Positions 1 to 64,000 of a stretch of 64,000 bases of DNA are shown here, in pieces; positions within the stretch are counted from its first letter, which is position 1, and every line of letters starts with the position of its first letter. The stretch lies in contig JBDRJN010000014.1 in the NCBI GenBank assembly GCA_043814965.1, forward strand, positions 3,084 through 67,083, given 5' to 3'. The notes under the pieces were generated by a model that searched no databases, had not been told where the DNA came from, and saw only the letters and a program-made list of their open reading frames with translations. Source of the stretch: Candidatus Omnitrophota bacterium (GTDB taxonomy: Bacteria > Omnitrophota > Gorgyraeia > Gorgyraeales > Gorgyraeaceae). The translations under genes were made by a program, and so were the position numbers.

Positions 1-390
1 GAGACCAGATATGGGGGGTTTCCTGTTGTTGATAAAAATAGAAAGATTATCGGTATGATCACAAAAGCGGAGATCCTTAGCGTATTACTGCCAGATTATT
101 TTGATCTACTGGGCGATAACATCATGTTTATAGATGATTTTGGTACATTGGATGAGGAGTTTGAGTCACTCCCGACGTTCGAACTGTTTATAGCAGAAGA
201 TATCATGAAAAAAGGCGCGGTTACGGTAGAAGAAGATGCCTCTCTTTTGAAGGTAGTCGCGATGATGAGAAAAAAGAATGTCCGCAGGATATTGGTCGAA
301 AAAGACGGAGTCTTAAAAGGGATAATAACAAGAAGTGATATATGTAAGGCCTTTTTTGAAAATGGAGATATGTTAAAAGATGATAAGTAG
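1..390 (+). CDS. CBS-domain protein, C-terminal part (5' end truncated by window edge)
   Basis: Frame is open from base 1 through to the ATG at 55. The PVVDKNRKIIGMITKAEIL and ILVEKDGVLKGIITRSDI segments are typical tandem CBS motifs. It overlaps the start of the downstream permease by 11 nt. Confidence 0.55.
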   Translation, partial: ETRYGGFPVVDKNRKIIGMITKAEILSVLLPDYFDLLGDNIMFIDDFGTLDEEFESLPTFELFIAEDIMKKGAVTVEEDASLLKVVAMMRKKNVRRILVEKDGVLKGIITRSDICKAFFENGDMLKDDK

Positions 391-1657
391 CATAATCGCA
401 TCATTAATAATGCTGGCAGCGCTTTATTTTATTGTCACTGAAAAACTGGACAAAGTGATAGCTGTCTCCAGCTGCGCGCTGCTTATGGTTATCACTGGGC
501 ATATACTGGGTTTTTACTCGCAGAGAAAAGCGCTAAGCGCAATAGATTTTAATACATTAGGCCTTATCTTAGGCATGATGATATTGGTCTCTGTCCTTAA
601 AAGAACAGGATTTTTTACATATCTTGCAATAAGCCTTGCAAAGCTATCAAAAGGAAAACCATTGAACCTTATGGTAATAATGGGCATATCTACCGCGTTT
701 TTATCTATGCTGGTAGACAATGTCACGACAATCGTTATTATAGGCCCTATCACTATCCTTGTCTGTGACATATTGGGAATAACGCCGTTACCGATCTTGA
801 TGGCAGAGATATTTTTGTCTCTCATAGGAGGAGTAGGGACATTGGTAGGGGATCCTCCTAATATGCTTATAGGTTCTGCGAGCGGGCATAGCTTTAATGA
901 TTTTTTGAAGAACCTTTTTCCCGTGACTTGTGTTACGATATTCTTTTCACTTTTTATACTTAGGTTTATCCACAGGAAGCATCTCTCTGAAAAATCCAGG
1001 AATTTTCAATCAGTTATGAAAATAGACCCCGGGAAGGCAATAAGGAATAAGGCTGGTATGAAAAGATGTTTGCTTGTCCTGGGGATAACATTTGTACTTT
1101 TTTTCTTACACGAGAAACTCCATCTTTACCCTTCATTTATAACTTTGTTTGGCGCAGGGCTTGCATTTGTGCTTTTGAGGCCGGATCCTGAAGAGATCTT
1201 CCATGATGTGGAGTGGCCGGTCCTTGTGTTCTTGGCATGTTTTTTTGTGATTGTCGAAGGCCTTCACGAGACGGGTTTACTTACTTTATTTGCAGAAAAG
1301 ACCTCAGGCCTTGCATCGGTAAACTTTAAGTTGTATAAGATAATGTTGCTATGGGTGACCGGGTTTTTATCTTCCATGATAGGCGCGGTACCATTTAGCA
1401 TGATAATGATACCTATCATAAAAAGCCTTAGCGTGTTAGGCATAGATATAAGTTCTCTCTGGTGGATCCTTGCCATGGGAGTAGGTTTTGGCGCTAATGG
1501 CCTTCCGGTCGGTCATACAGCAAGTATACTGGGCATAGCCATAAGCAAAAAATCAAGAAGCCCTATTGATATAAAGACATGGCTGAAGTCAGCTATTGTT
1601 ATAACAGTTGCATCACTGCTATTTGTGACAGTACTGATATTAGTAGGCATATTTTAA
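380..1657 (+). CDS. ArsB/NhaD-superfamily permease (anion/Na+ transporter family)
   Basis: 425 aa polytopic membrane protein. The GDPPNMLIG motif and the hydrophobic repeat pattern are characteristic of the ArsB/NhaD/CitMHS permease fold. A CBS protein sits upstream. Confidence 0.55.
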   Translation: MISSIIASLIMLAALYFIVTEKLDKVIAVSSCALLMVITGHILGFYSQRKALSAIDFNTLGLILGMMILVSVLKRTGFFTYLAISLAKLSKGKPLNLMVIMGISTAFLSMLVDNVTTIVIIGPITILVCDILGITPLPILMAEIFLSLIGGVGTLVGDPPNMLIGSASGHSFNDFLKNLFPVTCVTIFFSLFILRFIHRKHLSEKSRNFQSVMKIDPGKAIRNKAGMKRCLLVLGITFVLFFLHEKLHLYPSFITLFGAGLAFVLLRPDPEEIFHDVEWPVLVFLACFFVIVEGLHETGLLTLFAEKTSGLASVNFKLYKIMLLWVTGFLSSMIGAVPFSMIMIPIIKSLSVLGIDISSLWWILAMGVGFGANGLPVGHTASILGIAISKKSRSPIDIKTWLKSAIVITVASLLFVTVLILVGIF

Positions 1658-1663
1658 TATCCC

Positions 1664-2659
1664 ATGAAGATACTATATCTAGTTAAATATCTTTTTATAC
1701 CATTTTCCATAGTTTATTATCTAATAGTATCTCTTCGTAATTTTTTTTATGATACAAGTATTTTTAAAAGATATTCATTTAAGAATAAAGTAATAAGTGT
1801 AGGCAACATCACGTGGGGCGGGACAGGGAAGACCCCTCTGGCGATATATATAACCAGATTGCTTTTAGACAACAATAAAAAACCAGCAATACTTATTCGG
1901 GGTTATGGTGAGGATGAATACAAGCTTTTTTCTAGGCTGATACCGGATGTACCTGTAGGGGTGGGCAAAGACAGGATCAAGGAAGGAAAAAGATTATTAA
2001 CACATTCTTCTATAGATACATTTGTGCTAGATGATGGTTTTCAACATAGAAGGATCGATAGGGACTTGGATATAGTTTGCATAGACAGCCTGGATCCTTT
2101 TGGTAATGATCTATTGATCCCTGCTGGTTCAATGAGAGAGCCTCTCATGTCTCTTAGCAGGGGAGACATCTTTTTAATAACAAAAGTGGACCTCTGCGCC
2201 AGCAAAAAAAGATCGGATGATCTAGTAAAAAAACTAAAGAGTATAAATCCAAAAGCCATTATAGCAAAGGCTGTTTATAGGCTGGATTATTTTTATGACA
2301 TTAAAGATGGCTCAAAGATAGATGGATCTAAGCTGAGGAATAAAGAACTTGTCCTTGTCTCAGGCATTGCAAGCCCCAGGTCATTCGAAAATACTATATT
2401 GAACCTGGGGATGAAGATCAAAAAGCATTTTGCATTTAGAGACCATTATTTTTATAGCGGTATTAACCTGAAGAGGATAGAGGAGTTTTGCAGGGCTAAT
2501 AATATAGACGGTTTTATTGTCACGGAAAAGGATGCTGTCAAGATAAAGCCGATCGCAGAAAAAAGCAATGTAAAAATATACGTAGCTTCTATCTCGCTTG
2601 AGATCATTGAGAATAAAGATGAATTCCATAATAGACTTTTTACTATTTATAATAGTTAA
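1664..2659 (+). CDS. lpxK: tetraacyldisaccharide 4'-kinase
   Basis: The VISVGNITWGGTGKTPLAIYITRLL P-loop matches the LpxK signature GN(L/I)TxGGTGKTP. Length is 331 aa. Confidence 0.85.
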   Translation: MKILYLVKYLFIPFSIVYYLIVSLRNFFYDTSIFKRYSFKNKVISVGNITWGGTGKTPLAIYITRLLLDNNKKPAILIRGYGEDEYKLFSRLIPDVPVGVGKDRIKEGKRLLTHSSIDTFVLDDGFQHRRIDRDLDIVCIDSLDPFGNDLLIPAGSMREPLMSLSRGDIFLITKVDLCASKKRSDDLVKKLKSINPKAIIAKAVYRLDYFYDIKDGSKIDGSKLRNKELVLVSGIASPRSFENTILNLGMKIKKHFAFRDHYFYSGINLKRIEEFCRANNIDGFIVTEKDAVKIKPIAEKSNVKIYVASISLEIIENKDEFHNRLFTIYNS

Positions 2660-4589
2660 GGCGATCGGGCTGCTGTTGTCCTTTTTGCCTTTAGGCCTTT
2701 CTCTCTTTATAGGGCGAAGGCTGGGGGATATGGCATATCTTGTAAATTCAAAAAGAAGGTCTATCGCATATGCCAATCTAAAGGCTAGCTTCCCTGACAA
2801 AAAAAGAAAAGAGCTTAAAGAGATAGCCAGGTCCCATTACAGAAATCTGGGGATGAATATCATAGAGCTTTTAAAGTTTCCGCAGATGAGCCCTTCTTAT
2901 CTAAAAAGACATATTGAGTTTAGGGGCACGGAAAATACCGAAAAAGCGATTTCACAAGAAAAAGGCGTAATATTATTGACAGCTCACTTTGGAAATTGGG
3001 AGATATCTTCTCTTGCTTCAAATAGTCTTGGATACAAGATGAGCGTTTTTGCAAGGGAACAAAAATATAAAAAACTAGATAACCTGCTTAATCGATATAG
3101 GCAATTAACAGGATGTAAGGTTGTAACAAAGGGTTTTTCTGTAAGAGATATTATAAAAACGCTTAAAGATAATGGCATTGTCGCGATGCTGGCTGATCAG
3201 GATGCAGGAGCTAATGGAGTATTTGTTGATTTTTTTGGAAGAAGGGCTTCCGCGGCTACAGGCCCTATAGTCTTTGGCCAGAAGACGGGAGCAGTGATAC
3301 TGCCTTCTTTCGCAAGAAGAAAGGATGATCTTGATCATTTTGTAGAGATCAATAGACCCTTTGAGCTTATAGATACAAAAGATAAAGAAAAAGATCTCAA
3401 GGCAAATTTAGAAAACCTGAATAAGATCCTGGAGGGGTATATAACAAGATTTCCTGACCAATGGCTTTGGTCTCACAAGAGATGGAAGAGTTCTCCTGAC
3501 AGGAAAGTGCTTTTATTGAGCGATGGAAAGGCAGGGCACCTTAACCAGTCTTTGTCAGCAGCTGACCTGGTAAAGGACGCATTGCGTAGAAGACTCGATA
3601 GGAAGGGCATAAAAGAAAATGAGATCGTAGATATAAAAATCTGTGAGATTGAGTTTAAAAATAGGTTTACCAGGATATTTTTGGATATTGCAAGCGTATT
3701 TTCCGGCAGGCGCTGCCAAGGCTGTATGAGGTGTTTAAAGTTTTCCCTTACAAAAGAATCTTTTAAACGTGTCGCGGCCCAATATGCCGATATTGTGGTC
3801 TCGTGCGGGTCATCCCTGGCATCTGTAAATATATTTTTGAAATACGAGAACAATGCTAAAAACTGTATAATCATGAAACCAGGTTTCTATAATCGCGGCA
3901 AATTTGATAGGGTTATGATCTCAAAACATGATATGCCTTTTAAAAAGAGCCCTAACTTAGTTATTACAGAACTTCCGCTGAACAATATTACAAATATAGA
4001 GATGGATAAGAAAACCTCTGATGTGTTTGGGGAAGATATCGCTAAAGGCGGGGTAGGATTATTGGTAGGAGGCGATGCAAAAGGTTTTAGCCTGGATAAA
4101 GAATATACTGAAAGGCTCTTGGAAGCAGCCTTAAGGATATGCAAAGATAGATCACTAGGCTTATTTGTAACTACTTCTAGAAGGACCCCAGTCGAAATAG
4201 AAATGTATCTTAAAGACAAGCTTAAGGATGATGTATTATGTAGATCTCTTGTAATAGCTAACAAAGGTAATGTACAGGGCATAGTACCTGCGATATTAGG
4301 GGTAAGCGATATTATTTTGACAACACCAGATTCAGTATCTATGATCTCAGAGGCTGTCTCTTCAGGGAAATATGTAGTGGTTATAAAAGAGCATAAAAGT
4401 AAAATTAGACAGGGGCATGAGAATAAGTACGATAGGATCATAGCTAACTTGGAAAGAGACGGATACATAGAGACAGCTTATCCTTCTGGTATTTACGACA
4501 AGATAGCATATCTTCTAAAAAATAGGCCCAAGATCAAGGTTTTAAAAGATAGGGACATAGTGAGAGATTCTTTGGAATCAATATTATGA
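2598..4589 (+). CDS. lipid A biosynthesis acyltransferase (LpxL/HtrB family) fused to a C-terminal ELM1/DUF1022-like domain
   Basis: The N-terminal approx 300 aa carry ILLTAHFGNWE and MLADQDAG, as in LpxL/LpxM. From about nt 3500 the segment KVLLLSDGKAGHLNQSL matches the DGKAGhxNQslG start of the PF06258 (ELM1/DUF1022) family. The start is uncertain; 2598 overlaps the end of lpxK, and 2619 is an alternative ATG. Confidence 0.7.
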   Translation: MRSLRIKMNSIIDFLLFIIVKAIGLLLSFLPLGLSLFIGRRLGDMAYLVNSKRRSIAYANLKASFPDKKRKELKEIARSHYRNLGMNIIELLKFPQMSPSYLKRHIEFRGTENTEKAISQEKGVILLTAHFGNWEISSLASNSLGYKMSVFAREQKYKKLDNLLNRYRQLTGCKVVTKGFSVRDIIKTLKDNGIVAMLADQDAGANGVFVDFFGRRASAATGPIVFGQKTGAVILPSFARRKDDLDHFVEINRPFELIDTKDKEKDLKANLENLNKILEGYITRFPDQWLWSHKRWKSSPDRKVLLLSDGKAGHLNQSLSAADLVKDALRRRLDRKGIKENEIVDIKICEIEFKNRFTRIFLDIASVFSGRRCQGCMRCLKFSLTKESFKRVAAQYADIVVSCGSSLASVNIFLKYENNAKNCIIMKPGFYNRGKFDRVMISKHDMPFKKSPNLVITELPLNNITNIEMDKKTSDVFGEDIAKGGVGLLVGGDAKGFSLDKEYTERLLEAALRICKDRSLGLFVTTSRRTPVEIEMYLKDKLKDDVLCRSLVIANKGNVQGIVPAILGVSDIILTTPDSVSMISEAVSSGKYVVVIKEHKSKIRQGHENKYDRIIANLERDGYIETAYPSGIYDKIAYLLKNRPKIKVLKDRDIVRDSLESIL

Positions 4590-6721
4590 ATATACTGCAG
4601 ATCCTTCCAGCGCTTGAAGTAGGCGGAGTTGAGACAGGGACCATCGATCTATCCCGTGAACTTATGAAACGGGGCCACAATGTCATCGTTGTCTCTAATG
4701 GCGGTAAGATGGTAAAGCATCTTGTAGACATGGAAGCCCGCCATATCAAGCTGCCTGTACACAAAAAGTCACTAGTGACTATTATAAAGATGATAAAGAG
4801 ATTAAGGTATATTATACAAGAAGAAAATGTAGATATTGTGCATGCAAGATCCAGGGTCCCTGCCATAATAGCTTTTTTTGCTGCACGTTCTACAAGAGCG
4901 AACTTTATAACAACAGCGCATGGTTATTATTCTACGCATCTATTGAGCAAGGTGATGGGATGGGGTAAATTTGTGATCGTCGCATCAACTATCATGGGAA
5001 GGCACATGATAGAGAATTTTAAAGTCCCTCATGAAAGGTTAAGGTTTATACCCAGGGGCGTTGACCTTGAAGGCTTTAATTTTAATCCACCGGATCAATC
5101 AGATGCAAAATCGGAATATAAGATAGGTATAGTAGGCAGGATCACTCCGATAAAAGGGCATAGTTTTTTCTTGCAGTCTATCGCAAGAGTAATAAGGATA
5201 TTTCCTAAAGTAAAGATCCTTATCGTAGGCGACGCGCCTAAGGAAAAGCCTGAATACAGGCGTAATCTGGAACTTCTTATAAAAAAACTTGATATAGAAA
5301 GATTTGTTGAGTTCCTGGGCTCCAGGGATGACATGCCTAAAATTATGTCTTCTCTTGATCTATTGGTCTCTTCTTCTGTGGGGCAGGAGGCATTTGGAAG
5401 AGTAATAATTGAAGCAGGCGCAAGCGGTGTGCCTGTTGTGAGTACGCGTATAGGAGGAGTTGTAGATATAATCGAGGATAACAAGACAGGCCTTTTAGTA
5501 AAACCTGGTGATATAAAAGAGATGGTGGATGCTATATTAAAAGTTTTAAAGGACAGGAATCTTGCCAGGAACCTTGCAATCGAAGCAAGAAAAAAGGTAG
5601 AAAAGGAATACAATCTTAATGCTATGGCAGAGCGTACTATCAAAGTCTATGAAGAAGCGATAGATAAGAAGCGGATATTGGTCATAAAACTTGGGGCAAT
5701 AGGGGATGTCATACTTTCCGTCCCGAGCCTAAAACTCTTAAGGAATAATTTTCCCAATGCCTTTATAAGCGTATTAGTGGGGAATGAGTCCAGGCATATA
5801 TTGAAAAAGTGTCCATACATAGACGATATAATACTATATGACAATAGATCCAGCAGCAACATAAGGTCTCTTGTAAAGATATCCAATACAATAAGATCCA
5901 AGGGGTTTGATATGTCCATAGACTTGCAGAATAATAAAATAAGTCATTTTATAGCCTGGTTCAGTTTTATACCTATGAGATCTGGTTATGATAATAAAAA
6001 ACTCGGGTTTTTGCTTAATAATGGTATCAAGTATTTAAATATCGCTTCCGGCCCCATAGAAGAACAATTCAGGATCCTCAAAAAAGCGGGGTGTGATACA
6101 TCATCAGCCTCGAGGAGATTGGAATTATGGCCTTCCAGGGAAGATTTTCTGTATGTGGACAATTTTTTAAAAAGTGAATGGATAGGTGAGGGCCAGGTAC
6201 TCATCGGGATAAATATAGGAGGAAGCTGGAAGACAAAAAGATGGCCTAAAAGAAATATCGCAAGGCTTATTGATATGTTTGCTTCAAAACATATAAGAGT
6301 TGTCATAACTGGCGCGGAGAATGAAAAGGCCTTGGCAGAAGAACTCAAGTGTATCACAAAATCAAAGATCATAGATGCGGTCTCAAAGATAGACATATTA
6401 CAGCTGGCTAGCCTTATAAAAAGGTGTAAAGTATATATTACCGGAGATAGCGCTCCTATGCATATAGCTTCGGCTATGGGAGTAGAGTTTATAGCACTGT
6501 TTGGGCCGACAGACCCCAGGAGGCATGTTGAGCCAACAGCTAAGGCGGCTGTTATAAAAAAAGACCTGGCCTGTGCACCTTGCTATAGGTCAAAGTGCAA
6601 GAATATCATCTGTATGGATAAGATCAGCGTAGATGAGATATATAGATTGGTGATGGAAAAAATAGGAGATAATAAATCCGAAATCCGAAATCAGAAATCC
6701 GAAACAGATCCAAGATCTTGA
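4586..6721 (+). CDS. bifunctional glycosyltransferase: N-terminal GT4 (GT-B) domain fused to a C-terminal GT9 heptosyltransferase domain
   Basis: The N-terminus has ILPALEVGGVETGTIDL and the EAFGRVIIEAGASGVPVV EX7E-like region (GT4). From about nt 5670 it has ILVIKLGAIGDVILSVP and GDSAPMHIASAMGVEFIALFGPTDP, as in WaaC/WaaF/RfaQ-type GT9. The last 15 codons overlap a heptamer repeat. Confidence 0.7.
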   Translation: MNILQILPALEVGGVETGTIDLSRELMKRGHNVIVVSNGGKMVKHLVDMEARHIKLPVHKKSLVTIIKMIKRLRYIIQEENVDIVHARSRVPAIIAFFAARSTRANFITTAHGYYSTHLLSKVMGWGKFVIVASTIMGRHMIENFKVPHERLRFIPRGVDLEGFNFNPPDQSDAKSEYKIGIVGRITPIKGHSFFLQSIARVIRIFPKVKILIVGDAPKEKPEYRRNLELLIKKLDIERFVEFLGSRDDMPKIMSSLDLLVSSSVGQEAFGRVIIEAGASGVPVVSTRIGGVVDIIEDNKTGLLVKPGDIKEMVDAILKVLKDRNLARNLAIEARKKVEKEYNLNAMAERTIKVYEEAIDKKRILVIKLGAIGDVILSVPSLKLLRNNFPNAFISVLVGNESRHILKKCPYIDDIILYDNRSSSNIRSLVKISNTIRSKGFDMSIDLQNNKISHFIAWFSFIPMRSGYDNKKLGFLLNNGIKYLNIASGPIEEQFRILKKAGCDTSSASRRLELWPSREDFLYVDNFLKSEWIGEGQVLIGINIGGSWKTKRWPKRNIARLIDMFASKHIRVVITGAENEKALAEELKCITKSKIIDAVSKIDILQLASLIKRCKVYITGDSAPMHIASAMGVEFIALFGPTDPRRHVEPTAKAAVIKKDLACAPCYRSKCKNIICMDKISVDEIYRLVMEKIGDNKSEIRNQKSETDPRS

Positions 6722-6786
6722 TCTGCAAATGACAAGGATATTATTATTTAAAATTTTCGGATTTTGATATTCGAGTTTCGAATTTT
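6674..6786. repeat. inverted arrays of tandem GAAATCC heptamers (hairpin-forming element) overlapping the 3' end of the GT4-GT9 gene
   Basis: The 5' arm (AAATCCG)x2 AAATCAG AAATCCG AAAC (6674-6705) lies inside the last 15 codons. The central palindrome AGATCCAAGATCTTGATCT is at 6706-24. The complementary 3' arm TTTTCGGATTTTGATATTCGAGTTTCGAATTTT is at 6754-86. Confidence 0.7.
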
Positions 6787-6792
6787 AACTAT

Positions 6793-7902
6793 ATGCGTAT
6801 TTTATTATTGACTACACATCTGAATATAGGAGGGATCAGTAGTTATACTGTAAGCCTGGCTAAAATGCTTAAGGCAAACGGAAAAGAAGTCTATGTTGCT
6901 TCAAGCGGAGGAGTGTTGGTATCGGAATTGACGCAAGGAGGAGTATCCCATATAAAAATAGATATCCTGACGAAATCTGAATTAAGCTTGAAAGTATTTA
7001 AGTCCGCGCTTGAAATATATAAAATTGTCAAGACGCTGGGCATTGATATTGTACATGCTCAGACTAGAGTGACCCAGATAGTAGGTTTTCTTGTATCGAG
7101 GATGTCCAAGGTTAAATATATCTCTACATGTCATGGATTTTTCAATACTAACCTAGGAAGAAGGATTTTGCCTGCATGGGGGGATAGGGTTATAGCTATA
7201 AGCGAAGCTGTCAGTAAACACCTGAAAGATGATTTTAAGGTGGAGGATAATAGGATCTCCCTTGTATATAATGGCATAGATGTAAAAAGATTTGTGAGAA
7301 GTATAAGCGATGAGGAAAAGAATAACCTAAGAGAAAAATTTGGAATAAAAAAGGATGTCTTTATCCTGGGTACTATAGCCAGATTTACCCCTGATAAAGG
7401 CCATGACATCATATTATATGCCCTTATTAAAATACTTAAAGAGATCCCTAATGTTGTGGTTGTATTTGTTGGAGATGGTAAAGAGAGAGGCAAGATAATA
7501 GACTTAGCGCAGAGTTTCTATCTTTTAGACAAAGTGGTCTTTATAAAACCACAGATACATACTATAGGTATATTATCCATCATGGATATATTTATGTTTA
7601 CTCCCAGAAGAAAAGAAGGGCTGGGCCTGTCTTTACTTGAAGCCTTGGCCATGGGAAAACCTGCTGTAGCTACTAGCGTAGGCGGCATATGCAATGTAAT
7701 AGAAAATGGCGTCAATGGATTTTTAGTGGAGCCTTCAAGGCCGGAACTATTGGTCGAGCCTGTTGTAAGGCTTTTAACTGACAAAGAACTTTATAAAAAG
7801 ATGTCCCGTGCTGGCAGGGAGACGGTTGTGCAAAGATTTTCCATTAACGGGATGGTCAATAAGGTCGAGGCTATATACGATGAGGTAATAAGGGGATTTT
7901 GA
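6793..7902 (+). CDS. glycosyltransferase family 4 (GT-B)
   Basis: The MRILLLTTHLNIGGISSY start and the EGLGLSLLEALAMGKPAVATSVGG motif indicate GT4. Confidence 0.75.
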   Translation: MRILLLTTHLNIGGISSYTVSLAKMLKANGKEVYVASSGGVLVSELTQGGVSHIKIDILTKSELSLKVFKSALEIYKIVKTLGIDIVHAQTRVTQIVGFLVSRMSKVKYISTCHGFFNTNLGRRILPAWGDRVIAISEAVSKHLKDDFKVEDNRISLVYNGIDVKRFVRSISDEEKNNLREKFGIKKDVFILGTIARFTPDKGHDIILYALIKILKEIPNVVVVFVGDGKERGKIIDLAQSFYLLDKVVFIKPQIHTIGILSIMDIFMFTPRRKEGLGLSLLEALAMGKPAVATSVGGICNVIENGVNGFLVEPSRPELLVEPVVRLLTDKELYKKMSRAGRETVVQRFSINGMVNKVEAIYDEVIRGF

Positions 7903-8672
7903 TGAAAAAAAAGAATTCGGTTATTTTAGTATTGCTTGTGATTATGCTGGTGGTTTTTTTATGGGGTAGGGAGCAATATGCCGTACCTATCATCATGTAT
8001 CATAATATAGACCAGAATAGCGCTTCTTCCAGGCTTAGCGTATCCCCGGAAAACTTTGAAAGGCAGATGTCTTTTTTAAAAAGGAATGACTATAATGTCG
8101 TCGAACTCAGCAAGATATCAGATCTAATAAGAAATAACGAGGTACCTTACAAGACTATCGCTATAACTTTCGATGACGGATATGAAAATAATTATAAATA
8201 TGCATTCCCTATTTTAAAAAAGTATGGCTTACCTGCCACTATCTTTATAGCTCCTGGCGTGATAGGCAAGGAGGGCTATATGACCTGGGAACAGGTCATC
8301 GAGATGTCAGATAGCGATGTTGTATCTATAGGGAGCCATTCCATGAATCACGCGTATCTTCCGCATATCCAAAAGTATTATCTAGATCTAGAAATAAAAG
8401 GGTCTAAAGATTTAATAGAGAGGTATATAAAAAAGAAAGTATATTCGTTTAGTTATCCTGTTGGAGGTTTCAATGACTATGTAAGGAATCTTGTGGTCAG
8501 GGCTGGCTACAAGATAGCAGTAGCTACTAATCCGGGTAAAAAATATCCCAAGCATGATATATTTGCCATGAAAAGGCTTCGTATCTCAAATACATCTGAT
8601 AATCTGTTTGTATTTTGGATAGAGACTTCTGGTTTTTACACATGGATAAAAGAACATAGAGATGATGATTGA
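7899..8672 (+). CDS. polysaccharide deacetylase (NodB-homology domain)
   Basis: ITFDDGYENNYKYAFPILKKYGLPATIFI and GSHSMNHAYL match NodB motifs. An N-terminal TM helix is present. Confidence 0.7.
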   Translation: MMKKKNSVILVLLVIMLVVFLWGREQYAVPIIMYHNIDQNSASSRLSVSPENFERQMSFLKRNDYNVVELSKISDLIRNNEVPYKTIAITFDDGYENNYKYAFPILKKYGLPATIFIAPGVIGKEGYMTWEQVIEMSDSDVVSIGSHSMNHAYLPHIQKYYLDLEIKGSKDLIERYIKKKVYSFSYPVGGFNDYVRNLVVRAGYKIAVATNPGKKYPKHDIFAMKRLRISNTSDNLFVFWIETSGFYTWIKEHRDDD

Positions 8673-9669
8673 TCACATGAAACGTATTTTAGTAGTCAAT
8701 GTAAATTGGGTCGGAGATACTATATTTGCCACTCCTTTTATAAGATCTCTCAGGGAGACGTTTCCTCAGAGTTTTATTGCAGTGCTCACTCATCCCAGGT
8801 GCAAGGAGATACTTAGGGGAAACCCTAGCATAGACGAGGTGATATTGTTTGATGAAAAAAGTTGGAATCTTTTTAGAAGATTTTATATCATACCGCTTTT
8901 GAGGTCAAAAAAGTTTGATACCGCTTTTATATTGCGTAAGTCTTTGTCAAGGACGCTGCTGCTTAAATTATCCAGTATCCCCGAGAGGATAGGATATAGT
9001 AATAATAAAGCAGGTTTTTTATTGACAAAAAATGTCCCTGAACCAGGAAAGGTATTGCATAAGGTAGAGTATTTTTTAGGGCTTTTAAGGTCTATCGGCA
9101 TAAAACCAGGAAGCATAAGATATGAATTTTTTATAAATGAATCCGACAGAAAAGAGGCGTTGGAGCTGCTAAATTCTTTTGGGATAAAAGACAGCGAGGA
9201 TTTTATTGTTATCAATCCAGGCGGCAATTGGGATCTCAAGAGATGGCCGTTGGAATACTTTGCAGAATTAGGAGATGAGATATTCGATAGATTTCATATA
9301 AAAGTTGTCTTGAGCGGCGCATCAAAGGATATAGGATTATGCAATAAGATATCAAACCTGATGAAAACCAAACCTATCTTATTATGCGGAAAAACAAGCC
9401 TAAAGACACTAGGGGCGATCTTTGAAAGAGCAAAATATGTCATATCCGGCGATTCAGGGCCTATGCATATAGCAGTCAGCGCGGGTGCTAATGTAATAGC
9501 TTTGTTTGGCCCTACTTCCAGCGCTATAACAGGCCCTTATGGCGAGGGTAAGTATAAGGTCATTGAAAAGGAGATCGCCTGCAAAAAACCGTGTTATGAG
9601 CTTTCATGCAGTGATAATAGGTGCATGAAAGATATAACCGTAGAAGACGTTCTGAAGGAACTAAGGTAA
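8662..9669 (+). CDS. ADP-heptose:LPS heptosyltransferase (GT9)
   Basis: RILVVNVNWVGDTIFATP and GDSGPMHIAVSAGANVIALFGPTS match GT9. Confidence 0.75.
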   Translation: MMIDHMKRILVVNVNWVGDTIFATPFIRSLRETFPQSFIAVLTHPRCKEILRGNPSIDEVILFDEKSWNLFRRFYIIPLLRSKKFDTAFILRKSLSRTLLLKLSSIPERIGYSNNKAGFLLTKNVPEPGKVLHKVEYFLGLLRSIGIKPGSIRYEFFINESDRKEALELLNSFGIKDSEDFIVINPGGNWDLKRWPLEYFAELGDEIFDRFHIKVVLSGASKDIGLCNKISNLMKTKPILLCGKTSLKTLGAIFERAKYVISGDSGPMHIAVSAGANVIALFGPTSSAITGPYGEGKYKVIEKEIACKKPCYELSCSDNRCMKDITVEDVLKELR

Positions 9670-9741
9670 GCATGGCAGAGCTTAAGATCATGTCTGCCAG
9701 CCTTCGCGGGTAGATCAAGAAAGGTTTTTTACAGCTTATAT

Positions 9742-9906
9742 TGTTGTTAGCTGGCGAGGTTTGAAAAAAGCCTTTTTGTTTTGCGAAACAACTGATCATG
9801 CATTACTGTAGAGTTGGCCTGTCAAAACAAAACGGAGCGAAGCCCAACTTTACAAATCACTAATTTTGGCTGAGCGTCTTTTTGAAGACCTCGCCAGCTA
9901 ACAACA
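9742..9906. repeat. 165-bp element bounded by perfect 19-bp terminal inverted repeats (TGTTGTTAGCTGGCGAGGT / ACCTCGCCAGCTAACAACA)
   Basis: Direct reading shows an exact 19-bp IR. Pairing extends imperfectly to about 35 bp. The interior holds a small hairpin TTGTTTtgcgAAACAA. It is intergenic between two heptosyltransferase genes. Confidence 0.6.
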
Positions 9907-9988
9907 TGCCCGCTCGAAAGAAAAATGCCTCTCAAACAGCGCGCATAAGCAGGTAAAGCTGGTTTTAAAAAAGTCAGGTTGTTAATAT

Positions 9989-10975
9989 ATGAACGCTATG
10001 AAAATGGATAATATAAATAAGGTCCTATTTATCACGCTTAGCAATATCGGAGATGCGATACTGACATTGCCGGCATTGACATGCCTTAAGGATAATTTTA
10101 AGGATGCCAAAGTGGATGTAGTAGCAGGTCCAAGGTCAAAAGAGGTCTTCATAAAAGACCCCTCGATAAATAAAATATTTATATACGATAAACACGCTTC
10201 ATTAAAAGAAAAAATAGGTTTTGTAAAGAACCTGCGGAAGGAAAGATATGACCTAGCGGTGGATATGAAGACGAGCCTTATGCCGTTATTGGCGGGCGCT
10301 AGATATAGGAATAGTTTGATTAGCTTCAAACCCTCAGGCCTTAAACATAAAAGGCTTATTCATTTAAACAAGCTAAGGGGCCTTGGCCTGGCCTGTGGAA
10401 CCAGGAGGAATATTTATATAGATCAGGGCGATAGATCGAAGATAGATAACATACTTAAACAAAAAGGCGCCAAGGATACTGATACATTGATCGGTATCAG
10501 CCCAAGCTGTTTAAGCTTGACTAAAGAATGGAGAATGGATGGTTTTATAGAAGTAGTAAAAGGGCTGGTCAAAAAAGCCGATACCAGGATTATTTTAATA
10601 GGAGAAGAGACAAAAAAAGATGTATCAGGGCATATCTTAAAGAGTGTATCCAGCGCTAACATTATTGACTTAACAGGTAAAACCGATCTAGGCGAACTTT
10701 TTGCCGCTATAGAAAGGATGAAGATATTAGTTAGTTGTGACAGCGCATCTATGCATATAGCAAGTGATTTAGGGATCAGGGTAGTAAGCATCTTTGGCCC
10801 GACAGATCCTCTAGAATATGGGCCTGCTGGCAAATACAGTGTTGTGATACAGAAAAAACTTGACTGTGTTCCATGTAAAAGGCCTGCTTGCAGGTTCAAT
10901 AATGAATGTATGGATGAGATAAAGCCAGAAGAAGTGATCGAGGCGGTAAATAAATTACTTGAAAGCAATATGTAG
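9989..10975 (+). CDS. ADP-heptose:LPS heptosyltransferase (GT9)
   Basis: VLFITLSNIGDAILTLPAL and CDSASMHIASDLGIRVVSIFGPTDP match GT9. Confidence 0.75.
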   Translation: MNAMKMDNINKVLFITLSNIGDAILTLPALTCLKDNFKDAKVDVVAGPRSKEVFIKDPSINKIFIYDKHASLKEKIGFVKNLRKERYDLAVDMKTSLMPLLAGARYRNSLISFKPSGLKHKRLIHLNKLRGLGLACGTRRNIYIDQGDRSKIDNILKQKGAKDTDTLIGISPSCLSLTKEWRMDGFIEVVKGLVKKADTRIILIGEETKKDVSGHILKSVSSANIIDLTGKTDLGELFAAIERMKILVSCDSASMHIASDLGIRVVSIFGPTDPLEYGPAGKYSVVIQKKLDCVPCKRPACRFNNECMDEIKPEEVIEAVNKLLESNM

Positions 10976-11009
10976 TATTTAGTATATAGTATGTAGTTGG
11001 GAGAATTGC

Positions 11010-12044
11010 ATGTTGGAGTTATCAAAAATAAAGAACATCCTTATAATACGGACTGATAGGATAGGCGATGTGGTGCTTTCTACGCCTACTATTACCGCTG
11101 CTAGAAAGGCCTTTCCTAAAAGCAGGATCTCTGTAATGGCCGCGCCTATAGCAAAAGAGCTTGTAGAAGGGAATCCTTATATAGATGAGGTCATTATATA
11201 TGATAAGAAAAAAGGCTTTTTAAGTGATATGGACTTTATCAGTAAACTGAAAAAGAAAAGATTTGATCTGGCGTTGATACTGCATACGACAAAAAGAATA
11301 AATATCATCACATATTTAGCGCGTATACCAAATAGAGTCGGCTATAAAAGGGGGAAATTCGATCTCCTTCTTACGAAAGGCCTGGAGTATACCAAAAGAT
11401 TCGGAGAAAAACATGAATCTGAATATTCTTTAGATATTCTGAGAGAACTAGGCTTAAATATAGAGAGTTATCCTCTATTCGTACCGATAGATAAAAAAAA
11501 GCAGGACGAGATAATGGGGTTACTCTACAAGAATGGCTTAAAAGAAGGCAAAGGATTTATTGTTATACATCCCGGAGCGAGTTCTCGGTCCAAGATGTGG
11601 CCTTTAGAATATTTTGCAGCATTAAGCGATAAGATGATCGAAAAATTTTCCTCGGAGATCGTGATCATATCTAGCGAAGACCAGGCGGATATAGGCTCAA
11701 GAGTAAAGTCACTGATGAAACATACTTCTATATCCTTATGCGGGAAGACTTCTGTGGGAGATCTAGCGCCATTGTTTAAAAAAGCGCTCTTAATGGTATC
11801 AAATGATTCTGGGCCTGTCCATATAGCTAGCAGTATAGGCTGCCCGGTCATATCGATATTTTCCAGAAATGAACCAGGGTTGGATCCTGCAAGATGGAGG
11901 CCATTATCAGAAAAAAGCAGTGTTTTTCATAAAGATGCGGGATGCCCTGTATGCCTTGCGCATAACTGCAAGAAAGATTTTTTATGCCTTAGGTCAGTTA
12001 CTGTAGAAGAGGTTTTGTCAAAAGTAGAGGAGCTATTTAAATGA
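11010..12044 (+). CDS. ADP-heptose:LPS heptosyltransferase (GT9)
   Basis: ILIIRTDRIGDVVLSTP and NDSGPVHIASSIGCPVISIF match GT9. Confidence 0.75.
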   Translation: MLELSKIKNILIIRTDRIGDVVLSTPTITAARKAFPKSRISVMAAPIAKELVEGNPYIDEVIIYDKKKGFLSDMDFISKLKKKRFDLALILHTTKRINIITYLARIPNRVGYKRGKFDLLLTKGLEYTKRFGEKHESEYSLDILRELGLNIESYPLFVPIDKKKQDEIMGLLYKNGLKEGKGFIVIHPGASSRSKMWPLEYFAALSDKMIEKFSSEIVIISSEDQADIGSRVKSLMKHTSISLCGKTSVGDLAPLFKKALLMVSNDSGPVHIASSIGCPVISIFSRNEPGLDPARWRPLSEKSSVFHKDAGCPVCLAHNCKKDFLCLRSVTVEEVLSKVEELFK

Positions 12045-12865
12045 TATCAAATAGGATCAGATCGTTATATATTTTGGTATTTATTGTTTTTATATCAGGA
12101 TGCGGGATCATAGGCCAGTATAAGATCGTCAGGCCTACTGAGGAGATAAAGATAGCGCATCCTCTTAAAGGCTTTAATGTTGGAGAGAGGTTTACTTATA
12201 AAGCAGAATGGCTTGGTATGGATGTAGCAGAAGCTACTCTTAGCGTAGAGGGTATTGAAAACATGAATGGCCGCAAGGCATATCGTATAGTAGGTACTGC
12301 TGCTACGACCCCCATTCTCTCCAAACTATATAAAGTCGAAGATAAGATAACAACTTATGTAGACGTAGAGTATCTGTACCCCTTAAAGTATGAAAAGATA
12401 CAGAGAGAAGGCGGTTATAGATCCGATGAATATATAGACTTTGACCATAAAAAAGGCAAGGCGTCTTATTTTTCAAGATTGAATAAAGGCAGAAAGGAAT
12501 ATAATATCCCTTCCGGAGTGTTGGATCCTTTGAGTTCGTTATATTACTTTAGGCTGCAAGAGGCCAAGGTGGGCACCAGCGTATTTGCAAATGTAAATGC
12601 TGACGAGAAAAATTATCTTTTGGATGCAAGGGTTATAAAAAAAGGCGTATTGACTATAAAAAATGTGGGCGAGTGGGATGCGTTTATGGTAGAGCCTCTT
12701 CCATGGTTTGGCGGCAAAGTAGAGAGAAAGGCAAAGGCGACTATCTGGTTTTCCACTGATGATAGAAGGATACCCCTTCTTATGCACATAAAAAGCATAC
12801 CTCTAGTAGGTACTGTGGTGATAAGTTTAAAGAAAATAGAGCAGCTTGACACTAAGTCAAACTAA
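12041..12865 (+). CDS. putative lipoprotein (DUF3108-like)
   Basis: Signal peptide plus lipobox (FISGCG). Globular beta-rich protein; the family assignment is by overall resemblance only. Confidence 0.4.
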   Translation: MISNRIRSLYILVFIVFISGCGIIGQYKIVRPTEEIKIAHPLKGFNVGERFTYKAEWLGMDVAEATLSVEGIENMNGRKAYRIVGTAATTPILSKLYKVEDKITTYVDVEYLYPLKYEKIQREGGYRSDEYIDFDHKKGKASYFSRLNKGRKEYNIPSGVLDPLSSLYYFRLQEAKVGTSVFANVNADEKNYLLDARVIKKGVLTIKNVGEWDAFMVEPLPWFGGKVERKAKATIWFSTDDRRIPLLMHIKSIPLVGTVVISLKKIEQLDTKSN

Positions 12866-12998
12866 TGCTAAAATGCTACAAATCAAATAAATAAACAAGT
12901 TACGAAATCAAAGCGCCTAAATTCGTCATATACTTGATCCGCTGAACTTTGAAGGCTGTTTTATCAGATAGTTTAGTGCGTGACAGTGGATAAAGGGG

Positions 12999-13961
12999 TT
13001 GGAGGGGTTGAATATGCCAGGAGATAGATCAAAGATAGACCTTTCAAAATTAAAAAGCTACCCTATATCAAAGAGAAAAAGCAAGGTAAGATACCAGGAT
13101 TTTGCAAAAGCTCCTTCCAAGGGGATGTCTTTTTTAGACTTCTATAAGGGCTTGCCGGATATATTGGCAGGGTCTAATTTTAGAAATATAGTAAAGGCTA
13201 TCGCGGAGGCTTGCAGGAAGAAGAAGCCTGTTATGGTGATGATGGGTTCCCACGTTATAAAATGCGGGCTTAACCCAGTGCTTATAGAGCTTATAAAGAA
13301 AGGTGTGATCTCATCCATTGCGTTGAATGGCTCTGGCGCGATACATGATTTTGAGATAGCGCTTATAGGGAAGACATCCGAAGACGTGGAATGCGCGCTT
13401 CAAGAAGGAAGTTTTGGTATGGCAAAAGAGACAGCTTTGTATCTCAATGGCGCGTTTGGAGAAGCAGTTGAGAGGGAGATTGGAGCTGGTGAAGCCATAG
13501 GGCAGGTAATAGAAGAAGAAAAACTTCCTTTTAAAGATCAGAGCCTTTTATATAATTGTTATAAACAAAAGATCCCCGCGACTATCCACGTTGCTATAGG
13601 GACTGATATTGTGCATCAACATCCGAGCTGCGATGGCGCCAATATAGGCGAGGCATCATTAAGGGATTTTCACAGATTTATAGAGGTAGTCTCAGGCCTC
13701 GGCAATGGAGGGGTGGTCTTAAATATAGGTTCAAATGTCATATTGCCGGAAGTATTTTTAAAGGCTTTAAATGTTGCGCGTAATCTGGGATATAAAGTAA
13801 AAGACTTTACAGACTGTAATTTTGATATGATAAATCATTATAGGCCTTATCAAAATGTTGTAAAGCGCCCTATTGTGTCTGGCGGCGCGGGATATACGGT
13901 CATAGGCCATCATGAGATAATGATACCGCTTTTGGCTCAGGCTGTTACAGAGTGTATATGA
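12999..13961 (+). CDS. conserved hypothetical protein
   Basis: Clean 320-aa ORF with good coding statistics between the heptosyltransferases and hldE. I recognise no family motif. Confidence 0.5.
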   Translation: MEGLNMPGDRSKIDLSKLKSYPISKRKSKVRYQDFAKAPSKGMSFLDFYKGLPDILAGSNFRNIVKAIAEACRKKKPVMVMMGSHVIKCGLNPVLIELIKKGVISSIALNGSGAIHDFEIALIGKTSEDVECALQEGSFGMAKETALYLNGAFGEAVEREIGAGEAIGQVIEEEKLPFKDQSLLYNCYKQKIPATIHVAIGTDIVHQHPSCDGANIGEASLRDFHRFIEVVSGLGNGGVVLNIGSNVILPEVFLKALNVARNLGYKVKDFTDCNFDMINHYRPYQNVVKRPIVSGGAGYTVIGHHEIMIPLLAQAVTECI

Positions 13962-14950
13962 GGCTTGGAATAAAAATGTCAAAAAATACTTTAAAAAATA
14001 TTATTTGTAAATTTACCGGAATAAATGTACTAATAATAGGTGACCTGATACTGGATGAGTTTTTATGGGGAGAGGTATCAAGGATCTCTCCTGAGGCGCC
14101 TGTTCCTGTGGTATGGGTAAAGAACGAATCTTTTATGCCAGGCGGAGCCGCGAACGTAGCGAACAACATAAGTGCATTAGGAGGCAAGGCGTATCTTGCG
14201 GGTGTTATCGGAGACGATGAAAGAGGCAGGATATTGAAGGGCTTTCTTCAGTCTAAAGGCATGGATGTAGAAGGGTTATTTATAGATACAAAGCGGCCTA
14301 CTACTCTTAAGACCAGAGTTATTGCTCATCACCAGCAGGTCGTAAGGATAGATAAAGAAAAGATGGATTCGATCGATAAGAATATAATAGATAAGATCAT
14401 CGAATATGTCAAAGAGATCATAGACGAGATAGATGTCGTTATAATAGAAGACTATGGAAAAGGTGTCATCACCCCAAGGCTTATTGAGTATATGATCAGG
14501 CTTACAAAGGCCCACAAAAAGATCATAACAGTCGACCCTAAAGAAGAACATTTCCACTATTATAAAGGTATCACGGCGATCACTCCTAATCTCAGCGAAG
14601 CCTCCAAGGCGACTGGTATAAAGACAACAGATAAGAACAGCTTGGACAAGATAGGCAAGGCGTTGCTTAAAAAATTAAAATGTGAAGCTGCGTTGGTCAC
14701 TCTTGGGGAAAACGGCATGCAGTTATTTGAAAAAAAAGGTACTATAAGGTATATACCTACTGTTGCGCAGGATGTATATGATGTCTCGGGCGCGGGAGAT
14801 ACTGTTATAGGGACATTTTCATTGGCTCTAGGCGCGGGAGCTAAAATGATAGACGCGGCTATTATTTCTAATATTGCGGCAGGTGTAGTAGTGGGAAAGG
14901 TCGGAACAGGCACTGTGACTAAAGAAGAACTGCTTTTAAGGATAAAATAG
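13952..14950 (+). CDS. hldE: D-glycero-beta-D-manno-heptose-7-phosphate kinase (HldE domain I / RfaE kinase, PfkB family)
   Basis: VLIIGDLILDEFLWG..ISPEAPVPVV, GGAANVANNI and DVSGAGDTVIG match the RfaE domain I signature. No adenylyltransferase domain is fused. Start codon is ambiguous (GTG 13952, ATG 13958 or 13976). Confidence 0.8.
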   Translation: MYMRLGIKMSKNTLKNIICKFTGINVLIIGDLILDEFLWGEVSRISPEAPVPVVWVKNESFMPGGAANVANNISALGGKAYLAGVIGDDERGRILKGFLQSKGMDVEGLFIDTKRPTTLKTRVIAHHQQVVRIDKEKMDSIDKNIIDKIIEYVKEIIDEIDVVIIEDYGKGVITPRLIEYMIRLTKAHKKIITVDPKEEHFHYYKGITAITPNLSEASKATGIKTTDKNSLDKIGKALLKKLKCEAALVTLGENGMQLFEKKGTIRYIPTVAQDVYDVSGAGDTVIGTFSLALGAGAKMIDAAIISNIAAGVVVGKVGTGTVTKEELLLRIK

Positions 14951-14953
14951 ATA

Positions 14954-15703
14954 ATGAATGCGATAGGTATTATCCCGGCTAGATATGGATCCACAAGGTT
15001 TGAGGGCAAACTCTTGGCAGACCTTTGCGGAAAACCAGTGATACAGCACACCTGGGAGAATGCCAAAAAATCAAAATCCATAGAGGATCTGATAATAGCA
15101 ACAGATGATAAAAGGATCTATAATCTGGCAAAAGGTTTTGGGGCAAATGTAACATATACATCAAAGGCGCACAAGAGCGGGTCTGACCGGCTCACAGAAG
15201 TAGTCTCTACCATTGACACAAAGATAGTTGTTAATATCCAGGCAGACGAGCCTTTTATCCATCCTACAATGATCGACGAGGTTGTGAGTCCTTTATTGAA
15301 AGACAAATCTATCCATATGTCCACGCTTTGTCATAAGATTAAAAATAGAGAAGAGCTTTTGGATCCGAATGTAGTAAAGGTAGTAGTAGATAGGTCTGGC
15401 CTTGCGCTGTATTTTTCGAGATCCCCCATACCTTACGATAGGAATAACTCCCTAAAGACAACGGGTTATTATAAACATATAGGATTATATGCTTATACCA
15501 GGGATTTTTTGTTTACTTTTAAGAGCTTGCCTCAATCAAGGCTTGAGAAAATAGAAAGATTGGAACAGCTTAGGGCATTAGAGAATGGATATAACATCAA
15601 GGTCTCAGAAACCAGGTTTGACACTGTAGGCATAGATACGCCTGAAGACCTAGAAAGAGCATATGAACTTATAAGGGGCGCAAAACAGCTTAGTTTTTTA
15701 TAA
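14954..15703 (+). CDS. kdsB: 3-deoxy-manno-octulosonate cytidylyltransferase (CMP-Kdo synthetase)
   Basis: IGIIPARYGSTRFEGKLLADLCGKPVIQHTWENA matches KdsB. Length is 249 aa. Confidence 0.9.
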   Translation: MNAIGIIPARYGSTRFEGKLLADLCGKPVIQHTWENAKKSKSIEDLIIATDDKRIYNLAKGFGANVTYTSKAHKSGSDRLTEVVSTIDTKIVVNIQADEPFIHPTMIDEVVSPLLKDKSIHMSTLCHKIKNREELLDPNVVKVVVDRSGLALYFSRSPIPYDRNNSLKTTGYYKHIGLYAYTRDFLFTFKSLPQSRLEKIERLEQLRALENGYNIKVSETRFDTVGIDTPEDLERAYELIRGAKQLSFL

Positions 15704-15736
15704 TAAATGATATCCGGAAATTAAAAAGGCGAAAAA

Positions 15737-16558
15737 ATGGTTAAAGTAATAAATGTAAATAAAATAAAGATAGGAGACAAAAGATCTTTGGTCTTGTTGG
15801 CGGGGCCTTGTGTTATCGAAGATGAAAGATCTACATTGTACCATGCGAGGGAGATCAAGAAGATCTGTAAGAGGTTAGATGTCCCTTTTATATTTAAGTC
15901 CAGCTATGATAAGGCAAATCGTTCCAGCATGAAGTCTTTCAGGGGGCTGGGTATCGATAAAGGCCTGGAGATCCTGAAAAAAGTAAAAAAAGATCTTTCT
16001 CTTTCTATACTTAGCGATGTGCATGATATAGGAGATATAAAAAAGGTAAAGGACACCCTCGATATTATTCAAATACCTGCTTTTTTATGCAGACAGACTG
16101 ATTTTATAATAGAACTTGCCAAGACGAAAAAGGTAATAAATATAAAGAAAGGCCAATTTTTGGCGCCTTGGGATATCAAAAATATAATAGAGAAGATTGT
16201 AGCCGGGGGAAAAAACAAAAACATCATCATTACAGAGAGAGGCGTTAGTTTTGGCTATAATAATCTTGTGAGCGACATGAGGTCTCTACTCATCATGAGG
16301 GGATTCGGCTACCCTGTTATTTATGATGCGACCCATAGCGTTCAGCTTCCAGGCGGGAGGGGAAAGGACTCTGGAGGTGAAAGGATGTTTGTCGCTGGAT
16401 TGAGCCGTGCAGCAGTCGGTATGGGATGCGACGGCTTGTTTCTGGAAGTACATAAAGATCCCGACAAAGCACTTTGTGACGGGCCCAACATGATAGGCCT
16501 TAAGGAATTAGAGAAAATATTAAAAGATACAAAAAACATAAAGAGGATCGTCTCATGA
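15737..16558 (+). CDS. kdsA: 2-dehydro-3-deoxyphosphooctonate aldolase (Kdo-8-P synthase)
   Basis: LLAGPCVIEDE and the DAHP/KDO8P synthase fold motifs are present. Length is 273 aa. Confidence 0.9.
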   Translation: MVKVINVNKIKIGDKRSLVLLAGPCVIEDERSTLYHAREIKKICKRLDVPFIFKSSYDKANRSSMKSFRGLGIDKGLEILKKVKKDLSLSILSDVHDIGDIKKVKDTLDIIQIPAFLCRQTDFIIELAKTKKVINIKKGQFLAPWDIKNIIEKIVAGGKNKNIIITERGVSFGYNNLVSDMRSLLIMRGFGYPVIYDATHSVQLPGGRGKDSGGERMFVAGLSRAAVGMGCDGLFLEVHKDPDKALCDGPNMIGLKELEKILKDTKNIKRIVS

Positions 16559-17514
16559 TCAAAAAAATAGCCAAAGAAGTCTTAAAAGTAGAATCAGAAG
16601 CTATTAAAAAGATATCCTCTCATATCAATAAAGATTTTGAAAAAGCGGTAAATATTATCTTTAATTCAACAGGGAGGGTGGTTATAACAGGTATGGGCAA
16701 AGCAGGCATAATAGGAGAAAAGATCTCCGCAACTCTTGCCTCTACGGGAAGCCCTAGCCTGTATTTACATGCAGCTGAAGCTATACACGGAGACCTGGGA
16801 AGGGTTGTTAAAGAAGATGTTGTGATAGTCATGTCAAATAGCGGAGAAACGCAAGAGATAGTAAAATTGATACCGCATATCAAGAAAATAGGGTCCAAAC
16901 TTATAGCCATAACTGGAAATGTGCGTTCAACTCTTGCCAGAAATAGCGATGCTGTCCTGGATGTCTCTATTAAAATAGAAGCTTGTCCTCTAGGCCTTGC
17001 GCCTATGGCAAGCACGACTACAATGCTTGCCATGGGAGACGCGCTTTGCGCCGCATTGATGCATAAAAAAGGTTTTAAGGAAAAGGATTTTGCGTTTCTT
17101 CACCCAGGCGGAAGCCTTGGCAGAAAACTTCTTTTGACAGTAGAAGACATAATGAGAAAAGGAAAATCCAATCCTATAGTGAAAGAGGACGATCTTATAA
17201 AGGACGTGCTTTTGGTTATCACTGCATCACGTGCAGGCTCGGCAATAGTAGTAGATAGGTCCGGCAGAATAAAAGGCGTATTTACAGATGGTGACCTGAG
17301 AAGGAATCTGGAAATAGGCATGGATCTATTAAATACAAAGGTCAGCAAGGTAATGACCAAAAAACCAAAAACTATTAAAAGAGGCTGTTTAGCGGCAGAG
17401 GCGCTTAGGATATTAAAAGAATCCAAAATAGATGAGATACCTATTATAGATGAGAAGTCAAGAGTCATAGGCCTTGTAGATGTCCAGGATCTTTTGAAGG
17501 CAGGCCTTGTATGA
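16555..17514 (+). CDS. kdsD: arabinose-5-phosphate isomerase (SIS + tandem CBS)
   Basis: The SIS motif VVITGMGKAGIIGEKISATLASTGSPS is followed by CBS domains at the C-terminus. Confidence 0.85.
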   Translation: MIKKIAKEVLKVESEAIKKISSHINKDFEKAVNIIFNSTGRVVITGMGKAGIIGEKISATLASTGSPSLYLHAAEAIHGDLGRVVKEDVVIVMSNSGETQEIVKLIPHIKKIGSKLIAITGNVRSTLARNSDAVLDVSIKIEACPLGLAPMASTTTMLAMGDALCAALMHKKGFKEKDFAFLHPGGSLGRKLLLTVEDIMRKGKSNPIVKEDDLIKDVLLVITASRAGSAIVVDRSGRIKGVFTDGDLRRNLEIGMDLLNTKVSKVMTKKPKTIKRGCLAAEALRILKESKIDEIPIIDEKSRVIGLVDVQDLLKAGLV

Positions 17515-18026
17515 TAGAAGACAGGGCCAGGAAGATAAAACTATTGGTGCTGGATGTAGACGGTGTTTTGACAGACGGACGTATAATATATGATAACTTT
17601 GGGAATGAGATAAAATGCTTTAATGTATTGGACGGGTTTGGAATAAAGCTTTTAAAAGATGCTGGCATAAAACCAGCCATTATTACTGCAAAAAAGACAA
17701 AGATCGTCAAGCGCAGGGCAAAAGACCTAGGTATAGAGCATGTATATTATGGATTTGATAAACTTTCTCTCTATCAGTCTCTTATAAAGAGACTGAATAT
17801 TAAAGATGAAGAGGTATGTTTCATGGGGGACGACCTTTTCGATCTAGCAGTACTGAAAAAAGTTGGTTTTTCAGCATGTCCGCCAAATGCAGTAGAAGAA
17901 GTAAAGGAGACAGTTCATTATATTACGGAAAAAGAAGGCGGAAAAGGTGCTGTAAGAGAGCTTATTGAAGTTATTCTGAAGTCCAGGGATGAGTGGGGTA
18001 GTGTGGTCTCGAGCTATTCTATATAA
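17511..18026 (+). CDS. kdsC: Kdo-8-phosphate phosphatase (HAD-IIIA)
   Basis: LLVLDVDGVLTDGRIIYDNFGNE..KCFNVLDG matches the HAD motifs of KdsC. Confidence 0.85.
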   Translation: MIEDRARKIKLLVLDVDGVLTDGRIIYDNFGNEIKCFNVLDGFGIKLLKDAGIKPAIITAKKTKIVKRRAKDLGIEHVYYGFDKLSLYQSLIKRLNIKDEEVCFMGDDLFDLAVLKKVGFSACPPNAVEEVKETVHYITEKEGGKGAVRELIEVILKSRDEWGSVVSSYSI

Positions 18027-18036
18027 AAAGGCGTTC

Positions 18037-18064
18037 TTGACTACACAATATTATGATATATACT
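18037..18064 (+). promoter_or_regulatory. putative sigma70-type promoter for the response-regulator/kinase genes (TTGACT-16-TATACT)
   Basis: TTGACT at 18037-42, a 16-nt spacer, then TATACT at 18059-64. An AGGAGG RBS lies 6 nt before the ATG at 18103. Confidence 0.4.
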
Positions 18065-18102
18065 TTATATACGTAAGATAATATATATTCAGGAGGTGCG
18101 GT

Positions 18103-18474
18103 ATGGATAGAAAAGTAGTTCTAGGGGTAGATGATAACGATGATATCTTAAAGATGTTACAGATAAGGACTGAAGCGGAGGGCTATGAATTTATTCCTGC
18201 CCGCGACGGGGAGGATATGCTCAATCTTTTAAATAATGGCAAGAAGCCCGATATCATAATTTTAGATATCATGCTTCCCAAAATGGATGGGTACAGCGCC
18301 CTTAGAGAGATGCGGAAAGAGGACGCCTTTAAGGACATCCCTGTAATAGTACTTACTGCAAAAAAGAAGGAAGAAGTTGGAAGCTTGTTTGCTTTGGAAG
18401 ATATAGCTTGTTTTATGGAAAAACCTTTTAGATTTGATGAGTTATTTAAAAAGATAAAAGATATTGTAGGATAA
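18103..18474 (+). CDS. single-domain response regulator (CheY-like receiver only)
   Basis: 123 aa with the acidic pocket DD..D (VDDNDD, IILDIMLP), a conserved T (LTAKK) and a K. No output domain. An AGGAGG RBS is present. Confidence 0.8.
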   Translation: MDRKVVLGVDDNDDILKMLQIRTEAEGYEFIPARDGEDMLNLLNNGKKPDIIILDIMLPKMDGYSALREMRKEDAFKDIPVIVLTAKKKEEVGSLFALEDIACFMEKPFRFDELFKKIKDIVG

Positions 18475-18513
18475 ATTTTTTTCTATACTTTATTATATTT
18501 TAAGGAGGCAGTA

Positions 18514-18888
18514 ATGCTTGAAACCAAGAAGATCATGATAGTTGATGATGAAGAGGATATACGTAGATTGCTCAAGATAAGGCTAGAACGAGAAGGCTTT
18601 GAGCTTGTTATCGCTGAAGACGGAGAGATAGGCCTGAGATTGGCTGAGGCTGAAAAACCCGACTTGATCGTGCTTGATATCGTAATGCCCAATATGGACG
18701 GATATACATGTCTTAAAGAACTTAGAAAGCTCCCTACGACAAAAGACATCCCTGTTATTATGTTCAGCGGTAAAGAAGAAGATAAGGTAAGAGACTTGTT
18801 TGCATTCCAAAAGATAAGCGCATATATTGAAAAACCATTTGACCTAGAGGATTTGATCAATAAGATAAAAGAAATACTCAAGGTGTAG
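18514..18888 (+). CDS. single-domain response regulator (CheY-like receiver only)
   Basis: 124 aa with IMIVDDEED, IVLDIVMPNMDG and FSGKEE. It is a second receiver paralogue with an AGGAGG RBS. Confidence 0.8.
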   Translation: MLETKKIMIVDDEEDIRRLLKIRLEREGFELVIAEDGEIGLRLAEAEKPDLIVLDIVMPNMDGYTCLKELRKLPTTKDIPVIMFSGKEEDKVRDLFAFQKISAYIEKPFDLEDLINKIKEILKV

Positions 18889-18889
18889 T

Positions 18890-20917
18890 TTGAAATATCC
18901 CAGGTCTTTCAATATCACTACTAAATTTATACTATGGTTTTTAGTCATCGCGCTAGTTCCTCTCATCATAGCTATATCCATAAGCTATAATAGTTCCCAG
19001 GCCGCATTAAGAAAAGAAGTTGCTAATAGCTTGGTAGCAATCGCAAACAATAAGGCCTATCAGATAGAATCGTTTCTCATCGAAAAGAAAAAGAATGTAA
19101 GTTTGTTATCTTATGACTCGGATATTATCGAGATAATGGGGGATTTCAATGATGTATTAGATAGATCCGGCTTTGATTCAGAGGAGTATATAGCCATAGA
19201 AGAAGAGCATAGGTCTTTGCTTACTTATTATAATAAGACCTTAGGTTATGAAGATATCTTTCTTGTAAGGCCAAATGGCGATGTAGCCTTTTCAGTGAAT
19301 AAAACAAAAGATGTTGTCTCGCTTTATGAGATCGCTTTATCTAAAAAACCTTCTGAACTTGTAAACATATTCATAGAGTCTAAAAAATCTTTAAAGATAG
19401 AGACGTCGGATTTCGAATATAATGATATTACAAATAGAGCAGCCTTATTTATAGGCTCCCCGTTGTTCAGGGGCGCTGAGTTTATCGGAGTGCTTATACT
19501 GAAGATGGACAATAGCGATGTATCTAGGTTTGTCCTGGATTATAAGGGCCTTGGTAAAACAGCCGAGACTATAGTAGCCTCCAAAATAAATAATGAGATA
19601 GTCTGTATTACTCCCCTAAGATTCGATAAAGATGCAGCATTTAAGAGAAAACTCCCTTTAGGTTCTAGAAATATGCATTATCTGCAGGATGCTGTCGAGG
19701 GAAAAGACGGCATAGGTATATTTACTGACTATAGAAATAACGATGCCCTCACAGTATGGAGACATCTCCCGTCTTTTCGCTGGGGTATGGCTGTAAAAAT
19801 GGATAGCGTAGAAGTCTTTAAATCAGCAAAGGACTTGAGAGACAGACTGATAGAAATAAGCCTTATTCTTTTGCTAGTGGTCATGATAATGGCTGTTGTC
19901 ATTGCAAGGTCTGTATCCAGCCCGATAAAGAACCTTACTAGGGTTTCAAAGGTCATCAGCAGGGGCAATCTTCTTGCGAGGGCAAAGGTCAATACAAAAG
20001 ACGAATTAGGTGAACTGGCAGAGTCTTTTAACTATATGACTGACAAGCTTATTGAGGCCAAAGCAAAAGTAGAAGAAAAAAACAATCAACTGCAAGAACA
20101 GAAGATATTACTTGAAAAAGTAAACAAAGAACTGGACAGTTTTGTCTATACTGTTTCACATGATCTTAAGACCCCGCTCAATGGCATATACGGTTTTACA
20201 GACCTACTTGAAAAAGATTATTTTGATAAAGTAGGTAAAAATGGACAGGAATACCTCGGGAGGATACGCCATGGCGTGGAAAGGATGCGGAGGCTCATAG
20301 AGGACCTTTTGGCTCTTTCCAGGATCAGTAGGATAAAGAATCCATTTGAAGATGTTGACGTGAATCAATTATTAGAATCTGTTATGGATAGGATAGAATT
20401 CGAGATAAAAAAGAACAATGTGGAGCTTTCTGTTGCAAAAGGCCTGCCTATATTGCATTGTGACAGGATTAAAATGGAAGAGGTGTTTCTTAATCTGATG
20501 ACCAACGCGATAAAATTTTCCTCGAAAGACAGGTCCAATGTACCAAAGATAGAGATAGGATATCATGATAGGCAGGATGCTTATGAATTTTATATAAAAG
20601 ATAATGGCATAGGGATAGAAAAGAAATATCATAAAGAAATATTTGACATCTTTAGAAGGCTTCACCATCAGAAAGAATACGAGGGGACAGGAGCTGGGTT
20701 AAGTATAGTCAAAAGGGTAATAGATGACCATAATGGCAGGATATGGGTAGAAAGTGAGCTGGGACAAGGCACGACATTTTGCTTTACTATTCCTAAAAAA
20801 GGCATGAAGCGAAAAAAACTCGGAGAGATATTGTTGGCAGAAGGAACTATTTCCAAAGAAGACCTCAAAAAAGCCCTAGAAAAACAGGGCATAGATGATA
20901 TTAATGTCTCTAGTTAA
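18890..20917 (+). CDS. sensor histidine kinase (TM - periplasmic Cache-like sensor - TM - HAMP - HisKA - HATPase_c)
   Basis: TTG start 1 nt after the receiver gene's stop. Two TM segments flank a roughly 280-aa extracytoplasmic domain. A HAMP-like linker is followed by an H-box (VSHDLKTPLNGI), an N-box (LMTNAIKFS) and a G-box (GTGAGLSIVKRVIDDHNG). Confidence 0.8.
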   Translation: MKYPRSFNITTKFILWFLVIALVPLIIAISISYNSSQAALRKEVANSLVAIANNKAYQIESFLIEKKKNVSLLSYDSDIIEIMGDFNDVLDRSGFDSEEYIAIEEEHRSLLTYYNKTLGYEDIFLVRPNGDVAFSVNKTKDVVSLYEIALSKKPSELVNIFIESKKSLKIETSDFEYNDITNRAALFIGSPLFRGAEFIGVLILKMDNSDVSRFVLDYKGLGKTAETIVASKINNEIVCITPLRFDKDAAFKRKLPLGSRNMHYLQDAVEGKDGIGIFTDYRNNDALTVWRHLPSFRWGMAVKMDSVEVFKSAKDLRDRLIEISLILLLVVMIMAVVIARSVSSPIKNLTRVSKVISRGNLLARAKVNTKDELGELAESFNYMTDKLIEAKAKVEEKNNQLQEQKILLEKVNKELDSFVYTVSHDLKTPLNGIYGFTDLLEKDYFDKVGKNGQEYLGRIRHGVERMRRLIEDLLALSRISRIKNPFEDVDVNQLLESVMDRIEFEIKKNNVELSVAKGLPILHCDRIKMEEVFLNLMTNAIKFSSKDRSNVPKIEIGYHDRQDAYEFYIKDNGIGIEKKYHKEIFDIFRRLHHQKEYEGTGAGLSIVKRVIDDHNGRIWVESELGQGTTFCFTIPKKGMKRKKLGEILLAEGTISKEDLKKALEKQGIDDINVSS

Positions 20918-20949
20918 TTACAACCATAGTAAGGCGTTCCTATAAACTC

Positions 20950-21195
20950 AAGGTGAAATTTTTCCCTCGCAACATAGTATCATAAGAGTGTTACTCGGGA
21001 TCGTCTTTTAAGGAAGTATTTTTATATAGGGCTAAAAAAACTCGTCCGTCAATATGTGTGGCGGACTCAAACAGTAGTAGGGGGGCCTTAAGGCTCCCCT
21101 ACCGTAGAAAAGGTTTAGGCGAGAGCGAAAAAGAAAATAGAGTAACCCTGCACCGTACTGGTGCAGGGCACGCTGGGAAAATTTTACGTCCTCGA
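20950..21195 (+). repeat. structured repeat element copy A (about 245 nt; conserved hairpin core AAAAACTCGTCCGTCAATATGTGTGGCGGACTC; two further perfect stem-loops)
   Basis: Shares a 40-nt near-identical core, a similar 5' segment (GAAANTTTTCCC..ATAGT) and similar core spacing with the element at 38010-38263. It contains hairpins at 21041-21068, 21076-21103 and 21150-21172 and is bounded by an imperfect IR (GAAATTTTTCCC / GGGAAAATTTT). The overlapping ORF 21032..21223 is judged spurious. Confidence 0.5.
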
Positions 21196-21301
21196 AAGTA
21201 GTACACACAAAGCATGCTAGCAATAATATAGCTTAAACCAAGCTTAAACCGCCACAATTATATTGACTACTATACGCTATATATGCTAGTATATTTTCTC
21301 T

Positions 21302-22195
21302 ATGGCGAAGAAGAGGGCGAAAAGGCTTATTCTATTCTGGCTCTTTAGCTTTCTGAGTATCGTAATTCGGATCTTACCCCTAAGGTTTGCACTTTTTGTA
21401 GGAAAATTTTTAGGAAAGATATCTTTTTATCTACTCAAGAAAGAAAGAGATACAGCCTTAAAAAATCTTGATATTGCGTATGGCGATTCCAAGTCTTTAG
21501 AAGAGAAAAATGCCTTGATCAGGAAGGTATTCGAGAATCTCGGAAAGAACCTGATAGAGATAGTCTCTCTTCCAAAGTTCAATGCTTCTAACATAGATAA
21601 GTATATATCTTGCAGGGGGATCGAAGTTATAGAAGATTTCTTAAATAAAGGAAAAGGCGGAATAGCCCTTAGCGCTCATTTTGGGAACTGGGAACTGATG
21701 GCGCACTATTTTGGGATAAAAGGCTATTCGGTAAATGTAGTTGCCCGCCGTGTAAGGATGGAAGAATTTGAAAGGTTCCTTGTCAGTATAAGAAAAAGGA
21801 ACAATGTAAATGTACTATATCGAGATGGTTCTATAAAGGATATACTAGCCCTTCTCAAGAAAAATCAGTTTATAGGGATAATGCCTGATCAGGATATGGA
21901 TAGCGTATCGGGCGTATTTGTGGATTTTTTTGGGAAAAAGGCCTTTACGCCTAATGGACCGGCAATACTGCATTCTTTGATAAAAAGCCCTATTATACCA
22001 TGTTTCATGATAAGAAAAGGTTTTGGCCATGAAATATGCATAGATAGAGAATTAAGATTGGCTAGTACTGATAACAAAGAGAAGGATATCCTGGATAACA
22101 CCGCCAAATATACGAAAATCATAGAAAGTTATATCAGGAATAATCCAGAGCAATGGGTCTGGTTCCATGACAGGTGGAAGACCAGGCCGGATTAG
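21302..22195 (+). CDS. lipid A biosynthesis acyltransferase (LpxL/LpxM/HtrB family), second paralogue
   Basis: IALSAHFGNWELMAHYFG and IMPDQD match the LpxL family. Length is 297 aa. Confidence 0.75.
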   Translation: MAKKRAKRLILFWLFSFLSIVIRILPLRFALFVGKFLGKISFYLLKKERDTALKNLDIAYGDSKSLEEKNALIRKVFENLGKNLIEIVSLPKFNASNIDKYISCRGIEVIEDFLNKGKGGIALSAHFGNWELMAHYFGIKGYSVNVVARRVRMEEFERFLVSIRKRNNVNVLYRDGSIKDILALLKKNQFIGIMPDQDMDSVSGVFVDFFGKKAFTPNGPAILHSLIKSPIIPCFMIRKGFGHEICIDRELRLASTDNKEKDILDNTAKYTKIIESYIRNNPEQWVWFHDRWKTRPD

Positions 22196-22199
22196 CAAT

Positions 22200-23012
22200 A
22201 TGGAATCAAAAGGTTTAAAAAGGTTGAAGTTAAAAACAGGTATAGTCATATTTTTGACAGCATATTTTAGTTCAGCCTGCTTAGCCTTGACAGATAGCAA
22301 GGCAGGACAATCTCTGGATGGTTTTTCTCTTGTGCAGTATGAGGATAATGTAAAAAGAAAATGGCAGTTAGAAGGAAAAGAGGCCAATATCGAGGAAGAG
22401 CTGGCCAGGATAGATGAAGTATCAGCTATTGTATTTGGGAAAAAGGCCGCATTTAAATTAAAAGCCAAGAAAGGGTATTTCGACTTAAAAGAGCAGAAAG
22501 GGACGCTGCAGGAAGACGTAGTGATAAAGAGTACGGATGGTACAAGGGTAAGAGCGGACTATTTGGATTGGTATGGAAAAACCGATATTATATCAAGCGA
22601 TGGCCTGGTCAGTATACATAGAAGGGATTTTGATATCATAGGAAAAGGCGTATTCTACGACCTTAATCAGAAGATAGCCAGGTTCAAGGAAGATGTAGCG
22701 GTGAATAGTATTATGCCGGATGTGGATGTGGTAGTCACATGCGATGGCCCTTTCGAGATAGATTATGATAAAGGCTGGGCTACTTTTTACAATAATGTAG
22801 CCATCAAGGACAAAAGAGGAAATGTCTTTTCAAACAGGGTCGATTTGTATCTAGGAGAGGACAAAAAGGAATTGGAAAAGATAGTAGCCAGAGAAAATGT
22901 AGAGATTTCGGATAGGGATAACATTATAACAACTGATGAGGCGATATACATAGTAAAAGAAGAAAAACTGATCCTTCCGAATAAGCCGAGATTGGTGATG
23001 AAAAATGAGTAA
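22200..23012 (+). CDS. LptC/LptA-family (OstA-like) LPS transport periplasmic protein, membrane-anchored
   Basis: N-terminal TM anchor followed by two OstA-like beta-jellyroll-type segments. It sits immediately upstream of, and overlaps, lptB. The 271-aa length suggests an LptC-LptA-like tandem arrangement. Confidence 0.55.
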
Positions 23013-23748
23013 TTATGTGAACAGTGAACACCTGTTGGAAATAAAGGGCCTCGCTAAGTCCTATGAAGATAAAAGAGTGGTGGACGGCGTGGACATGAGT
23101 GTTAAACGGGGTGAGATAGTCGGCCTCTTGGGGCCTAATGGCGCTGGCAAGACCACGACATTTTATATGGTAGTTGGGATGCTTAAACCCGATAAAGGCA
23201 GGATCATATTCGATAATAAAGATATCACTAACTTGGCTATGTATAAAAGGGCCAGGAATGGCATAGGATATCTCTCTCAAGAGCCTTCTATATTCAGGAG
23301 ATTGACAGTAGAAGAAAATATCATGGCTATACTTGAAACCCTAGACCTTCCCAGGAGCATTAGAAAGAAAAGATTGGAAGAACTGTTGGATGAGCTTAGC
23401 ATATCTAATGTTGCAAAGAAAAAGGCATATCTGCTTTCAGGAGGAGAGAGAAGGAGGCTTGAGATAACAAGGGCGCTTGTTACCAATCCGCTTTTTATAC
23501 TTTTGGATGAGCCTTTTAGCGGAATAGACCCTATTGCAGTAGCTGATGCTCAGGAGATAATAGCTGATCTAAAAAGGAAGGGCCTGGGAATATTACTTAC
23601 AGATCACAATGTTAGAGAAACACTTGAAATAACCGACCGTTCGTATATAATGGCGGGAGGGCGTATCCTGATCTCAGGTACTGCAAATGAACTGATAAAC
23701 GACCAAAAGGCACGCGAGATATATCTCGGTGAAAAATTTAGGATGTAG
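23005..23748 (+). CDS. lptB: LPS export ABC transporter ATP-binding protein
   Basis: Walker A ([14 protein letters not shown]), ABC signature ([15 protein letters not shown]) and Walker B ([11 protein letters not shown]) are present. It follows an lptC/A-like gene. Confidence 0.85.
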
Positions 23749-23750
23749 AC

Positions 23751-24809
23751 ATGAAAATAAACGTGAAAAAACTTAAAAACTGTAAAAAGATAATAGAAGT
23801 AAAAATACCTTCTGAGAGAGTAAAGGATACATTTGATAAAGTCTATAATAGGCTTAAAAAGGTTGCCAGCGTGCCTGGATATAGAGTAGGCAATGCCCCC
23901 AGAGATCTGCTGGAAAAGCACTATTCAGAGACTGCAAAAGAAGAAGTAATAAAGCGCCTTATCCCAGAGAGTTACAAAGATATCTTGGAAGAGCACAAGC
24001 TGGATCCTATGGGGTATCCTGACATTAAGGATGTAAACCTGGAAATGGATGGGTCGTTTTCTTATGTTGCCAGCATTGAGACTAAACCGGGATTTTCTAT
24101 TAAAAATTATAAGGGGTTGAAACTTAAAAAGAAAAAACTGGAAGTCAAAGAAGAAGATATCAATAAAAATCTTGAATCTCTTAGAGAGATGAATGCAAGT
24201 AAAGTGCCCAAAGAGGATAGCGAGGAAAAGGAAAAGGTCCTGCCAAAACTAGACGATGAATTTGCGAAAGACATAGGTTTTGAAAGCTTAGAAAAATTAA
24301 AAGAAGAAATGCGCAATAATCTGAAGGCAAGGCTTGAGTCTGAGATACGGGTAGACCTTGAGATGCAGATCATAAATCAGCTTGTTGACAGCGTGGACTT
24401 TGATGTCCCGGAGTCTTTGATCGAGTCAGAAAAAACTAGGCTTGTAAAAGATGCTGAATCCAGGATAGCTTATATGGAGGCGATCCAAAAAAAGGAAGCC
24501 CCGGATAAAAAATTTGAAATGAGCGATAAAGATAAGGCTGAATTGAGGGAAAACGCTTCCAAGCAGGCTAATCGTCAGGTAAAGGCATTTTTTATTCTGG
24601 ATAAGATCGCACAAATCGAAAAGATTGACTTGAGCCAGGAGGATATGGATAGTAAAATAGAAGAGATGTCCAGGCAGTATAATAGGCCGAAAGAAGAGAT
24701 AGAAAAGTATCTCCAGGATTCGAATATGATAAATGAGATCGCAGTTAACATAAGAAATAAAAAGGTCATAGATTTATTACTAAAAGAAGCTAATACAAAG
24801 GAGGTATAG
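23751..24809 (+). CDS. tig: trigger factor (appears to lack the central FKBP-type PPIase domain)
   Basis: Has the N-terminal ribosome-binding domain with the [16 protein letters not shown] region (FRKGKVP-like) and a C-terminal chaperone arm domain. It is only 352 aa and passes directly from the N-domain linker into the C-domain. clpP follows. Confidence 0.7.
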
Positions 24810-24810
24810 C

Positions 24811-25416
24811 ATGTCTATGTTGATTCCTATGGTAGTCGAGCAGTCTGATAGAGGCGAGAGGGCATATGATATATATTCAAGGCTCTTAAAGGACAGGATC
24901 ATATTTATCGGTTCCGTTGTAAATGATGATGTTGCCAACCTTATTATAGCTCAGATGTTGTTTCTCCAGACAGAAGACCCTGATAGTGATATAAATTTCT
25001 ATATAAATAGCCCGGGCGGCAGCGTGACAGCCGGACTTGCCATATATGATACTATGCAGTTTGTAAAACCTGATGTGTGTACGTACTGCGTAGGCCAAGC
25101 AGCAAGTATGGGGGCAGTGCTGCTTGGGGCTGGGTCTAAGGGCAAACGATTTGTCCTTCCAAATTCGCGTGTTATGATACATCAACCCTGGGGAGGGGTA
25201 CAAGGCCAGGCTGCGGATATAAGTATACAGGCGAAAGAGATACTTAAGATGAGAGACAAGATAGACGAGATCCTCGCTAAACATACTGGACAAAAATTGG
25301 ATAAGATAAAGCAAGATACTGACAGGGATTATTTCATGTCAGCAGATGAGGCAAAAGAATACGGGATAGTGGATGAAGTACTTTCCGGAAGTATCAAAAA
25401 GAAGAAAAAGCAATAA
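24811..25416 (+). CDS. clpP: ATP-dependent Clp protease proteolytic subunit
   Basis: [16 protein letters not shown] and the catalytic Ser context [11 protein letters not shown], plus His and Asp, match ClpP. Confidence 0.9.
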
Positions 25417-25466
25417 GCATAACGCTAGTAACCTAAAATATCAAAAGAACAAGGAGAACTGATAAA

Positions 25467-26600
25467 ATGGAAAAGAAATATCTATTAACGCCTGGCCCTA
25501 CGCCTGTTCCGCCTGTTGCTTTGGAAGCCATGGCTAGGCCTATTATTCAACATAGGACATCGCAGTTCCAGGATATATTAAAAGAAGCAGAAGAAAACCT
25601 TCAATACGTATTTCAGACCAAGGAAAAGGTCTTTATACTGGCTTCTAGCGGCACAGGAGCTATGGAAGCCGCTGTCAGCAATGTGCTTTCTTCCGGAGAC
25701 AAGGCCTTAGTAGTGCGCGCTGGTAAATTCGGAGAGAGATGGGGCGAGATATGTTCTGCTTATAAGATAGACTTCGTAGCTATAGATGTGGAATGGGGAA
25801 GATCAGTAGATCCAGAGGATATAAAAAAGATATTGGATAAAGATAGCAAGATAAAGGCAGTATATGTGACTCTTTGCGAGACTTCAACTGGCGTTACAAC
25901 TGATATAAAGGCTATAGCTAACATCACAAAAGACAGGGATGTAATAATAGTTGTAGATGCAATAAGCGCCCTGGGAGCAGTACCTCTCAAGACCGATGAA
26001 TGGGGTATTGATATAGTGGTAGCTGGTTCTCAGAAAGGGCTCATGATACCTCCAGGGCTTGCTTTTATAAGTATGAGCCAAAAGGCTCTTAAGAGATTAG
26101 GAACATCCGATCTTCCAAAGTTCTATTTCGATCTGAAGGCCTATAAAAAATCTATCGATAAATGTGATACACCATATACGCCTTGTGTAAATCTTATTAT
26201 CGGTTTAAACGAGACCCTTAAGCTCATAAAAAAAGAAGGCATTGATAATGTCATAGCCGGCCATCAAAAAAATTCCCTAGCTGTGAGAAACGCAATGAAG
26301 GCATTAGGGCTGGAGCTTTTTAGCCCTGATTTCTATTCTGATGCCGTAACTTCAGTAAAGGTCCCGGATGGAATAGATGGCGGGAAGATAGTAAAGACGA
26401 TGAGAGATAAATATGGAGTAGCTATTGCTGGAGGACAGGGCTCTCTCAAGGGAAAGATATTTAGGATAGCCACAATGGGGTATATTACAAAATCTGATCT
26501 AGAAGTCGGTATAACAACGCTTGAGATAGTCTTGGCTGAGCTAGGTTATAAATTTGAAAAAGGCGTAGGAGTAAAGACATTTAAAGAAAGTTTGAAGTGA
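25467..26600 (+). CDS. class V aminotransferase (probable phosphoserine/serine-glyoxylate aminotransferase type)
   Basis: AGT class V fold. PLP-Lys region around GSQKGLMIPPGLAFIS. Adjacent to serA. Confidence 0.65.
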   Translation: MEKKYLLTPGPTPVPPVALEAMARPIIQHRTSQFQDILKEAEENLQYVFQTKEKVFILASSGTGAMEAAVSNVLSSGDKALVVRAGKFGERWGEICSAYKIDFVAIDVEWGRSVDPEDIKKILDKDSKIKAVYVTLCETSTGVTTDIKAIANITKDRDVIIVVDAISALGAVPLKTDEWGIDIVVAGSQKGLMIPPGLAFISMSQKALKRLGTSDLPKFYFDLKAYKKSIDKCDTPYTPCVNLIIGLNETLKLIKKEGIDNVIAGHQKNSLAVRNAMKALGLELFSPDFYSDAVTSVKVPDGIDGGKIVKTMRDKYGVAIAGGQGSLKGKIFRIATMGYITKSDLEVGITTLEIVLAELGYKFEKGVGVKTFKESLK

Positions 26601-26606
26601 TAAAAA

Positions 26607-26707
26607 CTCGAAATACTAAATTCGAAATCCGAAACTCGAAACAATGTCTAAATTTAAATTCGAATTTATAATTTGTTTCGGATTTCGGGTTTCGTGCTTC
26701 GAATTTC
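26607..26707. repeat. inverted arrays of tandem CGAAAYC heptamers (hairpin-forming intergenic element)
   Basis: The 5' arm CTCGAAATACTAAATTCGAAATCCGAAACTCGAAACA (26607-26643) is complementary to the 3' arm TGTTTCGGATTTCGGGTTTCGTGCTTCGAATTTC (26674-26707). The arms flank a 30-nt AT-rich spacer. The element starts 7 nt after the aminotransferase stop codon. Confidence 0.7.
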
Positions 26708-26739
26708 ATAAAATATATATTTAAACCAGGGAGATAGAT

Positions 26740-28323
26740 ATGTTTAAAATATTAGTAAGCGATCCAATGGCTGAAGAAGGCATTGATATACTGAAAAAAG
26801 TAAAGGACTTCGAGGTCGATGTCAAAACAAAGCTAAAGCCGGAGGAACTAAAGGAGATCATAAAGGATTACGATGTTTTATTAGTAAGAAGCGCGACCAA
26901 GGTCACAAAGGACGTAATAGAGAATGCCAAAAAGCTTAAGGTCATAGGCAGGGCTGGCGTTGGCCTGGATAATGTTGATCTACAGGCTGCTTCCAAGAGA
27001 GGTATTATTGTGATGAATACTCCAGGAGGAAATACCATCTCTACCGCGGAACACGCATTTTCTTTAATATTGTCTTTATCAAGGAATATCCCGCAGGCAG
27101 ATCTGTCTACAAAGAGCGGACAATGGGAAAGGAAGAAGTTTATGGGTGTTGAGCTTTATGGCAAGACCCTTGGGATCATAGGGCTGGGCCGTATTGGAAG
27201 CGAGGTTGCCAAGCGCGCTATAAGTTTTGAGATGAAGGTCATTGCATATGATCCGTTCCTGTCTTTAGAAAAGGCAAAGGAACTGGGAGTGGCCAGCGTA
27301 GAGCTTGAAAGGATATTTAAGGAATCAGATTATATAACAGTACATACTCCCATGACGGATGAGACAAGGCATATTATTGATAGGCATGCTATAAGCATGA
27401 TGAAAAATGGAGTACGCCTTGTAAATTGCGCGAGAGGCGGGATCATAGATGAAGAGGCTTTACTTGAAGGCATAAAAAGCAAAAAGATAGCTGGAGCTGC
27501 ATTGGATGTATATGAAAAAGAACCGCCAGACAAGAGCCCTCTTATGGAGTGTGATAATGTGATCCTTACCCCTCACCTAGGCGCTTCTACGGAAGAGGCG
27601 CAAGTCAATGTTGCTATTGATATAGCAAACAGCGCAAGGGACGCTATATTGGGATGCGGCATAAGAAACGCTGTAAATGTACCATGTATTGATGTGGAGC
27701 TATACAGGCTTCTTCAGCCTTATGTAGAGTTAGGTGAAAAGATGGGCCTATTAGCTGGCCAGATCGCTGAAGGAAGGATACAGGAGATAAACATAAGATA
27801 TTCTGGAGAACTGTCAAAGTATTCAGTGACTCCTTTGACGGTAGGTATTGTAAAAGGAGCCCTTACACCGATATTGCAAGACACTGTAAATTATGTAAAT
27901 TCTCTTATTGTAGCTAAAGAAAGAGGGATAAAGATAGGAGAATCAAAATCCATAGATGTAGAAGAATACGCCAATCTTATTACAGTAGAAGTAAAGACCG
28001 ACAAAAAGGATCTTTCGGTCATGGGAACCTTATTTACCAAGAAAGACCCCAGGATCGTAAAGATAGATGAATTTCATGTGGATGCTGTGCCTCAGGGATA
28101 TATGCTGGCAGCTTATAATATAGATGTACCTGGGATAATAGGCAAGATAGGTACTATCTTGGGAAATAACGGGATCAATATTGCAGCTATGAGTTTTGGC
28201 AGAAAAGAGGCTGGAGGAAAGACGCTTTCTGTTTTGAATGTTGATAGCGCTATACCAGAAAAGGTCCTTACTGAGATCAGAAAAGCCAAAAATATCCTTG
28301 ATGCAAAGTTAATAAAGCTGTAA
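26740..28323 (+). CDS. serA: D-3-phosphoglycerate dehydrogenase with C-terminal ACT domain
   Basis: Has the 2-hydroxyacid dehydrogenase NAD motif GLGRIGSEVAKRA and a C-terminal ACT domain. Length is 527 aa. Confidence 0.85.
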   Translation: MFKILVSDPMAEEGIDILKKVKDFEVDVKTKLKPEELKEIIKDYDVLLVRSATKVTKDVIENAKKLKVIGRAGVGLDNVDLQAASKRGIIVMNTPGGNTISTAEHAFSLILSLSRNIPQADLSTKSGQWERKKFMGVELYGKTLGIIGLGRIGSEVAKRAISFEMKVIAYDPFLSLEKAKELGVASVELERIFKESDYITVHTPMTDETRHIIDRHAISMMKNGVRLVNCARGGIIDEEALLEGIKSKKIAGAALDVYEKEPPDKSPLMECDNVILTPHLGASTEEAQVNVAIDIANSARDAILGCGIRNAVNVPCIDVELYRLLQPYVELGEKMGLLAGQIAEGRIQEINIRYSGELSKYSVTPLTVGIVKGALTPILQDTVNYVNSLIVAKERGIKIGESKSIDVEEYANLITVEVKTDKKDLSVMGTLFTKKDPRIVKIDEFHVDAVPQGYMLAAYNIDVPGIIGKIGTILGNNGINIAAMSFGRKEAGGKTLSVLNVDSAIPEKVLTEIRKAKNILDAKLIKL

Positions 28324-28378
28324 AAGACAAGTTAAACGTCAGACAGTAACGGAAGACATAGATAAACAAGGAGTCTTT

Positions 28379-29614
28379 ATGAAACGGAATAAAATTTATA
28401 TAATAGATGTTACAAATAGGGATGGGGTCCAAACGTCCAGGCTGGGTTTGGCAAAACTCCAAAAGACAATGATCAATATTTACCTGAACAATATGGGTGT
28501 TTACGGGAGCGAATTCGGGTTTCCAGTGACAAGGCACGAGACCAACTATATAAACGCAAATCTGGAGTTGGCGCGTAGAAAGGTCATCCATCCGCTTAAA
28601 CTAAGTGGATGGGTAAGGGCTATCAAAGAGGACATAAAGAAAGCAGTAGAAATGACAGATATAAAAAATATAAATATGTCTATTTCTACGTCAGAGCAAA
28701 TGACCTCGGGTAAATTCCAGGGGAAGAAAACCAGGGATGATGTATTGAAGCTGATGGTAGACGCATTGATCTATGCGAGAAAGCAAGACCTTAAGATAAT
28801 AGGAGTAAACGCAGAAGATGCTTCCCGTACGGATATGGAATATCTGATAAAGTTTGCCAAGGCTGCAAAAGAGTACGGTGCAGATAGATTCAGATACTGC
28901 GATACTCTAGGGTATGACGACCCTTTCACTATATATGACAGGATAAGAGAGCTTGCTGAAAATGTACATATGCCGATAGAGCTTCACTGTCATAATGACC
29001 TTGGTATGGTAGTAGCTTGTTCTGTAGCTGGCGCAAAAGCAGCTATTGACGCAGGATGCGACGCTTATATCAACACTACGGTAAACGGGATGGGTGAGCG
29101 GGCAGGTAATGCGGATCTAATATCTGTGATACTGGCTATTAAGTATTCTAGCGGTTTCAGCGGTAAATATGAATTGGATAGTAATATAAAGCTTGATCAT
29201 GCGTGGAAGATAGCTAAATACGCAAGCTATGCGTTTGGAGTGCCTATTCCTATAAATCAGCCTGGCGTAGGGTCCAATGCATTTGCCCATGAATCAGGAA
29301 TACACGCTGACGGCGCTTTAAAAGACAGGCGTAACTATGAGCTATATGATTTTGAAGAACTCGGAAGAGGAGAGGCTGAGATCGTAGAGACTGGAAGGCA
29401 GATAACCGCAGGAGAATATAGCGGAATAAAAGGTTTTAGAAATGTCTATGAGAGACTGGAAGTAAAGTTCAAGGACGATAAAGAAGCGACAAAGGTGTTG
29501 GAGCTGGTAAGATATGCTAACGTTCACACTCAAAAGCCTCTTACTAATGAAGAACTTAAATTTATATCAACATATCCTGATATAGCAAAAAAGATCTTTA
29601 CAATGAACCCGTAA
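28379..29614 (+). CDS. HMGL-like (2-isopropylmalate / homocitrate / citramalate synthase family) aldol-condensation enzyme
   Basis: DVTNRDGVQTS (a variant of the TLRDGEQ motif), LHCHNDLGMVVA and NTTVNGMGERAGNADL are present. The 411-aa length resembles short NifV/CimA-type proteins. Confidence 0.6.
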   Translation: MKRNKIYIIDVTNRDGVQTSRLGLAKLQKTMINIYLNNMGVYGSEFGFPVTRHETNYINANLELARRKVIHPLKLSGWVRAIKEDIKKAVEMTDIKNINMSISTSEQMTSGKFQGKKTRDDVLKLMVDALIYARKQDLKIIGVNAEDASRTDMEYLIKFAKAAKEYGADRFRYCDTLGYDDPFTIYDRIRELAENVHMPIELHCHNDLGMVVACSVAGAKAAIDAGCDAYINTTVNGMGERAGNADLISVILAIKYSSGFSGKYELDSNIKLDHAWKIAKYASYAFGVPIPINQPGVGSNAFAHESGIHADGALKDRRNYELYDFEELGRGEAEIVETGRQITAGEYSGIKGFRNVYERLEVKFKDDKEATKVLELVRYANVHTQKPLTNEELKFISTYPDIAKKIFTMNP

Positions 29615-29675
29615 TCACCTAGCCATTACTGAAAATATATTTTTAATGTATGATATATAAGAGGAGAATAGTGTT

Positions 29676-30908
29676 ATGTCTTGTAAAATAGTGGTCGGAG
29701 CGCAATGGGGAGACGAGGGGAAAGGCAAGATCATAGATATATTAGCCAAAGATGCGGATATCATAGCCAGATATCAAGGCGGTAACAATGCCGGACATAC
29801 GGTTGTGGTTGAAGGCAAGGAAGTGATCTTGCATATTATTCCCTCAGGTATTTTACATAAAGGAAAACTTTGCGTTATAGGCAATGGAGTTGTCGTGGAC
29901 CCTGAAGCATTTCTGACAGAGATAAAGATGCTTAAGAGTAAAGGCGTCAAACTCTATGATAATATAGTAATAAGTGAATCAGCGCATGTAATACTTCCTT
30001 ATCATAAAGTTATAGATAAAAGGCGAGGCGCAAGGATCGGTACTACAGGCAGGGGCATAGGGCCTTGTTATGTTGATAAGATGGCGCGCTGCGGGATAAG
30101 GATAATAGACCTGATAAACGAGGGCTTATTAAAGGAAAAGCTTAAAGCAAATCTTGAAGGTTCAAGCGAGTTTGATTTTGACGAGATATATAAGACGTAC
30201 CTTGATTATGGCAAAAAATTAAAAAAATATTTAGGCAATGTGTCTTTGATCTTAAATAAAGCAATTGATAAGAAAAAGGATATTCTTTTTGAAGGCGCTC
30301 AAGGGGCATTGCTTGACGTAGACCACGGGACTTATCCTTTTGTCACATCCAGCAATCCAACCGCAGGAGGCGCGTTGACCGGTACAGGTGTCGGGCCTAC
30401 AAAGATAGATAAGGTCATAGGGGTTGTCAAGGCATATTCAACAAGGGTTGGAGAAGGGCCTTTCCCGACAGAGTTTGAAGATGATCTTATGGAGAAGATC
30501 AGGTCAAAAGGAAAAGAATTTGGCGCTACGACTGGAAGGCCTCGCAGATGCGGATGGTTTGATGCGGTAATAGTGAGACATTCCGCAAGAGTCAATGGAT
30601 TGAGCGAGATAGCAGTGACAAAACTTGATGTGCTGGATGAGATGCCAAAGATCAAGATATGCACAGGATATAAATATAACAGCAGTATCTATAAAGAATT
30701 TCCTTCTGATATAGATGTCCTGCGTTATTCTAAACCTTTGTATGAAGAACACGATGGATGGATGCAGGATACGACGAGCGTTACAAGCTATAAGGGCCTG
30801 CCAAAAAATGCCAGGAGTTACCTTGAAAGATTATCAAGGCTTCTAGGCGTCAAGATAGGGATGGTCTCGGTAGGGGTCGAGAGAAAACAAGCTTTTAAAG
30901 TGAAATAA
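29676..30908 (+). CDS. purA: adenylosuccinate synthetase
   Basis: VVGAQWGDEGKGKIIDILA, GNNAGHTV and TTGRGIGPCY match PurA. Confidence 0.9.
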   Translation: MSCKIVVGAQWGDEGKGKIIDILAKDADIIARYQGGNNAGHTVVVEGKEVILHIIPSGILHKGKLCVIGNGVVVDPEAFLTEIKMLKSKGVKLYDNIVISESAHVILPYHKVIDKRRGARIGTTGRGIGPCYVDKMARCGIRIIDLINEGLLKEKLKANLEGSSEFDFDEIYKTYLDYGKKLKKYLGNVSLILNKAIDKKKDILFEGAQGALLDVDHGTYPFVTSSNPTAGGALTGTGVGPTKIDKVIGVVKAYSTRVGEGPFPTEFEDDLMEKIRSKGKEFGATTGRPRRCGWFDAVIVRHSARVNGLSEIAVTKLDVLDEMPKIKICTGYKYNSSIYKEFPSDIDVLRYSKPLYEEHDGWMQDTTSVTSYKGLPKNARSYLERLSRLLGVKIGMVSVGVERKQAFKVK

Positions 30909-30929
30909 TTAGAAAGGAGAAACATCAAG

Positions 30930-33020
30930 ATGTTATTTTTAGCTCCGATTGCTTCGATAGTAGCCATACTTTTTGCAATATCCCTTATTTATAAGATAAT
31001 GCGTTATAACGAAGGCACTGACAGGATGCGAGAGATCGCCGAATGGGTCAGGGAAGGCGCATACGCGTATATTAAAAGACAGTATATGGTAGTAGGGATA
31101 TTTTTTGCAGTTACTTTTTCTATCTTATTTATTTTATATTTAAAAGGATATCTTATAGTATTTGTCCCGTTTGCATTTATAACAGGAGGCTTGTTCTCAG
31201 GCCTTTGCGGGTATATAGGCATGAGCGTTGCAACGCGCGCTAGCGCAAGGACTACAGAAGCAGCAAGGACCAGTTTGAACGGCGCTTTAAAGGTTGCATT
31301 TTCAAGTGGAGCAGTAATGGGGCTTATGGTCGTAGGTTTAGGGCTTCTGGATCTAAGTATATGGTATTATTTCCTTAGTTGGTATTACAGAGGCCTTGAA
31401 GAGGCAATACGCATACAAAATATAACCAGCACAATGCTTAATTTTGGAATGGGCGCCAGCTCTATGGCGCTTTTTGCCAGAGTCGGAGGAGGTATCTTTA
31501 CAAAAGCAGCTGATGTAGGGGCTGACCTTGTCGGAAAAGTCGAGGCTGGCATACCAGAAGATGACCCCAGAAATCCCGCAGTTATAGCTGATAATGTCGG
31601 AGATAACGTAGGAGATGTAGCTGGTATGGGAGCTGATCTATACGAATCATACGTTGGTTCTATTGTTGCTACCATGGCGCTTGGTTCAGCCGCATTTATA
31701 AGTTACGGGAAAAGCTTAAGCGGCATTACAATACCTTTGGTCATGGCTGCTGTAGGAGTGCTGGCGAGTTTGATAGGTACTTTCTTTGTGAAGTCCGGAG
31801 AAAAGGCTGAGCAGGAAGAATTATTAAAGGCATTGAGAAAAGGCGTATTTGTCAGCGCAGGCCTAGTAGCAGTATCATCGTATTTTGTAATAAGGTTTGT
31901 TCTGGGTGTAGAGTTTATAGGAGTTTATGGAGCAGTCCTCTCAGGTTTGATAGCAGGGATAGTCCTTGGGCTTTCAACAGAATATTTTACGTCAGATAGA
32001 TATTCTCCAACAAGGGCAGTAGCAAAGTCCAGCGCAACCGGGCCAGCGACTGTTATAATATCAGGCCTTTCAGTGGGCATGCTTTCCACGATTATCCCTG
32101 TAATAGTCGTAGCAATAGCTATTTTAACAAGTTTCTATTTTGCAGGCGGGGCAAGGGATTTTAGTCTAGGGTTATATGGCGTGGGCATTGCAGCGGTTGG
32201 CATGCTCTCCACATTAGGTATTACTCTTGCTACAGATGCCTATGGGCCTGTTGCAGATAACGCTGGCGGGAACGCAGAGATGTCAGGCCAGCCCTCAGAA
32301 GTACGTAAACGCACAGATGCGCTGGACACGCTCGGGAATACTACCGCAGCTACTGGTAAAGGTTTTGCTATAGGTTCAGCCGCATTATCAGCCTTAGCTT
32401 TGATAGCAGCATACAGGGAACACCTCCATTTATTAGGAAGAGATGTTAATACGGATATAATGAACCCAAGGCTTTTGGCAGGGCTTTTAATAGGCGGCAT
32501 GCTTCCCTTTGCTTTTTGCTCCCTTACAATGAGCGCCGTAGGAAGAGCTGCTTCAGGCATAGTGGTCGAAGTGAGAAGGCAGTTTAGGGAGATCAAAGGC
32601 CTCATGGAAGGAAAGGCTGTTCCGGATTATGCAAAATGCGTAACCATTGTGACATCAAGCGCTCAAAAGGAAATGATACTTCCATCGCTTCTTGCAATAC
32701 TTGCGCCTATTGTGGTAGGGCTTTTGATGGGAATTGAGGCAGGCCTCGGGCTTCTGGTCGGATCCCTTGTGTCAGGATTTGTATTGGCGATCATGATGGC
32801 TAATTCAGGCGGAGCTTGGGATAATGCTAAAAAATATATTGAAAGCGGACATGAGGGAGGTAAAGGTTCTCCCGCGCACAAGGCAGCAGTCGTAGGAGAT
32901 ACTGTAGGAGACCCATTCAAAGATACAGCAGGGCCATCTTTGAATATACTCATAAAATTGATGTCAATGGTGTCTATAGTCTTCGCGTCTTTTATAATAG
33001 GCAATACTTTATTCAAATAG
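30930..33020 (+). CDS. hppA: membrane-bound proton/sodium-translocating pyrophosphatase
   Basis: GADLVGKVE, DNVGDNVGDVAGMGADL and the approx 16-TM topology match V-PPase. Confidence 0.9.
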   Translation: MLFLAPIASIVAILFAISLIYKIMRYNEGTDRMREIAEWVREGAYAYIKRQYMVVGIFFAVTFSILFILYLKGYLIVFVPFAFITGGLFSGLCGYIGMSVATRASARTTEAARTSLNGALKVAFSSGAVMGLMVVGLGLLDLSIWYYFLSWYYRGLEEAIRIQNITSTMLNFGMGASSMALFARVGGGIFTKAADVGADLVGKVEAGIPEDDPRNPAVIADNVGDNVGDVAGMGADLYESYVGSIVATMALGSAAFISYGKSLSGITIPLVMAAVGVLASLIGTFFVKSGEKAEQEELLKALRKGVFVSAGLVAVSSYFVIRFVLGVEFIGVYGAVLSGLIAGIVLGLSTEYFTSDRYSPTRAVAKSSATGPATVIISGLSVGMLSTIIPVIVVAIAILTSFYFAGGARDFSLGLYGVGIAAVGMLSTLGITLATDAYGPVADNAGGNAEMSGQPSEVRKRTDALDTLGNTTAATGKGFAIGSAALSALALIAAYREHLHLLGRDVNTDIMNPRLLAGLLIGGMLPFAFCSLTMSAVGRAASGIVVEVRRQFREIKGLMEGKAVPDYAKCVTIVTSSAQKEMILPSLLAILAPIVVGLLMGIEAGLGLLVGSLVSGFVLAIMMANSGGAWDNAKKYIESGHEGGKGSPAHKAAVVGDTVGDPFKDTAGPSLNILIKLMSMVSIVFASFIIGNTLFK

Positions 33021-33023
33021 ATG

Positions 33024-33052
33024 TTGACTTTGCTAGGTCGGAGTATTAGAGT
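33024..33052 (+). promoter_or_regulatory. putative sigma70-type promoter (TTGACT-17-TAGAGT, overlapping TATAAT)
   Basis: TTGACT at 33024-29 and TAGAGT at 33047-52, with TATAAT at 33052-57. An AGGAGG RBS lies 7 nt before the ATG at 33082. Confidence 0.35.
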
Positions 33053-33081
33053 ATAATATAAATAAAAATAGGAGGTTTTGC

Positions 33082-33813
33082 ATGCTTACCAAACGATCCC
33101 ATTTATCTTTCCTAGTAAGTATACTTGTGATTTCTTTTATCTTCTCAGGTTGTACCGTAACCCTTCAAAAAGGAAGACGCAGTGATATCGAAAAGATAGA
33201 CTCTCTCAATAAAGAGATAGAGATGCTTAATTCCAGGTTTGGTTCCCTGGAGCATGAGAAATCAAATGAGATAAAAGAGCTGGAAGAAGCAAAAAAACTT
33301 CTTGAAGAGAGATTGAGGCAGGAGATAGGAGATGACTCTATAAGGCTGGAGATGGCAGAAAAAGGCCTAGCCATTATATTTTTGACAGAGGTGTTATTTG
33401 ATTCAGGAAAAGATGTCATAAAAGAAGAGGCATTCAAGGCATTAGATAAGATCTCGAAAGTATTAGAGGAGAATGTCGGTAAAAGAAATATAGGTATAGA
33501 AGGCCATACAGATAATGACCCCATAAAGTACTCTGGCTGGAAATCCAACTGGGAGCTCTCCACTGCAAGGGCTACAAGTGTGCTTCATTATTTAGTAGAC
33601 GAAAAAGGCATTGATCCAACAAGAGTCTCTGCAACAGGTTATGGTGAGTATAGGCCTGTCGGTTCCAATGATACTGAAGAAGGGCGCAGGCAGAACAGGC
33701 GCGTAGAGATAGTGATCCTGCCTAAGAACCTGGAAAAGATACAAGCAGACATGCAAAAGATAGTCGAGAGAAAAAGAGAGATAGAAAAGAGGCTTGAGAT
33801 ATACAAAAAGTAG
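33082..33813 (+). CDS. OmpA/MotB-domain lipoprotein (peptidoglycan-associated, with coiled-coil linker)
   Basis: Lipobox FSGCTV. Coiled-coil region. OmpA_C motifs GHTDNDPI..NWELSTARATSV..RRVEIVI are present. Confidence 0.75.
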   Translation: MLTKRSHLSFLVSILVISFIFSGCTVTLQKGRRSDIEKIDSLNKEIEMLNSRFGSLEHEKSNEIKELEEAKKLLEERLRQEIGDDSIRLEMAEKGLAIIFLTEVLFDSGKDVIKEEAFKALDKISKVLEENVGKRNIGIEGHTDNDPIKYSGWKSNWELSTARATSVLHYLVDEKGIDPTRVSATGYGEYRPVGSNDTEEGRRQNRRVEIVILPKNLEKIQADMQKIVERKREIEKRLEIYKK

Positions 33814-33842
33814 CTGCTGCAAGAAAAAAGGAGAATAAGAAA

Positions 33843-34166
33843 GTGAAAAAACAACAGTTTTCCAACACAATAGCACCGGCAATAGTGATTATCATTTGTA
33901 TAGTTCTTGCAGTAAATACAACTATACTCAATGTTAAGCTTGGTAAAGCAGAGTCTAAGGCAGTTTTTGTAAAGAACCTGGAAGGCCAGGTCTTGGACCT
34001 ACGCTCTAAACTAGAAGAACAGCGTATCGCATCAGAAGAATTAAAAAAATCACTTAGTGAAGCTGATAAAGATCTTGAAGATTTCAGGGTGATAAATGCT
34101 GACCTTGAATCAAGGCTTAAAGGCGCCTTGGATGCATTGCAAGGGCCATCTGGAGAAGTAAAATAA
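33843..34166 (+). CDS. small membrane-anchored coiled-coil protein (FtsB/DivIC-like topology), function unknown
   Basis: 107 aa with one N-terminal TM helix followed by a heptad-repeat coiled coil. Homology is not established. Confidence 0.4.
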   Translation: MKKQQFSNTIAPAIVIIICIVLAVNTTILNVKLGKAESKAVFVKNLEGQVLDLRSKLEEQRIASEELKKSLSEADKDLEDFRVINADLESRLKGALDALQGPSGEVK

Positions 34167-34200
34167 AATATTTTTTTAATTTTTAAGGATCAATGGAAAG

Positions 34201-34243
34201 ACGCGAATAGCGTTTTAAGAATGACGCGTTCGCGTTTTTTTAT
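34201..34243 (+). terminator. candidate intrinsic terminator
   Basis: GACGCGAAtagCG pairs with CGcgTTCGCGT in an imperfect stem, followed by TTTTTTT at 34236-42. Confidence 0.4.
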
Positions 34244-34251
34244 AAATATTT

Positions 34252-34950
34252 ATGGATAATCCAGAGCATATAGCAATAATCATGGACGGTAATGGAAGGT
34301 GGGCCAAGGAAAGGCATCTTCCAAAACTGGCAGGCCACAAAAAAGGCGTAGAGACTGTAAGGAAAATAGTCGAATCCTGTATAAAATTCGATATAAGATA
34401 TCTTACGCTTTATGCCTTTTCAGCAGAGAATTGGGCTCGCCCTAAAGATGAAGTGAATGGGCTTTTTAAACTTTTAGATAATTTTCTTGATAGAGAGATG
34501 GCGCTTTTTCATGATAATAAAGTGAGGCTATGTATTATCGGAGAGAGGGATAGGTTAAGAGAGAATTTAAGAAAAAAAATAGAAAAATACGAGCTGGAGA
34601 CAAGAGGCTATAAGACGCTTACCACTAATATTGCATTGAGCTATGGCTCTAGGCAAGAGATCCTGGGAGCTGTAAAGTCCATTATAAAAGACGTAAAAGA
34701 CGGCGTATTGGATCCATCATGTATAGATGAAAAGGCCTTTGCCAGCTATTTATACACAAGAGATTGTCCTGATCCTGATCTCTTGATCCGCACGAGCGGA
34801 GAGATGAGAGTGTCCAATTTTTTATTATGGCAGATATCTTATAGCGAGTTATATGTCACTAAAAAATATTGGCCTGATTTTACAGGATCCGACCTTAAAA
34901 AGGCCATAGACGAATACAAGGCCAGGGAAAGAAGATTCGGCGGCAGATGA
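34252..34950 (+). CDS. uppS: undecaprenyl diphosphate synthase
   Basis: HIAIIMDGNGRWA and the cis-prenyltransferase fold match UppS. Confidence 0.9.
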   Translation: MDNPEHIAIIMDGNGRWAKERHLPKLAGHKKGVETVRKIVESCIKFDIRYLTLYAFSAENWARPKDEVNGLFKLLDNFLDREMALFHDNKVRLCIIGERDRLRENLRKKIEKYELETRGYKTLTTNIALSYGSRQEILGAVKSIIKDVKDGVLDPSCIDEKAFASYLYTRDCPDPDLLIRTSGEMRVSNFLLWQISYSELYVTKKYWPDFTGSDLKKAIDEYKARERRFGGR

Positions 34951-35753
34951 CCATGATCAAAAGAACTGTTTCTTCGTTGATACTTATAGCGCTTACCGCT
35001 CTTACCATATTCATCCTGCCTGTATGGACGTTTGGAGTAGTGTGTTCTTTATTCATAGGCATAGGGCTATCGGAGTTCTTCAAACTCGATTCAAAGAACG
35101 GCCTGCCTAAAAGTTTCATAATGTTCGGTATTGTGATGGGTATGCTCCTTCCTTATATCACATATTTCTGTAACCCTGAAGGCGGTATATGGGAAGCTGG
35201 ATTTTTTATATTTAGCCTTATCGTCCTGTTCTTGATCCAGTTCACAAGAAAAGATGACCAGTATGCGGTCATGCTGATAGCATCGACACTTTTTGGGATA
35301 TTTTATATAGGTTGGTTTTTTACATTTCTAGTAAAACTTAGGTTCCTGGAGGAAGGGCATAAAATAGTAGCATATCTATTATTGGTTACAAAGGCAGGAG
35401 ATATAGGGGCGTATTTGATAGGTTCCAGGTTTGGCAGACATTCCCTTATTCCACGCATAAGCCCCAAGAAATCCATAGAGGGCGCATTGGGAGGGTTTTT
35501 GTTCAGTATTATCTTTGCAATATTTGCCAGGGCATGTTTAAAAGATGTTGCCTTTGGACATATTGTAATAGGCGGGGTCTTGATAGGAGTATTTGCGCAG
35601 CTCGGAGATCTAGCAGAGAGCCTTGTAAAGAGGAATTACCAGGTAAAGGATTCAAGTCCATTTCTTCCAGGCCTAGGAGGCATGCTTGATGTAATAGACA
35701 GCATCCTTTTTACGGCGCCTGTCTTTTATATCTATCTAAGGATAATAATGTAG
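34947..35753 (+). CDS. cdsA: phosphatidate cytidylyltransferase
   Basis: The C-terminal signature SLVKRNYQVKDSSPFLPGLGGMLDVIDS matches CdsA. Confidence 0.85.
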   Translation: MTMIKRTVSSLILIALTALTIFILPVWTFGVVCSLFIGIGLSEFFKLDSKNGLPKSFIMFGIVMGMLLPYITYFCNPEGGIWEAGFFIFSLIVLFLIQFTRKDDQYAVMLIASTLFGIFYIGWFFTFLVKLRFLEEGHKIVAYLLLVTKAGDIGAYLIGSRFGRHSLIPRISPKKSIEGALGGFLFSIIFAIFARACLKDVAFGHIVIGGVLIGVFAQLGDLAESLVKRNYQVKDSSPFLPGLGGMLDVIDSILFTAPVFYIYLRIIM

Positions 35754-35770
35754 CTGGATAAAGGCATTGT

Positions 35771-36931
35771 ATGAAAAATATAGCTATTTTAGGTTCAACC
35801 GGGTCTATAGGCATAAACACGCTTGATGTTATATCTAGCCTGAGAAGCAGGTTTAAGGTGGATGCGCTTTCCTGCTATTCAAATATAGAGCTTTTATTAA
35901 AACAGGTTAAGTCATTCAAGCCAAGATATGTATGCGTAGTGGACCTCAAGAAAGCAAAGGAAGCTAAAAAAAGACTTTCCAGCAAGAATATAAGATTTTA
36001 TGAGGGTAAAGACGGCCTTCTTGAGATGGTGAATGATATTAAGCTCGATATAGTCATTGTAGCTATAGTAGGGTCTTCCGCGCTCTTACCTATTATGGCA
36101 TCTATAAAACATACAAAGAGGCTTGCGCTTGCAAATAAAGAAGCGCTTGTGATGGCAGGAAGTATTTTATTGGAGAAGGCAAAAGCGGACAATGTCGAGA
36201 TACTTCCTATAGATAGCGAACACAACGCGATTTTTCAATGTATAGGATCCGGAAAAGATACTGAGTTAAAAAAGATATACCTTACTGGTTCGGGCGGCCC
36301 ATTTTTACATATGCCAAAAAAACATTTTAACAGGATAACTCCCAAAGAAGCTATCAGGCATCCAAAATGGAGGATGGGCAAGAAGATATCAGTTGACTCA
36401 GCCACTATGATGAATAAAGGCTTAGAGATCATAGAGGCCCATCATCTTTTTGATGTACCTTCATCTAGCATAGAGGTTCTGGTGCATCCTGAGGCAGTTA
36501 TCCACTCGATGGTAGAGTTTTGCGATGGTTCCATATTAGCACAGCTGGGTAATTGCGATATGAGGCTTCCTATACAATATGCTCTTACATACCCGGACAG
36601 GTTATCTTCAAATGTACAAAAACTTAATTTTTCAAAGCTTCCTAGCATCAATTTTTATAAGCCTGACATTAAAAGATTCCCGTGCCTTGAGCTTGCATAC
36701 AGCGCTGCCAGGCATGGCAAGACATATCCTTGTGTCTTGAATGCATCTAATGAGATCGCTGTCAGGGAGTTTTTGAAAAATAAAATAAGATTTATGGATA
36801 TACCCAGGGCCATAGAAAAGGTCTTGAGCTTACATAAAAGCGTGAACGACCCTGGCTTGAACAACATATTAGAATCCGACAATTGGGCTAAAGAAAAAAC
36901 AAAGGAGATCTTAGGTGCTTTCAGCGGTTAG
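35771..36931 (+). CDS. dxr: 1-deoxy-D-xylulose 5-phosphate reductoisomerase
   Basis: IAILGSTGSIGINTLDVI and LANKEALV match Dxr. Confidence 0.9.
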   Translation: MKNIAILGSTGSIGINTLDVISSLRSRFKVDALSCYSNIELLLKQVKSFKPRYVCVVDLKKAKEAKKRLSSKNIRFYEGKDGLLEMVNDIKLDIVIVAIVGSSALLPIMASIKHTKRLALANKEALVMAGSILLEKAKADNVEILPIDSEHNAIFQCIGSGKDTELKKIYLTGSGGPFLHMPKKHFNRITPKEAIRHPKWRMGKKISVDSATMMNKGLEIIEAHHLFDVPSSSIEVLVHPEAVIHSMVEFCDGSILAQLGNCDMRLPIQYALTYPDRLSSNVQKLNFSKLPSINFYKPDIKRFPCLELAYSAARHGKTYPCVLNASNEIAVREFLKNKIRFMDIPRAIEKVLSLHKSVNDPGLNNILESDNWAKEKTKEILGAFSG

Positions 36932-38000
36932 TTTTATAGGCGTACTTAGTGTTTTGGTCATCGTACATGAATTCGGGCATTTTATTGTGGCAAAAAGGCT
37001 TGGGATATGTGTTGAAAAATTTTCTATAGGATTTGGGCCTGAGGTAATAGGTATTACAAAGAATGGAACGAGATACATTATCTCTCTCATACCTCTTGGA
37101 GGCTATGTCAAGCTTAAGGGGGAAAACGAAGCTGAAGGATTAAAAGGTGAAAGATCCGAATATCTTTCAAGGACAGTGGGAGAAAGGGCGAGAGTTATTT
37201 TTGCCGGGCCATTGCTTAATTATGTACTGGCATTTTTAGTCTTTTCTTTTGTCTTTATGGCCGGTTCCCCGACACTTACTTCCACTATTGGCAAAATATT
37301 ACCTGGTTATCCAGGAGAGACATCGGGCATTAAAGAAGGAGACCGTATATTAAAGATAAATGATATAGAGGTCAAATATTGGGATGATGTCACGCGAATT
37401 ATACATACTAATAAAGAAAGTGAACTTTATCTTCTGATAGAGAGAGGTCACGAGATATTGAATATCAAGGTATCCCCTAAGGAAGAGGATATGAATACAG
37501 TTTTTGGGACAAAGAAAAGAGTAGGCATCGTAGGTATTATGCCAAACGATGATATCGTATATATAAGATACGATTTTTTTAGATCATTCTATATGGGGGG
37601 TAAAAAATTAGTAGACCTCAGTTATCTGACAGTGAGAGCTCTATGGGCAAGTATAACAGGCAAGGTCCCTTTCAAACAATCCATCACAGGGCCTGTCGGC
37701 ATATTTTATATTACAGGAGAAGCAGCCAAGCTTGGTATAGTATATCTGCTTCAACTCATGGGGGTCTTGAGCATGTCTTTGGCTATATTCAATCTTCTGC
37801 CGTTTCCAGTACTCGACGGAGGGCATCTTTTTTTCCTTGCTATAGAAAAAATACGCAGAAAACCTATATCTATAAAAGTCCAGGAAAATGTGACCCAGGC
37901 TGGGTTTATATTTTTGATGGCGCTGATGCTTTTGGTTGTTTATAATGACCTTATAAGATTCGGCATATTCGATAAGATAGCGGGTTTTTGGCGGAAGTGA
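36915..38000 (+). CDS. rseP: RIP site-2 zinc metalloprotease
   Basis: HEFGHFIVAKRLG (HExxH), a PDZ domain and the LDGG motif are present. Confidence 0.85.
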   Translation: MLSAVSFIGVLSVLVIVHEFGHFIVAKRLGICVEKFSIGFGPEVIGITKNGTRYIISLIPLGGYVKLKGENEAEGLKGERSEYLSRTVGERARVIFAGPLLNYVLAFLVFSFVFMAGSPTLTSTIGKILPGYPGETSGIKEGDRILKINDIEVKYWDDVTRIIHTNKESELYLLIERGHEILNIKVSPKEEDMNTVFGTKKRVGIVGIMPNDDIVYIRYDFFRSFYMGGKKLVDLSYLTVRALWASITGKVPFKQSITGPVGIFYITGEAAKLGIVYLLQLMGVLSMSLAIFNLLPFPVLDGGHLFFLAIEKIRRKPISIKVQENVTQAGFIFLMALMLLVVYNDLIRFGIFDKIAGFWRK

Positions 38001-38009
38001 GATTTATTT

Positions 38010-38263
38010 AAAGCTAAAAAGGAGCTTGTTCACTCATGAGAAAACTTTTCCCCTATAGTGCCAGTATATATTTTGACACTTGGGGCCGCCTTTTATTCTG
38101 TGTTTTGCCGGGACTCGAAAAACTCGTCCGCCAATATGTGTGGCGGACTTCAGACAGTTTCGAGTCTTTTAGCCTCATAAAATGTGACATAGAAACCGCC
38201 AAAACACTTCATAAAAGGCTAAATTTTCTAATTCGCGAACAATCATCCTTTTTAGCTTAAATA
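38010..38263 (+). repeat. structured repeat element copy B (about 254 nt; terminal 13-bp IR AAGCTAAAAAGGA / TCCTTTTTAGCTT; conserved hairpin core at 38113-38155)
   Basis: The core GAAAAACTCGTCCGCCAATATGTGTGGCGGACTTCAGACAG is near-identical to 21035-21075. It is nested in a second IR (GACTCGAAA..TTTCGAGTC). The overlapping ORF 38036..38260 is judged spurious. Confidence 0.5.
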
Positions 38264-38315
38264 TATTTTAGCAAGTTTAATTAGGTTGAAAACATTATAT
38301 GCTACATACTAAAAA

Positions 38316-39401
38316 ATGACACGACAGATAAAAGTTGGAAAAGTTAAGATCGGCGGCGGGGCTCCTGTGTCAGTGCAGTCTATGGTAAAGACTGAAACGA
38401 CTAAGGTCCAGTCAGTCATTAAAGAGATAAAGGCCTTGGAGGATGTTGGGTGTGAGATCGTAAGGCTTGCAGTAAAAGATAATAAAGGAGCTTCTTGTTT
38501 AAAAAAGATAAAGAGTTCTGTCAATATACCCATTGTAGCTGATATTCATTATGACTATAGGCTCGCGCTTTTAGCTATTGAAAACGGGGTGGATAAGATC
38601 AGATTGAACCCGGGCAATATCTATAAAAAAGAACATGTCTTTGAGGTCGCTAGGCATGCTAAAAAGAATAGGATCCCTATTAGAGTAGGGGTGAATTCCG
38701 GGTCATTAAAGACACAAGACACAAGACACAAGACACAAGACACAAGACACAAGTCACAAGACACAAGTCACAAGTCACAAGTTGATATTATGGTGAAGTC
38801 AGCGTTAGATTATATAAAGCTCTTGGAGAAGGCTGGATTTTACGATATAATAGTCTCATTAAAGGCATCGGATGTGCTTATGACAATAGATGCTTATAGA
38901 AAGTTTTCTAAGGCATCAGATTATCCTCTTCACCTTGGCGTAACTGCAGCAGGCCCTAAATCATCTGGCCTGGTCAAGTCTTCTATAGGCATAGGGGTGT
39001 TATTACTAGAAGGCATAGGGGATACGATCAGGGTATCCTTGACAGGGAATTCTTCCAGCGAAGTCATGGCTGCGCAGAATATTTTGCAGGCTATAAACTT
39101 AAGGAGATTTTATCCCGAGATCATCTCTTGCCCAACATGCGGGAGGTGCCAGGTAGATTTGAGCCAGATAGTGGCTAAAGTAGAGGAACGGATTACGGAT
39201 TACGGGTTACGGGTTACGGGTAAAAAAAATCCGAAGATCGCTATAATGGGCTGTGAAGTCAATGGCCCGGGTGAAGCAAAAGAAGCTGATTTCGGCATTG
39301 CATTTGGCAAAGGGGCCGGAGTATTGTTCAAAAAAGGTAAGATTATAAAGAGAATCGAAGAAAAAGACACTATCAAGACACTCTTACGCTATTTAGGGTA
39401 A
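38316..39401 (+). CDS. ispG: 4-hydroxy-3-methylbut-2-en-1-yl diphosphate synthase (GcpE), carrying in-frame heptamer-repeat insertions
   Basis: KVGKVKIGGGAPVSVQSM and the C-terminal 4Fe-4S cysteines (CPTCGRC..GCEVNGPGE) match IspG. The 9 x ACACAAG tandem at 38711-38773 encodes TQDTRHK-type repeats in a surface linker. Confidence 0.9.
   Translation: MTRQIKVGKVKIGGGAPVSVQSMVKTETTKVQSVIKEIKALEDVGCEIVRLAVKDNKGASCLKKIKSSVNIPIVADIHYDYRLALLAIENGVDKIRLNPGNIYKKEHVFEVARHAKKNRIPIRVGVNSGSLKTQDTRHKTQDTRHKSQDTSHKSQVDIMVKSALDYIKLLEKAGFYDIIVSLKASDVLMTIDAYRKFSKASDYPLHLGVTAAGPKSSGLVKSSIGIGVLLLEGIGDTIRVSLTGNSSSEVMAAQNILQAINLRRFYPEIISCPTCGRCQVDLSQIVAKVEERITDYGLRVTGKKNPKIAIMGCEVNGPGEAKEADFGIAFGKGAGVLFKKGKIIKRIEEKDTIKTLLRYLG
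38711..38773 (+). repeat. 9 tandem heptamers (ACACAAG / TCACAAG) inside ispG, in frame (63 nt)
   Basis: Direct reading: (ACACAAG)x5, TCACAAG, ACACAAG, (TCACAAG)x2. A second array at 39186-39222 is (CGGATTA)x2(CGGGTTA)x2. Confidence 0.9.
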
Positions 39402-39426
39402 CTGTGAACGGGGTGCGGGATACAAA

Positions 39427-41157
39427 ATGCGTTGGTCAAAATATTTTATACCTACATTAAAAGAGATCCCTGCTGAAGCAGAGGCAGTAAGCCACAAGCT
39501 CATGATAAGAGCAGGCCTTATAAGAAAACTTGCTTCAGGAGCTTATACTTATTTACCGCTTGGCCTAAAGGTCTTAAAAAAAGTAGAGAATATTATACGG
39601 GAAGAGATGGATAAAAAAGGCGCGATAGAGCTTTTTTTGCCTTCCCTCCAGCCAGTTGAGTTATGGCATGAATCAGGTAGGTATAAGGCCTTGGGAGAGG
39701 ATCTTATAAAGTTTAAGGATAGACATGATCGCGTTATGGTATTCGGGCCTACACATGAAGAAGTTATAACTGACCTAGTCAGAAATCATATAAAAAGCTA
39801 TAGACAACTGCCCATAACATTGTATCAGATACAGACAAAATTTAGAGATGAGGTGCGCCCTAGATTTGGCGTGATGAGAAGCAGGGAATTCATAATGAAG
39901 GATGCGTATAGCTTTGATAGGGACACGCAAGGCCTTGATAAGAGCTATAAGTCAATGTATGAGGCATATGAGGCTATTTTTAAAAGGTGCGGCCTCGAGG
40001 TAATAGCAGTAGAAGCTGATTCAGGGGTCATGGGTGGAGATGTCTCTCATGAATTTATGATGTTAGCTGAAAGCGGTGAAGATAAATTAGCGCATTGCGT
40101 GTCTTGCGGTTATGCTGCAAGTTTAGATGTTGCAAGTTGCAAGACACCTGCCTGCCGGCAGGCAGGGCAAGACACAAATTGCAAGATGCAGGCGATGAAA
40201 GAAGTAGACACTCCAGGGGTGAGCACTATTGAGAAGGTCTCAGAACTCTTAAAGACAAAGCCAGATAAAATGGTAAAAACGCTTATATATATATCGGATG
40301 AGAAACCAGTCGCAGTGCTCATAAGGGGTGACCAAGAAGCAAATGAAGCAAAGATAAAAAAATATCTTAATACTACTTCATTAGAGATGGCAGGCGAGGA
40401 CACTATTAAAAAGGCAACAGGAGGTCCTCTTGGTTTTTCAGGGCCAGTAGGCCTCAAAGATATCAGGATAATAGCTGATAATTCCATAAAGGCCATGTCA
40501 AATTTTATAACAGGAGCCAATAAAAATGACAAGCATCTTTTGAATGTCAATCTGGAAAGAGACCTTAAGGTCAAAGAATATGGGGACCTCAGGATGGCTG
40601 GAGAAGGCGATATATGTCCTAAGTGTTCGAAAGCAATAAAGATAGAAAATGCTATTGAAATGGGGCATGTATTTAAATTGGGCTTAAAGTATTCAAAGGC
40701 AATGTCAGCTGAATTCCTGGATGAGGACAGTACGCTTAAGCCAATGGTAATGGGATGTTATGGCATAGGGGTCAATAGGATCATAGCAGCTTCTATAGAG
40801 CTGCATAATGATAGATCAGGCATAATATGGCCTAGGTCTATTGCGCCATTTGATGTAGTTATAGTTCCTATAAATTATGAAAAAGAGGCTGTTAAAACAT
40901 GCGCTGACAAAGTATATAACTTATTGAAAGAAAATAAGTTAGATGTATTGATAGATGATAGGGACCTGAGCGCTGGAGTAAAATTCAATGATACTGAACT
41001 TATAGGAATACCTCTTCAGGTAGTTATAGGCGAAAGAGGCCTTAAAAATAATACAGTTGAGATCAAGGAAAGACAGCAAGGCCAAGCAAAGCAAGTCAAA
41101 AACCAAGCCAAAGATATTCTAGCAGCAATCCTTAATCTATCGGATAAAGATCAGTAA
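39427..41157 (+). CDS. proS: prolyl-tRNA synthetase (bacterial type with INS editing domain)
   Basis: Class II aaRS motifs and the ProRS-specific anticodon-binding C-terminus are present. Length is 576 aa. It contains a palindromic repeat insertion at 40124-40192. Confidence 0.9.
   Translation: MRWSKYFIPTLKEIPAEAEAVSHKLMIRAGLIRKLASGAYTYLPLGLKVLKKVENIIREEMDKKGAIELFLPSLQPVELWHESGRYKALGEDLIKFKDRHDRVMVFGPTHEEVITDLVRNHIKSYRQLPITLYQIQTKFRDEVRPRFGVMRSREFIMKDAYSFDRDTQGLDKSYKSMYEAYEAIFKRCGLEVIAVEADSGVMGGDVSHEFMMLAESGEDKLAHCVSCGYAASLDVASCKTPACRQAGQDTNCKMQAMKEVDTPGVSTIEKVSELLKTKPDKMVKTLIYISDEKPVAVLIRGDQEANEAKIKKYLNTTSLEMAGEDTIKKATGGPLGFSGPVGLKDIRIIADNSIKAMSNFITGANKNDKHLLNVNLERDLKVKEYGDLRMAGEGDICPKCSKAIKIENAIEMGHVFKLGLKYSKAMSAEFLDEDSTLKPMVMGCYGIGVNRIIAASIELHNDRSGIIWPRSIAPFDVVIVPINYEKEAVKTCADKVYNLLKENKLDVLIDDRDLSAGVKFNDTELIGIPLQVVIGERGLKNNTVEIKERQQGQAKQVKNQAKDILAAILNLSDKDQ
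40124..40192 (+). repeat. heptamer/palindrome element inside proS coding sequence
   Basis: GTTGCAAGTTGCAAGACAC, then the CCTGCCTGCCGGCAGGCAGG palindrome at 40147-66, then GCAAGACACAAATTGCAAG. The same palindrome (1 mismatch) recurs at 49555-49574. Confidence 0.7.
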
Positions 41158-41174
41158 TATATTATCAGTATATA

Positions 41175-41203
41175 TTGACAGGAAAGCGGTTACATGGTAT
41201 ACT
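41175..41203 (+). promoter_or_regulatory. putative sigma70-type promoter of the giant gene (TTGACA-17-TATACT)
   Basis: TTGACA at 41175-80, a 17-nt spacer, then TATACT at 41198-203. A hairpin GCTACTTT..AAAGTAGC lies in the leader. An AAGGAG RBS lies 6 nt before the ATG at 41287. Confidence 0.5.
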
Positions 41204-41286
41204 TATAATAGCTACTTTCAAATACTTTTAAAGTAGCTTTAATAAGTCAAACAAACAGGTTAAATAGGAAAAGTAAGGAGATATTA

Positions 41287-44200
41287 ATGACAGTATGTTC
41301 TTTAAGGAAAACGTGTTCTGTCTTTTTAATAGTGATCTTTACTATTACTAATATTGCCTATGGAGCTCCCAGCGAAAGGTCCTTTTTTAAGAATAAAAAA
41401 GTAGATTATAAGAAATTAAGCACCCAAAGCCAAGAACAGCTCGAGAAGAAAAAGGCTGTTTTAAGCGGTGAAGATGTAAAAAAGACAAGTAAAAAACCTT
41501 CCAAGGCCAAGCAAATAGATTTTAGCGCCCATCTAAGCGATATATCAGAGATAAATATCCCCGGCGAATTAGGAAGAGTCGTTGAGGTATATAAAGCCCC
41601 TGATTCTGAAAAAGACAAGAACAGGCTTGTAGTACATATCCAGGACCTCCATGCCAATCCTGAGGCTACACTTAACCTGGCAAGTATATTGGAGATATTG
41701 GTAAAAGATTATAACCTGGATCTAATATGTTCTGAAGGCGCGGAAGGAGAGGTTGATACATCAAGCGTTTCCAGTTTTCCTGACGCTGAGATCAGGAAAA
41801 AGACAGCAAAGCTATTTGTAAATTCAGGAGAACTTACAGGAGAAGAATACCTTTCTATTACCAAATACCCGGATCTTCCTATATGGGGAATAGAAGATAA
41901 GGATATATATTTCAATAATATAGTCCAGTTCAATAAGATAATGCAGTTTTCCAACTCCAGTTATGTCTTTATCTCGCAGTGCACAAATGCGCTGGATGCG
42001 TTGAAGCCTTACATATACTCAAAAGAGATCCTGGAATTGGACCAGAAAGAATCCGAATACGATAATGGTAATCTGGAGACATCTTTGTACCTGGATTATG
42101 TCTTGCCTTATGTGGAGCAGTTCAATATATCGAAAGACAAATATAAAAATATCTCTCTTTTAACAGAGACGATGGCTAAAGAAAAGACTATTGACCAGCA
42201 AAAGGTGATGAAAGAATCGCAAGACCTTTTAATGGACCTTCAGAATATGCTTTCAAGAAAAGGCGGAGAATCTGACCTGGAAGCCCTGATAGCCAAGGCA
42301 GAGCTTTTTAAGAATAAGAAAATATCGCCATTCTCTTTCTATAATTACCTGAAGGGCCTGGCTCAGAAGCACCTGAAGGAGAAATCAGAGAGCTATACGT
42401 ATCTAAATGAATTTATAGATTATCTTACCAAGGTAAACGATCTTGATGCTTCAAAGCTTTTTACTGAGATCGGGGAATTAAGTTATGAGATAAAAGATAA
42501 TCTTGCCAAAAAAGACGAAGAAAAGCTTCTTACAAAGGTTATACGTAATGCAAAGTTCTTGACAGGGTTTTTTAGCCTCAAGATATCCAATGAAGAGCTT
42601 GACTACTACCTGGAAGACAAACCTTCTTTTGAAGTATCATTCTTTAAGGAATTCCTAGAGCCCAACCTTAAAAAATATAATATTACGAGTTACGTGGATT
42701 ATAACCCTGAATTTATAGACAATAAGTTCAGCGAAATAGAGGAGTTTTACGGTACTGTAAAATCGCGAGATTTTTCCATGTTCAATAATTCCATGTCTCA
42801 GATCGAAAGTAGAAGAGCAAAAGTCGCAGCCCTTATATCAGGAGGTTTTCATACCAGGGGCATAACAAAACTATTAAGAGAAAAAGGTTATTCTTATGTA
42901 GTTATATCCCCTTACTCTTCGCAGGAGACAGATGAAGAGAACTACCACTTCCTTCTCTCAGGACAGCGTAAACCAATAGAAGAGCTTATAAGGCAGCTAG
43001 ACGTAGAAGAGACAGTCGATAGATTATCTTCCAATGATAATCTGCGCAGTTTAATGCGTTTCGGGAATAATACAGTAGAGGCCTGGAATAATTCTGTAGT
43101 ACCTCAAAAGATAGCTGAGATATTGGGATTAAAAGTAGAAGACGTACAATTAGAGCCTTTATTGAATGATGCTGCAATTGTGCTGGGATTAAGCAGCGGC
43201 GCAGAAGCATGGCATAGTTCTCCGGTAGGTATGGAAGTAAGGTCTCCAAGAAAAGGAGAGATAATATTAAAGTTCGATGATAATAGTTATGTAAAGATGA
43301 CGAGCCTTGGAGAGGTAAAACGTGTAGATAAAAAAGAATTCAGAGGAAAGACCACTCTTAGCATAACTCCTAATGTAGACGGAACTATAAATGTAGCTGA
43401 AACTGATAGAGGCAAAGGTTCGCCCCTGGAGTTGTTAAAATTCATGGTGGATGGGACATATTACGAAGGGGAGTCCATATCTAAAGCAGATTTAGTAGCT
43501 GGAAGGTCTTTTTCTGTATCTACTATAGACCTAGAGATAAAAAGCCTTACAGAACTCGGACTATTAAAAAAGAATAGTGATGGGACATATGAACTTACGA
43601 GCTATATAGGCCTAGAGCAATATAATAATATTAAAGCAGTTACAGGTCCTATAGTACAAGTTAATGGTAAAAACGAGGGATTAAATCGTTATAGGATAGA
43701 CGACCTGTCAGAAGATAAAAAGAATGAATTTAAAAATGCCATAGACTTTGCTGTAACTTACCAAAAGACCCCATCAAACTTTCTAAAAAAATTAATCCTT
43801 GCAGGAGGCAAGCTTGATATCAAAGGTACCGGTGAATCTGGCGAGGCCCTTGCGCTTTATTATGCGGATCTAGCTGAGACTTTTGCAGGACCTACTGGAA
43901 TAGAATCTGTGGCATTGAGTAAAAATATTACATTTGCTGAGGCAGGGCTTATAGCAGATATTGTAGATCATGCCAGCGCGCTTAATATTACAGGAACCAG
44001 AAACAGCATAAGTCAAGCTTTTGAAACAGCAAAAAATCTTTCTGTATCACGAGAGGAGCCTAGATACAGTATAAAAGAGACGTCACTAAGTTCAGATTTT
44101 GAAATAGCAAGAAATCTTCCTGATATGTATAGAGATCTTTCCCCGGAAAAGATCAAAGACAAGATCATAATAGTACGAGGCAATTTAAACGCGCCTTTGG

Positions 44201-47200
44201 ATAAATCTGGAGAAGTAAGTGATCCTACCAGGCCGGATAATATTGATAAGGCTGTTACTTATATAATTGAAAATGGAGGTACACCTGTTGTCTATGGCCA
44301 TCTCATGAGGCGTGAAAATAATATATCTATGGAGCCAGTAGCTAGTTATTTATCAGATAAATACGGACAAGATGATGTAGTTTTTCATAAGGGTAGCATC
44401 ACTAAAGACGGATTAACGATCAGTCGAAATAATATTATAAGGGGTAAGATCAATATCCTTGAAAATATAAGGCTCGTAGACAAAGAAAATGAAGCAAAGC
44501 TTGGCAGGCAGATCGCATCTCTTTCTGAAGACAAGATATTAGTAGCTGACGCGCTTGGGGATGAAGGATCAAGCGATGTCGTACATGTCTATAATGCCGC
44601 TAGCGAGGTATATCAGGGGCCGGAAGAAAGAAGAGAATTTTCTGAATTGGAAGATACACTGAAAAATGGCGTTGATGTAGTATTGTTCGGTGGATTTAAA
44701 ATAGAAAAACTGGATCTTTTATTAAGGCTGGTCGATGCCCTGAGAGATGGCGGTGTTGTCTTATTGGGGTCAGGACCTTCAGACCACATCAGGAACGATC
44801 CTGAAATAAAAGAGCAATTAAAAGGCCTTATTGATGCAGGAAAGATCATCTTAGCTGAAGGGGATAAGTATTATTTTAATAAAGTAATGGGAAGGGACAT
44901 GCCAGGAGATATCTCTTCTCAGGATCTAGAGAGATACTCCAATATCCTTGATAACCTTAAACCAGGCCAGAGGGTCTTATTTAATGGGACAATGGGTTTT
45001 ATGGAGAAAAAGGATAGTAATGAAAATATAGAAATATCCTATAGAGAAGGTACTAAAAAGATACTCGAGAAAGTATCTGAGATCAGTGAAAAAGGCGTAA
45101 AAGGCCTTGGAGTCGGAGGAGATGGTACAAAATGGGCCAGGCATTATAGATTGAATAAGAAGGAAAATATAATGCTGTCTACAGGAGGTGGAGTTTCCCT
45201 AAGCCTTATTACGCATGAACCTTTAAAAGGTACTAAAGCGCTTTCCAATAGAGCGCAAACTCAGAAAATTGCAAAGCGAGATTTTTCATCTGAGTATGGC
45301 TATGTAGCTGAGGATTTAGTCGGTCCGCTAGCTAGCATGGCAAAAACTACCAGCCAGGATAATACACCTTACGCAAAATACGCATCAGATAGAGATAATG
45401 TAAGCCCCTCTACCATAAAGACACAACCTGCTATTGGCCGTCCGGAAGCGGTAGCGTATGAGGCAGATTCTCCTTATAATATAATAACGCAGTTACAAGA
45501 AGCTAAAAAAACTGACTATGCCCGAAACTTACAGGATGTAATGAGTGTCGCATTAAGGGATTATCCGGAATTGAGAGATATTTCTTTTAAGATAAAAATA
45601 ATCAGCAACAGCCAGGAAAACCTTGCTGAATATATGCCAGGCCAGGAAATGATAACAATAGATGAGTCTATACTCGCTAATTTTGAACTTATGCGCCAGG
45701 AGCTTATCTCGGAAGAATTCCGCCATATGCTATATAATAATCTTGTACGGTCAGTAAGAAATAAAGATGTAACGCCTAGGCAGAGACTTGTAGAAGAGGC
45801 TGCCACAGATATGCAGAAATTTAGGGACCTTCTTAGGATACAGACAGCCGAGGGAAGAGCTGCTCTTATCGGGCCTTTGATCTATTCTACTGATAAATTC
45901 AATTTCTACAGGCTGCTTTTGAGAACTATACCGCAGGGAAAAGAAAGGAACGATGTCCTGGATATTCTTCTTCGAGACCATTTTATATCAGAAGATTTTA
46001 GAAATAATTATAGTGAGCGTAAAGGGATAAGCGGAGATGAGGAAAGGCAGGTAGAGGCCTTAAATACTCATTATAAAAACAATTCTGTATTTTCTCCGGA
46101 ATTACAGCGCTTGATGATTAAACCTATAACGCTTGAAGAAGTGAAAGCTTATGAAACCGATTTCAATAATATCAGGCTAGAGTATAGAGCGCAGAAGATG
46201 GCTGAAAAGCCGGCATCAGCTGAAGATACATGGACAGAGGTTACTAAGAAGTTTACAGATAAGGCAGAACAATATGAACGTGCAATGATACTTACTGAGT
46301 TAGATAAGATCGCTAGCGGCGACTATGTGGCTGAGGATCTAATCGGTCCGCTAGCTATTAACCAGCTTCCTATAGATGTAAGTGATGATAGAGATACTGT
46401 AGGAATTCTTTTGTCAGCAGAAGGGTTACTTGGAAAAGGTTTTATTAGCGAGAGAAGAATAGATAATAACAATGATCTCGACAGGACCAATCCTTCTAAG
46501 CCAGCTTACTATATTGACCGCATGGAGAATGCATTAGAAGAGCACAGTACATATGATGAGATAATACTCGCAGTTATAGATGACAGGATGAAAACACAGG
46601 TCTGGAAAGAGATTAAAACTGCATTCCAGGGTACTGAATACGAGTTTCTTTTACGTAAGATTAGAGTAGTAAGCAAGATCAAACCTGATACAGGCAATCA
46701 TGATGCAGTAATTGAACTGCTTGATTCAGCTGTAGGTGTAGGAAAAAAGGAAGATAATGATAAAGGTCGTTTCCTTATTATACAGACTGCCGGAAGCGGA
46801 TCTAGGAACTATCCTTTAACAGCAACTGCTAAAGGCAATAAGGGCCTAGTACAGGTACCGGGAGATATTGATGGTAAGGCAGTGTTCAATAATATTATTC
46901 AGACTATCTGCCAATCACATCAGCTCCTTGATGATACCCCATCTGGGACAGTTACTGTGCTGGGATGTGACCAGCTTTGGGCTGTAGCTAATTCAGTAAA
47001 AGGTAGTGGTGCAGGCTTAGATATTCTTGGCAATAGTGTTAGCATGGATAATGTTATTAAAGAACTCGTAGATCTAGGGATTATAAATGGAGTAGAAAAC
47101 AGCAAAATTATTTCTGATCTAACTGAAGAAGAGATTGCTTTAAGAATAGACTATCTTTTTGACCCTAAGATCAGAACTGAAGAAGTAGGTCTAAAATGGA

Positions 47201-49509
47201 GAGGAAAGACAGTAGCAGCCCTAGCACCTAGTCTATATGAGATGTCTGAATTAGGTCATTTATGGTCAGGGGAAGGAACATACCTGGATAGCATGATAGA
47301 AAAACCCAATAACTGGGATATGTTAAAACCTATTCTAGAAAAAGGTTCGACAAATTTTAATTGGTGGAACCATCGTTATAGTATAAGCGGAGCAAAGAAA
47401 GCAGTTGAAATATATAAAGATCATATAGGAGAAGGCCTTGATATCTCCAATGATGTACTGCAGGTTGTAGGTAAAGAATATGAAGATTGGCGCGCTTTAA
47501 GGGTAATGCAGATTAAAAAATTAGCTAGTATTGAAGACGGCAGGAAAGTTAGATTACCCGACGAAGAAGAAACAAGACTGAAAAATATATATATGCTTGC
47601 TTCAGACTTTCATAAGGCATTGGGCAGCTCTATAGGTTATATTGACTTAGGGAAGGATTCAGTGTTTGCAGATACAGGAAAGAATACTGTTTTATTGGAG
47701 TCATATCTTAAAATCTTCAATAATACAAAAGAAGGAGAATTGCTGCGAAGACTTTGTAATATTAAAGAAAGGAATTTTCTTGCGCCCAATGTGCTTAGTT
47801 TTGGTTCACCCAAGTTAAACGAAGCTTTTAAAGCAGGCAAGATAAAAGTAGCAGAGAACGCAAAGGTAATATTTATTGACTCTGATAATGTGCTTGAGGC
47901 TGATATAAAAGCTGGAGGGAGCCTTATAATAGATTCTTGCATAGAAAAGCTTAATGTCAAAGGCAGCGGCCTTGTCTGTTATGTTCGCGAAGAAGGTGTA
48001 GTAGATTTAGAAGAGGGCAAAATTGTAGCTGATGTGGTTAATAAAAATAGTGAACTTGAGCGCATAGTAGAAGACCTAGCTGGAGATCCAAAGGCCAAAG
48101 GTGCCTCGCATCATAGATTTTCACCTGTTATTGAAACGCTAGGAGCTATTAAAGTGGCAAAGATATACGATGATGCCAAGAGATCATTTGAGGCTAGTGT
48201 TAGAGGTAAACAAGCGACAGGCCAGTCTCTCCTTGGCGGTATGGCAGAGGGGATAGGCGTAGATGAATATTCTAGTATAGAGACTAGCAGCCTTAGTGAA
48301 GCTGAAAAAGAGGCGATAACTAGAGAAGCTCTTTCGAATGCAATAGATAATTTTACAAACCTTGAATTATTCAATAAGGTCTTAAATAATTCTACCTCAA
48401 CATATATTACAAGAAACGGCCAGATAACTACTTCTGATGCTGGAGACCTTGGTGCAGCTTTCACGGATTCTGGATTATTGGACCTAGCCATAGAGGCTGG
48501 TATGGAGTTTCCTGTCAATGGTGTTGTAATATCCAAAAATGCCGGGTTAGAGAATGCCCCTATAGAGATAATAAATTCTGTAGCTAGGCATAGTGCTAAA
48601 AAAGATATATTCTTGAGCGCGCTACAGGATATTAAATCAGGCACATTAACTACAGATAATCTGACTCCAGTCGAACTTGAATTCTTATCAGCCGTAAAAG
48701 ACTTTACGGAACTTTCTATCTTTACAGGTTTATTTAGTGAAAATGGGCCTGATTTTATAAAGCTTGATCCAAATGGCTCGGTAAATACATCCGACCTTAT
48801 AGAGCTGAATCTAGAGTTTAGCGATTTAGGTATAATGGAATACGCCAATGATATTGGTCTAGAATTGGATGGAGTAGTGATTTCTGGAGATACTACTACT
48901 GCAGCAGCTGACATGAAGCAGGAATTCGGCCTTAGTTATCAAGATATTGTCTCAACTGACCTAGATGAAGTTGGTGGAGGAGAGGCATTAGGTATTGGCG
49001 GAGAAGAATATAATACTATAGAGACCAGTGGCTTTACTGAAGAAGATCCTATGATTAGTGCTGCTAAGGAAGAACTCAAAAAAGTGACAGAAGCAGTTTT
49101 AAGGCCAGCGCCAAGTTTAGAAACTAGGATGTCCGAACTTTATGATATTTCCTCTAAGGATAAGGTTGACAGTATGAGCCAGATCGATGCTGTATTTGCA
49201 GACAAAGTTATTGGTAATGAGGTAGAGTTCGAGGCATGGCTGCGTGATAAGCGTAACGGAGGCCATGCAGTAGTTATCATAGCAACCGAAGACGAATACG
49301 CTGATGTTGAAAAATATAAAGATATTGCTTACATAAAAGTCTTGGGTAGAGATATAAAAGGCCCAGGTTTTATTAAGAAATTTGAAGAACTAAGAGTATT
49401 GTGCGAATTTAAACAATTTGCGAGTTTTAACTTTGGTGATGTATTAGATGTCTCATCAAATGTTGATGAATACAAGGAAGCATTCGAAGCAGTAGCTGAC
49501 GACATGTAG
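41287..49509 (+). CDS. giant secreted multidomain protein (2740 aa): signal peptide; TraB/GumN-like region; phosphoglycerate-kinase-like domain; sugar-nucleotidyltransferase-like + LbH-like region; acidic repeat-bearing C-terminus
   Basis: Uninterrupted 8223-nt ORF with its own promoter, RBS and terminator. Signal peptide MTVCSLRKTCSVFLIVIFTITNIAYG/AP. Region nt approx 41570-42970 is TraB/GumN-like (LVVHIQDLH..DLICSEG; SGGFHTRGITKLLREKGYSYV). Region nt approx 44160-45230 is PGK-like (VRGNLNAPLD..DPTRPD; GHLMRRE; ILENIRL..KENE; VLFGGFKIEKLDLLLRLVDAL; VLFNGTMGFME; GVGGDGT; STGGGVSLSL). Region nt approx 46770-48040 is NTP-transferase-like (IIQTAGSGSRNYPLTATAKGNKGLVQV; VTVLGCDQLW) with hexapeptide-like repeats (VIFIDSDNVLEADIKAGGSLIIDSCIEKLNVKGSGLV). 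Confidence 0.8.
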   Translation: MTVCSLRKTCSVFLIVIFTITNIAYGAPSERSFFKNKKVDYKKLSTQSQEQLEKKKAVLSGEDVKKTSKKPSKAKQIDFSAHLSDISEINIPGELGRVVEVYKAPDSEKDKNRLVVHIQDLHANPEATLNLASILEILVKDYNLDLICSEGAEGEVDTSSVSSFPDAEIRKKTAKLFVNSGELTGEEYLSITKYPDLPIWGIEDKDIYFNNIVQFNKIMQFSNSSYVFISQCTNALDALKPYIYSKEILELDQKESEYDNGNLETSLYLDYVLPYVEQFNISKDKYKNISLLTETMAKEKTIDQQKVMKESQDLLMDLQNMLSRKGGESDLEALIAKAELFKNKKISPFSFYNYLKGLAQKHLKEKSESYTYLNEFIDYLTKVNDLDASKLFTEIGELSYEIKDNLAKKDEEKLLTKVIRNAKFLTGFFSLKISNEELDYYLEDKPSFEVSFFKEFLEPNLKKYNITSYVDYNPEFIDNKFSEIEEFYGTVKSRDFSMFNNSMSQIESRRAKVAALISGGFHTRGITKLLREKGYSYVVISPYSSQETDEENYHFLLSGQRKPIEELIRQLDVEETVDRLSSNDNLRSLMRFGNNTVEAWNNSVVPQKIAEILGLKVEDVQLEPLLNDAAIVLGLSSGAEAWHSSPVGMEVRSPRKGEIILKFDDNSYVKMTSLGEVKRVDKKEFRGKTTLSITPNVDGTINVAETDRGKGSPLELLKFMVDGTYYEGESISKADLVAGRSFSVSTIDLEIKSLTELGLLKKNSDGTYELTSYIGLEQYNNIKAVTGPIVQVNGKNEGLNRYRIDDLSEDKKNEFKNAIDFAVTYQKTPSNFLKKLILAGGKLDIKGTGESGEALALYYADLAETFAGPTGIESVALSKNITFAEAGLIADIVDHASALNITGTRNSISQAFETAKNLSVSREEPRYSIKETSLSSDFEIARNLPDMYRDLSPEKIKDKIIIVRGNLNAPLDKSGEVSDPTRPDNIDKAVTYIIENGGTPVVYGHLMRRENNISMEPVASYLSDKYGQDDVVFHKGSITKDGLTISRNNIIRGKINILENIRLVDKENEAKLGRQIASLSEDKILVADALGDEGSSDVVHVYNAASEVYQGPEERREFSELEDTLKNGVDVVLFGGFKIEKLDLLLRLVDALRDGGVVLLGSGPSDHIRNDPEIKEQLKGLIDAGKIILAEGDKYYFNKVMGRDMPGDISSQDLERYSNILDNLKPGQRVLFNGTMGFMEKKDSNENIEISYREGTKKILEKVSEISEKGVKGLGVGGDGTKWARHYRLNKKENIMLSTGGGVSLSLITHEPLKGTKALSNRAQTQKIAKRDFSSEYGYVAEDLVGPLASMAKTTSQDNTPYAKYASDRDNVSPSTIKTQPAIGRPEAVAYEADSPYNIITQLQEAKKTDYARNLQDVMSVALRDYPELRDISFKIKIISNSQENLAEYMPGQEMITIDESILANFELMRQELISEEFRHMLYNNLVRSVRNKDVTPRQRLVEEAATDMQKFRDLLRIQTAEGRAALIGPLIYSTDKFNFYRLLLRTIPQGKERNDVLDILLRDHFISEDFRNNYSERKGISGDEERQVEALNTHYKNNSVFSPELQRLMIKPITLEEVKAYETDFNNIRLEYRAQKMAEKPASAEDTWTEVTKKFTDKAEQYERAMILTELDKIASGDYVAEDLIGPLAINQLPIDVSDDRDTVGILLSAEGLLGKGFISERRIDNNNDLDRTNPSKPAYYIDRMENALEEHSTYDEIILAVIDDRMKTQVWKEIKTAFQGTEYEFLLRKIRVVSKIKPDTGNHDAVIELLDSAVGVGKKEDNDKGRFLIIQTAGSGSRNYPLTATAKGNKGLVQVPGDIDGKAVFNNIIQTICQSHQLLDDTPSGTVTVLGCDQLWAVANSVKGSGAGLDILGNSVSMDNVIKELVDLGIINGVENSKIISDLTEEEIALRIDYLFDPKIRTEEVGLKWRGKTVAALAPSLYEMSELGHLWSGEGTYLDSMIEKPNNWDMLKPILEKGSTNFNWWNHRYSISGAKKAVEIYKDHIGEGLDISNDVLQVVGKEYEDWRALRVMQIKKLASIEDGRKVRLPDEEETRLKNIYMLASDFHKALGSSIGYIDLGKDSVFADTGKNTVLLESYLKIFNNTKEGELLRRLCNIKERNFLAPNVLSFGSPKLNEAFKAGKIKVAENAKVIFIDSDNVLEADIKAGGSLIIDSCIEKLNVKGSGLVCYVREEGVVDLEEGKIVADVVNKNSELERIVEDLAGDPKAKGASHHRFSPVIETLGAIKVAKIYDDAKRSFEASVRGKQATGQSLLGGMAEGIGVDEYSSIETSSLSEAEKEAITREALSNAIDNFTNLELFNKVLNNSTSTYITRNGQITTSDAGDLGAAFTDSGLLDLAIEAGMEFPVNGVVISKNAGLENAPIEIINSVARHSAKKDIFLSALQDIKSGTLTTDNLTPVELEFLSAVKDFTELSIFTGLFSENGPDFIKLDPNGSVNTSDLIELNLEFSDLGIMEYANDIGLELDGVVISGDTTTAAADMKQEFGLSYQDIVSTDLDEVGGGEALGIGGEEYNTIETSGFTEEDPMISAAKEELKKVTEAVLRPAPSLETRMSELYDISSKDKVDSMSQIDAVFADKVIGNEVEFEAWLRDKRNGGHAVVIIATEDEYADVEKYKDIAYIKVLGRDIKGPGFIKKFEELRVLCEFKQFASFNFGDVLDVSSNVDEYKEAFEAVADDM

Positions 49510-49554
49510 AGACGTTTTCCAAGCCGTAAGGGAAACTGTCTCTAGCCCAATCGG

Positions 49555-49574
49555 CCTGCCTGCCGGTAGGCAGG
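49555..49574. repeat. 20-bp palindrome CCTGCCTGCCGGTAGGCAGG (copy of the proS-internal palindrome)
   Basis: Identical to 40147-40166 except for the central C/T. It lies 46 nt after the giant gene's stop codon. Confidence 0.8.
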
Positions 49575-49588
49575 GAAAGTGTACCCTA

Positions 49589-49631
49589 TAGGCCTTTTGT
49601 GTACTAAACCTACACAAAAGGCCTATTTTTT
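49589..49631 (+). terminator. Rho-independent terminator of the giant gene
   Basis: Perfect 15-bp stem TAGGCCTTTTGTGTA / TACACAAAAGGCCTA with a 7-nt loop and a T6 tract at 49626-31. Confidence 0.75.
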
Positions 49632-49807
49632 GTAATACTTAAATGCTTAAGTAACAAATCATATTATAGCCGTACCCGGCAAGCCTACGAAAAGACGCTC
49701 GATTGCCCCAGCGAGGCAATCTTTGCTCAGTGCTGCTTCTCGCTCCTCCCACCACTTTTATTAGCGTTGCCTATTATTGAAAGTATTGCAGTAAGTTTAT
49801 TTTTTTC

Positions 49808-49837
49808 TTGACATATTATAGTCTCCTATAGTATATT
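49808..49837 (+). promoter_or_regulatory. putative promoter of rimP-nusA-infB (TTGACA-18-TATATT)
   Basis: TTGACA at 49808-13 and TATATT at 49832-37. A GGGAGG RBS precedes the TTG start at 49872. Confidence 0.35.
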
Positions 49838-49871
49838 ATACATACTCTATTGAAAGGGAGGTGTTTGGATT

Positions 49872-50357
49872 TTGAAGTGGGTTAAGTTTTACCCACTTTT
49901 TTGTTTTATGCTAGACAGGCTCAACGATATCATCCAACCTATCATAAAAGAAGAAAATGCAGAATTAGTAGACCTTATCTATAGAAATGAATCCGGTAGG
50001 CGCATCCTTCGCCTTTTAGTAGATAAAGAAGGCGGGATCACCATGGAAGATTGCGTAAAGATAAATGAACGGATAAGCCAGGCCTTGGATGAAGCTGATA
50101 TTATAAATGAAAAGTTTTTTCTTGAGGTGAACTCTCCCGGGCTTGATAGGCCGTTTAAGAACAAAAGAGATTATGAAAAAGCAGTAGGGAGGTTAGTAAG
50201 AGTTACTCTAAACGCAAAGATCCCTGACAAGATGGAATATATAGCTATCTTAAAGGAAGTCTTGGAGGATAGTATAAAAATAGATGTAAAGAAAAAAGGT
50301 ATAATAGAGATACCTTTTGGGAATATTGTAAGGGCAAGACAGGAAATAGAACTATAA
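49872..50357 (+). CDS. rimP: ribosome maturation factor RimP
   Basis: ELVDLIY..ILRLLVDKEGGI..LEVNSPGLDRP matches RimP. Start is TTG 49872 with an RBS, or ATG 49908. Confidence 0.8.
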   Translation: MKWVKFYPLFCFMLDRLNDIIQPIIKEENAELVDLIYRNESGRRILRLLVDKEGGITMEDCVKINERISQALDEADIINEKFFLEVNSPGLDRPFKNKRDYEKAVGRLVRVTLNAKIPDKMEYIAILKEVLEDSIKIDVKKKGIIEIPFGNIVRARQEIEL

Positions 50358-50358
50358 A

Positions 50359-50399
50359 GGCACAATGTAGGTGGTCCTTAGGGGCCGCCTACATTGTGC
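50359..50399 (+). other. GC-rich stem-loop (12-15 bp stem) between rimP and nusA
   Basis: GCACAATGTAGGTGG, a loop, then GCCTACATTGTGC. No T-tract follows. It immediately precedes the conserved leader motif. Confidence 0.6.
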
Positions 50400-50437
50400 T
50401 GCGACAATACTGTAAGGCACACTTCAGTGCGCCAAAG
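50398..50437 (+). promoter_or_regulatory. conserved 40-nt leader motif copy 1 (upstream of nusA): CTGCGACAATACTGTAAGGCACACTTCAGTGCGCCAAAG
   Basis: 36/40 identical to 53768-53807 upstream of trpS. It contains the hairpin GGCACACT..AGTGYGCC. It ends 23 nt before the nusA ATG. Confidence 0.55.
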
Positions 50438-50459
50438 ACATTAAGATTAGGAGCTAGAC

Positions 50460-51677
50460 ATGAGTCAAGAATTATTAGCAATATTAGACAGCATCGAAAG
50501 AGACAAAGGTATTAAAAAAGAGATATTGATAAGCGCTATAGAGGCTGCTCTTATCAGTGCTGCGCGAAAGAAGGTAGGAAAACATGTTACTGATATAAAG
50601 GTTGAATTTCAGGCTGAGACAGGTGAATTCAAGGTATTCGGGCCTGAAGGAGAAGAACTCGCCGGAGACTTTGGGAGGATCTCTGCTCAGACAGCAAAAC
50701 AGGTCATCATACAAAAGATACGTGAAGCTGAAAGAGACGTGGTGTTTGAAGAATACAAGGGCAAGGTAAATGACATAGCGACAGGCAGTGTGCATAGATT
50801 TGAAAAAGGCGTTCTTGTGGTGGACCTTGGAAGAGCAGAAGGGGTTTTACCAAGGAGAGAGATACCACAAAAAGAAGAATACAGGCAGGGTGATAGGATA
50901 AAGGCCCTTATTTTGGAAGTAAAGAAGACGCCTAAAGGGCCTGAGATATTGCTATCAAGGACCAACCCGGGCCTTGTCAAAAGGCTTTTTGAGCTGGAGG
51001 TCCCAGAGATATATGAAGGCATAGTTGATATAAAAGGTGTTTCTAGAGAGGCTGGGGACCGCTCCAAGATAGCTGTATATTCCAAGGATGACAAGGTCGA
51101 CCCAGTCGGCGCATGCGTTGGTATGAGAGGTCAGCGTGTAAAGAACATTGTCAGGGAACTCGGAGATGAAAAGATCGATATCGTGCGCTGGAGTGTTGAT
51201 ATCGGAGAATTTATATGCGCAAGCCTTAGTCCGGCAGAGATATCTAGCATAAAAACAAACGAGACTTATAGAAAAGCAGAGGTTATAGTGGCAGATGACC
51301 AGCTTTCGCTTGCGATAGGTAAACGCGGCCAGAATGTAAGGCTTGCTGCAAAGCTGACAGGATGGAATATAGACATAAGGAGCAAATCCGAAATAGATAA
51401 ATTAAATTCTATCCCAGTAAAAGAGATAGCCGGTATAGGCCCTAAGACAGAAAAGGCGCTTATAAAATCAGGCTTTAAGACAATAGGAGATATTACAAAA
51501 CTTGATATAAAAGATATCACTGATGTAAAGGGTATTGGCAAAAAGACAGCTGAAAAGATCCTGGAATCAGCCAAGGAATTGATGAAGAGTAAGGTCCATG
51601 AGGCAAGAGAAGAGAAAAATAAAGAGAAAAAACTATCTAATGAGAAGGCAGAAGAAAAGGAGAAGTTAGAAGAATGA
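50460..51677 (+). CDS. nusA: transcription termination/antitermination factor NusA
   Basis: N-terminal domain, S1 and tandem KH domains (GMRGQRVKNIVRELGDEKIDIV; IGKRGQNVRLAAKLTGWNIDI) are present. There is a short C-terminal HhH region. Confidence 0.9.
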   Translation: MSQELLAILDSIERDKGIKKEILISAIEAALISAARKKVGKHVTDIKVEFQAETGEFKVFGPEGEELAGDFGRISAQTAKQVIIQKIREAERDVVFEEYKGKVNDIATGSVHRFEKGVLVVDLGRAEGVLPRREIPQKEEYRQGDRIKALILEVKKTPKGPEILLSRTNPGLVKRLFELEVPEIYEGIVDIKGVSREAGDRSKIAVYSKDDKVDPVGACVGMRGQRVKNIVRELGDEKIDIVRWSVDIGEFICASLSPAEISSIKTNETYRKAEVIVADDQLSLAIGKRGQNVRLAAKLTGWNIDIRSKSEIDKLNSIPVKEIAGIGPKTEKALIKSGFKTIGDITKLDIKDITDVKGIGKKTAEKILESAKELMKSKVHEAREEKNKEKKLSNEKAEEKEKLEE

Positions 51678-53719
51678 GCATAAGAGTCCACCAACTTGCT
51701 AAAGAACTGGGATTGTCCAGTAAAGACTTGATAGAGAGGCTTCATAAGCTAAAAGTAGAGGTTAAAGGCCATATGAGCGCTTTAGATGAAGATACTATCT
51801 TGTTGGTAAGGAAAGAGGCTTCTCCTAAAAAAGAAAAAAAGACTGTAGAGGCCAAGCCTAAGGTAATAAAAGAAGCAAAGAAAAAAGAAAAATCTCTTCC
51901 AGAGCCAAAGCAGGCTGAGATCGTAGAAGAAAAGGCTCCTCCGATCCAGAAAGAAAAACCTGCCCTAAAGATACTCAAGGTAGACCTTCCTATAAATTTA
52001 AAGGACCTTTCTGTAAAATTACAGGTCAAACCCAATGAATTGATAAAAAAGCTTCTTACGAAGAAGATACTTATCACTATAAACCAGAACCTGAATGAAG
52101 AGGTTGCTCAGTTGATAGCTAATGATTTTGGATACATGATAGAGAGGCTCCCTACCAAGGAAGAAGAGTTGATCACAGAACATGAAATAGATGACCCTAA
52201 GAGAATGAAGTTAAGGGCACCGATAGTTACTTTCATGGGGCATGTAGATCATGGTAAGACATCGCTTTTGGATATGATACGGAAGACAAAAGTAGTAGAT
52301 AAAGAAGCAGGTGGCATAACTCAGCATATAGGAGCGTATGAGGTAGTACTTCCAAAGGGAAGAGTTACTTTTTTAGACACCCCAGGCCATGCTGCTTTTA
52401 CTGCTATGAGGGCAAGAGGGGCAAATGTAACAGATGTCGTAGTATTGGTAGTAGCTGCCGACGATGGGATCATGCCTCAGACCATTGAAGCTATAGACCA
52501 TGCTAGGGCTGCAGATGTACCTATTGTCGTAGCTATAAATAAGATAGATAAGAATAATATTGATGTGGATAAGGTCAAAAAACAACTCGCAGAACATGAT
52601 CTTTTGCCAGAAGATTGGGGAGGCAAGACCATAACTGTCGGGGTATCTGCAAAGACAGGGCAAGGCATAGATGATCTACTTGAGATGCTTCTTTTGGAAG
52701 CAGAACTTTTGGAATTAAAGGCCAATCCTGATGCTCCTGCAAATGGTGTTATAGTAGAAGCTGAACTTTCAAAAGGCAAAGGCCCTGTTGCAACAGTCCT
52801 GATCTCCAGAGGCACTCTAAGGATAGGGGATATGGTCATAGTAGGGACTTCTTACGGTAAGATAAAGGCTATGCTTGATGATAAGGGCCATCGTGTGACT
52901 GAGGCTTATCCTGCAAAGCCAGTAGAGATATTAGGTTTGTCCGGGGTCCCTTTAGCTGGTGAAAAGTTTTATGTAGTGGATGATGAACAAAATGCCAAGA
53001 ATATAATAAATAAAAGGCGTCTTGACGAAGAAAAGAAAAAAATAGAACAAAAACCTCAGAAAATAACACTTGAGGAACTTTATAATAAAATACAAGAAGG
53101 CGAGATCAAGGAGTTAAAAGTAATATTAAAGGCTGATGTAAGAGGTTCTCTCGAGGCAATAAAGGATTCTTTAGAGAAGCTTAGCGCTGCTGAGATAAAG
53201 ATATCAATAATACACGCGCAGGTAGGAAATATAAATGAATCAGATGTCATGCTCAGCGCAGCATCAAATGCAGTAGTATTAGGGTTTCATGTTGATGTGA
53301 CGCCCAACGCTAAGGCGCTCTCGAAACAAGAAGGGGTAGATATAAGGCTTTATAATATAATCTATGAGGCTATAAATGATATAAAAGCTGCTATGGAAGG
53401 CCTTTTGGAACCTATAATAGAAGAGACTTTCTTGGGCCGCGCAGATGTTAGAGAAGTATTCAGGGTCTCCAAGGTAGGGACAGTAGCTGGTTGTTTTATC
53501 ACAAAGGGCAAGGTCCCCAGAGACGCTACTTGTAAGATCCTGAGAGACAAAGAGCCTGTATTTAAAGGTAAGATAACATCGCTCAAGCATTTCAAGGATG
53601 ATCTTAAAGAAGCCAAAGAAGGCAGCGAGTGCGGTATAAGTTTTAGTTTTAAGGATATTAAAAAAGGCGATGTGATCGAGGCAATAGAGATCAAAAAAGT
53701 AGCCCGACGTTTAAAATAG
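51674..53719 (+). CDS. infB: translation initiation factor IF-2
   Basis: G-domain motifs [17 protein letters not shown] and NKIDK, plus the C-terminal beta-barrels, match IF-2. Length is 681 aa. Confidence 0.9.
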
Positions 53720-53767
53720 GCAAAGGCTGGAATTGGCGCATTTTAATGTGCCTGTTTATGGAAGCCT

Positions 53768-53807
53768 TTGCGACAACACTGTAAGGCACACTTTAGTGTG
53801 CCAAAAG
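53768..53807 (+). promoter_or_regulatory. conserved 40-nt leader motif copy 2 (upstream of trpS): TTGCGACAACACTGTAAGGCACACTTTAGTGTGCCAAAAG
   Basis: See copy 1. It is preceded by the nested hairpins GCAAAGGC..GCCTTTGC and GGCGCAT..ATGTGCC. It ends 11 nt before the trpS ATG. Confidence 0.55.
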
Positions 53808-53817
53808 TCAATATCAT

Positions 53818-54798
53818 ATGAAAAAACGTATCTTAAGCGGCATGAGGCCTACAGGGCCACTTCATCTGGGACATCTATTTGGAGCGCTTTCGAATTGGGT
53901 AAAGCTCCAGGATGATTATGATTGCTTTTTTATGGTTGCGGACTGGCATGCGCTTATGAGTGAATATGAAGGCCCAAAGGACATGCCTCGATATACATTA
54001 GAATGTGTTGCTGATTGGATAGCATCTGGAATAGATCCTGAAAAAAGTGCTATATTTGTGCAATCTCATATAAAAGAGCACCTGGATCTATTTATGATAT
54101 TTTCAACATTTGTGCCGCTTGGGTGGCTTGAGAGGTGTCCTACGTATAAGGAGCAGCTTAGGGAGGTCACTACTAGGGAGCTTCATACCTATGGGTTTTT
54201 AGGATATCCTGTTCTCCAGGCTTCTGATATATTGCTGTATCATGCAGATATTGTCCCTGTAGGAAGAGACCAACTCCCGCACCTGGAACTTACTAATGAT
54301 ATAGGGGCAAAGTTCAACAATCTATACGGGAATACATTTAATGAGATAAAGCCGCTTCTTACTAATACTCCAAAACTATTAGGTACAGATGGACGGAAGA
54401 TGAGCAAATCCTATAGCAATTTTATTGCGCTCGGTGATACTGAAATAGATATTAAGAAAAAATGCTCCTCTATGTTTACAGACCCCAAGAGGATAAAGCT
54501 GACAGACAAAGGCCATCCGGATGAATGTAATCTTTATTCATATTTTGAGCTTTTTAAAAAAGATCGTTTAGAGGATGTATATGAATATTGCATAAATGCA
54601 AAAAAAGGCTGTACAGAGTGTAAAAGCGGACTAGCAAAGGTTATCTCGGATTACCTGTCTGATATAAGAAACAAGAGAGAAAAGCTCCTGAAAGATAAAG
54701 ATACGCTGATAGATATATTGAGAGAAGGAACCAAGAAGGCAAGTAAGGTAGCATCAGAGACGATAAAAGAAGTTAAGCAGAAAGTCGGTTTAACTTAG
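53818..54798 (+). CDS. trpS: tryptophanyl-tRNA synthetase
   Basis: The HIGH-type motif (PTGPLHLGHLFG) and the KMSKS motif match class I TrpRS. Confidence 0.9.
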   Translation: MKKRILSGMRPTGPLHLGHLFGALSNWVKLQDDYDCFFMVADWHALMSEYEGPKDMPRYTLECVADWIASGIDPEKSAIFVQSHIKEHLDLFMIFSTFVPLGWLERCPTYKEQLREVTTRELHTYGFLGYPVLQASDILLYHADIVPVGRDQLPHLELTNDIGAKFNNLYGNTFNEIKPLLTNTPKLLGTDGRKMSKSYSNFIALGDTEIDIKKKCSSMFTDPKRIKLTDKGHPDECNLYSYFELFKKDRLEDVYEYCINAKKGCTECKSGLAKVISDYLSDIRNKREKLLKDKDTLIDILREGTKKASKVASETIKEVKQKVGLT

Positions 54799-54900
54799 TT
54801 TATAGTTTATGGTTTATTGTTTATGGAAATAGATTTTGATCCTAAAACTCTAAACCCTTAATACGATCTATAAACTATATACTATCAACCATAAACTAAA
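54796..54900. repeat. inverted arrays of tandem GTTTATR heptamers (hairpin-forming intergenic element)
   Basis: The 5' arm TAGTTTATAGTTTATGGTTTATTGTTTATGG overlaps the trpS stop codon. The 3' arm CTATAAACTATATACTATCAACCATAAACTAAA is complementary. The spacer is 41 nt. Confidence 0.7.
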
Positions 54901-54903
54901 AAA

Positions 54904-55635
54904 ATGTCATATAAAGTAAAACTAGAGGTTTTTGAAGGGCCATTAGACCTGCTCTTATATCTTATCAAAAAGAACGAGATAGATATATACGATATCCCTA
55001 TCTCTACGATCACAGAGCAATACCTTGAATATATAGAACTTATGAGGATGTTGGACCTGAACATCGCAGGAGAATTTCTCGTGATGGCAGCTACTCTTAT
55101 ACATATAAAAAGCAAACTGCTGCTTCCTCCGGAGGAAAAAGAAGCCCTGATAGAAGAAGAGGAGGACCCGAGAGAAGAGCTTGTAAGGCGCCTTCTTGAG
55201 TATAAAAAATTTAAAGAAGTAGCAGGGGTATTGCAGGATCTGGAAGGCCAGCGAAAAAAGATGTTCACCAGAAGCTCTAATTTTGAACCTGGCGAGGGTG
55301 AGCCTGAAAAATTTTTCGAGGCGAGCCTATTTGACCTTATTACAGCATTGACCAAGGTCTTGAAAGACGTACCTAAAGAGATGTTTCAGGAAATAGTGAA
55401 AGATGAATTCACTGTTGAGCAAAAAGTCCATGACTTACTGCATATGCTGGTAGAAAAACCCGTGATCTATCTGATAGAACTTTTTAAGAAATCAAAGAAT
55501 AAGCTGGAGATAATCTCTACATTTTTAGCAGTATTGGAACTTATAAGGCTTAAAGAAATAGTCATAGTACAGAAGCATAGTTTTGGGGATATAGAGGTAA
55601 TACGCAACGAGAAGCATAGATTGAGAGTGGAATGA
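54904..55635 (+). CDS. scpA: segregation and condensation protein A
   Basis: VKLEVFEGPLDLLLYLIKKNEIDIYDIPIS matches ScpA. Confidence 0.8.
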   Translation: MSYKVKLEVFEGPLDLLLYLIKKNEIDIYDIPISTITEQYLEYIELMRMLDLNIAGEFLVMAATLIHIKSKLLLPPEEKEALIEEEEDPREELVRRLLEYKKFKEVAGVLQDLEGQRKKMFTRSSNFEPGEGEPEKFFEASLFDLITALTKVLKDVPKEMFQEIVKDEFTVEQKVHDLLHMLVEKPVIYLIELFKKSKNKLEIISTFLAVLELIRLKEIVIVQKHSFGDIEVIRNEKHRLRVE

Positions 55636-55648
55636 ACTAGGATCTATT

Positions 55649-56341
55649 ATGGACAAAGACCAAGCAAAAAGTATAATAGAGGCGATGTTTTTTGTAACTG
55701 ATAAACCTTTGTTTATAAATGAGATAAAAGGTGTATTGGAGGAATTTGACGCAGTCACTGTGAGGGGCATAATCGCTGATCTTGCAAAAGATTATGAAGA
55801 TACAAACAGGTCCTTCAGGATAAGAGAGATCGCAGGAGGATTTCAGATAGTAACAGACCCTAATCTGGCGCCATGGCTTAAGAGATTATACAAGACTTCT
55901 GGCGCTGACAGACTAACAGGGCCTAGCCTGGAGACCCTTGCGATAATAGCATATAAGCAGCCTGTCACGAAACCGGAAATAGAAGCAATAAGGGGTGTTA
56001 ATGTAGATGGTGTCTTAAAGACATTGGTCGAAAAGAACTTAGTAAAGATAGCAGGCAGAAGAGAGACTCCAGGTCGTCCTATTTTATATGGGACTACTCA
56101 GGAGTTTTTGCAATATTTCGGGCTCAACTCTCTTGAAGAGCTGCCGAGACTTGAAGAATTCCATGTGACAGAAGAAGATATAGAGCTCCCAGAGCACCTC
56201 AAGAAAGATAAAGAGGAAGTTTTTCAGATGGAGCCTAGCGCTGGACCAGAAGTGGATAATATAGATATAAAAGAAGAAAGCACACAAGATCCGGAAGGAT
56301 CAAATAAGGAGAATGGAAATGAAACTATCTTTCCTTCGTAA
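55649..56341 (+). CDS. scpB: segregation and condensation protein B
   Basis: IIEAMFFVTDKPLFINEI matches the winged-helix ScpB. It follows scpA. Confidence 0.8.
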   Translation: MDKDQAKSIIEAMFFVTDKPLFINEIKGVLEEFDAVTVRGIIADLAKDYEDTNRSFRIREIAGGFQIVTDPNLAPWLKRLYKTSGADRLTGPSLETLAIIAYKQPVTKPEIEAIRGVNVDGVLKTLVEKNLVKIAGRRETPGRPILYGTTQEFLQYFGLNSLEELPRLEEFHVTEEDIELPEHLKKDKEEVFQMEPSAGPEVDNIDIKEESTQDPEGSNKENGNETIFPS

Positions 56342-57383
56342 AAAAATAGATTCTATTGATAGCGAACTGATCAGTCTTTTGAATAAAAGAGCTGATCTAG
56401 CAAAGGATGCCGGAAAGATCAAAGACCGTAGCGGAAGCGGAGTATATGTACCTAACAGGGAAGCAAAGATCTATTCTAATATCTTGAAAAAAAATAAAGG
56501 CCCTCTTTCAAACGATGCTCTTAAAGCTATATATAGAGAGGTCATGTCAGGTTCTCTTGCGCTTGAAAAAGACCTTAATATTGCATACCTTGGGCCAGAA
56601 GCGACATTTACTAATCTAGCAGCAATAAAAAAATTCGGAAGCCAGGTAAAGTACTCTCCTTGCAATAGTATTACCGGAGTCTTTAGAGATGTCGAAGTCG
56701 GCAAGTCCGATTATGGTGTGGTGCCTGTAGAGAACTCAGTGGAAGGAGCAGTAAGCCATACCTTGGATATGTTTATAGATTCTGATTTGAAGATATGTTC
56801 CGAGGTCTTACTGGATATATCCCATAATCTTATAGGGAAAAGCAGCATAAAGGCTGTAAAAAGGGTCTATTCAAATCCTAATGTCTTTGGCCAATGTAGA
56901 ATTTGGCTTGATTCACACTTGCCTTATGCAGAGCAAGTGGAAGTCCCTTCTACAAGCAAGGCCGCAGAGATAGCGTCACGGGAAAAAGGCAGTGCAGCTA
57001 TTGCCAGCATCCTGGCCGCGGAAAAATACAAACTAAGGGTCTTGGAAAAAGATATAGAAGATAGCGCTAACAATATTACCCGCTTTCTTGTTATAGGCCA
57101 ACACATACCTTCTCCTACGAAGAATGATAAGACATCAGTGATGTTCTATGGAAAAGAAAGAATAGGCGCTCTTCACGATATGCTGGGGCCTTTCAAAAAG
57201 AACAAGATAAATTTGACCAAGATAGAATCACGTCCTTCTAAAAAGAAGGTCTGGGAGTATTATTTCTTCGTGGACATGGAAGGGCACTATGAAGATAAAA
57301 GCGTCAAAAAAGCATTGAAAGAACTTGAAAATTTAAAAGGGATCTATCTAAAGATATTAGGTTCTTATCCAATAGGTGTATAA
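56313..57383 (+). CDS. pheA: bifunctional chorismate mutase / prephenate dehydratase (with ACT domain)
   Basis: Has the CM helix LRKKIDSIDSELISLLNKRADL, the PDT motif IAYLGPEATFT and a C-terminal ACT domain. Confidence 0.85.
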   Translation: MEMKLSFLRKKIDSIDSELISLLNKRADLAKDAGKIKDRSGSGVYVPNREAKIYSNILKKNKGPLSNDALKAIYREVMSGSLALEKDLNIAYLGPEATFTNLAAIKKFGSQVKYSPCNSITGVFRDVEVGKSDYGVVPVENSVEGAVSHTLDMFIDSDLKICSEVLLDISHNLIGKSSIKAVKRVYSNPNVFGQCRIWLDSHLPYAEQVEVPSTSKAAEIASREKGSAAIASILAAEKYKLRVLEKDIEDSANNITRFLVIGQHIPSPTKNDKTSVMFYGKERIGALHDMLGPFKKNKINLTKIESRPSKKKVWEYYFFVDMEGHYEDKSVKKALKELENLKGIYLKILGSYPIGV

Positions 57384-57385
57384 TT

Positions 57386-58462
57386 ATGGTACCACGTAAA
57401 GCGATAGTAGATATAAAACCCTATCAACCAGGAAAACCTATAGAAGAGGTAAAGAGGGAACTAGGTTTGAGGGACGTCATAAAGATGGCTTCGAATGAAA
57501 ATCCTTTCGGGCCTTCCCCCAAGGCTGTTTCTTCTATCAAAAGACACCTCAACACCATAAACAGGTACCCAGAAGGAAGCTGTTTTTACCTCAGACAAGC
57601 TGTTTCTAAAAGGTTAAAGATAAAACAGGAACAGCTTATTTTTGGTAATGGTTCGGATGAGCTTATAGTCTTGGCTTGCCGGGCTTTTTTAAATGAAGGT
57701 GATGAAGTAATAGTAACAAGCCCTAGTTTTTTGATATACGAGATAGCCTCTTTGGCGCAAGGGGCAAAGGTCAAAAAGATACCAACAAGGTATTTTAAAT
57801 ACGACCTTCCAGCCATGAAAAAGGCTATATCAAAGAATACCAAGATCTGCTTTATTGCAAATCCGGATAATCCCAACGGTACTTATGTCTCGAAGATAGA
57901 GCTAGAGATCTTCTTAAAGGACTTACCGGAAGGAGTCCTTGTTTTTATAGATGAGGCGTATTCTGATTTTGTTGAAGAAAAAGACTATCCAAATGGCCTG
58001 GATTATATATCGAGGGGAAATGTGGTTGTAACGAGAAGTTTTTCAAAGTCATACGGGCTTGCAGGCTTAAGAATAGGCTATGGAGTATCAAGCCCTGAGA
58101 TCATTAAATACATGGAAGCTGTAAAAGAGCCGTTTAATATTAATTCCATTGCTCAGGCAGCAGCGCTTGGGGCATTGAAAGATAAAGAGTTCCTCTCTAA
58201 GGTAAAGAGGCTTACAAGGATAGGCCGGAAGTTTTTATATGAAGAGATAAAGAAAATGGGTTTGAGATATATCCCCAGCGTTACCAACTTTGTATTGGTC
58301 GAGATAGGCCAAGATAGCGATCTAGTCTGCAAGAAGCTTTTAAAAAAAGGCATTATTATAAGGGATATGAATGCCTGGAACATGAATGGCTTTATAAGGG
58401 TCACTGTTGGTACTGATAAGGAAAACAAGAGATTTATTAAAGAGCTAAAAAAGATAGTATAA
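57386..58462 (+). CDS. hisC: histidinol-phosphate / aromatic aminotransferase (class II)
   Basis: KMASNENPFGPSP and the PLP-Lys context SFSKSYGLAGLRIGY match HisC-type aminotransferases. It sits in an aromatic amino acid gene cluster. Confidence 0.8.
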   Translation: MVPRKAIVDIKPYQPGKPIEEVKRELGLRDVIKMASNENPFGPSPKAVSSIKRHLNTINRYPEGSCFYLRQAVSKRLKIKQEQLIFGNGSDELIVLACRAFLNEGDEVIVTSPSFLIYEIASLAQGAKVKKIPTRYFKYDLPAMKKAISKNTKICFIANPDNPNGTYVSKIELEIFLKDLPEGVLVFIDEAYSDFVEEKDYPNGLDYISRGNVVVTRSFSKSYGLAGLRIGYGVSSPEIIKYMEAVKEPFNINSIAQAAALGALKDKEFLSKVKRLTRIGRKFLYEEIKKMGLRYIPSVTNFVLVEIGQDSDLVCKKLLKKGIIIRDMNAWNMNGFIRVTVGTDKENKRFIKELKKIV

Positions 58463-58603
58463 AAAATCAAAAATAAAAATGCAAAATGACAAATTAAAGT
58501 TAAAAAATAAATAGCCCAACATATAGACAAGCTATAATTTTATATTTTGATTTGTAATTTTGATATTTAATCTTTAATTTTTAATTAAAAAAGAGGTGTT
58601 TAT

Positions 58604-59617
58604 ATGATAGTTGTCTTAAAACCAGGCGCAAAGAAAAAAGATATAGACCATCTCATAGAAAAGATAAAAAAGCTCGGACTCAAACCAATGGTCTCGCGCG
58701 GAGTAGAGAGGACTATTATAGGGATTATTGGCGAGGAAGATATATTAAGGGTCCAGCCTCTTGAGGTGTATCCAGGAGTTGAAAAAGTAGTTCCGATATT
58801 AAAGCCTTACAAGCTTGTTTCCAGGGAATTCAGGGCTGAAGATAGCATAGTTGATGTAGATGGGGTAAAAATAGGAGGCAAAAAAGTTGTAATAATGGCC
58901 GGGCCTTGTTCGGTAGAGAGTTTTAAAGGGCTTTTGACCATTGCTAAAAAAGTAAAAGATTCCGGGGCAGTTATATTGAGAGGGGGGGCTTTTAAACCAA
59001 GGACTTCTCCTTATAGTTTCCAAGGGCTCGGAGAAGAGGGGCTTAAGTATTTAAAGGAAGTAAAAGAAAAAACAGGATTAAAGATAGTCACTGAGATAAT
59101 GGATACGCGTGATGTAGAGCTTGTCGAGAAATATGCTGATATATTGCAGGTAGGAGCAAGGAATATGCAAAATTTTAATCTCTTAAAAGAAGTAGGGCTT
59201 TCTAAAAAACCGGTACTTCTTAAAAGAGGCATATCAGCGACTATAAAAGAATTATTGATGTCAGCAGAATATGTGCTTGCGAATGGAAATTTCAATTGCA
59301 TGTTATGCGAAAGAGGTATAAGGACGTTCGAGACTTCTACTAGATTTACTTTGGATCTTAATGCAGTGCCTCTTATAAAGAAGATGACTCATCTGCCTGT
59401 GATAGTCGATCCAAGCCACGGTACTGGAAAATACTCCCTCGTGCCTAGCATGGCAAAGGCTGCTATAGCTGCTGGTGCAGATGGTTTGATAGTGGAAGTG
59501 CATGATAGTCCGGAAGAGGCGTATTCAGATGGAGAGCAGTCGCTTGTACCTAAGAAATTCAACAAGATGATGAAGGAATTAGAGGCTGTGGCCAAGGCAG
59601 TGGGCCGAACAATATGA
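58604..59617 (+). CDS. aroF: 3-deoxy-D-arabino-heptulosonate 7-phosphate synthase (type I-beta, with N-terminal ferredoxin-like regulatory domain)
   Basis: [11 protein letters not shown] and the KDO8P/DAHP synthase I-beta core are present. The N-terminal approx 75-aa regulatory domain resembles that of Thermotoga-type DAHPS. Confidence 0.8.
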
Positions 59618-59630
59618 AAGGTGAATAGAA

Positions 59631-59681
59631 TGGGCTGCAAGTTACACGTTACATGTGTCTTGTGTCTTGAAACTTATGACC
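59631..59681. repeat. ACAAGNC-family heptamer hairpin element ending in CTTGAAACTTATGAC
   Basis: GCAAGTTACACGTTACATGTGTCTTGTGTCTTGAAACTTATGAC begins 14 nt after the aroF stop codon. Confidence 0.65.
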
Positions 59682-59702
59682 CCATGTATATTTAATGGAA
59701 TC

Positions 59703-60539
59703 ATGTTTAAGCGTATAACAATAATCGGTCTTGGGTTGATCGGCGGATCGCTCGCGAAGGTCATAAAGGCCAAACACCTGGCAAAACAAGTTGTAGGTGT
59801 TTCCCGCAGGAAAAGTACTATCCAGAAGGCAAAGTCTCTTAAGATAGTGGATCTTGCAACATTAGACCTTAAAGAAGGCGTAAAGGATTCAGACCTTATT
59901 ATCTTATGTTCGCCTGTTTTGACCATAATCGATCTAGCTAAAAAGATAGCGCCTTTTTTAAAAAAAGGCGCTATAGTAACTGACGCAGGCAGCACAAAAG
60001 AAAATATTGTAAAGGAAGTGAAAAAGGTACTCGGAGGAGAAAACTACTTTGTAGGGTCACATCCTATAGCAGGCTCTGAAAAATCAGGTATCATATACGG
60101 AAATAAAGAGCTTTTTAGGGACGCGTATTGCGTGATAATAAGAGCCAAGAATACAAATAAAATGGCTTTTAACAAGGTAGAAAGATTCTGGAAGGCTGTT
60201 GGCATGAAGACAAAAAAGATGACAGCCAAAGAGCATGATCGTATCGTCTCTAGGCTTAGTCACCTGCCTCATATTGTTAGCGTAGCATTAGTGAATAGTT
60301 CCGGTGATCTAGGACTATCTCTTGCAGCGGGTGGATTTAAAGATACTACAAGGATAGCTTCAGGGAGCCCTGAGCTATGGGGAGATATATTCGTTACCAA
60401 TAGAGCCAATATAATAAAAGATATAAGGTCTTTTAAAAAAGAACTCAAAAAACTAGAGAAGTCTCTTATTAAAAATAACGAAAAGGATCTAAAGAGGCTC
60501 TTAGAAAAAGCAAAAAAATTTAGGGATTCTATTTTGTAA
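59703..60539 (+). CDS. tyrA: prephenate dehydrogenase
   Basis: ITIIGLGLIGGSLAKVIK is a Rossmann motif at the N-terminus. The ATG at 59703 is preferred over the track's 59655, which would run through the repeat element. Confidence 0.8.
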   Translation: MFKRITIIGLGLIGGSLAKVIKAKHLAKQVVGVSRRKSTIQKAKSLKIVDLATLDLKEGVKDSDLIILCSPVLTIIDLAKKIAPFLKKGAIVTDAGSTKENIVKEVKKVLGGENYFVGSHPIAGSEKSGIIYGNKELFRDAYCVIIRAKNTNKMAFNKVERFWKAVGMKTKKMTAKEHDRIVSRLSHLPHIVSVALVNSSGDLGLSLAAGGFKDTTRIASGSPELWGDIFVTNRANIIKDIRSFKKELKKLEKSLIKNNEKDLKRLLEKAKKFRDSIL

Positions 60540-61171
60540 TGTTCTATTCGTTCGCAGTAGCTTTATTATATTTTTTATTCAAGGCATTTTTTCGCTTAAA
60601 GATATCTGGCCAGGAGAATATTCCCAGAGAAGGGGCCTTGATCATAGCCTCAAATCATGTTAGTTTTTTTGATCCTGTGGTCGTAGGAATAAGTTCTCCC
60701 AGAAAATTGAATTTTATGGCCAGAGAAAGCCTATTTGAGAACAAGCTCTTTGCCAAGATAATAACAGCCCTTAATACTTTTCCAGTAAATAGGGATGGTT
60801 CTGATCCGAGTGCTTTTAAGACAGCATTGGATAAGCTTATAAATCAGAATGCATTGCTTTTATTTCCGGAAGGGACCAGGTCTCCTGATGGGTCTCTTCA
60901 AGCACCAAAAAAAGGGATAGGTTTTTTGGTATCAAAATCTAAGGCAAAAGTACTGCCTTGCTTTATAAAAGGCACAGATGAAGCCTGGCCTAAAGATTTA
61001 AGTTTTCCAAGGCCTAAACCTATAACTATACATTTTGGTAAAGTAATAGATTTTAATGGGAGCCAGCTAGAAGAGGAGCTGGATAAAAAGAAAGCTTATT
61101 CGTATATAGCCAATAAAGTCATGGAAGCAATAGGTGAGTTGAGAAAAGATGCAGATAGAAGTAGCGGGTAA
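60539..61171 (+). CDS. plsC: 1-acyl-sn-glycerol-3-phosphate acyltransferase
   Basis: The H(X)4D motif (IIASNHVSFFDPVV) and FPEGTRS match PlsC. Confidence 0.8.
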   Translation: MFYSFAVALLYFLFKAFFRLKISGQENIPREGALIIASNHVSFFDPVVVGISSPRKLNFMARESLFENKLFAKIITALNTFPVNRDGSDPSAFKTALDKLINQNALLLFPEGTRSPDGSLQAPKKGIGFLVSKSKAKVLPCFIKGTDEAWPKDLSFPRPKPITIHFGKVIDFNGSQLEEELDKKKAYSYIANKVMEAIGELRKDADRSSG

Positions 61172-61955
61172 AATAGGTTTTTGTTTTGGGGTGAAAAGGG
61201 CTATCAAAATAGCCGAAAGGACTATTCGGGGATCCAGAGATAAAAAAAATATATATTCTCTGGGAGCCATTATCCATAATCCTCAAGTCGTAGAACAGCT
61301 TTCGAAAAAAGGGCTTGAAGTAATAAAAGACCCTAAGATAATAAAAAGCGGGACAGTTATAATATCAAGCCACGGTGCACCAAAACGTATAATAGAAGAA
61401 CTTAGGGTAAGGAATATATCTATAGTCGACGCTACTTGCCCTTTTGTAAAATATGCTCAGGAGATAGTAAAGGGCCTAAAGAAAAAAGATTATAAGATAG
61501 AGATAGTGGGTGATAAACATCATCCTGAAGTAAAGGCCCTTTTGAGTTTGGCTGGAAATAGGCCTAAAGGCAAGAAGATAGGCATTGTATCGCAGACAAC
61601 ACAGAATAAGTACAATTATCTTAACCAGATACAGTGTATATTACAAAAAGATTTTACGGAAGTAAGGATATTTAACACTATCTGCAATGACACGTCGCAA
61701 AGGCAAGTACTTGCGCGCGATCTTCTAGCAAGATGCGACGTGATGATAGTGATTGGTGGCAAGAACAGCGCGAACACCAAGAGGTTATGGCAAATCTGCA
61801 AGGAAAGAGGGGTGGATAGTTATCACATAGAACTTGATTCAGAACTTAAAAGAAGTTTTTTTAAAAATAAAAGACGTGTAGGAGTAGTAAGTGGAGCTTC
61901 TACGCCGAATAGTATGGTAGAAAAGGTAGTAGACAAAATAAAAAACATTAAATAA
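61149..61955 (+). CDS. ispH: 4-hydroxy-3-methylbut-2-enyl diphosphate reductase
   Basis: MQIEVAGKIGFCFGVKRAI and the conserved Cys residues match IspH. It is immediately upstream of rpsA. Confidence 0.85.
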   Translation: MQIEVAGKIGFCFGVKRAIKIAERTIRGSRDKKNIYSLGAIIHNPQVVEQLSKKGLEVIKDPKIIKSGTVIISSHGAPKRIIEELRVRNISIVDATCPFVKYAQEIVKGLKKKDYKIEIVGDKHHPEVKALLSLAGNRPKGKKIGIVSQTTQNKYNYLNQIQCILQKDFTEVRIFNTICNDTSQRQVLARDLLARCDVMIVIGGKNSANTKRLWQICKERGVDSYHIELDSELKRSFFKNKRRVGVVSGASTPNSMVEKVVDKIKNIK

Positions 61956-61959
61956 CAAT

Positions 61960-62000
61960 GGTCACAAGTCACATGCGGCTTGTGGCTTGAAACTTGTGAC
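61960..62000. repeat. ACAAGNC-family heptamer hairpin element ending in CTTGAAACTTGTGAC
   Basis: GTCACAAGT at 61961-69 pairs perfectly with ACTTGTGAC at 61992-62000. The 5' arm is GTCACAAGTCACA. It starts 5 nt after the ispH stop codon. Confidence 0.7.
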
Positions 62001-62024
62001 TTAATAAGAGGGGAGTTTTAGATC

Positions 62025-63617
62025 ATGGTAAAGAACACAGATGAACAAGAAAAGGCAGCTAGCACGGAAGAGATATTTGATCTAAAGTCAGCTTACGAAA
62101 AGACATTCCGCAGGATCGCTGAAGGCGATATAGTAAAAGGCAAGGTTATTGCTATAGGCAAGAAGGAGGTTTATGTAGATCTTGGCTATAAGTCCGAAGG
62201 GATGATACAACTATCAGAATTCGATGAATCAAATAGCGTTAATATCGGAGATGAATTTGAGGTTTTGGTCGAGTCTAAGGAAAACGAAGATGGTCTGATA
62301 GTCGTTTCCAAGAAAAAGGCAGAAAAGACCCAGGGATGGACCAAGCTTGTCAATAGGTATAAAGAAGAGGACTTTATCGAAGGCAAGGTCGTACGAAAAG
62401 TAAAGGGCGGCCTCATGGTAGATATAGGGATGGAGGCCTTTCTTCCAGCGTCTTTGGTGACCCTGAAAGGTTTTGGCAATGTAAATCAGATCATTGGCCA
62501 GAATATGATGTTCAAGATAGTCAAGATGAATAAACTTAGAAAAAATATAGTCCTTTCCAGGAAAGACGCTATATTAAAGGAAAGAGAAGAATCTAAGAGT
62601 AAGATCATAAATGAATTAAAGGTAAACGAGATCAGGAAAGGCACTGTTAAAAATATCACTGATTTTGGCGCATTTATCGATCTTGGAGGGATTGACGGAC
62701 TCCTGCATATTACTGACATGAACTGGGGAAGGATATCTCATCCCAGCGAGATGTTAGCTATAGGAGACAGCGTAGAGGTCATGGTGCTGAGCTTTGATAA
62801 GGAATCTTCAAAGGTCTCTCTTGGCCTTAAACAAAAGAGCGAAAGCCCATGGAAAGATGTTGATGCAAAATACTCGATAGGTTCAAAGGTCAAAGGCAAG
62901 GTCGTAAATATAGTCCCATACGGAGCTTTTGTAGAATTAGAAAGAGGAGTGGAAGGGCTGGTCCACATATCAGAACTTTCATGGACAACCAGGATAAACA
63001 ATCCAAGCGAGGTCCTTGCAATAGGTGATATAGTAGAGGCTATAGTGTTGAGCGTAGACAAAGACAATCAAAAGATATCTCTTGGTATAAAGCAGATCGA
63101 GTCTAATCCCTGGCTCGAGGTAAAGGAAAGATTTTCTTCTGGCACAAAAGTGGAAGGCAAGGTCAGGAATCTTACTGACTATGGAGCTTTTGTAGAGCTA
63201 GAAGGAGGTTTTGAGGGTTTCGTCCATATAAGTGATATGTCATGGACAAAAAAGATCAATAGCCCTAAGGATATCCTGAAAAAAGGGCAGAAGGTTGAAG
63301 TAGTGATCCTTTCTGTTGATTCTGAGGCTCAGCGGATATCTCTTGGGATAAAACAGCTTACCTCTGATTCTTGGCCTGAGATATTAAAAAAATATAGCCT
63401 TGGTACTAGCTGTGAAGGAGCAATATCAAGCATTACTAACTTTGGCCTATTCGTAGATCTGGAAGAAGACCTTAAAGGGCTGGTCCATATATCAGAGCTG
63501 GAGCTTGAGCCATCAAAGACCCTTGAAGAGTCTTATAAGGTAGGAGATAAAGTTGAAGTAATAGTCATAAAGATAGATGACGTGGAAAGAAAAATAGGAT
63601 TGAGTTTAAAAAAATAA
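62025..63617 (+). CDS. rpsA: 30S ribosomal protein S1 (multiple S1 domains)
   Basis: Six S1-like repeats are present (GxV..I..fGaFV.L..g.eGLvHiS pattern, repeated). Confidence 0.85.
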
Positions 63618-63618
63618 A

Positions 63619-63675
63619 CATGACACAAGCCACAGGCCACAAGATACATGGGTCATGTGTCTTGAAACTTGTGAC
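63619..63675. repeat. ACAAGNC-family heptamer hairpin element ending in CTTGAAACTTGTGAC
   Basis: CATGACACAAGCCACAGGCCACAAGATACATGGGTCATGTGTCTTGAAACTTGTGAC begins 2 nt after the rpsA stop codon. Confidence 0.65.
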
Positions 63676-63684
63676 GGGTATATT

Positions 63685-64000
63685 ATGGACATTAAAAAAC
63701 AATTAGACCTTATAAAGCGCGGCGTGGTTGAGGTGATCTCCGAAAAGGAGCTTATCAAGAAGCTGGAAAAAAATAAACCTTTGATAATAAAGGCTGGTTT
63801 TGATCCCAGCGCGCCGGATTTACATCTAGGCCATACAGTGCTTTTGCGTAAGCTCAGGCACTTTCAGGACCTCGGGCATATAGTTTATTTTCTTATAGGG
63901 GATTTTACCGGCATGATAGGTGACCCAACTGGTAGGAGCGAGATAAGAAAGCGCCTTACTGAAAAAGAGGTCAAGGAAAATGCCAAGACCTATCAAAAAC
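63685..64000 (+). CDS. tyrS: tyrosyl-tRNA synthetase (3' end truncated by window edge)
   Basis: The HIGH-type motif ([12 protein letters not shown]) and [10 protein letters not shown] match class I TyrRS. Confidence 0.8.

Follow-up and report, generated by a model that had tools for sequence, protein, structure and literature searches.

Three hairpin elements in a 64 kb stretch of a Candidatus Omnitrophota contig (the window, with coordinates given on its plus strand) belong to a widespread class of heptamer tandem-repeat palindromes in this uncultivated phylum. Omnitrophota is one of the heptamer-rich lineages and represents a new host lineage for an already known kind of bacterial repeat; our search for literature on repeats in Omnitrophota returned nothing. 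A sequence-only reading of the window had suggested that the three elements share a generating process and might act as terminating hairpins. The shared process is supported by the data presented here and the terminator function is not.

Architecture of the heptamer hairpins in the window

The three elements described at 6674, 26607 and 54796 were all found in place (Table 1), and they head the ranking of inverted repeats across the whole window. As for the claim that their 5' arms begin close to or overlap upstream stop codons, the arm at 6674 is located within a reading frame, that at 26604 follows a TGA after 4 nt and that at 54796 holds a TAG inside its first unit. The upstream genes had been named as GT4-GT9, aminotransferase and trpS, in agreement with Pfam matches to a GT4+GT9 fusion (element 1), a class-V aminotransferase (element 2) and TrpRS (element 3). 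The 5' arm of element 1 is indeed part of ORF 4586-6721 and is translated as SEIRNQKSE; the C-terminal end of this ORF is ...NKSEIRNQKSETDPRS followed by the stop, and its tail exceeds that of ORF 9989-10975, the GT9 paralogue, by about 14 amino acids.

Table 1. Coordinates of heptamer elements and arrays in the 64 kb window.
Feature	Position	Strand	Description
Element 1, whole	6674-6785	+	arms 31 nt, 74% complementary, 50 nt apart
Element 1, 5' arm	6674-6704	+	GAAATCC-type heptamers, AAATCCG x4.4; inside ORF 4586-6721
Element 1, spacer	6705-6754	+	small palindrome CAGATCCAAGATCTTGATCTG and TGA stop of ORF 4586-6721 (6719-6721)
Element 1, 3' arm	6755-6785	+	degenerate TTTCGGA-type heptamers; end 7 nt before next ATG (6793)
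Element 2, whole	26604-26707	+	arms 45 nt, 76% complementary, 8 nt apart
Element 2, 5' arm	26604-26654	+	AAAYTCG/AAATCCG heptamers; start 4 nt past aminotransferase TGA stop
Element 2, 3' arm	26663-26707	+	TTTCGGR heptamers; end 33 nt before serA-like start (26740)
Element 3, whole	54795-54902	+	TAGTTTA x4.1, CTATAAA x5.0; arms 33 nt, 82% complementary, 39 nt apart
Element 3, 5' arm	54795-54827	+	GTTTATR heptamers; first unit contains trpS TAG stop (54796-54798)
Element 3, 3' arm	54867-54902	+	CTATAAA-type heptamers; end 2 nt before scpA ATG
Element 4	58459-58587	+	A-rich/T-rich heptamer palindrome between hisC-like gene and DAHP synthase gene
Element 5	59637-59680	+	short CACAAG-family hairpin; 3' motif CTTGAAACTTATGAC
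Element 6	61960-62001	+	CACAAG-family hairpin, lytB/rpsA gap
Element 7	63622-63675	+	CACAAG-family hairpin downstream of rpsA
Direct-only array	10969-10997	+	TATRTAG x4.1; overlaps stop codon of ORF 9989-10975; no inverted partner
ispG array 1	38709-38781	+	AAGACAC x10.4, in frame; peptide KTQDTRHKTQDTRHKSQDTSHKSQ
ispG array 2	39188-39221	+	ACGGRTT x4.9, in frame; peptide ITDYGLRVTG
proS array	40129-40185	+	in frame inside proS; GTTGCAA x2 and G+C-rich palindrome CCTGCCTGCCGGCAGGCAGG (40147-40166), with GCAAGACAC on either side

Element 2 consists of heptamers repeated 5.4 times at 26604-26641 and TTTCGGA repeated 2.7 times at 26676-26694, and in an alternative register arms of 32 nt pair with 81% complementarity across a distance of 39 nt. 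The GAAATCC core CGAAATCCGAAAC (up to two mismatches) has eight matches in comparison with 0.9 expected, all of them inside elements 1 and 2. RNA folding, which the sequence-only reading had proposed as a check, predicts -28.8, -32.8 and -25.7 kcal/mol for elements 1, 2 and 3, with z-scores against dinucleotide shuffles of -2.6, -5.3 and -4.3.

Further copies, on which the earlier proposal depended, are present as four additional hairpins and a direct array in the window, as arrays within coding sequences and in many relatives. Altogether the window contains eight intergenic elements built from heptamers, seven of them hairpins. The three hairpins of the CACAAG family have the motif CTTGAAACTTRTGAC in common, and a GAAAC bulge, asymmetric and located outside the units, occurs in all CACAAG hairpins. 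The sequence of element 4 is near low complexity.

Period-7 excess, placement and turnover in Omnitrophota

Eight period-7 arrays were counted in the window versus 0.45 in shuffled sequences, whereas the window contains no arrays of periods 8-13 and 100 kb of Escherichia coli K-12 contain no period-7 arrays. In a wider sample of 1.17 Mb, drawn from 80 Omnitrophota genomes together with the window, there are 42 arrays of at least four copies with period 7, 14 with period 6 and five with period 8, and none in shuffles. Of 94 arrays, 50 are intergenic although intergenic DNA makes up only about 10% of the sequence. An inverted partner accompanies 37 of 61 intergenic arrays (61%) but only 4 of 61 composition-matched controls (7%), and the arms are 74-85% complementary without being unit-by-unit mirror images. 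The suggestion that a common generating process stands behind the shared architecture is strengthened by these data, since the pattern is lineage-wide, specific for period 7, comprises diverse units and includes this excess of inverted pairing.

Among 47 elements located between two called genes 46 sit in co-directional gaps and essentially fill them, with the reservation that the ORF calls of the relatives are crude. The elements begin at the stop codon and finish close to the next ribosome-binding site. The junctions that host them belong to runs of same-strand genes whose ends otherwise touch or overlap: genes of relatives often abut at equivalent junctions, and the trpS/scpA gap does not exceed 15 nt in 52 of 73 genomes. 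Palindromic heptamer arrays represent a sizeable share of intercistronic DNA, namely 8 of 26 gaps in the window and about one fifth of long syntenic gaps.

Comparison of orthologous junctions demonstrates that both the formation and the turnover of the elements take place at the DNA level, precisely in the interval from stop codon to next ribosome-binding site. The sites at hisC/aroF and aminotransferase/serA are empty in the closest relative, which together with the short trpS/scpA gaps points to element-free junctions as the ancestral state. In the relative L001 the junction of element 4 is empty, that of element 5 (aroF/tyrA) carries a different unit family and trpS/scpA has the 3' arm only, in the form of a direct CTAAMAA array homologous to the 3' arm of element 3. 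Unit number varies between orthologous sites, as is seen in the 5' arm of element 6 with two units in the window and four in the L001 orthologue; such differences between related genomes suggest possible strain markers. An exact-protein lookup of trpS retrieved no record, and the source contig is represented once in the protein collection. Three pairs of filled and empty sites show TA or TAA at both ends, which is suggestive of a target-site duplication but not significant in an A+T-rich context with stop codons. Filled and empty orthologous sites provide a natural data set for studying the origin of inverted arrays and the preference for 7 nt as period of long simple-sequence repeats in bacteria.

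Unit families are common to several junctions per genome and to several genomes, a REP-like or MITE-like pattern of dispersal. In the relative L002 one hairpin occupies 15 junctions within 21 kb in near-identical copies and in both orientations; the 64 kb of the window contain three CACAAG and two GAAATCC copies. The same families recur in different genomes at different junctions, and the CACAAG family was also detected outside Omnitrophota in a contig of Burkholderiales. When metagenomes were scanned for the 3' motif of the CACAAG family, only eight matches resulted, some of them probably due to chance. Among the 10 of about 52 window proteins that were scanned, none was recognised as a transposase, a RAYT or the product of another mobilising gene.

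Relation to known repeats, proposed origin and possible RNA function

Heterocystous cyanobacteria possess STRR heptamers that occur in several families per genome and are dispersed and largely intergenic. The Omnitrophota elements differ from them by the phylum of the host and by their units (GAAATCC, GTTTATR, CACAAGN and others). For STRRs an example from Calothrix and, in Nostoc, no more than a few inverted pairs have been cited (PMC4692102). The sequence-only reading regarded them as the closest analogue; they are a fair structural analogue, but the inverted GGGAATC pairs of Xanthomonas are closer (PMC4692102). Like STRRs and other long simple-sequence repeats, the Omnitrophota loci have at least three head-to-tail 7-nt copies (according to TRF and our own scan, at 6674, 26604, 54796 and eight more sites), exhibit an excess of period 7 and are dispersed and predominantly intergenic. 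Over-representation of heptamers in prokaryotes was attributed to slippage (Mrazek 2007, via PMC4679880 and PMC4692102). As far as that survey is represented in these two papers, its long heptanucleotide repeats likewise have a dominant period 7, lie mainly between genes, are unevenly distributed over genomes and are put down to polymerase slippage, but it does not cover Omnitrophota and does not describe a palindromic arrangement or placement between stop codon and ribosome-binding site.

Xanthomonas campestris and X. axonopodis contain 70-75 inverted GGGAATC pairs per genome (Rehm et al. 2015, PMC4692102), convergent and able to form stem-loops. The arrays are transcribed; related genomes differ in array length but agree in the type, single or paired. 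Close arrays on opposite strands are found in Omnitrophota too, in 37 of 61 cases and as the top inverted repeats of the window. In contrast with the one G-rich, G-quadruplex-forming unit per Xanthomonas genome, Omnitrophota has several A+T-rich families per genome without G-tracts (the units of elements 1-3 lack GGG runs), and it has in-frame arrays in conserved enzymes. TAACTGA repeats of marine Beggiatoaceae, cyanobacteria and Bacteroidetes (MacGregor 2015, PMC4679880) resemble our elements as short intergenic arrays near coding boundaries, with one unit in distant lineages and a suggested post-transcriptional role, but they are nearly always direct (with one inverted case), are built from a single unit and immediately precede start codons. 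REP, BIME and REPIN sequences (PMC3116915, PMC2817692, PMC3733652) are small imperfect extragenic palindromes as well, often right after stop codons in operons. They are present in numerous copies of either orientation, some of which form inverted tandem pairs, and their families are conserved across strains; their known effects include mRNA stabilisation. Short imperfect extragenic palindromes near gene 3' ends are also seen here. REPs, however, are G+C-rich, linked with RAYT and tagged by GTAG or CGTC, whereas the arms of Omnitrophota elements are heptamer-periodic and untagged, with neither GTAG/CTAC nor CGTC/GACG at the ends of elements 1-3.

We suggest, with a probability of roughly 55%, that each element is a palindromic simple-sequence repeat with heptanucleotide units, in which a 7-nt tandem array is followed by its reverse-complement array, and belongs to a class common throughout Candidatus Omnitrophota. 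Judging from the repeat patterns, 7-nt replication slippage, with loops presumably too long for MutS, would expand and contract the arms, and the inverted copy may have been created by a strand-switch event or by palindromic insertion. A copy mechanism of some kind presumably spreads the unit families. The location of the elements within apparent operons implies their transcription; the transcripts would form imperfect hairpins of 20-45 bp, with repeated arms that can pair in several registers. The likeliest effect on RNA would be REP-like, in that the hairpins impede 3'-to-5' decay or mark a site of processing between cistrons. The window yielded no Rfam match at gathering thresholds and no tRNA or tmRNA, therefore the elements do not represent a known RNA family. 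CRISPR was rejected because unique spacers of uniform length are missing.

A possible but clearly less probable view, also raised by the sequence-only reading, starts from function: the elements would be RNA structures under selection because they stabilise mRNA 3' ends between cistrons, serve as processing sites or act as non-canonical terminators, and heptamers simply an easy way to a long stem. It accords with the extension of the elements from stop codon to ribosome-binding site and with multi-register pairing, which keeps stems robust to unit insertions and deletions. Moreover, when 125 gaps of 40-200 nt between cistrons at 11 syntenic junctions were folded, 86 had z < -2 (median -3.0), so that structured spacers are the rule; for operon expression this means such spacers between most cistrons in Omnitrophota genomes. 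Element 7 and its L001 orthologue are 81% identical compared with 40% identity at fourfold sites, and by this measure of sequence conservation the hairpin downstream of rpsA is not neutral. Against primary selection for function speak the many relatives without any spacer at equivalent junctions and the arrays in coding loops, which lack a hairpin partner (an inverted partner accompanies 5 of 33 arrays in coding sequences). Folds of plus and minus strand are equally stable without G-U strand asymmetry, and the A-rich arm precedes the T-rich arm as often as it follows it relative to transcription (11:11). In addition, no heptamer hairpin has a G+C-rich stem with subsequent T-run, though canonical terminators exist elsewhere in the window (49588-49626 and 34223-34236). 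The terminator scan that found those two lists none of the heptamer hairpins, and because of this omission the reading as intrinsic terminators was rejected. The proposed terminating role thus lacks support from the sequence, given the missing stem and T-run, the position between co-directional, otherwise abutting genes and the absence of strand or orientation bias. From their sequence the elements do not look like classical terminators; any RNA role is probably REP-like, and factor-independent termination appears less likely than such an effect. Against our preferred explanation by slippage and dispersal, in which a host function is secondary, it may be objected that the conservation of element 7 could reflect a real host function.

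That the elements are nothing but microsatellites, formed by independent slippage in place and by local template switching for the inverted arrays, without dispersal or function, we regard as unlikely. The first GTTTATR units do resemble a conserved GGTTTA at the trpS end, direct-only arrays exist (10969 and trpS/scpA of L001), unit number differs between orthologues and the heptamer excess of many bacteria is ascribed to slippage (PMC4679880, PMC4692102). Independent formation is contradicted, however, by the asymmetric GAAAC bulge that paralogous CACAAG hairpins have in common outside their units, by the 15 near-identical copies of L002 in both orientations, by the same families at different junctions of different genomes and by conservation beyond the neutral level. 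Still more doubtful is a dedicated system by which heptamer arrays would be written or spread at junctions of stop codon and ribosome-binding site and in protein loops, with register-flexible hairpins as intercistronic punctuation and in-frame arrays as contingency loci. A hairpin-targeting transposase or a template-repeating polymerase might serve as writer, perhaps also in other heptamer-rich lineages such as some Burkholderiales, and punctuation hairpins might set the relative expression of cistrons.

Even more improbable are binding arrays for a repeat-recognising RNA- or single-strand-DNA-binding protein (S1-, Csp- or CsrA-like), with heptamers matching the protein of each genome. Recurring genome-specific families would fit (ACGCTAT x6, AACTAGT x4 and CACAAG at four to five loci), as would the similar units in the second ispG loop (GGATTAC in the window and GCATCAC/GCATTAC in the relative L081, at 62% protein identity), and binding of this type was proposed for TAACTGA repeats (PMC4679880). 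On the other hand, the 64-kb window alone contains several unit families that are not related to each other, neither orientation predominates, the units are degenerate and no protein emerged as a candidate. Finally, chance, low-complexity sequence or an assembly artefact has a practically negligible probability. The regions are A+T-rich and element 4 comes close to low complexity, but this explanation is effectively refuted by the shuffle controls and the period specificity. An artefact was rejected in view of the same architecture across dozens of independent assemblies from different projects.

Arrays in frame within coding sequences

Heptamer arrays are tolerated in frame in surface loops of proteins and at C-termini. 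Relative to IspG from Aquifex, the first ispG array corresponds to an insertion of 11 amino acids in a loop found to be hypervariable among Omnitrophota, the second to an insertion of seven amino acids in a second hypervariable loop. Both loops vary in length and sequence among 22 aligned Omnitrophota homologues. If a dedicated writing system existed, arrays that run in frame through essential enzymes, IspG for example, might be frameshift-prone contingency loci. Very small repeats tolerated in frame inside conserved protein genes are also known from the palindromic elements of Rickettsia and the small dispersed repeats (SDR) of Nostoc. Those are palindromes of fixed sequence and not tandem heptamers, whereas the ispG arrays are direct repeats (the Nostoc SDR are cited in PMC3116915). 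For the annotation of metagenome-assembled genomes it is relevant that heptamer arrays lengthen ORFs, make loops of conserved enzymes hypervariable and can interrupt assemblies. Heptamer arrays at both ispG loops are present in the relative L081 as well.

Heptamer arrays in the window

The three hairpins described in the sequence-only reading were all recovered (Table) and lead the inverted-repeat ranking of the whole 64-kb window. In this search each of them is listed in several pairing registers, which is expected because both arms are tandem repeats. The gene context given in that reading was borne out as well. At 6674 the 5' arm is translated by a GT4+GT9 fusion gene, whose TGA stop lies in the spacer; relative to a GT9 paralogue its product has about 14 additional aa in the tail. 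Downstream of a class-V aminotransferase gene the second element begins 4 nt past the stop codon, and the TAG stop of trpS falls within the first unit of the third.

These elements do not stand alone. TRF and our own periodicity scan revealed further heptamer arrays, and such elements make up 8 of the window's 26 intergenic gaps that measure 25 nt or more. All three short hairpins of the CACAAG family have the 3' motif CTTGAAACTTRTGAC in common. With at least three units and at most two mismatches the window contains eight period-7 arrays as compared to 0.45 in dinucleotide shuffles, and under the same criteria no arrays of periods 8–13 occur in it. In 100 kb of Escherichia coli K-12 no period-7 array was found. 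Chance origin of the period-7 arrays is ruled out by the shuffles and the E. coli control.

Coordinates and composition of heptamer elements and related palindromes (window positions unless a contig is named; z from dinucleotide shuffles)
Feature	Position	Repeat units or remarks	Arms	RNA fold
Element at GT4+GT9 gene	6674-6785	5' array AAATCCG x4.4 at 6674-6704	31 nt, 74% complementary, 50 nt apart	-28.8 kcal/mol, z -2.6
Element at aminotransferase gene	26604-26707	heptamers x5.4 at 26604-26641; TTTCGGA x2.7 at 26676-26694	45 nt, 76% complementary, 8 nt apart; or 32 nt, 81%, 39 nt apart	-32.8 kcal/mol, z -5.3
Element at trpS	54795-54902	TAGTTTA x4.1; CTATAAA x5.0	33 nt, 82% complementary, 39 nt apart	-25.7 kcal/mol, z -4.3
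A-rich/T-rich palindrome	58459-58587	TRF / periodicity scan		
CACAAG-family short hairpins (n=3)	59637-59680, 61960-62001, 63622-63675			
Direct-only array	10969-10997	spans a stop codon		
In-frame array in ispG	38709-38781	AAGACAC x10.4		
In-frame array in ispG	39188-39221	ACGGRTT x4.9		
In-frame array in proS	40129-40185			
37-nt palindrome, contig L002	285, 1454, 4191, 6355, 7705, 9951, 10980, 11756, 13470, 13508, 14630, 15691, 16598, 17272, 19754	TAACTTTACACTTTAACGTTGTTGAAATGTAAAGTTAG		
NNNCAAG-family hairpin, metagenome contig L087	3330-3460	GTTACAA GTTGCAA GTCGCAA GTTACAA ... CTTGTGTCTTGAAACTTGTGACTTGTAAC		

Distribution and turnover in Omnitrophota

The trpS product of the window is 82% identical to that of its nearest relative, and its close relatives are all Candidatus Omnitrophota MAGs; the ispG and aminotransferase products match proteins on an Omnitrophota MAG contig at NCBI without any difference. 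Across the window and 80 related loci (1.17 Mb in total) period 7 dominates the arrays of at least four copies with 42 cases, followed by period 6 (14), period 8 (5) and period 5 (3). Periods 9–12 are absent, and the shuffles contain no such array. Unit sequences varied across genomes, and a few families are re-used within each genome. Coding sequence, as judged by crude ORF calls, takes up about 90% of the DNA, yet 50 of 94 arrays fall between genes. An inverted partner (reverse complement, at least 12 of 14 bases, at most 160 nt away) was detected for 37 of 61 intergenic arrays versus 4 of 61 with complement-only or reverse-only control probes, and for 5 of 33 arrays in coding sequences. Flanking genes are co-directional for 46 of the 47 elements located between two called genes, and a typical element begins no more than about 15 nt from the stop codon and ends no more than about 20 nt from the following start. 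The heptamer-array feature is real, non-random and lineage-wide.

Since the gene order 3' of trpS is conserved, the same junctions can be compared between genomes. In 52 of 73 genomes no more than 15 nt lie between trpS and scpA, and an overlapping TAATG is frequent, so abutting genes represent the ancestral state. Where spacers are present at syntenic junctions they are nearly always hairpins. Of 125 gaps of 40–200 nt, 86 fold with z < -2 (median -3.0), and a clear period-7 run occurs in 24 of these 125 versus period 6 in one and period 8 in two. In the closest relative, a single MAG represented by L001 and L094, the hisC/aroF and aminotransferase/serA junctions are empty sites with TAA followed by GGAG, whereas in the window an element fills about 130 of the 141 nt of the gap at the former and element 26604-26707 lies at the latter. 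At trpS/scpA the full inverted element of the window is matched in the relative by a direct CTAAMAA array only, corresponding to the 3' arm. The CACAAG-family hairpin at aroF/tyrA has as its counterpart a hairpin of another family (GGATTAC/GCATCAC), and at lytB/rpsA the family is the same with two units in the 5' arm of the window and four in the relative. Turnover is thus fast and concerns whether an element is present, how many units it has and even which unit family it belongs to; it is a process at the DNA level. In three other genomes trpS/scpA carries a different hairpin family, on GTCATTGCGAG...CTCGCAATGAC with GCGAAGC-type loops, so these sites are contested by several palindromic families that are not related to one another.

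When 22 Omnitrophota IspG proteins are aligned, only two loops are hypervariable and differ in length; the two ispG arrays of the window fall on these loops and represent 11- and 7-residue insertions relative to Aquifex IspG (PDB 3NOY). At the DNA level one homologue was examined, the distant ispG of locus L081 (727-1881): its loop 1 contains CCAGYAT x~15, its loop 2 GCATCAC x4, and its C-terminus is heptamer-coded with GTCGTTA units over the stop codon. Heptamer arrays therefore also occupy tolerant coding positions, there direct and not inverted. Directly 3' of this gene (1898-2329) lies a gene with Pfam 23S_rRNA_IVP / bAvd matches; bAvd is an accessory protein of diversity-generating retroelements. 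In proS of the window a G+C-rich palindrome, CCTGCCTGCCGG(C/T)AGGCAGG (40147-40166), has GCAAGACAC on both flanks and is translated as ...KTPACRQAGQD...; a second copy is intergenic (49555-49575). Similar peptides (RRGTGQAG, LRSGQA) are found in loops and tails of IspG homologues.

Nature and dispersal of the elements

The suggestion that the hairpins act as terminators was not upheld. No heptamer hairpin appears in the terminator-scan list, and the same scan finds canonical sites with G+C-rich stem and T-run at 49588-49626 (after the 2740-aa ORF) and 34223-34236. Folds of the sense and antisense strands do not differ in stability and have similar numbers of G-U pairs, and in relatives A-rich-first and T-rich-first arms occur 11:11. 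Together these results give no sequence sign of sense-strand RNA selection or of a terminator; a hairpin function independent of sequence is possible. As the elements lie inside runs of co-directional genes that show no promoter or terminator signals, they are probably transcribed and would then fold. Their most plausible effect would be REP-like, on the decay or processing of mRNA.

Copies at separate junctions share non-unit features, with a GAAAC bulge in all CACAAG hairpins. The relative L002 (contig CAYPYS010000007.1) contains 15 copies of a 37-nt palindrome in 21 kb at nearly every gene junction, in orientations 10 and 5 and once as an inverted tandem pair. Its 5' TAA is used as stop codon and its 3' end merges into the Shine-Dalgarno sequence. 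It is also present at aminotransferase/serA in two other genomes (L095 2330, L097 2375) and is a REP- or MITE-like element of extreme density. When metagenomes were scanned with the CACAAG 3' motif, the CACAAG unit family was detected in a hairpin on a Burkholderiales-like contig (L087, Ga0184628_10014806, 63% G+C), 3' of a GGDEF/EAL gene with nearest named homologues in Burkholderiales and Betaproteobacteria, and on another heptamer-rich contig. Between window and closest relative the fourfold-degenerate sites of rpsA are 40% identical and the hairpin directly 3' is 81% identical over 69 nt, its predicted pairing register being shifted by one unit. This means either purifying selection or homogenisation toward the family consensus, and not neutral drift.

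On the best-supported reading, the elements are heptanucleotide simple-sequence repeats in palindromic form that disperse in a REP-like or MITE-like manner and accumulate at the least harmful spots of compact operons, i.e. stop-codon/RBS junctions, protein loops and C-termini. Array length would change by slippage in 7-nt steps, the inverted arm would be made by strand switching or palindromic insertion, and families would spread by a copy mechanism. Target-site duplications at three filled/empty pairs are suggestive only, and a domain scan of 10 of about 52 window proteins identified no transposase.

Cyanobacteria carry STRR families; the Omnitrophota elements do not belong to STRR proper, from which they differ in host and unit sequences. 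According to Mrazek 2007, as cited in PMC4679880 and PMC4692102, heptamers are most abundant among the long SSRs of many prokaryotes and are ascribed to polymerase slippage. Beggiatoaceae carry TAACTGA arrays (PMC4679880), and Xanthomonas has 70–75 inverted GGGAATC pairs per genome with pair length differing between species (PMC4692102). The three hairpins first described lack G-quadruplex units like that of Xanthomonas and the GTAG/CGTC tag of REPs, and the heptamer hairpins of the window lack the signature of intrinsic terminators. The Omnitrophota elements share the defining features of the known heptanucleotide repeat kind and are a new case of it; a literature search found no paper on such repeats in Omnitrophota.

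Other repeats in the window

Rfam and tRNA scans of the window gave no matches. Every long ORF of the window (1-64000) is encoded by the plus strand, and GC skew stays positive over the whole length (0.15–0.24). The single 2740-aa ORF (41287-49509) is followed by the clearest canonical terminator. Two copies of the hairpin repeat ACTGTAAGGCACACTTYAGTGYGCCAAA lie in consecutive intercistronic gaps (50409-50445, 53778-53812); a longer hairpin, different in the two cases, stands before each copy (50360-50399 and about 53720-53770, respectively). The 319-nt intergenic region 9670-9988 contains a long-range inverted repeat (9740-9920), TGTTGTTAGCTGGCGAGGT ... ACCTCGCCAGCTAACAACA, about 140 nt apart and without Rfam match, which could represent either a MITE or a structured RNA. 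Two copies of AACTCGTCCGYCAATATGTGTGGCGGACT (21039-21067, 38121-38149) are located in the two intergenic regions of more than 300 nt; on the minus strand they form a terminator-like hairpin with T-run and could mark unannotated minus-strand RNAs.

Follow-up and report, generated by a model that had tools for sequence, protein, structure and literature searches.

Palindromic elements upstream of lpxL and ispG in an uncultured Omnitrophota bacterium share a dispersed 23-nt hairpin module

Introduction

Two intergenic spacers of an uncultured Omnitrophota bacterium, one upstream of lpxL and the other upstream of ispG, contain structured elements that are nearly identical over a short hairpin core. 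What are these elements? The original prediction considered a MITE-like repeat family, a family of small RNAs, and cis-acting leaders for envelope or isoprenoid genes. We examined these readings in the window (i.e., the whole 64-kb stretch of this genome that was analyzed, to which all window counts are limited) and in related loci from other genomes and metagenomes.

Several families of bacterial repeats provide points of comparison. The ERIC/IRU sequences of Enterobacteriaceae are imperfect palindromes of ~127 bp located in transcribed intergenic regions, and bacterial MITEs include Correia/CREE (Neisseria), RUP, BOX, and the cyanobacterial Nezha. When cotranscribed, REP, ERIC, and Correia elements form RNA hairpins that act in processing, as exonuclease barriers, or in uncoupling the two halves of a transcript.

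Results

Element A (20953 to 21187, + strand) is a composite flanked by a histidine kinase gene (18890 to 20917) and lpxL (21302 to 22195). Element B (38008 to 38261, + strand) is an imperfect palindrome of ~254 nt, folding as a branched rod, flanked by rseP (36915 to 38000) and ispG (38316 to 39401). Their predicted placement 5' of lpxL-2 and ispG was correct (gene starts, 21302 and 38316). B occupies the rseP-ispG junction of a conserved gene cluster (cdsA-dxr-rseP-ispG-proS), and the genes neighboring it are all on the + strand. The open reading frames called within the two elements look spurious, as had been proposed; neither has a Pfam match, and a search of 5.8 billion proteins gave no homologue of the one in B (38036 to 38260), whose frame is disrupted by indels in the orthologous element described below. 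The window also contains 11 tandem heptamer tracts, together with hairpins that have heptamer arms.

The near-identical core with its 8-bp hairpin proved to be real. The cores (21029 to 21067 in A; 38111 to 38149 in B) are 90% identical over 39 nt, and a 32-nt core pattern has exactly two matches in the window and none in 100 shuffles. Each core carries the hairpin GTCCGYCA-ATATGTG-TGGCGGAC (21044 to 21066 in A; 38126 to 38148 in B), and the 5' segment GAAAnTTTTCCC..ATAGT precedes the core by about 80 nt in both copies. The homology does not span the ~240 nt first suggested; it takes in the left arm plus the core, about 120 nt (20956 to 21076 of A versus 38042 to 38159 of B; nhmmer E = 7.6e-8), while the 3' halves are no more similar than shuffled sequence. 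Identity in the 5' arm is 0.57 (shuffle maximum, 0.51). Counting the preceding base, the two hairpins agree at 23 of 24 positions, whereas the arms are at most 57% identical. Three large elements are known, namely, A, B, and an ortholog of B in a related genome (locus L056), to which B is closer than it is to its paralog A. Searches of the window and all compared loci by nhmmer, with B plus the L056 element and with A as queries, found no further large element. The proposed search for more copies came out differently for the two parts: none for the large element beyond these three and many loci for the core.

The fold of B is robust (-91.3 kcal/mol; z = -9.5 versus shuffled sequence) and forms a branched rod of ~250 nt. 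At its base, the left terminal inverted repeat TTAAAGCTAAAAAGGA (38008 to 38023) pairs with the right repeat TCCTTTTTAGCTTAAA (38246 to 38261; 16 nt, 94% complementary). Nested within are the inner arms GCCTTTTATTCTGTGTTTTGCCGG (38088 to 38111) and CCGCCAAAACACTTCATAAAAGGC (38196 to 38219; 24 nt, 83% complementary), followed by an apical arm (38112 to 38166) with a perfect 9-bp inverted repeat (stem GACTCGAAA / TTTCGAGTC) that encloses the core hairpin GTCCGCCA-ATATGTG-TGGCGGAC (38126 to 38148), all on the + strand. The ends of B read TAT/TTAAAGCT...AGCTTAAA/TAT, a 2- to 3-bp match (TAT or TAA, ambiguous) that is uninformative in such A/T-rich DNA. Comparison of the strands gave a better fold for A on the + strand and a better or about equal fold for B and the L056 element on the - strand; G-U counts were equal, and no strand signal emerged.

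B is an insertion relative to most relatives. The rseP-ispG spacer is 315 nt in the window organism and 364 nt in L056 (from GCA_043821705.1), the closest known relative (IspG, 71% identical). Elsewhere in the Omnitrophota, it measures 59 nt (L059, L060, and L066), 27 nt (L057 and L058), or 1 nt (L064), and in L065 the two genes overlap; across six of seven relatives, it ranges from a 56-nt overlap to 59 nt. A B-like element is missing at this junction in six of seven relatives, the sole carrier being L056.

The orthologous element in L056 (950 to 1236) is 77 to 81% identical to B, versus 45% identity at the third codon positions of ispG, and the spacer immediately outside B cannot be aligned. 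RNAalifold on the two sequences gave 69 pairs; both partners differ in 11 of them, a single partner differs in 6, and none is broken; when the 3' partners were slid along as a control, 0 to 1 double changes were obtained. Such covariation had been suggested as a check, and it is positive here, although the statistics are thin because there are only two orthologous sequences. Compensatory changes occur in the helix of the terminal inverted repeats (helix 1), and both the inner arms (helices 4 and 5) and the apical stem (helix 6) are kept, with two pairs changed on both sides in each case. The tip itself is different. At the core position, L056 carries another module, GCCACCGC-AAAATCTGGC-GCGGTGGC (N10 loop), with the conserved flanks GAAnAACT and TTCrGACAG directly on either side. 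These sequence comparisons indicate that purifying selection acts on B, preserving its pairing as well as its sequence.

The fold of A is weaker (z = -4.15) and is due mainly to three local hairpins. The core hairpin of this copy is GTCCGTCA-ATATGTG-TGGCGGAC (21044 to 21066, + strand), whose stem includes one G-U pair that becomes a C-A mismatch on the - strand. We also recovered, on the + strand, both of the additional stem-loops described earlier for A: GTAGGGGGGCCTT / AAGGCTCCCCTAC (21077 to 21102; 13-nt arms, 92% complementary), to which nothing in B, L056, or the compared loci corresponds, and CCCTGCACC-GTACT-GGTGCAGGG (21146 to 21168; perfect 9 bp), with no counterpart found among the compared loci. 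Terminal inverted repeats had been claimed for both elements. Those of B stand; in A, several chance pairs within the same 400 nt are at least as good as the claimed 13-nt pair (85% complementary, A/T rich).

Upstream of lpxL, the window organism has 384 nt of spacer, compared with 63 to 139 nt in three relatives, none of which has an A-like element there. Downstream of A lies a promoter-like site for lpxL (TTGACT-18-TAGTAT; 21263 to 21292), and its -35 box is overlapped by the fragment CCGCCACAATTATATTGAC (21249 to 21267, + strand), a candidate degenerate and flipped piece of the core that may be related to it. Presence at some orthologous sites and absence from others (six relatives at rseP-ispG; three upstream of lpxL) is a MITE-like trait of both elements, and the terminal repeats of B with its nested arms are another.

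We next consider whether B, and perhaps A, is a structured noncoding RNA of this lineage, either a small RNA or a cis leader or riboswitch-like element for ispG and lpxL with a functional core. Selection with compensatory changes in B, the extreme fold z-scores, and the position of both copies upstream of envelope or isoprenoid genes all speak for it. Known families do not explain the elements, however. Rfam 15 gave no gathering-level match anywhere in the 64-kb window, and the E-value mode returned only weak, unrelated families for the two elements (none above 21 bits). With 20 further loci included, nothing overlapped the elements, and the only informative match was an RNase P RNA in one locus (L011). 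The failure to recognize RNase P, tmRNA, SRP, or 6S signatures by eye thus agrees with the Rfam result. A leader for envelope or isoprenoid genes is unsupported: the elements are missing upstream of those genes in most relatives (six of seven for ispG; three of three for lpxL), conservation does not extend to the spacers that separate the elements from the start codons, the lpxL promoter-like site is 3' of A, and L056 has an unrelated hairpin in place of the stretch that A and B share most closely. A small RNA is possible for B, given its selected structure; no promoter or terminator delimits a discrete + strand RNA, neither a promoter-like nor a terminator-like site was found on that strand between B and ispG, and the + strand has no intrinsic terminator. 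The nonhomologous 3' halves and the equal folding of both strands also tell against a structured noncoding RNA. On balance, we regard a dedicated noncoding RNA as unlikely, and we do not read A and B as one ancient RNA built around a catalytic or ligand-binding center.

The core has a much wider distribution than the elements that carry it. Defined as the 23-nt unit GTCCGCCA-N7-TGGCGGAC (8-bp stem and 7-nt loop), it was found at 16 loci in GTDB genomes, of which 13 are true, and at 39 metagenome loci. About four matches were expected by chance for the 19 specified bases searched over 596 Gb, and three loci, from a Streptomyces (L003), an alphaproteobacterium (L012), and a member of the Geobacteraceae (L013), were dismissed as such. 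The carriers are metagenome contigs and metagenome-assembled genomes (MAGs) labeled Planctomycetales, Omnitrophica, Elusimicrobiota, and Stahlbacteria, with five loci in one planctomycete-labeled MAG and two to three in others; relaxed CCGCCA-N7-TGGCGG variants are grouped in those same loci. The neighboring genes are housekeeping genes, the hairpins occupy spacers within operons, and their orientation relative to those genes is mixed. Apparent occurrences within long open reading frames were traced to overextended starts. Full-text literature searches, made with the sequences of the core and its flanks and for palindromic repeats in Omnitrophota, yielded unrelated primer matches only. Possible resemblances to the Tn7 terminal sequence TGTGGGCGGAC, to a tRNA 3' end or T-arm, and to SRP domain IV were given no weight.

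The half-sites are invariant while the loop spacer varies. Its middle triplet is uniform within a genome and different between genomes: AAT at all five loci of MAG binchicken_co21_390, GAA at both loci of Omnitrophica WOR_2, and TAT in both copies of the window. Flanks differ between copies yet often remain complementary, lengthening the hairpin. Since the module clearly caps a longer hairpin in only 11 of 41 distinct copies (z < -2 versus shuffled flanks), we say that it does so often rather than always; enclosing-pair counts in ±160-nt folds do not discriminate. Loops are flipped between identical flanks in two pairs of loci (L014 versus L011, from the same MAG, and L051 versus L046), and a single base stem, GATTGCTTCG..CTCGCAATGAC, bears many different tips, the module among them. 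The module is seen nested in several other repeats: this base stem, heptamer-armed hairpins (L007 and L008), and the MITE-like A and B. An RNase P RNA gene (L011; model score, 130 bits versus a gathering score of 100) contains one copy, within 102 nt that expand its P9 region. No orthologous site strictly lacking the module was found; what we saw were the tip swap, the loop flips, and the base with many tips. Taken together, the sequences indicate that the shared core is a module separate from the arms.

No transposase or RAYT was detected among the genes neighboring the densest module clusters, no Y1-transposase domain was detected among neighboring genes, and no autonomous parent element for A or B was found in the window or the compared loci. 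That the 8-bp stem stays invariant from phylum to phylum is as compatible with a sequence-specific binding site as with a mobile element. The core could then be a double-stranded DNA operator or iteron, CCGCCA-N7-TGGCGG, for a dimeric protein that is widespread or encoded by mobile elements, with its position in a palindrome being incidental. Constant half-sites around a variable spacer are what such a site would show, as are the direct tandem arrays of TGGCGGA in L027 and a viral contig (L067) in which at least nine direct or inverted copies of TGGCGGAC lie within ~160 bp beside a primase-polymerase/helicase gene, a cluster that looks like an origin with iterons. That contig is a lone case, however. 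The flanks, which differ between copies and still complement each other to prolong the hairpin, are not accounted for by a protein site, and locations among unrelated housekeeping genes and in the RNase P RNA gene are not regulon-like. Single 8-mer sites are not enriched in the window, which counts against an operator and also led us to reject a DNA uptake sequence for this genome. We consider an operator improbable, more so than a noncoding RNA.

A further reading places a small RNA on the - strand, starting from promoter-like sites at 38322 to 38265 and ending at the core hairpin as an intrinsic terminator. The terminator scan does flag the core of B on that strand, the only one with a T run (GAGTTTTTCG in B; GAGTTTTTTT in A), and two promoter-like sites lie just upstream in that orientation; their number is not significant (2 versus 1.1 expected). 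L056 has only a weak T run (AAGTTCTTCG), and its promoter region does not align; in A, the hairpin has the C-A mismatch and no - strand promoter-like site precedes the core; and the other module copies are without a T run. Such an RNA would also leave the conservation and covariation of the left arm unexplained, and we hold it to be very unlikely. Least probable of all is a reading of the elements as neutral remnants left by dead MITEs, with cores that are alike through chance or low complexity, as the A/T-rich, low-complexity arms and weak terminal repeat of A might suggest: a core pattern absent from 100 shuffles, conservation of B far beyond that of synonymous sites, and a 23-mer present in dozens of unrelated contigs contradict this for B and the core, and it may apply to the 3' half of A.

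Discussion

Of the three readings offered at the outset, a MITE-like repeat fits best: A and B are insertions relative to the orthologous sites of relatives, B is a long palindrome with both strands folding equally, and the core is a multicopy dispersed hairpin. In full, we propose nested repeats, that is, an ERIC- or MITE-like palindromic insertion capped by a REP- or SDR-like minihairpin that spreads separately, and we give this proposal an even chance of being right. At the first level, A and B would be palindromic DNA insertions particular to this Omnitrophota lineage. B would have entered the rseP-ispG junction in the common ancestor of the window organism and L056 and then been kept by selection, and A would be a composite or decayed relative in which a B-homologous left arm is joined to unrelated hairpins. 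At the second level, the 23-nt module would spread, or be homogenized, separately within genomes, flipping and being exchanged at many hairpin tips. A DNA-level mechanism aimed at such tips, either insertion or template switching/gene conversion, could account for this.

B is probably cotranscribed in the operon mRNA, given that its neighbors all lie on the + strand, that the spacer was tiny ancestrally, and that between B and ispG this strand has neither a promoter-like nor a terminator-like site. By analogy with cotranscribed repeats, its selected role might be that of a long RNA hairpin within the operon, serving as a processing site, an exonuclease barrier, or an uncoupler of transcript halves. 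Because both strands fold equally well, the form under selection may be RNA or DNA.

B resembles ERIC in its imperfect palindromic sequence with a long hairpin fold, in its location in spacers within or beside operons, in its presence or absence at orthologous sites, in a conservation between species well above neutral, and in variants with internal insertions at fixed points. It differs in being about twice as long and branched, in having no sequence similarity and only three copies so far, in a tip that is a separately spreading module, and in its host, an uncultured Omnitrophota bacterium. With bacterial MITEs, the elements share terminal inverted repeats, a length of 100 to 400 bp, an intergenic and noncoding nature, and a strong RNA hairpin if cotranscribed; unlike them, the two copies here are old, have diverged, and show no clear target site duplication, no parent insertion sequence, and no evidence of recent copies.

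The closest parallel for the module is found in cyanobacteria. To our knowledge, no mechanism has been described that mobilizes units as small as a 23-nt hairpin, the one precedent being the cyanobacterial SDRs. Elhai et al. (2008, Genome Res 18:1484) reportedly described these in Nostocaceae as many-copy, nested hairpin units of little over 20 nt, which are also said to lie inside tandem heptamers and minitransposons. The 23-nt module is likewise a short multicopy hairpin, dispersed between genes in both orientations and nested in heptamer-armed hairpins (L007 and L008) and in a MITE-like element. It departs from SDRs in that its 8-bp stem is common to MAGs of at least four phylum-level groups, its loop flips, and its mobility is indicated here indirectly, by a tip swap and genome-specific loops and not by an empty orthologous site. 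The SDR work is cited in PMC4390886, PMC5861425, and PMC3116915; SDR5 inserts at a precise point within the HIP1 motif (PMC4390886), and reports of SDRs are confined to Nostocaceae (PMC5861425).

REP families are species or genus specific and have a conserved 5' GTAG-type tetranucleotide (PMC3116915). Like REP, BIME, and REPIN sequences, the module is a short intergenic palindrome found in both orientations and in mosaic clusters, within operons among housekeeping genes; unlike REPs and REPINs, its flanks vary between copies, and none of the copies was found to have a RAYT gene nearby. The STRR heptamers of heterocyst-forming cyanobacteria also occur inside the RNase P RNA gene, according to the title of Vioque 1997 as cited in PMC2858038. 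Heptamer tracts and arms in the window, and a repeat-derived hairpin that expands a peripheral RNase P RNA helix in L011, are similar; the phylum and the heptamers are others, and the core is a single inverted pair and not a tandem array (except in L027).

More tentatively, the 23-nt hairpin might be a self-spreading, ultrasmall element, or the recognition hairpin of a widely distributed machinery, common to Planctomycetota, Omnitrophota, Elusimicrobiota, Stahlbacteria, and other uncultured lineages, that takes up position at preexisting hairpin tips, helices of functional RNAs like RNase P RNA among them, and can flip in place. This idea is possible but, in our estimate, more apt to be wrong than right. 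If true, it would extend the SDR phenomenon from Nostocaceae across phyla, it would point to a hairpin-targeted DNA insertion or conversion that has yet to be described, and B would be a nested repeat recruited as a selected RNA structure within an operon. Such a mechanism, if found, would inform the origin of tandem heptamers and minihairpins in bacterial genomes, a question that dates from the descriptions of cyanobacterial STRRs.

For annotation, these elements account for long "empty" spacers and spurious open reading frames in Omnitrophota MAGs and should not be labeled genes or riboswitches. In the dxr-rseP-ispG-proS cluster, B is a candidate for a selfish repeat that has been recruited as an intraoperon RNA structure.

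Results

The window belongs to a Candidatus Omnitrophota MAG, and all genes around the two elements are on the + strand. By gene order, element A (20953-21187) separates a histidine kinase gene (18890-20917) from lpxL-lptC, which relatives continue with lptB-tig-clpP. Element B (38008-38261) separates rseP (36915-38000) from ispG (38316-39401) inside the cluster dxr-rseP-ispG-proS, to which relatives add cdsA upstream. Directly downstream of proS is a single 2,740-aa ORF (41287-49509). We ran the Rfam search proposed in the original prediction, and A and B match no known RNA family: at gathering thresholds nothing was detected anywhere in the 64-kb window, the tRNA model included, and E-value mode on A and B gave only weak matches to unrelated families. 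The ORFs inside A and B had no Pfam match, and that inside B had no homologue among 5.8 billion proteins.

The feature is real, and its original description was partly correct. The best direct repeat joining both sites is the predicted core (21029-21067 and 38111-38149; 39 nt, 90% identical); a 32-nt pattern from it matched the window exactly twice and 100 dinucleotide-preserving shuffles not at all. The hairpin GTCCGYCA-ATATGTG-TGGCGGAC and the 5' motif GAAAnTTTTCCC are present in both regions, as are the two perfect stem-loops described for A. Of the predicted homology over about 240 nt, only the stretch aligning 20956-21076 of A with 38042-38159 of B could be demonstrated (E = 7.6e-8 by nhmmer), with an identity of 0.57 between the 5' arms (shuffle maximum, 0.51); the 3' halves were indistinguishable from shuffled sequence. 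Likewise, terminal inverted repeats were found in B (16 nt, 94%, plus nested arms further in), whereas the putative repeat of A, an A/T-rich 13-mer (85%), was no stronger than several further inverted pairs within that 400-nt region. Predicted RNA folds reach -81.9 kcal/mol for A (z = -4.15) and -91.3 kcal/mol for B (z = -9.5).

Relatives at 62 to 68% protein identity have the same gene order and a tight rseP-ispG junction, with spacers of 27 nt (loci L057 and L058), 59 nt (L059, L060, and L066), or 1 nt (L064) or with overlapping genes (L065). The only long spacer among relatives was in the closest one (locus L056; GCA_043821705.1; IspG 71% identical). Upstream of lpxL, the spacer is 384 nt in the window versus 63, 109, and 139 nt in relatives, and the gene preceding it differs between the window and relatives. 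By these comparisons, the large elements are insertions relative to these relatives. L056 has an end-to-end counterpart of B, which was thus inserted in the ancestor that this relative shares with the organism of the window. At the 3' end of rseP, the sequence TTTTGGCGGA (37986-37995) is complementary both to 38127-38134, in the left core arm, and to 38196-38204, and L056 keeps it; this may be a coincidence or may be linked to how the repeat was targeted.

The 23-nt core hairpin (21044-21066 and 38126-38148; 8-bp stem, 7-nt loop) behaves as a separate module at the tip. Between the conserved flanks GAAnAACT and TTCrGACAG, L056 carries another hairpin, GCCACCGC-AAAATCTGGC-GCGGTGGC, at precisely the position of CGTCCGCCAATATGTGTGGCGGAC in B. 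Within the window the reverse is seen: counting the base before it, the core of A matches that of B at 23 of 24 positions, and the remainder of the elements is at most 57% identical. The simplest explanation is a recent installation or homogenisation of the tip in A and in B, and not an ancient functional core.

Further copies, as sought by the original prediction, were found in other genomes. When a single genome for each GTDB species was searched with the pattern CGTCCGNCAANNNGTGTGNCGGAC, the scan detected 16 loci (approximately 4 expected by chance under uniform-composition arithmetic), of which three (Streptomyces, an alphaproteobacterium, and Geobacteraceae) look like chance matches. The others were all from MAGs: two labelled Planctomycetales (one with five loci), Omnitrophica WOR_2 (two loci), Elusimicrobiota, Stahlbacteria, and two unclassified bacteria. 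Metagenomes added 39 loci, and the same pattern detected none in IMG/VR. The 8-bp stem was identical everywhere; the loop bases A...GTG were constant because the pattern fixes them, and the three free loop bases (AAT, GAA, TAT, AAA, TAA, and others) were uniform within a genome and different between genomes. Relaxed variants (CCGCCA-N7-TGGCGG) occurred in the same loci far above expectation (e.g., 16 copies of the hexamer in L050; 0.9 expected). The loop was observed in both orientations between identical asymmetric flanks within one MAG (L014, ..cccaccGTCCGCCAAAATGTGTGGCGGACgaaacagtggggg, versus L011, ..cccaccGTCCGCCACACATTTTGGCGGACgaaacagtggggg) and in a second pair with identical flanks (L051 and L046). 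The module hairpins occupy spacers inside operons, next to ordinary genes (folE, folB, mscL, an ompA-family gene, and a deaminase gene); no transposase was detected near the copies.

The flanks often lengthen the stem by complementary sequence that is unrelated from copy to copy, for example heptamer arrays (Omnitrophica WOR_2), CCCCCAC/GTGGGGG (a planctomycete-labelled MAG), and GATTGCTTCG../..CTCGCAATGAC (several lineages). Of 41 distinct copies, only 11 showed this extension clearly when compared with shuffled flanks. The base GATTGCTTCG-tip-CTCGCAATGAC, for which we found no description in the literature, carries CTTCG most often and the core module sometimes; in the Omnitrophota relative L062, it carries a short GTCCGCC-TAA-GGCGGAC. 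With a tip of 0 to 30 nt, it was present in more than 120 viral-classified IMG/VR contigs among the matches listed (e.g., L071 to L150), often several times per contig (at least 185 copies and 99 distinct tips among the matches listed), and in L001, L012, L015, L030, L051, and L062. An RNase P RNA gene (L011, 2544-3112; 130 bits, with the gathering score at 100) contains one module copy, in an expansion of 102 nt that replaces 12 nt of the model; as read from the consensus structure line, this would be the P9 region. A second expansion of the gene has the CCCCCAC..GTGGGGG base again with another tip. This gene (MAG binchicken_co21_390, labelled Planctomycetales) is 569 nt long versus a 367-position model, and its three large expansions (102, about 36, and 125 nt) are built from repeat-type hairpins that are also scattered in the intergenic spacers of that genome.

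Three observations point to the core as a possible binding site on double-stranded DNA: its half-sites are invariant around a free spacer, TGGCGGA forms tandem arrays in L027, and the viral contig L067 has an iteron-like cluster beside a gene for a primase-polymerase/helicase. This reading leaves unexplained both the complementary flanks and the copy inside RNase P RNA. The L027 arrays (600-740) include GGATGTGTGGCGGATGGC three times and GGATGGCGGACCGGACT twice; there the right core half, GTGTGGCGGA, is itself repeated directly. In L067 (IMGVR_UViG_3300012682_000358; 2530-2690), at least nine TGGCGGAC octamers, some direct and some inverted, occupy approximately 160 bp directly downstream of a gene with NrS-1 polymerase and AAA_25 helicase-type domains; the cluster looks like an origin with iterons and uses the octamer of the core arms.

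Regarding the maintenance of B, the L056 spacer element was alignable to B over its full length (77% identity by global alignment; 81% over the MAFFT columns) and folds into the same branched rod as B (-110.6 kcal/mol; z = -8.05). Third codon positions of ispG are 45% identical between the two, and the spacer immediately right of the element was not alignable. We also ran the covariation check that had been proposed: across only these two sequences, RNAalifold predicted 69 consensus pairs, of which 11 had changed on both sides yet remained paired, 6 had changed on one side via G-U, and none were broken. Sliding the 3' partners by 1 to 3 columns left 0 to 1 double changes. The identity in excess of that at third positions, together with the pair changes, argues that the sequence and pairing of B have been maintained since insertion. 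The two strands differ little in fold strength (for A the + strand folds better, for B and the L056 element the - strand; G-U counts are equal), so pairing may be maintained in RNA or DNA. Between its element and ispG (1236-1309), L056 carries a further small palindrome, CGGACCCCGGGTCCG, together with a tract of CAATACC-type heptamers; repeat turnover at this junction therefore continues.

A dedicated sRNA or leader RNA is possible for B but fits poorly, given that most orthologous loci lack the element, its core is replaced in L056, and the spacer downstream is unconserved, while a promoter-like site of lpxL sits downstream of A; the proposal of cis-acting leaders for envelope or isoprenoid genes was thus not borne out. 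The case for a - strand sRNA ending at the core, i.e., a hairpin plus a T run, is weak, as the T run and promoter region are not conserved in L056.

The window contains other repeats. Eleven tandem heptamer tracts (each at least three units) accompany heptamer-armed intergenic hairpins at 26596-26710 and 54796-54902 and at 59640-59680, 61960-62000, and 63613-63675, whose arms are inverted tandem arrays (AAATTCG../..GTTTCGG, TAGTTTA/CTATAAA, and GTCACAA-type units); these resemble cyanobacterial STRR repeats. Inside ispG, in frame, are AAGACAC/AAGTCAC heptamers (approximately 13 units; 38695-38785), encoding KTQDTRH-KTQDTRH-KSQDTSH in a variable IspG linker, and four ACGGATT units (39188-39215). 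The linker insert is shorter and similar in the IspG homologues P0003 and P0006 and lacking in P0002. A 37-nt repeat, TGCGACAAYACTGTAAGGCACACTTYAGTGYGCCAAA, with a small hairpin inside, occurs at 50400-50436 and 53769-53805 (92% identical; both intergenic-looking). A family ending in CTATGCATATAGC has copies at 6415-6468, 9446-9473, and 10708-10761, two of which share 54 nt at 70%.

Discussion

Taken together, these features describe nested repeats: an ERIC/MITE-like palindromic insertion capped by a REP/SDR-like mini-hairpin, which may spread or be homogenised independently of the larger element. They are best placed among the known kinds of intergenic repeats in bacteria, as a new variety.

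The module comes closest to the small dispersed repeats (SDRs) of Nostoc, which are reportedly hairpin units slightly longer than 20 nt inside heptamer arrays and minitransposons. One Nostoc SDR inserts at a precise point within the HIP1 motif (PMC4390886), and SDRs were reported as absent outside Nostocaceae (PMC5861425). The window, with its 11 heptamer tracts and heptamer-armed hairpins (26623-26700 and 54796-54902), fits an SDR-type repeat setting.

B is probably transcribed with its operon. Its selected form would be a long RNA hairpin that may affect how the transcript is processed, how stable it is, or how far its rseP and ispG parts are uncoupled; such effects are known for REP, ERIC, and Correia elements that are co-transcribed. 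The interest of these elements lies in a hairpin module that occurs across phyla and in B as a likely selected, exapted element.

Follow-up and report, generated by a model that had tools for sequence, protein, structure and literature searches.

Tandem repeats of seven-nucleotide units are a decades-old bacterial oddity and have been regarded as intergenic elements. The STRR heptanucleotides of heterocystous cyanobacteria, reportedly described by Mazel et al. in 1990, have the consensus units CCCCAGT, TTGGTCA, and CAACAGT, and small palindromic elements are said to be nested in cyanobacterial heptamer repeats, an observation attributed to Elhai et al. (2008, Genome Res 18:1484). The Rickettsia palindromic elements (RPE), reportedly the subject of Ogata et al. 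in 2000, are palindromic elements of 100–150 bp that have a family consensus and show presence/absence patterns of insertion.

The over-representation of heptanucleotides in bacterial long simple-sequence repeats (LSSR) is ascribed to Mrazek et al. (2007) in the passages of PMC4692102 and PMC4679880 that cite this work. The GGGNATC repeats of Xanthomonas and Nostoc (Rehm et al. 2015, PMC4692102, where STRR sequences are also mentioned) are mostly intergenic, lie near stop or start codons of co-directional ORFs, prefer four units, and are under-represented in ORFs. TAACTGA direct repeats are found in marine Beggiatoaceae as well as in some Cyanobacteria and Bacteroidetes (MacGregor 2015, PMC4679880). 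Other systems to be compared include RPE, which have been reviewed among MITEs (PMC10969869), REP/REPIN elements mobilised by RAYT transposases (PMC3116915), and the 7-bp repeats controlling HMW1/HMW2 at phase-variable contingency loci of Haemophilus influenzae (PMC8262952). In the literature on Omnitrophota, a search for heptanucleotide, tandem or sequence repeats found no description of such arrays.

The present case concerns two heptamer arrays lying in frame in ispG of a Candidatus Omnitrophota bacterium, within a stretch of 64,000 nucleotides that was analysed as a whole (hereafter the window). Like LSSR and GGGNATC repeats, the Omnitrophota repeats show tandem 7-nt units above other periods, are dispersed in the genome, are mostly intergenic, and prefer about four units. 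Unlike the GGGNATC repeats, their units are not G-rich, so that the G-quadruplex account of the four-unit preference is inapplicable, and they fall into many unit families, some of them related within a genome. Moreover, their arms pair as hairpins, and arrays also occur in frame at fixed codons of an enzyme. Several dispersed and lineage-specific tandem-heptamer families per genome are a feature common to STRR, whereas phylum and unit sequences differ: the host belongs to Omnitrophota, and none of the units listed below equals any of the three STRR consensus units. We are not aware of any account that places STRR in frame at homologous sites in housekeeping genes or has them evolve in register there. 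As with the TAACTGA repeats, which come in 2–6 copies, heptamer direct repeats lie mostly between genes by start codons, with few at ORF ends or inside ORFs, and stop-codon content sets the permitted orientation. However, TAACTGA is one conserved unit across phyla whereas the Omnitrophota arrays have many, and neither a conserved in-frame slot in an essential gene nor hairpin pairing is described for TAACTGA repeats (PMC4679880).

The likeness to RPE consists in repeated DNA standing in frame in conserved protein genes, at tolerated surface positions, and adding extra peptide. In contrast to RPE, the ispG arrays are ~32-nt tandem heptamers whose arms are not palindromic in themselves, sit at the same codon slot in the relatives sampled, and appear to undergo concerted evolution; they are direct tandem repeats of 31–74 nt, and no complementary arm lies within or near the window ispG. 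The likeness to RPE and STRR drawn by a previous, sequence-only reading is reasonable as an analogy, but membership in either family fails. With REP/REPIN elements the repeats share inverted doublets giving intergenic hairpins, the presence of both singlets and doublets, and some genome-specific families; REP arms, however, are imperfect palindromes with a conserved tetranucleotide and extragenic by definition, whereas the arms here are tandem heptamers. As at contingency loci, the unit length is not divisible by 3, and single-unit slippage alters frame or expression. Contingency loci nevertheless lie in genes for surface or virulence traits, or in their promoters, and differ from one sibling cell to the next, whereas ispG encodes a core metabolic enzyme. 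No polymorphism in unit number was seen among the close relatives compared, and the mixture of in-frame and out-of-frame alleles that marks phase variation among close relatives was not found: the 120 orthologues and the members examined of ten 90%-identity clusters are all full-length and in frame.

Two heptamer arrays in the ispG gene

The ORF carrying the arrays (Table 1) is identified from its sequence as IspG/GcpE (HMBPP synthase), with a GcpE TIM barrel and a C-terminal 4Fe-4S domain. Its product is 100% identical to the NCBI Omnitrophota MAG protein P0001, whose precomputed Pfam domains are GcpE (PF04551) and GcpE_C (PF26540), and it matches the Aquifex IspG structure 3NOY over residues 2–358 (phmmer E=6.3e-88); its protein cluster has a single member. 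The AF2 model (mean pLDDT 89) has eight beta/alpha units followed by an alpha/beta domain, with pLDDT values of ~50–55 at 131–150 and ~70 at 291–310. Cys272, Cys275, Cys313, and Glu320, which we take from established knowledge of IspG structures to be the Fe-S cluster ligands, are invariant columns across the 120 orthologues including the window protein; as these columns are intact downstream of the arrays, the reading frame is kept past them.

Table 1. Positions of ispG, its arrays, and other heptamer elements in the window
Feature	Position	Strand	Details
ispG (gcpE) CDS, intact, 361 aa	38316..39401	+	ORF; carries both heptamer arrays
Array 1, tandem heptamers, 10.4–10.6 units, ~74 nt	38709..38782	+	encodes aa 132–156, KTQDTRHKTQDTRHKSQDTSHKSQV
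Array 2, tandem heptamers, 4.9 units	39188..39221	+	encodes aa 291–302, ERITDYGLRVTG
proS variable segment, whole segment in frame	40129..40185	+	heptamer remnants GTTGCAA x2.1, GCAAGAC, ACAAATT
Heptamer hairpin	6674..6785	+	left arm (AAATCCG)x4.4, right arm TTTCGGATTTTGATATTCGAGTTTCGAATTT; fold z -3.6
Heptamer array, ATGTAGT-type, ~5 imperfect units	10963..10997	+	without partner arm
Intergenic heptamer hairpin	26604..26707	+	arms (AAAYNCG)n / (TTTCGGR)n; MFE -32.8, z -5.6
Intergenic heptamer hairpin	54795..54902	+	arms (TAGTTTA)n / (CTATAAA)n; z -4.5
AT-rich heptamer hairpin	58459..58586	+	arms (ATAAAAA)n / (ATTTTTA)n; z -2.8
Small hairpin element, CACAAG family	59632..59683	+	(GTGTCTT)x2, reverse complement of AAGACAC; motif CTTGAAACTTATGAC
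Small hairpin element, CACAAG family, upstream of rpsA	61960..62001	+	GGTCACAAGTCACA...CTTGAAACTTGTGAC; z -2.8
Small hairpin element, CACAAG family, downstream of rpsA	63621..63675	+	ACACAAGCCACAGGCCACAAGATACATGGGTCATGTGTCTTGAAACTTGTGAC; z -3.1

Array 1 is reported by Tandem Repeats Finder at 38709–38781 (period 7, 10.4 copies, 95% matches, score 125), its units running AAGACAC x6, AAGTCAC, AAGACAC, AAGTCAC x2, and then AAGT. The loop that carries it (loop 1), between strand 122–127 and helix 148–172 of the (beta/alpha)8 barrel in the AF2 model, is the beta5-alpha5 loop, and it takes the place of the segment LEKDLLEKYGYPSAEAL of Aquifex IspG in the comparison with 3NOY. Residues 131–147 are predicted to be coil and to pass into helix from 148 on. 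The sequence-only reading had counted exactly 9 units (63 nt) at 38711–38773 and had taken the encoded loop to replace the segment linking the Fe-S domain to the TIM barrel; these coordinates fall inside the longer tract, and the loop lies within the barrel itself.

Array 2 is found by the same program over the tabulated span (period 7, 4.9 copies, 96% matches, score 54). Its units are ACGGATT x2, ACGGGTT x2, and ACGGGT (that is, ACGGGTT x2.9), and the unit is 1 mismatch away from the right arm of an intergenic hairpin at 26676–26701. The peptide, (E)RITDYGLRVTG, occupies the end of helix 282–297 and the loop before strand 307–311 in the modelled Fe-S domain (loop 2). Both arrays are real, in frame, and far above chance, as first noticed, but with other coordinates and unit counts.

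Heptamer elements elsewhere in the window

The window has 12 exact period-7 runs against 1.97 expected, the maximum in 100 order-3 Markov simulations being 7. There is no enrichment at periods 4–6, 8, 10, or 11, and only a mild rise at 9 and 12 (6 vs 1.7–1.8 expected). Together with the two Tandem Repeats Finder scores, these counts put head-to-tail 7-nt copies beyond chance, as is characteristic of LSSR. Several unit families are present (AAGACAC, AAATCCG/TTTCGGG, TAGTTTA, and AT-rich units), where a single ACAAGNC family had been supposed; the ACAAGNC heptamer does occur in proS and in the intergenic elements, but in short stretches of 2–3 units. These have the motif CTTGAAACTTGTGAC in common, which with up to 3 mismatches has 11 matches against 1.27 expected, but 5 of the 11 fall within array 1 itself and 2 in proS. 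The broader proposal of a dispersed short-repeat phenomenon that also enters coding sequence is supported, and the phenomenon is wider than first claimed.

The inverted-doublet hairpin form is confined to the intergenic elements at 6674–6785, 26604–26707, 54795–54902, and 58459–58586, the window ispG arrays being single arms. The glycosyltransferase ORF 4586..6721 takes its final 16 codons from the left arm of the first element, whose right arm stops just before the next gene. The second sits between an aminotransferase gene and serA and has a homologue at positions 1–110 of the ispG locus L006 of a relative; an AAATCCG-type hairpin is found again in L006 and in L029. The first unit of the third element gives the stop codon of a class I (Trp/Tyr-type) tRNA synthetase gene, and the element ends 2 nt before scpA. 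The fourth is flanked by an aminotransferase gene and the DAHP synthase gene. Additionally, the ATGTAGT-type array runs across the stop codon of ORF 9989..10975, and among the small CACAAG-family elements, that at 59632..59683 folds no better than shuffles (z -0.6).

In proS, the heptamer remnants flank a perfect 20-nt palindrome, CCTGCCTGCCGGCAGGCAGG (40147–40166). Palindromes nested in this way, here and in the array of the relative locus L089, would parallel the cyanobacterial case reportedly described by Elhai et al. As a second strong example of a coding array proS was downgraded; the linker at this site varies naturally throughout bacteria, and the remnants there comprise only 2 units.

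Rfam gave zero matches at the gathering threshold for the whole window and zero at E<=1 for the ispG leader, and a terminator scan over the window left the hairpins unflagged. No transposase was seen in a Pfam scan of 14 of the ~52 window ORFs. A scan of viral contigs for (AAGACAC)x4 returned five unrelated matches, including one from a giant-virus MAG.

The same codon slots in relatives

Relatives were sampled as 86 ispG loci (numbered with L); three distant non-Omnitrophota ispG loci from a contig scan with the window IspG served as negative controls. Per 100 kb, the 86 loci contain 24.5 period-7 arrays where IspG identity to the query is 55.5% or higher, 7.9 at 52–55.5%, and 4.3 below 52%; periods 5, 6, and 8–11 stay flat. 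Most loci with IspG ~53% or more identical show an exact period-7 run of at least 8 at loop 1 and/or loop 2, in arrays that are usually 31–34 nt long and built from varying units (TTACGGG, TACCCAA, AACGACG, ACATTAC, AGCCTTC, CGAAGCG, ACTATCG, AATACAC, ACTATGG, CTATCCG, and others). In distant IspG genes the SLEKDLLEKYGGPT..M segment is conserved, loop 2 measures 14 aa, and neither is periodic. The same peptide without heptamer periodicity would have spoken for an ordinary low-complexity loop; the relatives show the opposite, in that the peptides of these two loops differ while their nucleotide sequences are periodic.

At loop 2, with the register fixed from the same Leu codon, the unit is CTATCGA in L017 and L011, CTATGGA in L016, and CTATCCG in L088 and L019, and the arrays of L029, L020, and L048 have decayed. 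At loop 1, AAGACAC of the window corresponds to AAGATAC in L007 and AAGCCAC in L006, with a K-x-Q-x-T-x-H cycle in common. Such change of the unit in step across all copies, together with the decayed lineages, suggests that the arrays are old and have stayed uniform through concerted evolution. Furthermore, L005 and L006, which were obtained independently, agree exactly in ispG and its arrays, as do L007 and L008, so the arrays in relatives are not assembly artefacts. Eight housekeeping genes neighbouring ispG have no arrays.

The ten 90%-identity clusters show whole-cassette replacement and 1-aa indels with no clean 3-unit change, and histograms of loop length reveal faint 7-aa ladders (16/23/30 and 13/20/27). 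Proteins P0184 and P0185 differ solely in the loop 2 cassette. L089 and L090 are the one pair of close strains whose loop 2 arrays differ; the difference was considered as an in situ inversion of the array and is best read as a recombination junction, because the downstream 216 bp are only 94.4% identical vs 99.6% upstream. One and the same 31-nt array occurs in L019 and L088, whose IspG proteins share only 57% identity and whose array flanks are different; neutral concerted evolution does not predict this.

Tract lengths are bimodal, with a mode at 29–34 nt (~4.5 units) that is the same inside and outside ispG, and no mod-3 bias appears in either set; the proposed rule that unit counts in multiples of 3 keep the frame does not fit these data. 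The sharp 31–34 nt mode suggests a constraint beyond slippage.

Some ispG arrays have units or whole 31-nt modules in common with intergenic heptamer hairpins of the same genome. For instance, a composite 31-nt array of L004 is present twice, directly before the ispG ATG and in loop 2 (28/31 identical, flanks unrelated). The two loops of L010, ~400 nt apart, are reverse complements of each other, and loop 1 of L088 contains both arms of a full hairpin in frame, the family recurring at 5586–5666. Units are shared (distance <=1) by 10/74 array pairs within a locus vs 40/1252 between loci (Fisher p=2.7e-4). When 7-mers of the ispG arrays were compared with the remainder of their locus, sharing was not significant (permutation p=0.09), so that the claim of shared families rests on array-to-array comparisons and single cases. 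No related array was seen in the available flanks of L016, L018, and L024.

Origin, maintenance, and meaning of the arrays

With moderate confidence, we regard the ispG arrays as coding members of a class of tandem-heptamer modules, seeded once in each slot and then homogenised by concerted evolution. The class is spread over the Omnitrophota-like relatives sampled, with a typical module of ~31–34 nt or 4.5 units that stands between genes mostly in inverted pairs folding as long hairpins. In ispG its two slots are fixed, one being the beta5-alpha5 loop of the TIM barrel and the other, in the Fe-S domain, the loop that follows the first helix. On translation, the ispG arrays would give a 7-residue-periodic, poorly ordered peptide that the enzyme tolerates and that probably lacks a function at the protein level. 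We infer that each slot was most likely seeded one time in an ancestor. Uniformity within an array could arise through out-of-register pairing and repair, or slippage, with sequence copied or converted now and then from other arrays in that genome as an added input, while selection would purge all frame-changing products; in some lineages the array would decay to an ordinary loop. In the window genome, array 1 may have grown to ~10.6 units, its six perfect 5' copies suggesting recent growth. The homogenising route is hypothetical because a one-copy change of a 7-nt unit in an essential CDS is a frameshift, and no slippage or conversion event was observed directly in the relatives compared. Steps of three units would yield period 21; the observed arrays have a perfect period of 7.

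Recurrent insertion of small non-autonomous mobile elements, comparable to REP/REPIN, MITE or RPE, would make the common slots a matter of tolerance and not of descent, and is rather unlikely. Loop 2 arrays that begin at a shared Leu codon and have the same substitution in every unit resemble descent more than re-insertion, even though the 31-nt module of L004 has been duplicated between unrelated flanks in the ispG 5' region and loop 2. Mobility would fit the intergenic inverted doublets, the genome-specific families, the AAATCCG-type hairpin of L006 and L029, a 38-nt palindromic insert within the L089 array alongside the proS palindrome, and the SPYRRGTGQAG-type and PSPFPLPKGERVRVRG-type palindromic insert peptides in the same loops of other orthologues; yet neither target-site duplications nor terminal motifs were seen, the ORFs scanned include no transposase, and both slots are filled in most of the closest relatives while the eight neighbouring genes are free of arrays. 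Quite improbable, in our view, is a functional nucleic-acid element, be it a platform for a protein whose subunits each read ~7 nt, a signal for processing or pausing, a long-range pairing partner, or a reversible frameshift switch silencing the essential gene in a subpopulation. The units differ widely between genomes, and several lineages have retained the gene with decayed arrays, although the slot and its near-constant 31–34 nt tract are kept despite complete sequence turnover in the relatives sampled, and L019 and L088 hold the same array. The complementary loops of L010 and the in-frame hairpin of L088 would suit a pairing role, for which the window ispG arrays lack a nearby partner. The intergenic hairpins adjoin stop and start codons of co-directional genes, as for other heptamer repeats (PMC4692102), but have no Rfam family and are not terminator-like, and the lack of a frame-shifted allele in the orthologues and clusters argues against a switch.

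That both regions are hypervariable in all orthologues, and that parts of the array peptide are predicted to extend helices, could also suggest ordinary low-complexity loops under peptide selection, with the heptamer periodicity incidental or an assembly artefact. This is very improbable. The nucleotide periodicity is exact (runs of identical i/i+7 positions of 38 and 15 in the window and of 24–27 in relatives), and peptide selection cannot create it, because a 7-nt unit is read in all three frames; as to artefacts, independent assemblies agree, and the tracts, at <=74 nt, are shorter than typical sequencing reads. A more speculative proposal, and a doubtful one, is an active, lineage-wide Omnitrophota process, perhaps protein- or RNA-guided, that writes or homogenises ~32-nt tandem-heptamer tracts at fixed positions including essential genes, the tracts being used as nucleic acid (7-nt-per-subunit platforms or processing sites). 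If true, it would account jointly for the perfect period-7 arrays, the constant tract length, and the identical arrays at 57% IspG identity.

Two codon slots of a conserved Fe-S enzyme hold near-perfect 7-nt arrays in most of the closest Omnitrophota-like relatives sampled. As gain or loss of one copy destroys the frame, the ispG arrays are a natural experiment on repeat homogenisation under forbidden length change, for which out-of-register repair, ectopic conversion or an unknown writer are candidate routes. Additionally, the tracts are apparent recombination junctions and put hypervariable low-complexity segments into otherwise conserved Omnitrophota marker proteins, and they will affect MAG alignment, phylogeny, and gene calling.

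Heptamer arrays in ispG and elsewhere in the window

The window has a G+C content of 39.5% and is about 95% coding, with every long ORF accepted as a gene lying on the forward strand. Its 361-aa IspG is 100% identical to the IspG of an NCBI 'Candidatus Omnitrophica' MAG bearing the Pfam domains GcpE and GcpE_C, and aligns end to end with the solved Aquifex aeolicus IspG, 3NOY (E=6e-88). The gene contains two tracts of period 7, arrays 1 and 2, whose protein slots are termed loops 1 and 2. Array 1 is composed of six AAGACAC units followed by AAGTCAC, AAGACAC, two AAGTCAC and AAGT, and is translated as KTQDTRHKTQDTRHKSQDTSHKSQV (aa 132–156). Array 2 is composed of two ACGGATT, two ACGGGTT and ACGGGT, and yields ERITDYGLRVTG (aa 291–302). 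A sequence-only reading had counted exactly nine units (63 nt) in array 1; the periodic tract is instead about 74 nt. The gene is in frame, since the conserved residues lying 3' (Cys272, Cys275, Cys313 and Glu320) are all intact.

Features of the window
Feature	Position	Strand	Description
ispG	38316..39401	+	361-aa ORF; GcpE and GcpE_C by identity to NCBI MAG IspG
Array 1	38709-38781	+	Tandem Repeats Finder: period 7, 10.4 copies, score 125
Array 2	39188-39221	+	Tandem Repeats Finder: period 7, 4.9 copies, score 54
Heptamer hairpin	6674-6785		paired arrays, fold compared with shuffles
Heptamer hairpin	26604-26707		paired arrays, fold compared with shuffles
Heptamer hairpin	54795-54902		paired arrays, fold compared with shuffles
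Heptamer hairpin	58459-58586		paired arrays, fold compared with shuffles
Small elements	~59632, 61960, 63621		common core of ~40 nt, CACAAG-type units
rseP–ispG spacer	38001-38315		315 nt, long rod-like hairpin
proS palindrome	40147-40166		perfect, 20 nt
Giant ORF	41287-49509		2740 aa, directly downstream of proS

The AlphaFold model of IspG (mean pLDDT 89, pTM 0.84) places eight beta/alpha units at residues 19–259, followed by the Fe-S domain. Array 1 falls between strand 122–127 and helix 148–172, where residues 131–147 are modelled as coil (pLDDT ~50–55) and the last third of the array peptide as the start of a helix; the peptide replaces the 3NOY segment LEKDLLEKYGYPSAEAL. Owing to this modelled position and the segment replaced, array 1 is assigned to a loop inside the TIM barrel and not to the interdomain linker proposed earlier. 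Array 2 spans the end of helix 282–297 and the loop before strand 307–311 (pLDDT ~70), a region seven residues longer than in 3NOY.

The window contains 12 exact runs of period 7, whereas order-3 Markov simulations give an expectation of 1.97 (highest count 7 in 100 simulations); by the same comparison, there is no enrichment for periods 4–6, 8, 10 or 11 and only a mild excess for periods 9 and 12 (6 observed, 1.7–1.8 expected). Apart from those of ispG, the longer arrays are located within intergenic spacers or at spacer edges, although spacers make up only 5.4% of the window. Four of them have a reverse-complement partner array 8–50 nt away, rank among the window's longest inverted repeats and fold far better than shuffles (z −2.8 to −5.6). 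None of these four hairpins matched Rfam in a search of the window or was flagged as an intrinsic terminator in a terminator scan. Some arrays reach into genes: the left arm at 6674 makes up the final 16 codons of a glycosyltransferase ORF, and the first unit at 54796 provides a stop codon.

The AAATCCG/TTTCGGA-type hairpin at 26604 recurs in two relatives' loci (L006:1-110 and L029:8585-8720), the L006 copy being equal at ~19/20 nt of the loop-proximal right arm, and this family shows stronger conservation across genomes than do the ispG arrays. In proS, the palindrome CCTGCCTGCCGGCAGGCAGG is read in frame as PACRQAG, with heptamer remnants on either side; a parallel is found in locus L089, where a 38-nt palindromic insert is nested in the loop 2 array. 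Additionally, the rseP–ispG spacer hairpin (MFE −95.5 kcal/mol, z −6.75) has a conserved counterpart in the closest relative (L004:946-1309), where about eight of the pair changes are compensatory, and is absent from L006 and L007. The spacer has no Rfam match even at E<=1, and its hairpin may represent a structured RNA that lacks annotation, or a leader of ispG. The giant ORF has a phosphoglycerate kinase domain (aa 955–1151) as its only Pfam match; syntenic ORFs in L005-L007 range from 1211 to >3200 aa, with PGK, PGM, UDPGP and PFK matches.

The same slots in relatives

The 120 best IspG homologues are from Omnitrophota wherever named, and their alignment shows hypervariability of both length and sequence at the two array positions, many loop peptides being 7-residue periodic. 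DNA was obtained for 88 further ispG loci, amounting to ~1 Mb of sequence only, centred on ispG and from partial genomes; the taxonomy of JGI contigs was inferred from IspG identity. Most loci with IspG at least ~53% identical to the query have a heptamer array at nucleotide level in loop 1, loop 2 or both. The units vary widely; those of loop 2 include TACCCAA, AACGACG, ACATTAC, AGCCTTC, CGAAGCG, ACTATCG, AATACAC, ACTATGG, CTATCCG and ACTACTC. More distant IspG genes retain 'SLEKDLLEKYGGPT..M', a conserved segment, together with a non-periodic loop 2 of 14 aa. Across 86 non-duplicate ispG loci, window included, the number of arrays per 100 kb is 24.5 where IspG is >=55.5% identical and declines to 4.3 where identity is <52%; the density of other periods is flat across identity classes. 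In the 43 loci with IspG >=52% identical, 34 of 76 arrays lie in ispG, estimated from gene and locus lengths as roughly a tenth of the sequence; neighbouring genes such as dxr, uppS, cdsA, rseP, purA and the H+-PPase gene have none among the loci listed.

Tract lengths are bimodal, with a chance-like group of 15–18 nt and a mode at 29–34 nt (~4.5 units) that is equal inside ispG and elsewhere; array 1 of the window is the single long outlier. The suggested bias towards multiples of three did not appear in the tract lengths. Loop 2 arrays start at the same Leu codon and show the same substitution in every unit: CTATCGA in L017 and L011, CTATGGA in L016, CTATCCG in L088 and L019, and decayed versions in the same register in L029, L020 and L048. 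Likewise, the loop 1 units AAGACAC (window), AAGATAC (L007) and AAGCCAC (L006) all encode a K-x-Q-x-T-x-H cycle. This register pattern is the mark left by arrays inherited from an ancestor and evolving in concert, with later decay in some lineages. The slot is not strictly bound to a 7-nt unit, because in some genomes it holds period-8 arrays (an exact run of 26 in loop 1 of L011; runs of 11 and 12 in the two loops of L032).

Inserts not built from heptamers also recur in these two loops of other Omnitrophota IspG and encode SPYRRGTGQAG-like and PSPFPLPKGERVRVRG-like peptides (for example in proteins P0004, P0062, P0053; P0027, P0066, P0068, P0096, P0110), with a related PYHKGTGQA peptide in ProS of L007; they look like translated REP-type palindromic elements common to genes and genomes. 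Furthermore, (AAGACAC)x4 occurs in five IMG/VR viral contigs (L091-L095), one a giant-virus MAG, probably as unrelated microsatellites.

Unit sharing between arrays and their possible origin

Several loci share units between arrays. L004 has two copies of a composite 31-nt array, one shortly before the ispG start codon and one in loop 2, which are 28/31 identical and have unrelated flanks; loops 1 and 2 of L010 are mutually reverse complementary; and loop 1 of L088 contains both arms of a hairpin whose family is also found at 5586-5666. Within the window itself, proS and the element at 59652 repeat the unit of loop 1, and TTACGGG, the unit of loop 2, differs at a single base from TTTCGGG in the right arm of the 26676 hairpin. 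Array pairs share a unit in 10/74 cases within a locus against 40/1252 between loci (p=2.7e-4; pairs not independent), whereas a cruder test on 7-mers did not reach significance (p=0.09); sharing is thus real in some genomes and not established as general. The loop 2 arrays L019:4552-4582 and L088:10880-10911 are an identical 31-nt (CTATCCG)x4.4, with IspG proteins 57% identical and differing flanks, an identity that is not accounted for by neutral drift. Close strains may differ by a whole loop cassette, as do P0184 and P0185, which differ there alone. Between L089 and L090, identity is 99.6% over a 7.6-kb stretch and 94.4% downstream, and the loop 2 arrays bear no relation to each other, so that the array seems to mark a recombination junction.

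With slightly better than even confidence, the ispG arrays are explained as belonging, in translated form, to a class of tandem-heptamer modules that recurs across the sampled relatives. Each slot would probably have been seeded once, uniformity since being kept by within-array mispairing and repair, with occasional conversion from other arrays, while selection would remove frame-breaking products. The puzzling step in this account is homogenisation at a 7-nt grain without length change: slippage by three units would produce period 21, unlike the arrays observed. The rivals to seeding with homogenisation are recurrent insertion of mini-elements, a functional nucleic-acid element or switch, and incidental low complexity or an assembly artefact. 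As for incidental low complexity or an assembly artefact, relatives had been expected under ordinary low complexity to carry the same peptide without nucleotide periodicity; the opposite was found, most of the closer relatives being heptamer-periodic in DNA at loop 1, loop 2 or both, with widely differing units. Independent assemblies of the same ispG are identical, arrays included.

In-frame repeat insertion is known from the Rickettsia RPEs. Over-representation of heptanucleotide repeats is likewise known, and its proposed cause is that ~7 nt touch the polymerase, favouring slippage (Mrazek 2007, as summarised in PMC4679880). GGGNATC repeats occupy the gaps separating co-directional ORFs, close to stop codons, with four units preferred (Rehm et al., PMC4692102); their layout is strikingly similar to that of the window arrays, but their G-quadruplex rationale cannot apply to the units here. 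TAACTGA repeats, with a stop-codon filter on orientation, have also been described (MacGregor, PMC4679880). A literature search did not find such repeats in Omnitrophota. What is new is that a core enzyme has slots for such arrays that are fixed and in frame, that a unit of a length unfitted to the codon changes in concert and in register, and that the arrays have a hairpin-paired organisation with many unit families.
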